Origin: Paramecium tetraurelia
Lineage: Eukaryota
Assembly (NCBI GenBank): GCA_000165425.1
Contig: CT868011.1
Location: 248,001-275,394, forward strand
Reading direction: 5' to 3'
Length of the DNA stretch: 27,394 bases
Both the position numbers and the translations under genes were made by a program. Of the stretch, positions 1-27,394 are shown piece by piece (positions within the stretch are counted from its first letter, which is position 1; each line of letters starts with the position of its first letter). The notes under the pieces are model-generated. The model was given only the letters and a program-made list of their open reading frames with translations. It had not been told where the DNA came from and searched no databases.

Positions 1-1
1 A

Positions 2-3000
2 AATGTTCGATAATTCATTCAAGCACTTGATGTGGAATAATAAAACTTATGGCTTTTAATTAATTTAATTGATGTAAAATGCCAGTTTTATAATTTTTTA
101 ATTAAAGAGTAACCTCTTTATTAATATTTATAAAATTTCAAAAAACAATTTGATAAATTAATATATGCCCTTGAAAAATTTAAGGGTATTTTCGAAGGCT
201 AATATGATCTTGAATCTGGAAAAATGAAAACTTCCAACACTTTCGATTATATTTCCATATATATCATATCTTCTTTTGAATATATTTTTTATGGTAATTA
301 TTTCAAAGTAATTTAACAATTGGTAATTTTAGGCAAAAGAACTTGAAAAAAAATAGAATGAAGTATCTGCATTAGATAAAATTATGAACTTGAAATTCTA
401 AAGAAGTATTATATTAATAAATATAATAGATGAGGCTTTCCTTGTGTCTACAAGTGTTATTAGGAACTCCTATACAATTTTAAATTCTAAGAATAAGAGA
501 CTAATGTTAGTGTTAGAATAAGAAAGTGAACCAAAGTTGATTAGTGATTTTCTACCTCCATTTTCAAATACGATTTACAATAATCTTGTAAGTAATTACC
601 TTTAGACAGGGTTTAATATAAAATAGCCTTGTTCTCTATATTTTTTGAGATTTGACTACTTAGTTGAGTGTGATTTTTATATAAATGCCCAAATGAGCAA
701 GGACGACATAGTATTGTAAAATTATTTTGTTTTGAAAAATTAACCTAATCATTTACTTGTATTTGATAATGAAGGTAAAATATTAGGGATAACTTATGAC
801 ATTTTTGGTTATTTAATTTAAAAATCAGACAATACCTATACAAAGAATTTATCAGTTTCACAATTTTTACATTGTGGAATGATTCAATATTATTTGCCAG
901 AAATCTATAAGTTTATTTAAGATTTGGCAGGCTAACCTTCATCTGTTAGTAACCAACAGATTCTAAATATCGCATCGAGATGGGATTTTCCAATTAACCA
1001 TAAAAAATGCTTAGATTCTACTTAAAATCTACTACACTAATCAGATGAATAGAGTCACAAATCAGTAAAAAAAAAGCCTTTGTATCACTAAACTTGGAAG
1101 AAATAATAAAGTTAGGTGTTGTTGGATGAAAATATTATAATTTAAAATGTATTGGTAAAACTAATGTAAAAGCAACTAATCTAATAAATACAAAATCTTG
1201 TTGTACCTTCTTCTAGGATGAAAAGCATTGAGTTTGAGGGTTCGTTGGAATTTGTAAAGGTTAAATAGATGGAAGGTGATTCATGTTATTTTATATTGAG
1301 ATTTAAACAAATAGAAGATTATTCATAAGATAAAGTTTAGAAGATTGTTTAAGAATATTAATTTTATTCATCGTTGGCGATTGATGAATAACAATATGAA
1401 GATTTACAAATAGATTACGAATTTATTAGAAAAATAATCAATTATAAAACTTTCAATAATTCACTTAAATACAATATTATAATACTGCTATTCATGATAA
1501 TCATTACGATTCTTGCTTTAATTATCAATTATACTTAAAATTATGAATAGATGATCTATTACTAGCATTTAGTTAATTTTCTTACTACTCCTTAGGCAAT
1601 GACTTATAATATAGGAGCCGCATTTATATTGATGTGGAATCAATATTGTATTTAAAATAAATTGTATTTAACAAGTCCTTATTTAGAGTAGAGAAGAGAA
1701 ACTTAACTAGTTGGTTTATTCGAATTTTGGAATTAAGTCCAAGAAGAATATACTATGAAACTAAGTATGAAGAGCATAGAATTAGGGATGAATAATATAA
1801 GTTTAATCTCGTTTGAGAACAATATTAAATCTACTGCTGATATAGATTTCTATTCATTTTATGCAATAATGCGAGAATCTATGGTAAGATAGTTTAAAAA
1901 TACTGATTTTAATGATAGTACTACTTTTGATCCTGGAATATTGTAAACAAATGGAACAATTAGACAAAATATGCTATAAATATTTAAGTTTCATCACAAA
2001 GTATAAGATGAAGTAATAGAATAGACAGAAATATCCTTTTCATAATTCGAGGACCAAACCTTTAAGCTTTGTATTTATTCTTCTGCTGTAATATTACTCT
2101 TTCTAGTAATTTTTATAATAATTAATTGTTCTTTGTTATAAAAGTAAGCTAAACTCATTAGATTGCTTTAATACTTGAACATCAACATAATTTTTGATTA
2201 AGTCGAGATTTTGAATTTCTAAAAAGAATAATTGTAAAAATTATTAATAGTGTAGAATATTCAAAAATCTAATCCTCTGACTTCATAACAAAACGAAAAG
2301 GCTCCTTTAATTTAGACCAAACTTAATCCTTTGAGTAAATTAGATAATTATGATGAGAAGTATCATTTGTTGATAATATTATCTTTGATCATAGGAGTTT
2401 AACTCATATTTTTCATTTTTGGATCTTAGATAATAGCTCAATTGTATAATAGAGATCACTAAGATAGTTTAATCTTAACAATGAAATATCTTAAATTAAA
2501 AACTCGATTAGATTCAACTATAATTGTTGGGGAAATAATAAAAACTGAGCATCTTTTGAAAAATAATAGTAATATTAATTTCATTAATGAGACTGAACAC
2601 ATCTAGTTCTTTTTTGACAATGTTGATCAGTTAAACAATTTATCAAATAATATCAACAATGACCTTCTAACAGTTTCATCCTACAACTCCTCCTTTTAAG
2701 AGAAACTCTTAGACATATTTAACAAAGATTTATGTCTGCATTACACATTTTTATTAAGTTTTTGTATAATTGACAATATCAGAATTGATTATTACGAGAA
2801 CGAAAACTATTTAACATTAATAGATAAGGGGATATTTGGAATATTGCAAGATTTAGATAAATTAGCCAAGTAGGATTACAATTATGAGTATATCAATTAA
2901 AAATATGAATACAACCAAAGCCATTCAGATTACTTTCTAAGCTAGCCAATTCATAATCACTTATTTTAATAATACTTTATCGAAATCTAAACTTGTATTT

Positions 3001-3277
3001 ATCTGTGTTTTCTTGATATTTTTGCTGAAACCAAAGTTTTAAGTGACAGATTATCAAGTTCGATTCTCCTCTACTTAGTCACATCTTCTGTCGTGTAATT
3101 TATTTATCAATATATAGTTTCTTGTTATTAACATGGTCGATTGCTGGATTTTGGATTTATAAATAATATAAAAGATGTAACCAATTAAAGTTAATAGCTA
3201 CTTTATTTCCTCCTGCTTTATTAAAGTAGAATAGCTTCAATAAATTGTTGCATTTTTAATTACTGTAAAATAAGTGA
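2..3277 (+). CDS. 5'-partial large multi-pass membrane protein of the ciliate PAS-domain/TmcB-like family (code 6; two introns)
   Basis: The frame from nt 2 is open with TAA/TAG=Gln through TGA at 3275-3277 once introns 308-332 and 3095-3117 are removed. It contains ..FLPPFSNTIYNNLVSNYLQTG.. and ..LLVFDNEGKILGITY.., which resemble the PAS-like segments of this family. Hydrophobic helices include YNIIILLFMIIITILALIINY, IYSSAVILLFLVIFIII, LLIILSLIIGVQLIFFIFG and ILLYLVTSSVVFLLLTWSIAGFWIY. The family call is from motif recall. Confidence 0.8.
308..332 (+). other. 25-nt spliceosomal intron (GTAATTTAACAATTGGTAATTTTAG)
   Basis: It has GTA..TAG ends and a typical Paramecium length. Removal avoids an in-frame TGA at ~344 and joins the frame to a ~2.7 kb open frame. 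Confidence 0.8.
3095..3117 (+). other. 23-nt spliceosomal intron (GTAATTTATTTATCAATATATAG)
   Basis: It has GTA..TAG ends. Removal gives a continuous C-terminal transmembrane helix and a frame open to TGA 3275-3277. Confidence 0.75.
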
Positions 3278-4023
3278 TTGTTAATTTGACATAAATATTT
3301 ACAAATGAATTAAATTTGATATAATTATCTTAATCTTTTTTTAAATTGCTCCTTTTTTGATGGTTGTAACCTTAGAGAAGGGAGTATAATATTTATTCCA
3401 ATATTTATAAATTAGAATGAATTAATTTATAAAAATATTTATCAAAATTTTGTTTTACCTAATTTTTAGCTAATATAAAAATATCAAAAAATAATAATCC
3501 CATAAAGCATTTATTTTAGCACCACAAACATATTTTACAAAATTTAAACCTTCAAAAATTGCAAATAATATTCTCCCTGAAAGTGGTTTTTATTTTTCAC
3601 CTTTTTAGCTACCATTAATATTAAAACTTTAAGAATTACCTAAATCTCAATTTAGAAGCTAAGGAGACATTTACCACATATTAAGGCTGTGTAGAGGAAT
3701 CATTTTATGAATCATCTGAGGGCACATTCATATCTATCCTTGTCCTTTTGTTGCCCTTTTGCTTAACTTATTCTGGTTACAAAAACCAGGTTAATTATTC
3801 TAACTTAAACTTAGATCTCACCTCTTCTGCTTCACTAAAAGACTTAGATTATCTTCTCTTTCTACTTGCTTACTGTTATTATCCTGCTTGTTTTTAACTA
3901 TTTTTTATCACTTATCTTTCTGGATTCTCCTAATTCCCATTTTTTTACCTAAGAATCTAACCAAGGCTAGATTTATTAAGTTGACCAGTTAATTAGACCA
4001 ATCTTAGAAAGCTACCTCTTGAA

Positions 4024-4080
4024 GGGGTTGGGGTTGGGGTTGGGTTTGGGGTTGGGTTTGGGGTTGGGGTTGGGTTTGGT
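4024..4080 (+). repeat. Telomeric repeat tract (TTGGGG/TTTGGG), right end of a macronuclear-type chromosome
   Basis: Mixed G4T2 and G3T3 units are directly visible, with the G-rich strand running 5'->3' outward from unique sequence. Confidence 0.97.
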
Positions 4081-4086
4081 TTTTCC

Positions 4087-4236
4087 NNNNNNNNNNNNNN
4101 NNNNNNNNNNNNNNNNNNNNNNNNNNNNNNNNNNNNNNNNNNNNNNNNNNNNNNNNNNNNNNNNNNNNNNNNNNNNNNNNNNNNNNNNNNNNNNNNNNNN
4201 NNNNNNNNNNNNNNNNNNNNNNNNNNNNNNNNNNNN
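4087..4236. other. Assembly gap (150 N) between two opposed telomere tracts
   Basis: Run of N of the same length as the second gap, which suggests an arbitrary spacer. Confidence 0.99.
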
Positions 4237-4257
4237 GGTAATGCACACCGAAAGATA

Positions 4258-4516
4258 CCCAAACCCCAACCCCAACCCCAAACCCCAAACCCAACCTCAA
4301 CCCCAACCCCAACCCCAACCCCAACCCAAACCCAACCTCAACCCCAACCCCAACCCCAAACCCAACCCCAAACCCAAAGCCAACCCCAAACCCAAACCCA
4401 AACCCAAACTAAACCCAAACCCAAACCCAAACCCAAACCCAAACCCAAACCCAAACCGAAACCCAAACCCCAACCCCAAAACCCAAACCCAAAACCCAAA
4501 CCCAAAACCCAAACCC
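4258..4516 (-). repeat. Telomeric repeat tract (CCCCAA/CCCAAA on +), left end of the ~23 kb segment
   Basis: About 260 nt of C4A2/C3A3 units with some variant units (CCTCAA, CTAAA, CCGAAA, CCCAAAA). Confidence 0.97.
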
Positions 4517-4850
4517 TTTAAAAACAAAATTTAGTTTTTTGAATTTGTGGGTATTCGATAAAAGGTTCCCGAAATGCGCCAGTCTTCTTGGCTAGGTATG
4601 AAACTTATTCGATTATATTCTTTTATTCTTTAATGTTAGTGACATGTGGTATGTATATTGGTGTACAGCCGTCTAATTATCTGAGGCCTAGCCCAGACAA
4701 AGTTATTTCTTCACCAAAGGTAGATAATGTAATGGTTACGCTTGTTATTGTATCTTGAGACATGATAGATGCTTCCTTCCCTCTTTGCATATGAGAATAA
4801 TATCTTGATTTCCCCTTTATTTTCTATTGGCAAAGCAAGCATAACTCCAT
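4517..4850 (-). pseudogene. Possible ORF with a degenerate N-terminal C2H2-like motif, running into the telomere without a stop
   Basis: From ATG at 4850 (minus, code 6): MELCLLCQQKIKGKSRYYSHMQRG..., i.e. C-x2-C-x12-H with the second His absent. No TGA occurs before the telomere. A second frame here is also open, so support is weak. Confidence 0.3.
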
Positions 4851-7630
4851 AAATTGATAACCATAATTCAAATTGAAAATTATTATAAATTTAATAAAAA
4901 TAATACACACATGAACTTAATCTGATTTAAGGTCTTTAAACATTTTTTCAATAAATCAAGGAAACTGAAAAGGTAACCTTTTAATTTAGCAAGTATTAAA
5001 TTCGCAGCTCATAAAAATATAAAACTTCTTTTTTTTTGTTTAATTTTTGATTCAATTATTGTAAACCCTTGACAGATTTGATTTTAAACATTTTAAGGCT
5101 TGGATACTGGAAATTTACATAAATGCAATAAAATATCAATAAAACAACTTGATAATTTTTATTTTATTCTATTCAGGGATTTATTATTACTTAGTAATTA
5201 TATAAAATTAACTTTTATAACTCAATCATTCTATATTCGCCATCCCTTACAACATTTTTTATTTCTTTTAACAATTCTGCAAAACAGTTAACCTAAAATA
5301 CTACTCTAGAACCCATTTAATTTTTATTTGCAAGAGAATATTTCACTTTTACGAAAAACGTAAGGTCAATCATGGTTCTATTGACTTTAAGAATATGATC
5401 TTCTTTTATTTTTAAAAAAGTTCTCAATTTAGAATTCGGTAATGGTTTTTGCTACTTTAGCGAGAATTAGATCACCATTTACTTACAATCATGTGTGTAA
5501 TCAATTTTTGGCTTCACAAAAGTGTAACCTCACCTTATCCTTAACTAATTGATGTCAATATATCATTTCGTAATTAATTATAAATTTTTATTGTAAATAA
5601 TACCCTTAAAATATATTTAATAAATTTCACCTTTTAACATATCACAAGGTTTCTCAAGTGCTAGTATTTGTGAGCAGCAATTAATTGACACATTTAATGA
5701 GTTTATTCTCTAACAAATCCAGTCCTAAGCATTCGAAAACTAATGGATTTAATCCTCTTCATTTATGAAAATTCTAAAGGTCAAAAAAAACTACAAAATA
5801 TCTGCTAGCACAATACAATCCATTTGATTTACATTTGAAAGTGCTACTTTCCATAAAACATTATTGTTTTTTGGAAATTTTGGCATATTTTCTTCCTTCT
5901 TTATAATTTCTGTATCACAGCATTATATACTTATTTTGATCCATACTTTAGTAGGCTTTAACATTTATTTGTTATACTCTTACTTTATAGTGTATCGAAT
6001 AAATTTTCTAAATGATTTATTTACTAGCTTTGATTTTTGTCAAACCTTCTCTTACTTTTGATAAAGTTGTTTATCAATCATAGTCGAATCATATGTATTG
6101 TTTGTATATTTAGTTAGACATCTTTAAAAGATTTACCATATATTAAAAAAAGTACATCTTTCTCTCTCCATATCATATTTATTTTTAAAATGTGGGATTC
6201 TTTTGTTATAATTATTACTGAATTCTGAATGACTGTTATTGGAGCTGAGCATTTGTATTAAAGACATAGTTTTATTTATTTTATCCTCTTTTACTTTTCT
6301 TTCATTTGCATGTATTACTAGCAGAAATTGGAGTAAGCCTTGCTAATTTATTGATATGCAATTGCTGGGATGGATATTTTCTTGTTGGTTAACATTTTTA
6401 TGATTACCACAACAAATGTAAACTCAGGATTAATTGACCTTAATTTATTTCTTAAATGTTCCACCATTAAGATTGCTAGATAAAATGATTGTTTATTGAA
6501 TCCAACAGCAATAGCATTTGTAAATAATGGTAGAAGCACTTTTAAACCATCTAAAATCTGTCTTTAGAACACAATTATTGAACCAGCTAGAATATAGTTA
6601 AAGCGATAGCTGAAGAATCACGTTCTTGTAAATACATACTTATTAGGAAAATAAACATTCTTCTCTTTTTTGCATTGTCAAATTCTCTCTCAGAATATTA
6701 TGTGAGAGTATCTTTTGTGATAATGCTGATACTGACAGTTCTAACTGTTAACTGAGCAAGCATTTAAGAAGCCTATGCCAGTTTCATCTATAAATGGATC
6801 ATTGTGATTAGTAAATTGTGCAGCATTACTATTCATATAACTACTTGAATCTACTTAAGCCTTACATCAATTTATGTAATTGTAGTTGATAATGCTTTAT
6901 GGAGGTTGACAGTGTCAAAACCAGAACAAAGTTTCGCATACATCATCATTGATAATTATAATACATTAGATTTCATGAATGCCAGAATGATAGACAACCA
7001 AAATACTATTTTTATAACTACTATGCAAATCTTATATCTCAAAACAGTAATGCAGTTGATTTGTAGCAATTTCTGCACTAAGGCTTTTGTACACTCATTA
7101 TTATTCGAATAACACATACTTTCATTACAATTTAGTACATTTGTATGAGGGTACATTCTGTAACATCTCCATAATTGAATGTATCTATGAAAGTTGCACT
7201 ATTTCGAATACATTTAACTCAACTTCACAAAGCGAGAAGCACTAAAATATAGAGATAATTATTGTAAATCCTGTTCATGTGACTTTTTACAGTCAGTCGA
7301 TTCATATGCACTTACTTTTCTATCTACCTAGTATTTGTTTTTAACAGGCCCCTATTAGTTGTGGATGATATTAAAGAGATATTTTAGAACATCCGTTATT
7401 TAGAATCATCATGACAGATTATCTGAACCCTTTGCAACTTAATAAGATTTATCATTATAGGCAACAGTAATCTAAAGAGTGTTCAAAAAATTAGTAATAG
7501 AGAGGTTAATTTATGTATTGATAAATTCAATTGAATTGTATACAAAAAGTGCAAATTACTTAATAGAATTACAAGAAGATATTTATTTTTATTGTCTCTA
7601 ATATATTATTAAAAGCTCTAACAATAGGAA

Positions 7631-8257
7631 ATGATTAAAAAAAGTGTAAAATATGATAATGGAGATTCATATGATGGAGATTGGGTTGATGGTAAAAGGC
7701 ATGGAAAAGGTAAATATAAATGGGCTAGTGGAAATTCATATGATGGAGATTGGGTTGATGATAAAATGCATGGAAAGGGTAAATATAAATGGGCTAATGG
7801 AAATTCATATGATGGAGATTGGGTTGATGGTAAAAGGCATGGAAAAGGTAAATATAAATGGGCTAATGGAAATTCATATGATGGAGATTGGGTAAATGAT
7901 AACAGAACTGGAAAGGGTGAATATAAATGGGCTAATGGAAACTCATATGATGGAGATTGGGTTGATGATAAAAGGCATGGAAAAGGTAAATATAAATGGG
8001 CTAATGGAAATTCATATGATGGAGATTGGGTTGATGATAAAAGGCATGGAAAAGGTAAATATAAATGGGCTAATGGAAATTCATATGATGGAGATTGGGT
8101 AAATGATAACAGAACTGGAAAGGGTGAATTTAAATGGGCTGATGGAGATATATATTATGGAGATTGGGTAAATGGCAAAAGGCATGGATAAGGGGAATAT
8201 AAATCTGCCAATGGTGAAAAATATAATGGTAAATGGGTCTTAGATGAAAGAATGTGA
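7631..8257 (+). CDS. MORN-repeat protein (~208 aa, ~9 MORN repeats)
   Basis: Tandem 23-aa units SYDGDWVDGKRHGKGKYKWANGN match the MORN consensus YxGxWxxGxxHGxGxYxxxxG. TAA at 8189 is Gln, so the frame continues GEYKSANGEKYNGKWVLDERM to TGA 8255-8257. The true start could lie in an upstream exon. Confidence 0.93.
7660..8240 (+). repeat. 69-bp coding tandem repeat (MORN units) with a higher-order 207-bp period
   Basis: TCATATGATGGAGATTGGGT recurs every 69 nt. The variant GTAAATGATAACAGAACTGGAAAGGGTGAA occurs in units 4 and 7. Confidence 0.95.
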
Positions 8258-8394
8258 ATTTTTAAGTTAAATTATAAGTCCATATTATAAAAAATCAATT
8301 AGTTTTTCATTGAAAAAATCATTCTTAAGACCAAAATCAATATCTTAAAATTAGATTTTATTTGGTTACTCAAAACAAAATTTTTTTAAATAAT

Positions 8395-9700
8395 GTAGAT
8401 TAAGAATTGAAAGATTTGAAAGATTTGATTGCATTAAGCGACTAATGAATTAATTACAATATATTAACATTCCCATGTAATTTGGGCGTAACCAAATATA
8501 ATAGTCATCTTCTACAAAGAATTGAAGAAATTATAAATAAATATGAATGATCACTATCATATCACAAATAGAACGAGAAACGACTTGAGAAATATGCTTG
8601 AAGTAAGATCTTCGTTTTTTGCAAATTTAATGAAAAAAGTAATAATCTTCAAAGAGTAATTATAGATTCAAATTGGATAGCGATTAAAAGTTATTTATTT
8701 AGCACTTAAATTTTCAGGAAACCTTAAGATACACATATTGACTCTCTTTTAAAAATTGTGATTATATTGAATCCAAAATAGTTTTATAATCTTACACAGT
8801 ATATTGCTAGTATAATATAGAATAGCATCCTTTGTTCATTTCATTGAAAGACCAACAACATTAAAAAGAAAATCTATCGTCAATTGCCAAGAAAAAATTG
8901 GAAACAGTTCAAGAAGTGATTAAGAAAAATAAATTCAAATAGCAGCGGATGAATCAAAGGGACAATATGATTTGCTTGAAATAAAAATGTTGATGATAAG
9001 CAACGCTTATTAATCAAGTCTGCTAAAATAGATGGAAAATGGAGTATTTTTGGATATCAATGAAAGTGGATCACAAATGAGAGTTTTCAAATAAAATTTA
9101 GTTGTTCCAATTCGTAACATTCGAATTAAATAAAAATAATCTAATTTACTTTGAACATTAAAAAATTCAAAGGGGAGTAAAATGAAAAAATTCCCTAAAT
9201 AACATTAGAGATGTTAGAAAGAGTACTTCTGAATTTATCTATTGAAGCTCAGACAAAACAGAATGATAGAGAAAAAATGGAGGATAAAGCAAGATTTTTT
9301 AATTAACCAGTTTACAAATTGATTTGAACTTATTGTATGAACAGGTATAGTAAATTATTCGTATTTTAAAAGATATTGAGGCTTGCATTTATACTACATT
9401 CACAAATGATGCAAACTGTATTTCCCATTAATTAATCTTTTCTCCTGATAGGAGTGAGGGATCCCATAATAATTAAGTATGATGGTTAAAATAACGAAAA
9501 ATACATATATATTCTCTGCAGTAATGGCCATGATTTATTGAATTTCAAAGGTGCAATTCCTGACTTTAAGTTTAAAAAAATGTTTTGATGTACAACGTAT
9601 AATTGAGTGGTCAGAATGATTATGATATTTTTTGTGGAAATCAAGTTCATTTTAGATTATAAATGATAAACTACTTAATCTTATTAAGGATTAGAAATAA
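8395..9700 (+). pseudogene. Decayed coding-like sequence, product unassigned
   Basis: Protein-like stretches in alternating frames (e.g. ADESKGQYDLLEIKMLMISNAYQSSLLKQMENGVFLDINESG; ILCSNGHDLLNFKG) are broken by TGA and frameshifts. Boundaries are approximate. Confidence 0.3.
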
Positions 9701-9729
9701 CACATTCTATAAAAAATTCAATTTTAGGT

Positions 9730-11450
9730 GATAAATGATATTAGAATACTCTATTCTCACATAATATGATTCTGATCTAGGTATTTATTAAAGCGTAAGT
9801 GCTATTTCTTTACACTATCAATTTTGAATAATTTAAAACAATCTTTATTCAAATCATAGCCTGCTCTCATAAATATTATTTATACAAGTTCTGAATTCTC
9901 AATAAGGCTTCTAATTCTCTTCCCGCCTACGATGCAATCGCGGGATCTGATGGTATGGAACTATTAATTCCTAATTAGCCAAATATCTAATATCTAATAG
10001 AACAAAAGTTCTAGTGTAAAGGCGAATTAGACCAGACACAATTAATAAATCATAATTGATTCATGACCTGAATATCCTCTCTTGGAGCATCTAGGGGTAT
10101 TCCAATGGAAATATAAAGTTTTCCAGAAATTTAATATTATCATGGCTTAGGAAGCAAAATATGGTATGAATAATAATCTTAACTTTATTCAATATTAATG
10201 CTATTGGTAAATAAGAGAGGGAACCAAATAATGACTCTAATTCATTCAAAATTTCCTGCTTAAGAATGGAGGAATTAAAACTAAATAGCTAATTCCTTTT
10301 TAAGAAATTTTCCTTACAATATAGTAAACATACATCTAATTAGTCCAACCAAGATTGAATGGAAAGCAACTCTTAAAGTTTTTTATATTCTGCTGCCATT
10401 ATTGGTGGTGCTATTAACTCTTAATGAGGAAAAAAAAATAAAAATATAAGATGCATTTTTATAGATTGAATTCTATACACTAATCTATTTCCACATCCCT
10501 CATCATTCTGTAAGAACACCTTTTCAAAGGCCTATTATTAATGCTGAATTATGAAAAAAATACTTGAACTCCCTCCAATTTAAACTTTACAGTATCTTGA
10601 TTATATGAAAATATCCAATTATCCTGAATTCCTTCATATTAAATAAATAGACTAAAAATTTTATCAATAACAAGAACCTATCTGATGCTTTAAAAGCATG
10701 CAGGTCTTTACTAATCTCCAAATAATCAAAGGAATTCTATGATATTATTACTTACTCAATAAATTTAAAACCATTCAAAACGGAAGGATCCATTATAAAT
10801 TAAACACAATAGAAAGTCATTTAAGCACTTTTCTTAATCGAATAAAGCTGTCCTTTATGACCTAATAGTACTCAATAGATAAGTAAGTTATCTCAATGAG
10901 GACCGCGCTTTTATGAATAAACTAATGAACTGATGAAACTAATCTACATATTCATTATGAGGCTAGTATGTGTACCAAGATTAATAAAATATTTACATCC
11001 AATATTAACCCTTCTTCAATAGGCTTTTAATCCTAAATTGGTCGCTCTTAATTTATTGATAAGATGATCGAAGAATTGAAAACAAAAACGAATGGTCTAA
11101 AAAAGGCAGAGTTTCTGTATAACTAGTACTACTATATGGCTGCAAGAAGAGAGTCTTTTTAATCCTTTAGAGAAAATAAGAATTTTTCATCCTTTTCAAT
11201 AAGAAGGAGCTTTTAGCCATTGAATAGTTATAATAATAGCTACTATTCATAAGAATAATTATAACTATTATGCATGAATATATGTATCACCATGGACGGT
11301 TATACGGAAGATCAAGGCTTATACTTGATGTGCAGGAATGTTTAAATATCACTTCTTTGTTGAAGGTAAATCCGCATAGGGGGCATCCAATAAAATTATT
11401 AAAGGAAATCTTGGCTATTCCTATAAATCTCAATCTCTAATTTTATGAAC
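9730..11450 (+). mobile_element. Highly degenerate non-LTR (LINE-like) retrotransposon remnant: APE endonuclease plus partial reverse transcriptase
   Basis: APE motifs appear in the expected order: LNILSWSIQG (10068-10097; cf. I.SWN..G), NIVNIHL (10318-10338), AIIGGAINS (10395-10421; cf. IIGGDFN) and ID*ILY (10461-10478; cf. IDW/YIL). NINPSSIGFQ (11001-11030) resembles the RT QxGF block. There are frameshifts, stops and apparent internal deletions. Boundaries are approximate. Confidence 0.75.
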
Positions 11451-11469
11451 TAGGAGTATTTCCATTTTT

Positions 11470-12770
11470 CATTTGTACATTAAAATTATGTATAATATAC
11501 CTAAACTTTTCTCTGTTACTTGCCTTCTTTTAAATATTGTTCCTATTGCTGTCCACAAAGAATACATATACCTTCCATGATACCCTTATTAATGTTTGTC
11601 ATTATCTCATCTTTTCTAGCCTATAGTTTAACTCATTAAAGATCCTGAAATTTTTAAATATTCCAAGTTAACTTTAAATGAATTCTTAAAACAATTCCAC
11701 ATCAATTCTCTGGCACACAGTTTTTCAACCCCTTCGGAAATAAATATTGTGGTACAAGACCAATTTACTTATTAGACTCCTATATCAACACTTAAGCCGA
11801 GCTGGGAGATTTTCAATTCTTTCAATTTCTTGTTCTTCTTTCTACGGTTACTCATCTTTTTAGTGACTATATTATCCTATTAGTCTTTTCATCTCCAAAT
11901 TGGACCTCGCTCCTCGCTGAGTTTAGTCTGATATTCTCTCTTCCGCTTTTAGTTATCTCAGTTCTTTTTTTTTCTTTATCTCTCTAAAATTTACAAGACA
12001 TTTGCTATTCTTTGAATCTTCAATGATCATCACATCTAGATTTTCTCTGCAGAGTAAGGATCAATTTCTTTCTTACTCTTGCTTCGCTAATATGTTATGA
12101 TCAATCTTGGCTTGCCAACTATATGACTTTCCTGTTTTGATCATTGTAGTTTTTGCGTAGAAGAATATGATGTATAACACACATTCAAATTCAATCAGAT
12201 TGAAATGTCTTCTTATAATCAAACACTTCCAGCACTCTTGTGTTCTTATCTGGGAAGGTGTTCGATTTATATACATCTAGCCTTGCTTAAATAGTCGTTT
12301 ATTATATATTATGATTGTATTTCTTATAAAATCTTACAATTCCAAAAGTATCCAATTAAAAATCTGTAAAAAAAATTTTCCATCTCCTTGTTTTGTTATC
12401 GATATAGTAAGTAAAATGTTGAATGGTCACCCCTCATTGAGAATATTGCCCGTATTCCATTGATATCTGCAGTCCCATTTCTTTCATTTTGAAATTAGTA
12501 CTTCCTTGGAACCATAGGACCTCTCCTTCGTGTCCATCCAGCATAACTTCACTCTCCTAAATAAGTTCATTCTCAGTTTCCCCTTGTTTTGGCCTTGTTC
12601 AATCTCCTAATAATATTTTTAAATCAATTCCTCCATGTTACCCTTTTCCATGAATGGCCTAATCATGCTTTCTACAGTTAAGGAATCCTCATAGATTCTT
12701 TATTGGGGCGATGGTGACCAGAATGGGGGCTTACTCCCTATGATCCGTAATTGTATCTTTTTTGTGACAT
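11470..12770 (-). pseudogene. Decayed ORF, copy A of a repeated family (homologous to 13862-14990)
   Basis: It starts MSQKRYNYGSQGVSP at ATG 12770. The block YEDSLTVESMIRPFMEKGNMEE (12693-12628) aligns with copy B, and colinear similarity continues over ~1 kb with frameshifts. The 3' boundary is approximate. Confidence 0.65.
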
Positions 12771-13861
12771 TTGAAATTTTTTTTAAATTATAATCTAGCT
12801 ATACATCTGTATTCTTCTCCAGAAATTTAGTAAACATATTCTCAATGGAATCCACTAAGGTTTTATTTTAGATCCTTTTTGTTTGTCATTTATGGAATAA
12901 TTGATATCTGAGCTTTGATAAAAGTTGATGTTGCTATTGCCATAGAAATAGATTCAATGTTGAAAAAGTTGAAAAGATTTAATGATTGAGTGAAGCAATT
13001 AATAGTACTCTACAAAAATCATCAGTAAAAAAGGATAACATTACTGAATATGATTAAAAAAAGAAGATGCACATTAGAGACATTTAGCATGCAGGAAGCT
13101 TTAGGAAAAATAGTCATTCATCAAACAATAAACAATCGGTGTTGGGTGTTCTAACTGGAAAAAGATTTTATAAAAAAAAGGAAGAGAATATATAAACAAA
13201 TTTAGAAACGATACATAAAAAAAGTGAAGTCAAAAGTAAATCTAGTACGACAAAAACATTCAAAAGATTATAGATTAGTCATTTCTTATTGGCGATCCTT
13301 TTATAAAGAATCTAAACCTTAAGGTATTTTCTATTTTTAAAATGAGAATTTTCATCTTAGCAATCATTGATTCTGTTTATTAGAAGGTAAAAATTTTAGA
13401 AACTCATTCCGAACAAATAAAATAAAATCAGCTATAATGTAGATTTTCAAAAAACAACATCAGAATCTTATATAAAACAATAACGTAATTGGAACTCTAA
13501 TTAACATTATAATTTTCTTATGTTTTCTTGTTTCAATTTAATATCTTAATAGAGAGAGAAAAAGAGTCTTATCATAGCAAATATATGCAATAAGATTAAA
13601 TAATGTATGTAACAATAATTGGATATCTAAGGTATAAAAATTTAGTCTACTAAATAAATAACTGAAATACTCTTGGATAAATATTTTTTTCAGATACTCT
13701 TAATCGTTATTCTTAAAGTTTAAGAGGAGTAGAAGAATAAATGCGTTTTACCTTTTAAGGTAGTGAAGTTATACTAATCCTCTAATAATCCAAGGAAAGG
13801 GTAAGATATTTTTCATTAAATTTTAAATATTATTCAGAATAATTTAAAAAAAAAATTCTAA

Positions 13862-14990
13862 ATGTCCAGAAAAAGACACAGTTAAAGGTCAAAGGGAGGA
13901 AATCCCTAATAGGGCATTATTTAATCAAGATCCACCTAATAGGCTAATTGTGAAGACTCCCTGACGACTGAATGCTTAATAAGGACTTTCATGGATAAGG
14001 GGAATATGGAGGATCAAATTTTAAAAACATTATTCATTGATGAATTAAGGTTGAAGGATAGGGAGAGTAAAGGTATCAAACCTAATTGATGCTAGAGTGA
14101 TCTTACATAGATGGGACCAGTTTCCTGATAGGGATCCGATAATATAAAAAGGCCAGGAAACTAAGAGAAGCTTCAATCTAATGAAAGAGGATATGGATAT
14201 ATATCACCACATTCTTTACAGAAATTCAGATTGATAATTTGGATGCTTTTACAAGGAGAAGAATCGTGGATCAATATAATTGATCCAATAGGATTGGTCA
14301 ACATATTTAAGCTTCGCTAGAGGAAGAAAGAAATTGATAACAACGAAAGAGAAAAATCGAGTAGAAGCAACTCAATAGAAGGATTGCAGGTGAGACACAT
14401 GTTGGTAGCTTTAGAGAACTAATAATAGAAGCAATAAGAGTAATAATAAATGAGAGGATATCGGATCAAGAATCCAAATAGAGCCAAGGAACAATGAGGA
14501 AACTAAGGGTCAATCTATGAGTGACGTCCTAAACGTGGCTACCGAGAACGTAGATATAGAAGGAACTTCAATAAGTTAAATTGATTGAAGGTGCTTTGGG
14601 CTTAGCTTAGATGGTTGATGGGGAAAGAGACGAATACATTCTGTCGGTTAGAATATTCCCAAATGGCTCTACTAATTTGCTGAAACCTGAGGGCTGAATA
14701 GCTATATGAGTCTATTTATGAACTCAACTATGAGTACTAAAATCCAATAAAAACGAAAGACTTAGAAGGATTATAAAGAGAGAGGGTTATAGAAGAGCTC
14801 AAGTTTGTAAAAGTAGAGAGCGATCTATAAAAAGAGGGATTTTAAAAGACTATTTGGGCTTAATTGACGCTGTATACGACGAATCTGACATGATTGTGTT
14901 TATTACGCCAGAGAGAAGATATAGGATGGTGGAGATCAGACTAATTTAATATGGTAAACTAGATAGATACTTTAAATTATTTATATATCC
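13862..14990 (+). pseudogene. Decayed ORF, copy B of a repeated family (homologous to 11470-12770)
   Basis: It starts MSRKRHSQRSKGGNP at ATG 13862, with the block CEDSLTTECLIRTFMDKGNMED at 13949-14014. In-frame TGA and frameshifts follow downstream. The 3' boundary is approximate. Confidence 0.65.
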
Positions 14991-17117
14991 TAAATAAGAA
15001 ATTACTTAAAATGTTTGATGAAATCATTAAAAACCATTGGTTGATTAGACTATCCTTTGACGATAAGATGATCTGTGCCACGCTAATAGACTACACTGTA
15101 TTTTTTAACTCTCCTGCTAGCAAGTGTGGACCTTGCTATATTAAGAAGCCGTTTACAATGACACATATATCAAACACCAAGAATTATTATTATATATTGT
15201 TCATTAAGGTTTTAAACAGAATCTTTAAAAATATTTAAATTAGGGAACAAGTAACAAGCTAAATAAATTATTTAGAAGATAGAAACAACAAACGCATAAG
15301 GTTACATATAGAATTAACTATAAAAGTTATGATTGCCTTCTGATAATAGTGTAGATAATTGATTTCAAAAAGAATACCAAATCCTTCTGGTTAAATTTAC
15401 TACATCAAAATGATCTATATAATGATGTAAAGCAAAAACATTCATTTAGAATAGATAATTTTAAAGTAAAAAATAATTCTTGGCTTGAAGAATTTATCTT
15501 AAATATATTAGTTAATTGGTTAAAAAAAAATCTTTTGTTTCATCTATTTTATTATACAATTCTAATTAAAAAATAATCATAATTGGTTTCTTAATTTAAT
15601 ACTAATTAAATTTGCTTCAAAAATATCAATGGAACCATTTTGTTCACTCTTAAGGGAATTTAATTTTTATAAATTTATTATTCTAACTCAAATTCTCAAA
15701 GCTAAGGAACCTAATTATCTGATTTAAATTTTTGGCTTTATTAATTTAATTCCCAATAATTAATCTGTTCTCATTTTATTAAGAATTTTTATTTTTATAT
15801 AATATGTATTCACTTCCAGTTTTCCACATACTAAAGAAATTACCAACAGCCTTTTTAATGTAAACCTTCTATAATAGAGTATCCCACTAAATTGAAATGA
15901 AGTTCCCTTTAACAAGTTTAATAAATATTTATGTATCAACGAGATGATTATCAATGAATAATCAAGAATATCATACTTTTTATTACCACCAATTTCATAA
16001 TTTCTTATCTCTTTAAACATTTATCTTCACTATTCCCTTTTTTGCATTTTTATATACTCATACAATTTATGTATTTGTTATCAATCTTCTTAGAATCCTC
16101 GACAGTAGTGTTTGGCCAATACTTCACTAAGTAATTGTTCATCAATTATAAAGTGATCATCATTTCTCTACTATTGATTGTGAATTTATTAGGTCACATT
16201 TTGAGAATTATAGAAGCAATTACATGCTATTGTTAATGAGCTTCTAGAAGTGAGAGGTCTCAATATAGAAAGCACTTTAATTATAAAATTTTAAGTTTGG
16301 AGATTGATCTTCTTGCTGAAATTCTTTTTACTTTAAAATGGTTTTACTATTCAACCTTTTAATAACCGAGCATGTCAAATTAATACTCATTGATTTGGTT
16401 ATGTTATCAATAAAATAACTTTCTTTTATAAATAATAAAATGATATTTTTAGAAATATTGTTTTTCTTCCTTATTTTAAATTTCGTTTTAGGAAACAATG
16501 ATCCAATATTTGGATAAGACGATTATTTAAAATAAATAGAACAAAAAGGGTTTATGTGATTAAAAAACCAAATTAACAATTAAATTATATTTATTAATTA
16601 TCAGAATATAATAAACTAAAAATAATAAAGGTTAACTTTCAATTCGCTATTAAATAATTTATAGTGAGTAAGAAGTTATAATTTATTTTAGGTAACAGCT
16701 TTTTCTTACTTCAACTTAAATAAGTATTGATTTGAAGTTTTTAAAATCTTAAAAGTATAAGGATGAAATATTAAGTAGGCTTTATAAAGCTTTTTCAATT
16801 TTTTTGCAAGCCTTTTTTTATTGTTCACAATCAGAAAAATTGTTGTTAATCATCTTTTCACGTCGATAAATATTAAAACAAATAAATAGATTATGCTATT
16901 GAATTCAAATATTGATGATAATTTAAAAAAATTAATTAAGAATGCATCATTATTTCTCGAAGAAACAATATCATTAACAAATTTACTTTAGATATGCCAA
17001 ATTTATCATTTTATTTTTAGTTGGATTTAGTTCTTAAATTAGGAAAAATTGAAAAAGAAATTAATTTTTTTCATTTTAATTATATAATATAAACTTCCAT
17101 ATAATTAATAATACATC

Positions 17118-18395
17118 TCACAACTCATCTTGCTTAAGGTCTCTATTTATATATTATTCAAAGTTTCTAAATTCGTCATAATCTATTATTAAACTAGACA
17201 GTCTTTCTTCGGCCTCAGAAAATTCCCTGTTTTCCATTCCTTCTTTAAGATAGGTATCTGTGTAGGCTTGTCTTTTTTTAAATTTATAAAATTTGTCTAA
17301 TAATGCTTATAATCTACTAACAATTGAAGCATCATTTGAAAAAAAAGTTCCAGTTTGTTTCATCTCTGCAAGTTCAGGTAATACTTAGTAATTAGATGAT
17401 TTACATTGAAAAATATCTGATCTGTAGCCAAAGAAATAATCTAAATTCTTATGAATTATATCCAATTTACCAAAGAAAGGGTTCAAATATTGCTATCTCA
17501 ATAATAAAGTAGTTAAAATATGATTAGGATTAGAAGGACATTGATAAAGTTTTTAGTCCTTTGTTGTTAGATATTAAATAAATTATTTGCTTTCTAATTC
17601 TTTTCTATTGTAATCATTCATTAAAGTCAGTTTACCATAGGATGGAATAATAAATTGTAAATGAGGATAAGGGCACATATTTGAAAAAAATTCGGAGTTA
17701 TCTTCTGAGTTAAATCTTCTTAGTCCTGTGTACGAACTAATTATTTGAGCAACTAAGTTGTTTAAATGTTAATAATCAACAAAGTCTAAACCTAATTGAT
17801 GATCAATAACATTGTACATTGACTAATTGTCAAATATTGTAATACTTGTTAAATATTCTCTCATAATATTAATCGATAACACAGCATTATACGTATCAAT
17901 AATATTATTGGACATCTCTGAAGATGGGAAAATTATAAATCCATTTTTTCTTACTTCCCTGTATCCACCTTGCCAATTCAACTCAGCAACTAACCTAGTA
18001 CAAAATCCAGACCCAGTTCCTCCACTTATTGAACTTGTAATCACAAATTCATCTAATCGATCCATGGTTTCTATTTGTTTTCGAATACATTCTAATGCTT
18101 CATCTTAAATCAATCTTCCACCATCATAACAACCTCGAGCATAAGTTAATGCATCCTCTTTCCCGTGTAAAAATGAATGCTTCTTAAATTTGACTGATTT
18201 GTTCCTTTAGACTTCGTGTATCATTCTGTCATCTGTGTCTACGAAAAGTGCTAATGGATAATGATTCCCATCGACTTCATTATAAATATAATTCTTTTGA
18301 TTAGTTTCATTGTATTCTTTTTCATATAGTTACCATAACATATCACCAATCATTACTCCAGCCCCTCCTATATGAATATGAAATGCAGAAGACAT
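17118..18395 (-). CDS. Divergent alpha-like tubulin (possibly Paramecium iota-class), 425 aa, intronless
   Basis: A single frame is open in code 6 from ATG 18395 to TGA 17120-17118 (1278 nt). Motifs: MSSAFHIHIGGAGVMIGDMLW, PLALFVDTD, GKEDALTYARG, SISGGTGSG (tubulin signature), IFPS..SNNIIDTYNAVLS, FDNQSMY, LNNLVAQIISSYT, SEFFSNMCPYPHLQF and EGMENREFSEAEE. These are closer to alpha- than to beta-tubulin. Confidence 0.95.
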
Positions 18396-18599
18396 CCAAA
18401 GATAACAATAATTTAAATAGTAAATAGTTTTCTAATTTTAATGGAACTTAAATGAAAAATATCACATGAACTGGAAGATTCCATTTTCAATGTAGCTTTA
18501 AAGCTAAATGTATAAAAAACTTTATGATTACAACAAGTAAATATCGAATAAATATCATTAAATCCATAAATAAAAATACATTAATTTTTCAATATTAAT

Positions 18600-21500
18600 A
18601 TATTAGGAAATTTTTTGAAGTGAAAGAAAAACAGAATAAATCATTAGTTTATCAATATATTCCCAGTTATAAAATAACTTTCCTTACCTAATTCAACTCA
18701 GCCCATCTATTTATATTTAGTTAGCCATTTATTATACGAATATCTTTTGAAAAATCCTTATTTTTATTGATGTGGGCATTTTAATGTATTTATATGTGAT
18801 CAAGTTTAATGTAATTTTATTGTGATATTCAAAGTAATGGTTACTCCTACAATCATTTTATTTTTATTATTCATAGAGGACTAAGATGATAAATATACTA
18901 AAGAGGCATTATATTTTAAACATCACTAAAATGTAACGGATTTTGGATTGTGGTGCATCATTTCAAATAATATTGGCTGTGATAAGCTACCTATAATTGC
19001 AAGGATTTATGGAGGAATAAAGTATTTTAGTACAAATATTTTATGATATTAAGCTCACATGATTTTTTATCCTATATTTTTGTAGAATGCAAACCCTTGA
19101 AAGTAAAAAAAATAATAGAGAGTATACATACAAATAGAAATAATTTTTTAAATAACTACAGTTTATCCCTGAATGTAATAAGAAACGGTGGTCTAATCTC
19201 TTATTGACCTAATAGCAATAAAGTTAATGATAATTCATTTTAACATTTATATATCGCTTGATTCTTCTAGTATTCTTTCGTAATATCTTTTACCTGCTTT
19301 CTATCCACGCTAATTCAAAAATAATGATCATAATCTCTATACTTTTTATATATGCTAATTTTAAGTTCAACAAGAATAAGAATGTAAAATTTAGAGTCAT
19401 AATTACAAGATTGACCTCCTTTGTTATAATTTAAGTTTTTTATGCATAATTTAATAATTTTGCTGTGCCTCTCCAATCGTAAAGTACTTTTACAAAAAAA
19501 CCATTATTTATCCTATTATAAAGTTGTTTTGTCAAATTTGCAGAAAATTCTACTTAAGAATCCATTGTTATTTTATCTACTTTAGCAATAAACATATTAT
19601 ATCTAATATCGATATTTAATAAATACCAGTCTATAATTAATCATTCATTTCCTTTAAGACTGATAATAAACATCAAAGTGTAGTTTCATGTGCATAATCA
19701 AAACATTTAAAGTATGAATAACCTTTTATAACAGAGTAAAAATTTTAAAGTATAAACAATTTTTGAGTTTAGAGTTTTTCTAGAAACCATGTTAAATTTG
19801 CTAAATCGTCAAACTTTCAGTATTATGATAATGAATACCTAGTGTATCTATTAAAATTAAATTTACCACTTTAATGTAATAACTCCATAGTTTAATTCGC
19901 TTTTCATTTAGTTAAATTTAATTCTGTATTAAAGTTAAAGTCACTTCTTTGTAGGCTAATCATCTGTATTTTTGCATCCAATTCTGAAGTTAATTAACAA
20001 TGGTCTAGTTTAATTAAATAAATAATATTTTGTGGATAGAATTTATCGTAATTGTTTATCCTCTATTTTATTTTAAATAAATGATCGAAAGACCCTTTGG
20101 AATAATACTATTTGGATTAAAATTTACAATTGTGCTTTCGATTTTATTATCACAAAACCAAATTAATTCTTGATTAAATTCAATTGAATAAATTTAGAAA
20201 TACTTTAATCGAATTTAAAAACAAGATCTAATTATTTTCTGATCTTAAGTATCAGTGTAAAAGTATAATAAAGTAAGGACTTATTAGAAAGAGGCTGCAT
20301 CATATCTAGTATAAAAGTTTTTTTATATATTTCTTCTAACTTTTAAAGAAATTTTATTTATTCTTAGTTGAAAATATTTTCTATGATAAATTATATTAAT
20401 AATGTAACCCCAACTTCACTATTTTGAATAATAGTTCAATAAATCTAGAAAATTGAGGAATTGTTGTAAAAACCCACTTTTAATCAATATTTAAAAGTTC
20501 TTTCGAGAAAATGCAAGAATCTAAAGGCCAAATTTGTTTTTGAGTTAGGGATTTATTAGGTCATCAAAATCAAATACTTTAGTCCTAAGGTCAATCATAA
20601 AGAAAATTCCATTAATTTAATAAAATATAAAGATTATTATGAAAAGAATTAAAACAGAAACCCTAAAAAATCTATTGTGATCTATGTAAAGAAGGTATAA
20701 CATGAACAATGGATCCAATAGGCAATAAAATTTGAAGAGCTTCCAAGGATGGTCAAAGAGAGACTATTAATAGCATTTCAAATATTCCAGATATGTATAC
20801 ATCAGAGTCAAATGAAGTTGATACTTCTTGGATTTGATACTAACCTGATGGATTGAACTTATAAGAGTTTTCTGATTTCAACAGATTAATCATTATCAAA
20901 GTAGTCCATGCTTTGCTTATAAAATATATCATCAGATAAAGTTATTCTATTCTTACAAAAGTAAGACTTTAATCAAACTATCATCTCAAAATAAATTAAC
21001 TTAATTTAAAAAAAAAGAAAATATTTAAAGAATATCTATTAACTTCAATATTATTAACAATACAATCCTTCTTTTAATTAGGTTTAGGATATATCCAAAG
21101 CAAGCCATCAGAGATGAAGTACTCTCACACTTAAAGATTAAATTTATGATGAAGTAAATTAAATTATTAATAGACATTAGTATCTAGATTATTTCTTTAC
21201 TCTAATAGCATCAAGAAATAGTGATGCGAAAGGAGATGAATTAAACTTAGTTCAAAAGCTAAAGTTTTTTATTGTATCCAAAAAGCAAAAGAGATCTGTG
21301 CTGCAACATCAAGATGCGGTTAAGCTCTAGTATTAATGGGCTAATCATTAGGGATGGATCTCCTAGTGATTTATTTTCTCGAACCATCTAAAATTTTAAA
21401 GAAGGATGTTTTTATAAAGCCAATTAATATAGAAATTTGGAGAATTAAGAAAAAAACTACAAACTTACTATTGTCTTGTTGGACCTGAAGGACTAGCAGA

Positions 21501-21700
21501 CGTCCAATTAAAAAGTTAAATAATTCAGCATTCACATCAAAAAACAGAACTTAGAGCAAGGTTTAGGCTATTTCTTCATCTTCAAACACCGTTTTTTACA
21601 AGATTAGAATGACTTAATTAAATGACAATGTGATTATGGATTTGAGGAGAGCAAGGTATACTATCACTAACATCTTTTACTATCTACTTTGAGTGTGAAA
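18600..21700 (+). pseudogene. One or more decayed coding-like remnants, unassigned
   Basis: Short protein-like segments (e.g. TINSISNIPDMYTSESNEVDTSWI*YQPDGLNL near 20765-20860) are present, but I found no sustained open frame even in code 6. Strand and boundaries are tentative. Confidence 0.25.
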
Positions 21701-24700
21701 TTTTAATAGATTTTGACTTTAAAATAATTGTTCTTAATTTTATGGGAGTGAATGATTATCGATCAAGTCTAGAGATTGATGAAACTCAAAGTATGTATTC
21801 TCCGAAGTTGAGGTTACATTTTTTGGAAATTGTCAAAGTTTCTATTTTCATTGAACTAATCTTTTTTTCTGTGAATTTAAAAGTTTAATAGTTTCTATGT
21901 TGCTTTTTAGATTATACCAGACTATTTCACCCTAATTTTCTTATCCTTTGCTTTTCGTTTAGCTATCTAAGCTTTTTCTTAAATTGATTGCGACTTTGAC
22001 AATTCCCATATAAACTCTTTCTTTCTTTATGTTAAAGGAATCAAAAGATGATGAACCCAGGAGTTCGAAATTTGATTAGGTAACGGAATAGAGTGGCTCC
22101 TTCCTAAATGTTGAAATGAAATAATACTGATGTGCTAATGTCACAGACTCAAATATCGATAGAAAGTTAAAGCTTGATGTGTGGTTCGGTTGTAATCAGA
22201 ACAATCTTAATTTCTACAACTATTAAATTCCTAATTGCTTAGTTAAGTTGATGTCAAACCCGTTGTTTTGATTTCTATTTTTAACACAACCAGCTTTATA
22301 AGTATGTGATAAACATTCATGTAATTATGTACAACTAGTTAGTCGATTGTTGTACGACCCCTTTTAGCTCTTTAACATTCTTCATGAGTTATGTAGATAG
22401 CGTTGACACAAGATATAAATAGCTTACAAACCTTTTGAATCAATGGATTTCAAGGCTTTCATTTATTGTATAGAAATGCCATCAACTCCAATGGCACAAC
22501 TTCCATAAGTATTTTTTTCTGAAGATGAAACAATGGCCACACAATATTTATCCATCTGCTGTACATTTATCACTTATTTATTTACTTCATTAATCACTGG
22601 TCCACTCTAAACTCTAACAAGAAGTGTAAAGAAACAAGCTCCTTGAGAGCCATCATAACATATATTATTCGATCTACAAGCAACTCTAACACCCAATTTT
22701 ATACCTTTGCACATCTCCCATGAATTCTGCAGTGCAATCCCATCCTCTAAAAATTCTTCAACTCTGCATATTTGTTGAATGACATCCTAACTTTTATTGA
22801 AATTGAGTAAGCCTTATCAACAGTAGCTGCTTAACACGTTAACTTTTGAAGACATCTTTCTCCTTATTTTGTTGGGCAAATAGGAAAATATTCTTTGCAT
22901 AAGTCTTCAGTTATCAAAGTATCTGGTTCTAAGGATAAGGTTTTTATGGTATAATTAATCTCATTTTTTATTATCCCTAAAATACTACTAACCACAATCC
23001 ATATCTGGAACCTAATCAAATTATTCTCCTTTTGAAGAAGTAACACATCGGGCTTTATCTAAAACCTGTACAAGTGTCCTTCATGTAACATAAATGGTTG
23101 CATTTAGAAATAGCTCATTTACATAAAGCATCTGTGGCAAAGGCAAAATCTCCAGAAACTTTAGTTTTGCATTTAACATTATCTAAATCACAGTCATCAA
23201 TAAAATTATCGCAATCATTTGCAGTGGCTGTTATATCTAGAGCATTTTCACATGAAATACAGACAGTTCCTGTCCTATAGCACGATCAACCAGCCATAAG
23301 TATAAAAACAATTATTTACGATGTTATTGTTTCGCAAAGTAGCAGGAATATCTAAACATCTATTTTTCGGAATCTGAGAATGTGCATTTATTAGCAATGT
23401 AAGCTCTAGCTTTTTGGATCATCATCATTACAGAAGCAGTAGCAAAAAACCAGAACAGCATATTAAGTATCCACTCCATTTACTATGGATCCCCATATTT
23501 AGTTATTTAACACTATTCTTTGTCAATATATGTTATACCTGCAGCTCTCTATTAACACCCTCCTAAAGTTGAGCTATCACCACTATTGCTCGGAGTGGCT
23601 ACAACAGTATATTATGCTATTGCTGTATTATAGTAAGTATAGAAATCATTATGGGGTTCAAGTGAAAGTAAGACCACTAATACAGGACTTATCTTAGCAG
23701 CCAAGTGTTTTCCAAACACAAACACCACCACTTATAGTTTGAATTGTTCTTCTATTGTATATGAACTGCATGCTCCTCTTGCCATAAAACCATTAAACAG
23801 AAACACCTTTTACGCATTAACTGTGCAAACAAGTGCACACTAGCAAATTCATTATGGATGTCGAATGAAGTTATGCCATCAATATTACCACAATTCAAAT
23901 CAACACATGTCAAATTGGTTGGATTCGAAAAGTATATTCCACTACTTTTATCAACCGTAAATTAGAGTAAAGATTTGTAAGAAATCACCAGTTGCTCTGG
24001 TTTGACAACCTCCTATTCTAGCAACAAAATCTGATTACTAGTAAGTTGAACATTTAGTGTCATCCTCCCTTGTAGCATCAGTTGCCGCAATATCACATTT
24101 CTACACATGATGTTCACTCTCCTTCAACAGAGTAAAGGCAAACTGATGAAGCTTAATCTGCACATCTAAATCCATATGTAAGCATCCTTAATCTCCTTAA
24201 TTTGCATCACAAGTATTAGGCTAAGTATTGTATTACATGAGTAAATATGATTAGGCACAAGTTTTTGCTTCATCCAGTTGTTCCATTAACTGTATATCCG
24301 ACTTACTTTTCATTACATTTTGCACTGTGGTAATTCCTGATTCTAAATTGACAGTGTCACATGTTTTAGCAGATGAAGCAGCAACAAAGTAGTATCAGCA
24401 TTTGTACTTGGTATTCATAAACCAGCTACTGATTTATAACAACTAGAGGGAAATTACGTATCCGTAACATTAAGCTTATTTTAAAAACAAGCACTCCTTG
24501 TTCTAGTTATACTGCATCCTGTGTTATAAGAGTAGCAAATGTCATATGCTATAGTTTCAGCAACCCTGTTATTTTAATATAATCAGTTGAGGCATTTGAA
24601 ATCGTGATACAAATTGAGCCATATAATTTACATTTTGAGGCCTCAGTTTTTGTGTAACTTAATAGGGATATGATCATTCGCAAATTGATTTAAAATCTTA

Positions 24701-24875
24701 ACATTTGAATCCATCAGCAATTGATGTTCAATCTAGATTATAAGCTTGACATAAAGCATGATAAAGAACACTTTCCTGTTATTAAACCATAATTTACATC
24801 TGTGATGGTTATCAATCCAAATGCATGAAAGAGGCTATTCATTTATGTAGTTCTTGCAATTATATTTAGCTTCTT

Positions 24876-25019
24876 AGAAAGCAGAATTATAAAGGGAGCT
24901 TTCAAAAATATGTTCATATCAAAAAATATAATAAAAATACGTATCAATTTCAGCAATAAAAATTTGATCATAAAAGTAATTTTTGAAAAAGAGGACGAAC
25001 CAAAATATCATTTTACTTA
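24876..25019. mobile_element. ~130-145 bp AT-rich insertion in the surface-antigen pseudogene (IES/MITE-like)
   Basis: It interrupts the motif ..CIQLKGG(I) | QEAKYNCKNY... TA dinucleotides lie near both edges, and there is an internal inverted repeat TTTCAAAAAT (24900-24909) / ATTTTTGAAA (24979-24988). Exact ends are unresolved. Confidence 0.5.
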
Positions 25020-25579
25020 CAATACCACCTTTTAGTTGAATACAGCCTTCTTTGTATTTTAACAAATTGAATCTGTAATTCCAGTTCCAGTCCAATATCC
25101 GAATTTTTTATAGCAACAATTGTAATTGGTATATATATTGTTCCATTTACTCTTTTATCTAGTATTGTTTTAGTAGCTGAAGTAGAACAACAATTCTGAG
25201 TGAAATATAAATCACATGTCTTTAATCTTTCCTAACAAGTTCCGTCAGCAGTGGAAATGCAGTTAGAATTATACATCCTACAAATAGTATCAGTTTCCTA
25301 TTCCAGTGGTTGAAGTGCAATTTGAATGCCTTATCCAAAGCTAGAACAGTTTTTGTGATATCAGAGTCTGAACAAATTACTTATACTCATAGCATCCAGT
25401 GCAATCATTTAGGCTTGTGTATGAAGAATCATACAGCTAACTATTAGCATGATCCATATCAACTAATCCAATTACAAATCTACATTCAGAGGTTTAGTTC
25501 ACTTAGCTACAGTATGAATAATCGATCCATGTATTATATCTTGCTTTTGATTTGAAGCAATCTCTTTATTAAAGTATGG

Positions 25580-25729
25580 NNNNNNNNNNNNNNNNNNNNN
25601 NNNNNNNNNNNNNNNNNNNNNNNNNNNNNNNNNNNNNNNNNNNNNNNNNNNNNNNNNNNNNNNNNNNNNNNNNNNNNNNNNNNNNNNNNNNNNNNNNNNN
25701 NNNNNNNNNNNNNNNNNNNNNNNNNNNNN
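25580..25729. other. Assembly gap (150 N) flanked by a near-duplicate ~50 bp sequence
   Basis: Run of N. ATCCATGTATTATATCTTG...AGCAATCTCTTTA occurs on both sides. Confidence 0.99.
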
Positions 25730-25969
25730 ATAATCTATCCATGTATTATATCTTGTTTCCTTTTTTGAGCAATCTCTTTAAAAAACAACCTATTGGGATC
25801 TTTTAAAAACATTTTTTGTACTTCCTGCTTTATATTAAGGACACATTGACTAAGTATTTGTTGAGCATGCTCAATTAGCAAAGGGGGATATATTAGTGAT
25901 TACTAATTTCTTCGTTTTCAATAAAATAAATTTATTTTTTCATTTAGGATCTCTCATTTTACAATACTA

Positions 25970-26800
25970 AATTAATACTGTTCAGTGTATTCAAAGTCAT
26001 CTACGACTAGATCTTGTGGTTCTGCAGAGTAGGATACAAACAGGAAATAATCAATTTGAAACTCTGACTCTATTTACTACTTTTTCATCCTCTAGTTTAT
26101 GGGTTGACTTTTAATCCTCTTCAAGGTTTTCGCATTCAAAAATCTATGTATAAATTCGGTCACTTCTTACGTAATTTTTGGTTTTAAGAGATTATTCCAG
26201 AAAAGCTATCATAATTACTTGATCCATAATTGAATTCTTTTGCTGAATCTATACATTATAAAATGACTGATTCTATTTCAACTTATAACCCAACCCTATT
26301 TCAAATTGTTCTTTTTTACTTAGCTTAAAGCAACTTGAACAACTAATTCTAGAAAGAGTCTAAACAATTTAATACTAATATAAGATTTCTCTTTATCAGA
26401 ATTTTAATCCAAACTTTAGAGTTTATAAAGCTATATCTCCTTAACTGATCAAGACACTTATTTCTTTTTTAACTACTTATTTAGATTGCAATACTCCCAA
26501 TCTTAAAAGTCCTTAAGATACTATGGTTTTGCAAAATTTTTCACCTATTTCTCTACAATTAATAGATATTTTTTTTTCTAATGTAATATACTTGTTCTTT
26601 TTAAGATTATTCTCTGTTTTACTCTTCTAAAACAATTTATCATATTGATCAACTGTTAAAAATTATCATATCTTTACAAGGATTCTTCATTAAGCTGCTC
26701 AAATGATTATCTGGGGAGTATGACTAAACTAATTTTAGTTCAAATACAAACTGAATTAAGTTAGATAAAAGGTCTTGGAATCAAGATTAGGTGGATAAAT
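25970..26800 (-). pseudogene. Decayed coding-like sequence, product unassigned
   Basis: The minus strand is purine-rich with protein-like fragments ending ..QIDYFLFVSYSAEPQDLVVDDFEYTEQY. Several TGA codons and frameshifts lie upstream. Confidence 0.3.
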
Positions 26801-27356
26801 TTTACTTGAAATAATTGCTGCTAAATTAGTGTATTATTTTTATAATAATTTTAATCATTTTTTTTAGGATTAAATTTCGACAAAATAATGATAATAAAAT
26901 ACTATATTTCATTTAAACATTTTATTAAGTGAATTTTATACAATCGTTTTCTTATTTCGAAACCAAGACTTTTCTCAATAAATATTTCTTTCTTTAACAC
27001 TAATATAAATATTCTGCCACCTGTAGAATAAATACAAAAACTACAGGAAAATAAAGATTTATTTGTTATTTATCAGTGTCTGTTACTAAGGGTTGAATTT
27101 TTTATTTTTATTAGCCAAAAAAATTAATTAAATTAGTAAGCATGATATCTTGGAGTTCTTGAGTAATTAGGAACTTATGTTAAAATTTCTAGCATCAGAT
27201 CTGTTAAAGTAATTTAATCAAAGGGTTCGTTCTAGAATACTTCCATAATAAAGTATAAGCTAAAAAAATCTTCCGCACAAAATTTATTTTTTGATTGTGA
27301 GTAATTAACTTAAATATTAAATTATATATCTTTATGGCTAGCCATTTGTTAATCAA

Positions 27357-27394
27357 GGTTGGGGTTGGGGTTGGGTTTGGGTTTAAGTTTGGGT
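27357..27394 (+). repeat. Telomeric repeat tract (TTGGGG/TTTGGG), right end of the ~23 kb segment
   Basis: GGTTGGGGTTGGGGTTGGGTTTGGGTTT..GTTTGGGT at the end of the window. Confidence 0.95.

Follow-up and report, generated by a model that had tools for sequence, protein, structure and literature searches.

A telomere-flanked, LINE-containing segment at the end of a Paramecium tetraurelia macronuclear scaffold and its likeness to MAC-variable regions

Regions of the Paramecium genome that are retained variably in the MAC have already been described. The MAC-variable compartment amounts to 9.2 Mb with its maximum towards chromosome ends (PMC13085455), and scaffold extremities of low coverage carry telomerisation sites (PMC8354472). 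Such regions are defined by MAC read coverage that exceeds background yet stays under the constitutive level, and by several telomerisation sites. Elimination is followed by fragmentation or rejoining, with alternative sites 2 to 13 kb apart (PMC7599177). Opposite-facing telomere reads occur at assembly gaps, and the Subtle-seq paper took this signal to mean that a scaffold is split in two (PMC13076228). A second system, the non-maintained or eliminated minichromosomes of Tetrahymena, consists of telomerised molecules of tens of kb with TE-related sequence and few open genes, which are cut at Cbs sites, are missing from the mature MAC assembly and are lost within 20 to 120 fissions (PMC5182062; PMC5091840).

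The window analyzed here comprises 27,394 bases and corresponds to the terminal bases of contig C28 (275,394 b) of the organism's own genome assembly. Its main part, referred to as the segment herein, is the distal 22.6 kb of this 275 kb macronuclear scaffold and is flanked on both sides by telomere tracts that face outward (Table 1). The segment thus lies at a scaffold extremity and exceeds the 4 kb minimum of MAC-variable regions. Comparable regions have been described as MAC-variable, and we consider it likely that the segment is one of them, consisting of decayed, LINE-rich germline DNA past the point where the C28 body usually ends in the soma. This body measures 252 kb and has an alternative end at the G-rich tract that closes the left contig. 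The recent-duplicate contig C19 parallels it up to about C28:245 kb and ends about 5 kb further on; no segment search matched C19. We found no literature on this very locus in a search mainly of freely available papers.

Table 1. Features of the window, with positions counted from its first base.
Feature	Position	Strand	Remarks
Telomere tract, G-rich	4024-4079	+	Closes the main chromosome contig (left contig)
Scaffold gap, 150 N	4087-4236		Main C28 body joined to the segment here by scaffolding; sequence between is Ns
Telomere tract, C-rich, mixed C4A2/C3A3	4257-4516	+	Opens the segment; 42.7 hexamer copies
Dispersed-repeat piece	4517-4726		First base abuts the telomere tract; further copies lie on C683 (77%) and C83 (70%)
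Open MORN-repeat frame, candidate gene	7631-8257	+	208 aa; 7.9 tandem 69-nt units, 89% alike
Frameshifted Group 5 non-LTR retrotransposon ORF2 remnant	9880-11250	+	Endonuclease to RT start; anchors 9952-11116, outer limits approximate
Decayed dispersed-repeat copy, putative Group 1-like LINE	11260-12800	-	Assigned via its C446 homolog (nhmmer E 2.7e-40)
Second copy of the 11260-12800 family, inverted, decayed	13840-15750	+	nhmmer E 4e-20 to 4e-7 over 13856-15199
Divergent alpha-like tubulin, intact	17118-18395	-	425 aa, ATG to TGA
Broken Cys-rich surface-antigen-like gene	22158-25891	-	Collinear with C458 paralog across the second gap
IES-like insertion candidate	24888-25019		132 bases, TA-bounded, AT-rich (21% GC)
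Assembly artefact, 150 N plus duplicated overlap	25556-25767		212 positions skipped by contigs
Telomere stub, G-rich	27359-27394	+	Scaffold end; 6 hexamer copies

The initial annotation had described C-rich repeats on the left and G-rich repeats on the right in outward orientation, and this was borne out at both ends of the segment, with none of 200 shuffled sequences giving a comparable tract. The assembled window holds three telomere tracts, and any sites inside the segment lie beyond the resolution of the contigs. The outward-facing repeats flank contiguous sequence, as expected of a minichromosome: positions 4517-8300 are gap-free in the assembly, and the gap at 25580 reflects overlapping ends left unmerged, which contigs of two runs close. 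One contig each in X3 and X2, two of the four runs compared, crosses it with a 212-base skip that a direct repeat (82%) on both sides of the gap had predicted, so that the linkage left for checking by the initial annotation is confirmed. Comparison with run contigs also revealed that some frameshifts in 22960-23455 are assembly errors. At the right end, none of the 24 loose contig ends listed, out of 376, falls at 27357, and rightward continuation was thus not seen for X2 or X3, which counts against our preferred explanation. The arrangement on the left recurs in the same assembly, where 8 of 33 contigs listed carry gap-adjacent internal telomere tracts; this survey used the first 100 of 261 pattern matches, on contigs C1-C158, and a junction-anchored pattern proved over-strict, giving 8 matches only.

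Judged by sequence similarity, three decayed LINE copies together make up about 21% of the segment, and open ORFs account for 8%. The endonuclease and RT portions of the first are related to the published Group 5 consensus: four peptides within 10351-11090, chosen after a by-eye match, are found letter for letter, and in the same order, in Group 5 elements from the literature. Upon searching the published elements with six peptides, we found these four, all in Group 5 entries; the other two derive from the second repeat family. The LINE remnant named in the initial annotation is therefore present, having been undetected by Pfam and profile searches alone. RT gave no Pfam match in 26 read-through frames and family pieces, none of the five places listed in a PF00078 genome search lies within the window, and tblastn with 150 RT relatives found nothing in the window at E≤1e-3. 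Profile searches reached 6.3 bits and 13.6 bits, the latter against 12.4 in a shuffled control, values that are not evidence. The other two copies form one family that, through its C446 homolog, appears to be a Group 1-like LINE, and by-eye RT-like motifs occur at 15358 and 15703; a protein search with one piece and motif look-ups in the TE supplement found nothing for this family. In most cases checked, other genomic copies of the LINE family lie on tiny contigs or a few kb from contig ends. The C683 and C83 copies of the repeat at the left telomere junction resemble each other further on that side, and we found no relation between this repeat and the one closing the left contig.

Gene content is low, and germline-type repeats accompany it, as in MAC-variable regions. 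The coding fraction by a codon model, an insensitive proxy, was 0.12 in the segment versus 0.32 in the upstream 64 kb. Pfam analysis of 215 stop-to-stop frames (105 + 110; 212 from the segment) yielded credible matches to MORN, tubulin, one surface-antigen domain and nothing else; an LRR_5 match was discounted, since the MORN repeat is encoded on the other strand. What can be named in the segment is one pseudogene (surface-antigen-like), three LINE copies and one cut repeat, and about half of it is without any match. Germline-like content is supported; of the "many pseudogenes" of the initial annotation, one could be named. Similarly, the stretch it called a probable retained IES has TA ends and low GC and aligns as an insertion against one of three paralogs, but no excised form was present among the 15 of 26 contig joints listed, and we treat it as a candidate. 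Of the two genes it called intact, the tubulin stands; the MORN frame is open, but its sequence is missing from the called proteins, and a search with it returned 77 distant repeat proteins, none named as Paramecium.

The tubulin has the GTPase domain (PF00091, E 3.6e-44) with the motif GGTGSG, of the GGGTGSG type, and among solved chains alpha ranked on top with beta about 10 bits lower, consistent with an alpha-like protein. At E≤1e-60 its family is found in Paramecium only. Its nearest paralog, of which it is a duplicate, lies 65 kb away at C28:199.8-201.0 kb and shares upstream DNA; six C19 stretches searched contained no member of the family. The gene evolves under relaxed purifying selection. 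A called protein of the segment's contig is labelled macronuclear by its source. None of the 24 listed runs is recorded as RNA; X17, which we guess to be an RNA run of unrecorded stage, contains pieces of the gene.

All 24 runs were available as contigs, not reads, with nuclear source and clonal age unrecorded, and several may be germline-enriched. Sixteen of the 24 hold at least 0.95 of the segment words, and after setting aside two possible sources the segment is held by 14 runs of nine studies, while X18-X20 share 0.23-0.27 of the words. In X3, whose total size is near that of the MAC genome, long segment contigs have depths of 24-26 versus 41-55 for eight unrelated contigs picked up through chance joints. 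In X2, segment contigs from left to right have depths of 66.8, 57.6, 42.6, 36.6, 45.2, and 20.7, the corresponding median being 111 among 10 unrelated chance-joint contigs. Relative depth is hence about 0.5 in X3 and falls from 0.6 to 0.2 rightward in X2, which is a hint, as contig depth is not copy number and the baseline presumes that chance-matching contigs are ordinary MAC. X21, which bears the same sample label as X3, has almost no segment words, although lacking cover there does not prove absence; it has a 93%-alike partial duplicate instead. The low or variable copy number proposed in the initial annotation is in keeping with these values, which suggest that the segment is probably sub-stoichiometric and variable.

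These data bear on the proposal that the segment is a programmed transient minichromosome that, like the Tetrahymena non-maintained chromosomes, carries genes specific to development and disappears in vegetative growth. Its size, TE content and few genes are similar, X21 is nearly devoid of it, and its tubulin is under purifying selection. However, the mature MAC assembly of Tetrahymena lacks these molecules, which disappear by about 20 doublings, whereas the segment is part of its MAC assembly, recurs across many runs and has about half depth in X3. Moreover, Paramecium has no known defined breakage signal, and its fragmentation is described as imprecise. Transient maintenance and the Tetrahymena analogy, both raised in the initial annotation, are thus not supported, and we regard this proposal as highly improbable. 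Our search, mainly of freely available papers, found none that treats Paramecium together with the non-maintained Tetrahymena minichromosomes.

If the segment were instead mainly a free, stable 22.6 kb MAC molecule with two telomeres, the scaffold link would reflect rare read-through or germline clones. The outward-pointing tracts, the continuity over the 25580 gap and contig C146 of the same assembly, which has 14,084 bases and a telomere tract at each end, agree with this, and the flat depth in X3 would also be expected from a discrete molecule. The scaffold-splitting interpretation of the Subtle-seq paper likewise favors free ends, against our preferred explanation. Yet depth slopes in X2 and the scaffold joins the segment to the C28 body; the Subtle-seq paper reports no two-ended small scaffold and judged such pieces not to be standalone chromosomes (PMC13076228), and telomere addition sites are heterogeneous in Paramecium (PMC7599177). 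A mainly free molecule is therefore unlikely. A stronger form would see most copies as a free accessory MAC minichromosome, retained to a different extent by cell line (about half depth in X3, missing from X21) and giving heritable variation in the dosage of a functional, fast-evolving alpha-like tubulin; this strikes us as distinctly doubtful. The scaffold could also be misjoined, or the segment could form the left end, at low copy, of a different chromosome to the right, since the left junction is taken from the scaffold and a copy of 26958-27337, about 94% alike, continues without a telomere in X21. We think this very unlikely because depth in X2 drops rather than rises rightward and the same contig carries the closest tubulin paralog, which has upstream DNA in common with the segment gene.

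Under the preferred reading as a MAC-variable chromosome end, imprecise elimination at surrounding repeats during MAC development would end differently from copy to copy. The segment may be lost with the C28 body capped at 4023; it may remain attached to the body; or both broken ends may be capped, giving a free piece from 4517 to 27357 or other sites. Vegetative macronuclei would keep the surviving copies at part of the full number. The mechanism of elimination and capping is adopted from the literature, and the scaffold link suggests read-through at the left junction; attached and free forms would occur side by side. Some telomerised pieces are probably free, because molecules that start with the 4257-4516 telomere have little retained DNA to its right. 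The analysis supports the origin by imprecise elimination and telomere healing that had been proposed.

As an ordinary MAC-variable end, the segment is of minor significance, this class being already described. It nonetheless offers a tidy test locus: its single intact gene is under selection, its proximal side bears a telomere and runs apparently differ, so that one could ask what share of MAC-variable DNA is on free short molecules and whether retention is inherited. Should most copies prove free and specific to a line, gene dosage in Paramecium would vary through accessory somatic minichromosomes with the germline unchanged.

Among known systems, the LINE copies compare with the Group 1 and Group 5 non-LTR retrotransposons of Paramecium (PMC5405496) in their Group 5 ORF2 peptides and in the C446-mediated homology to a Group 1-like RT, but those in the segment carry frameshifts and deletions and are incomplete. 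Imprecise elimination followed by either fragmentation or rejoining (Le Mouel et al. 2003, as cited in PMC7599177) is matched by the opposed telomere tracts at a linked junction and by the position of the left telomere within a dispersed repeat; in contrast to that case, the sequence analyzed here does not include the germline DNA eliminated between 4023 and 4517, which would point to the triggering repeat. Lastly, the segment shares with the MAC-variable regions of Paramecium aurelia species (PMC8354472; PMC13085455) its place at a scaffold extremity, apparently reduced depth, telomere tracts, few genes and TE remnants. It differs in that the depth of about half in X3 exceeds the "small fraction" of MAC copies by which they are defined, and in that the assembly here captures the inward telomere on the proximal side.

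The analyzed DNA, 27,394 bases long, forms the end of the 275,394-base contig C28; it uses the ciliate genetic code, and the source label of a paralogous protein is macronuclear Paramecium tetraurelia. We found telomere tracts of the mixed G4T2/G3T3 type at three sites, and 200 shuffles of the sequence produced none. The second and third tracts bound the distal segment, whose left telomere was added within a dispersed repeat. A 56-base repeat, 82% alike, flanks the right-hand 150-N gap on both sides, a paralog on contig C458 runs collinear through it, and sequencing runs X3 and X2 each have one contig that bridges it, skipping 212 bases at a depth equal to that of the flanks. This gap is thus an assembly artefact, and the segment measures 22,629 bases between its telomeres. 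The initial annotation had read a single ~23 kb molecule here, and the linkage of the two sides of the gap on which it depended holds.

Features of the analyzed DNA, in window coordinates
Feature	Position	Strand or type	Details
Telomere tract	4024-4079	G-rich	
150-N gap	4087-4236		
Telomere tract	4257-4516	C-rich	
MORN frame	7631-8257		open; Pfam match
Second repeat family, copy 1	11260-12800	minus	
Second repeat family, copy 2	13840-15750	plus	inverted relative to copy 1
Divergent alpha-like tubulin	17118-18395	minus	425 aa
Surface-antigen-like gene	22158-25891	minus	
IES-like insertion candidate	24888-25019		132 bases, AT-rich, TA-bounded; insertion relative to one of three paralogs
150-N gap	25580-25729		
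Telomere tract	27359-27394	G-rich	

The last gene-like frame ahead of the first telomere (228-3308, plus strand) is open over 1,026 codons, had no Pfam matches and has paralogs on contigs C46 and C32. The stretch 3526-3666 matches DNA next to tandem arrays (period about 126 nt) found on C152, on C440 and where C28 begins; an association of a 126-nt minisatellite with MAC telomeres has been described (PMC13085455).

A Pfam search of 215 frames matched the MORN frame, the tubulin and one surface-antigen domain, and about half of the segment is without any nameable match. The nearest copy of the tubulin is found on the same contig, 65 kb further upstream, and the two are 81% identical at the DNA level, upstream DNA included. 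Between the two copies dN/dS is 0.50 (pN < pS, p = 3e-6), with branch values of about 0.48 for the segment tubulin and 0.52 for the upstream copy; judged from these substitution patterns, the segment tubulin is probably functional, its decay being no further advanced than that of its paralog. Of the two genes previously called intact, the tubulin stands; the MORN frame, a young tandem array of a 69-nt unit, is open but absent from the called proteins. All 28 other family matches at E ≤ 1e-60 were Paramecium proteins (41-68% identity), the closest from other species reaching just 61-68%. This fast-evolving alpha-like subfamily has about eight copies in our assembly, among them the segment gene, C28:199.8 kb and copies on C253, C498, C51, C513 and C469. 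Several lie on short contigs, and the pattern suggests birth and death in unstable regions.

Compared with intact paralogs, the surface-antigen-like gene carries repeated frame changes. Run contigs confirmed the assembly for those within 23882-25555, and some of the breaks at 22960-23455 are assembly errors. The single-base insertions and substitutions that the assembly carries at 22960-23455 and 25800-25868, relative to X3 and X2 contigs, are probably errors in thinly covered sequence. No excised form of the IES-like candidate occurred among the joints listed for run contigs.

Domain and profile searches detected no LINE in the segment. Pieces within 9952-11116 follow the order of Group 5 ORF2, and four peptides, picked after the match was spotted, occur verbatim in it (published TE peptides, PMC5405496 supplement file 3), which bears out the LINE remnant proposed initially. 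The two copies of a second family have a counterpart on C446 (E values down to 2.7e-40) that continues into an RT stretch resembling, by eye, the Group 1 element RT43898. The three LINE copies make up about 21% of the segment, their outer limits being approximate. Elsewhere, second-family copies are found close to the ends of C446, C313, C469 and C202, 16 kb away from the C15 end, and on small contigs C496, C505 and C167. Contigs of run X17, guessed to be RNA, cover LINE remnants at 13845-15448, 9944-10383 and 11271-11721, the deepest (24) beginning at the left edge of the plus-strand copy; de-repressed TE transcripts would fit. X17 pieces also cover the tubulin and the pseudogene, a hint only.

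Contig C19 mirrors the body of C28 to about C28:245 kb and stops about 5 kb later, roughly at the 4024 telomere; searches with the segment gave no match on C19. In a telomere pattern survey (100 of 261 matches listed, spanning 33 contigs; nine candidates inspected besides C28's own), an internal tract adjoined a gap on eight listed contigs (C1, C28, C33, C40, C51, C102, C136 and C158), the gap being likewise 150 N in six. Terminal pieces, 16.4 kb on C51 and 9.5 kb on C158, have a telomere pointing to the gap. In these mirror-image pieces (C51:1-16512, C158:1-9627) it is a 150-N gap that the telomere faces, the former piece looking nearly non-coding and the latter coding. Among the inspected candidates, the 14 kb contig C146 (1-14084) is capped by telomere tracts on either side and interrupted by a single 1,923-N gap, and is a candidate second, gene-bearing small telomere-to-telomere molecule. 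On it lie a Cys-rich frame, at least 2,542 codons long, and a WD40-like repeat frame that extends into the right telomere.

All 24 listed runs are contigs; in 16 of them a share of 0.95 or more of the 8500-18499 words is present (14 runs from nine studies, 2013-2024, once two possible sources are left out). For four runs, contigs were compared over 8300-27394. In X3 (77.6 million letters, close to our assembly in size), long segment contigs have a flat depth of 24-26, against 41-55 for eight unrelated contigs with 20-26-letter chance joints and 49 for a paralogous tubulin contig. Going left to right in X2, depths are 66.8, 57.6, 42.6, 36.6, 45.2 and 20.7; 10 unrelated chance-joint contigs of that run have a median of 111 (61-172). 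Contig depth is not copy number, and these values hint at partial retention with staggered right ends. Two things speak against this reading: depth is flat in X3, and a continuation past 27357 does not appear for X2 or X3 among the 24 of 376 loose ends listed. A flat depth would also suit a segment that is mostly a free, stable minichromosome, which we regard as rather improbable. In X21, whose sample label is identical to that of X3, long pieces of the segment proper did not appear; the run contains an about 93%-alike copy of 23145-25212 (depth 41) and 26958-27337 (depth 24) that continues without a telomere, and X2 shares the variant letters of this copy, at depth 4.5-7. This suggests a germline duplicate differently retained between lines, or a different strain.

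The anatomy is real, and we consider it likely that the segment is a MAC-variable type region, a kind already known. According to a review (PMC7599177), imprecise repeat elimination in Paramecium leads to telomere addition or rejoining, and the alternative sites are 2-13 kb apart. Copies ending at 4023 would then coexist with read-through copies and with free pieces from 4517, the last because little retained DNA appears to the right of the segment. Read-through at the left junction would follow from the scaffold link, and the true distance across the other 150-N gap proved negative; that the scaffold join is wrong seems distinctly unlikely. Minority telomeres were reportedly ignored in the published assembly (PMC4235209), and telomere reads in both directions across assembly gaps have been reported (PMC13076228).

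Tetrahymena non-maintained chromosomes, to which the segment had been likened, are bounded by two Cbs and by definition missing from the MAC assembly (PMC5182062), and those tested were gone by 20 doublings (PMC5091840). The Paramecium segment, in contrast, is present in the macronuclear assembly and thus falls outside that definition, and the analogy is not supported; that it is a transient programmed minichromosome seems highly implausible. The segment fits the MAC-variable class, defined as low-coverage scaffold extremities bearing telomerization sites (PMC8354472) and described as a 9.2 Mb compartment that peaks towards chromosome ends (PMC13085455).
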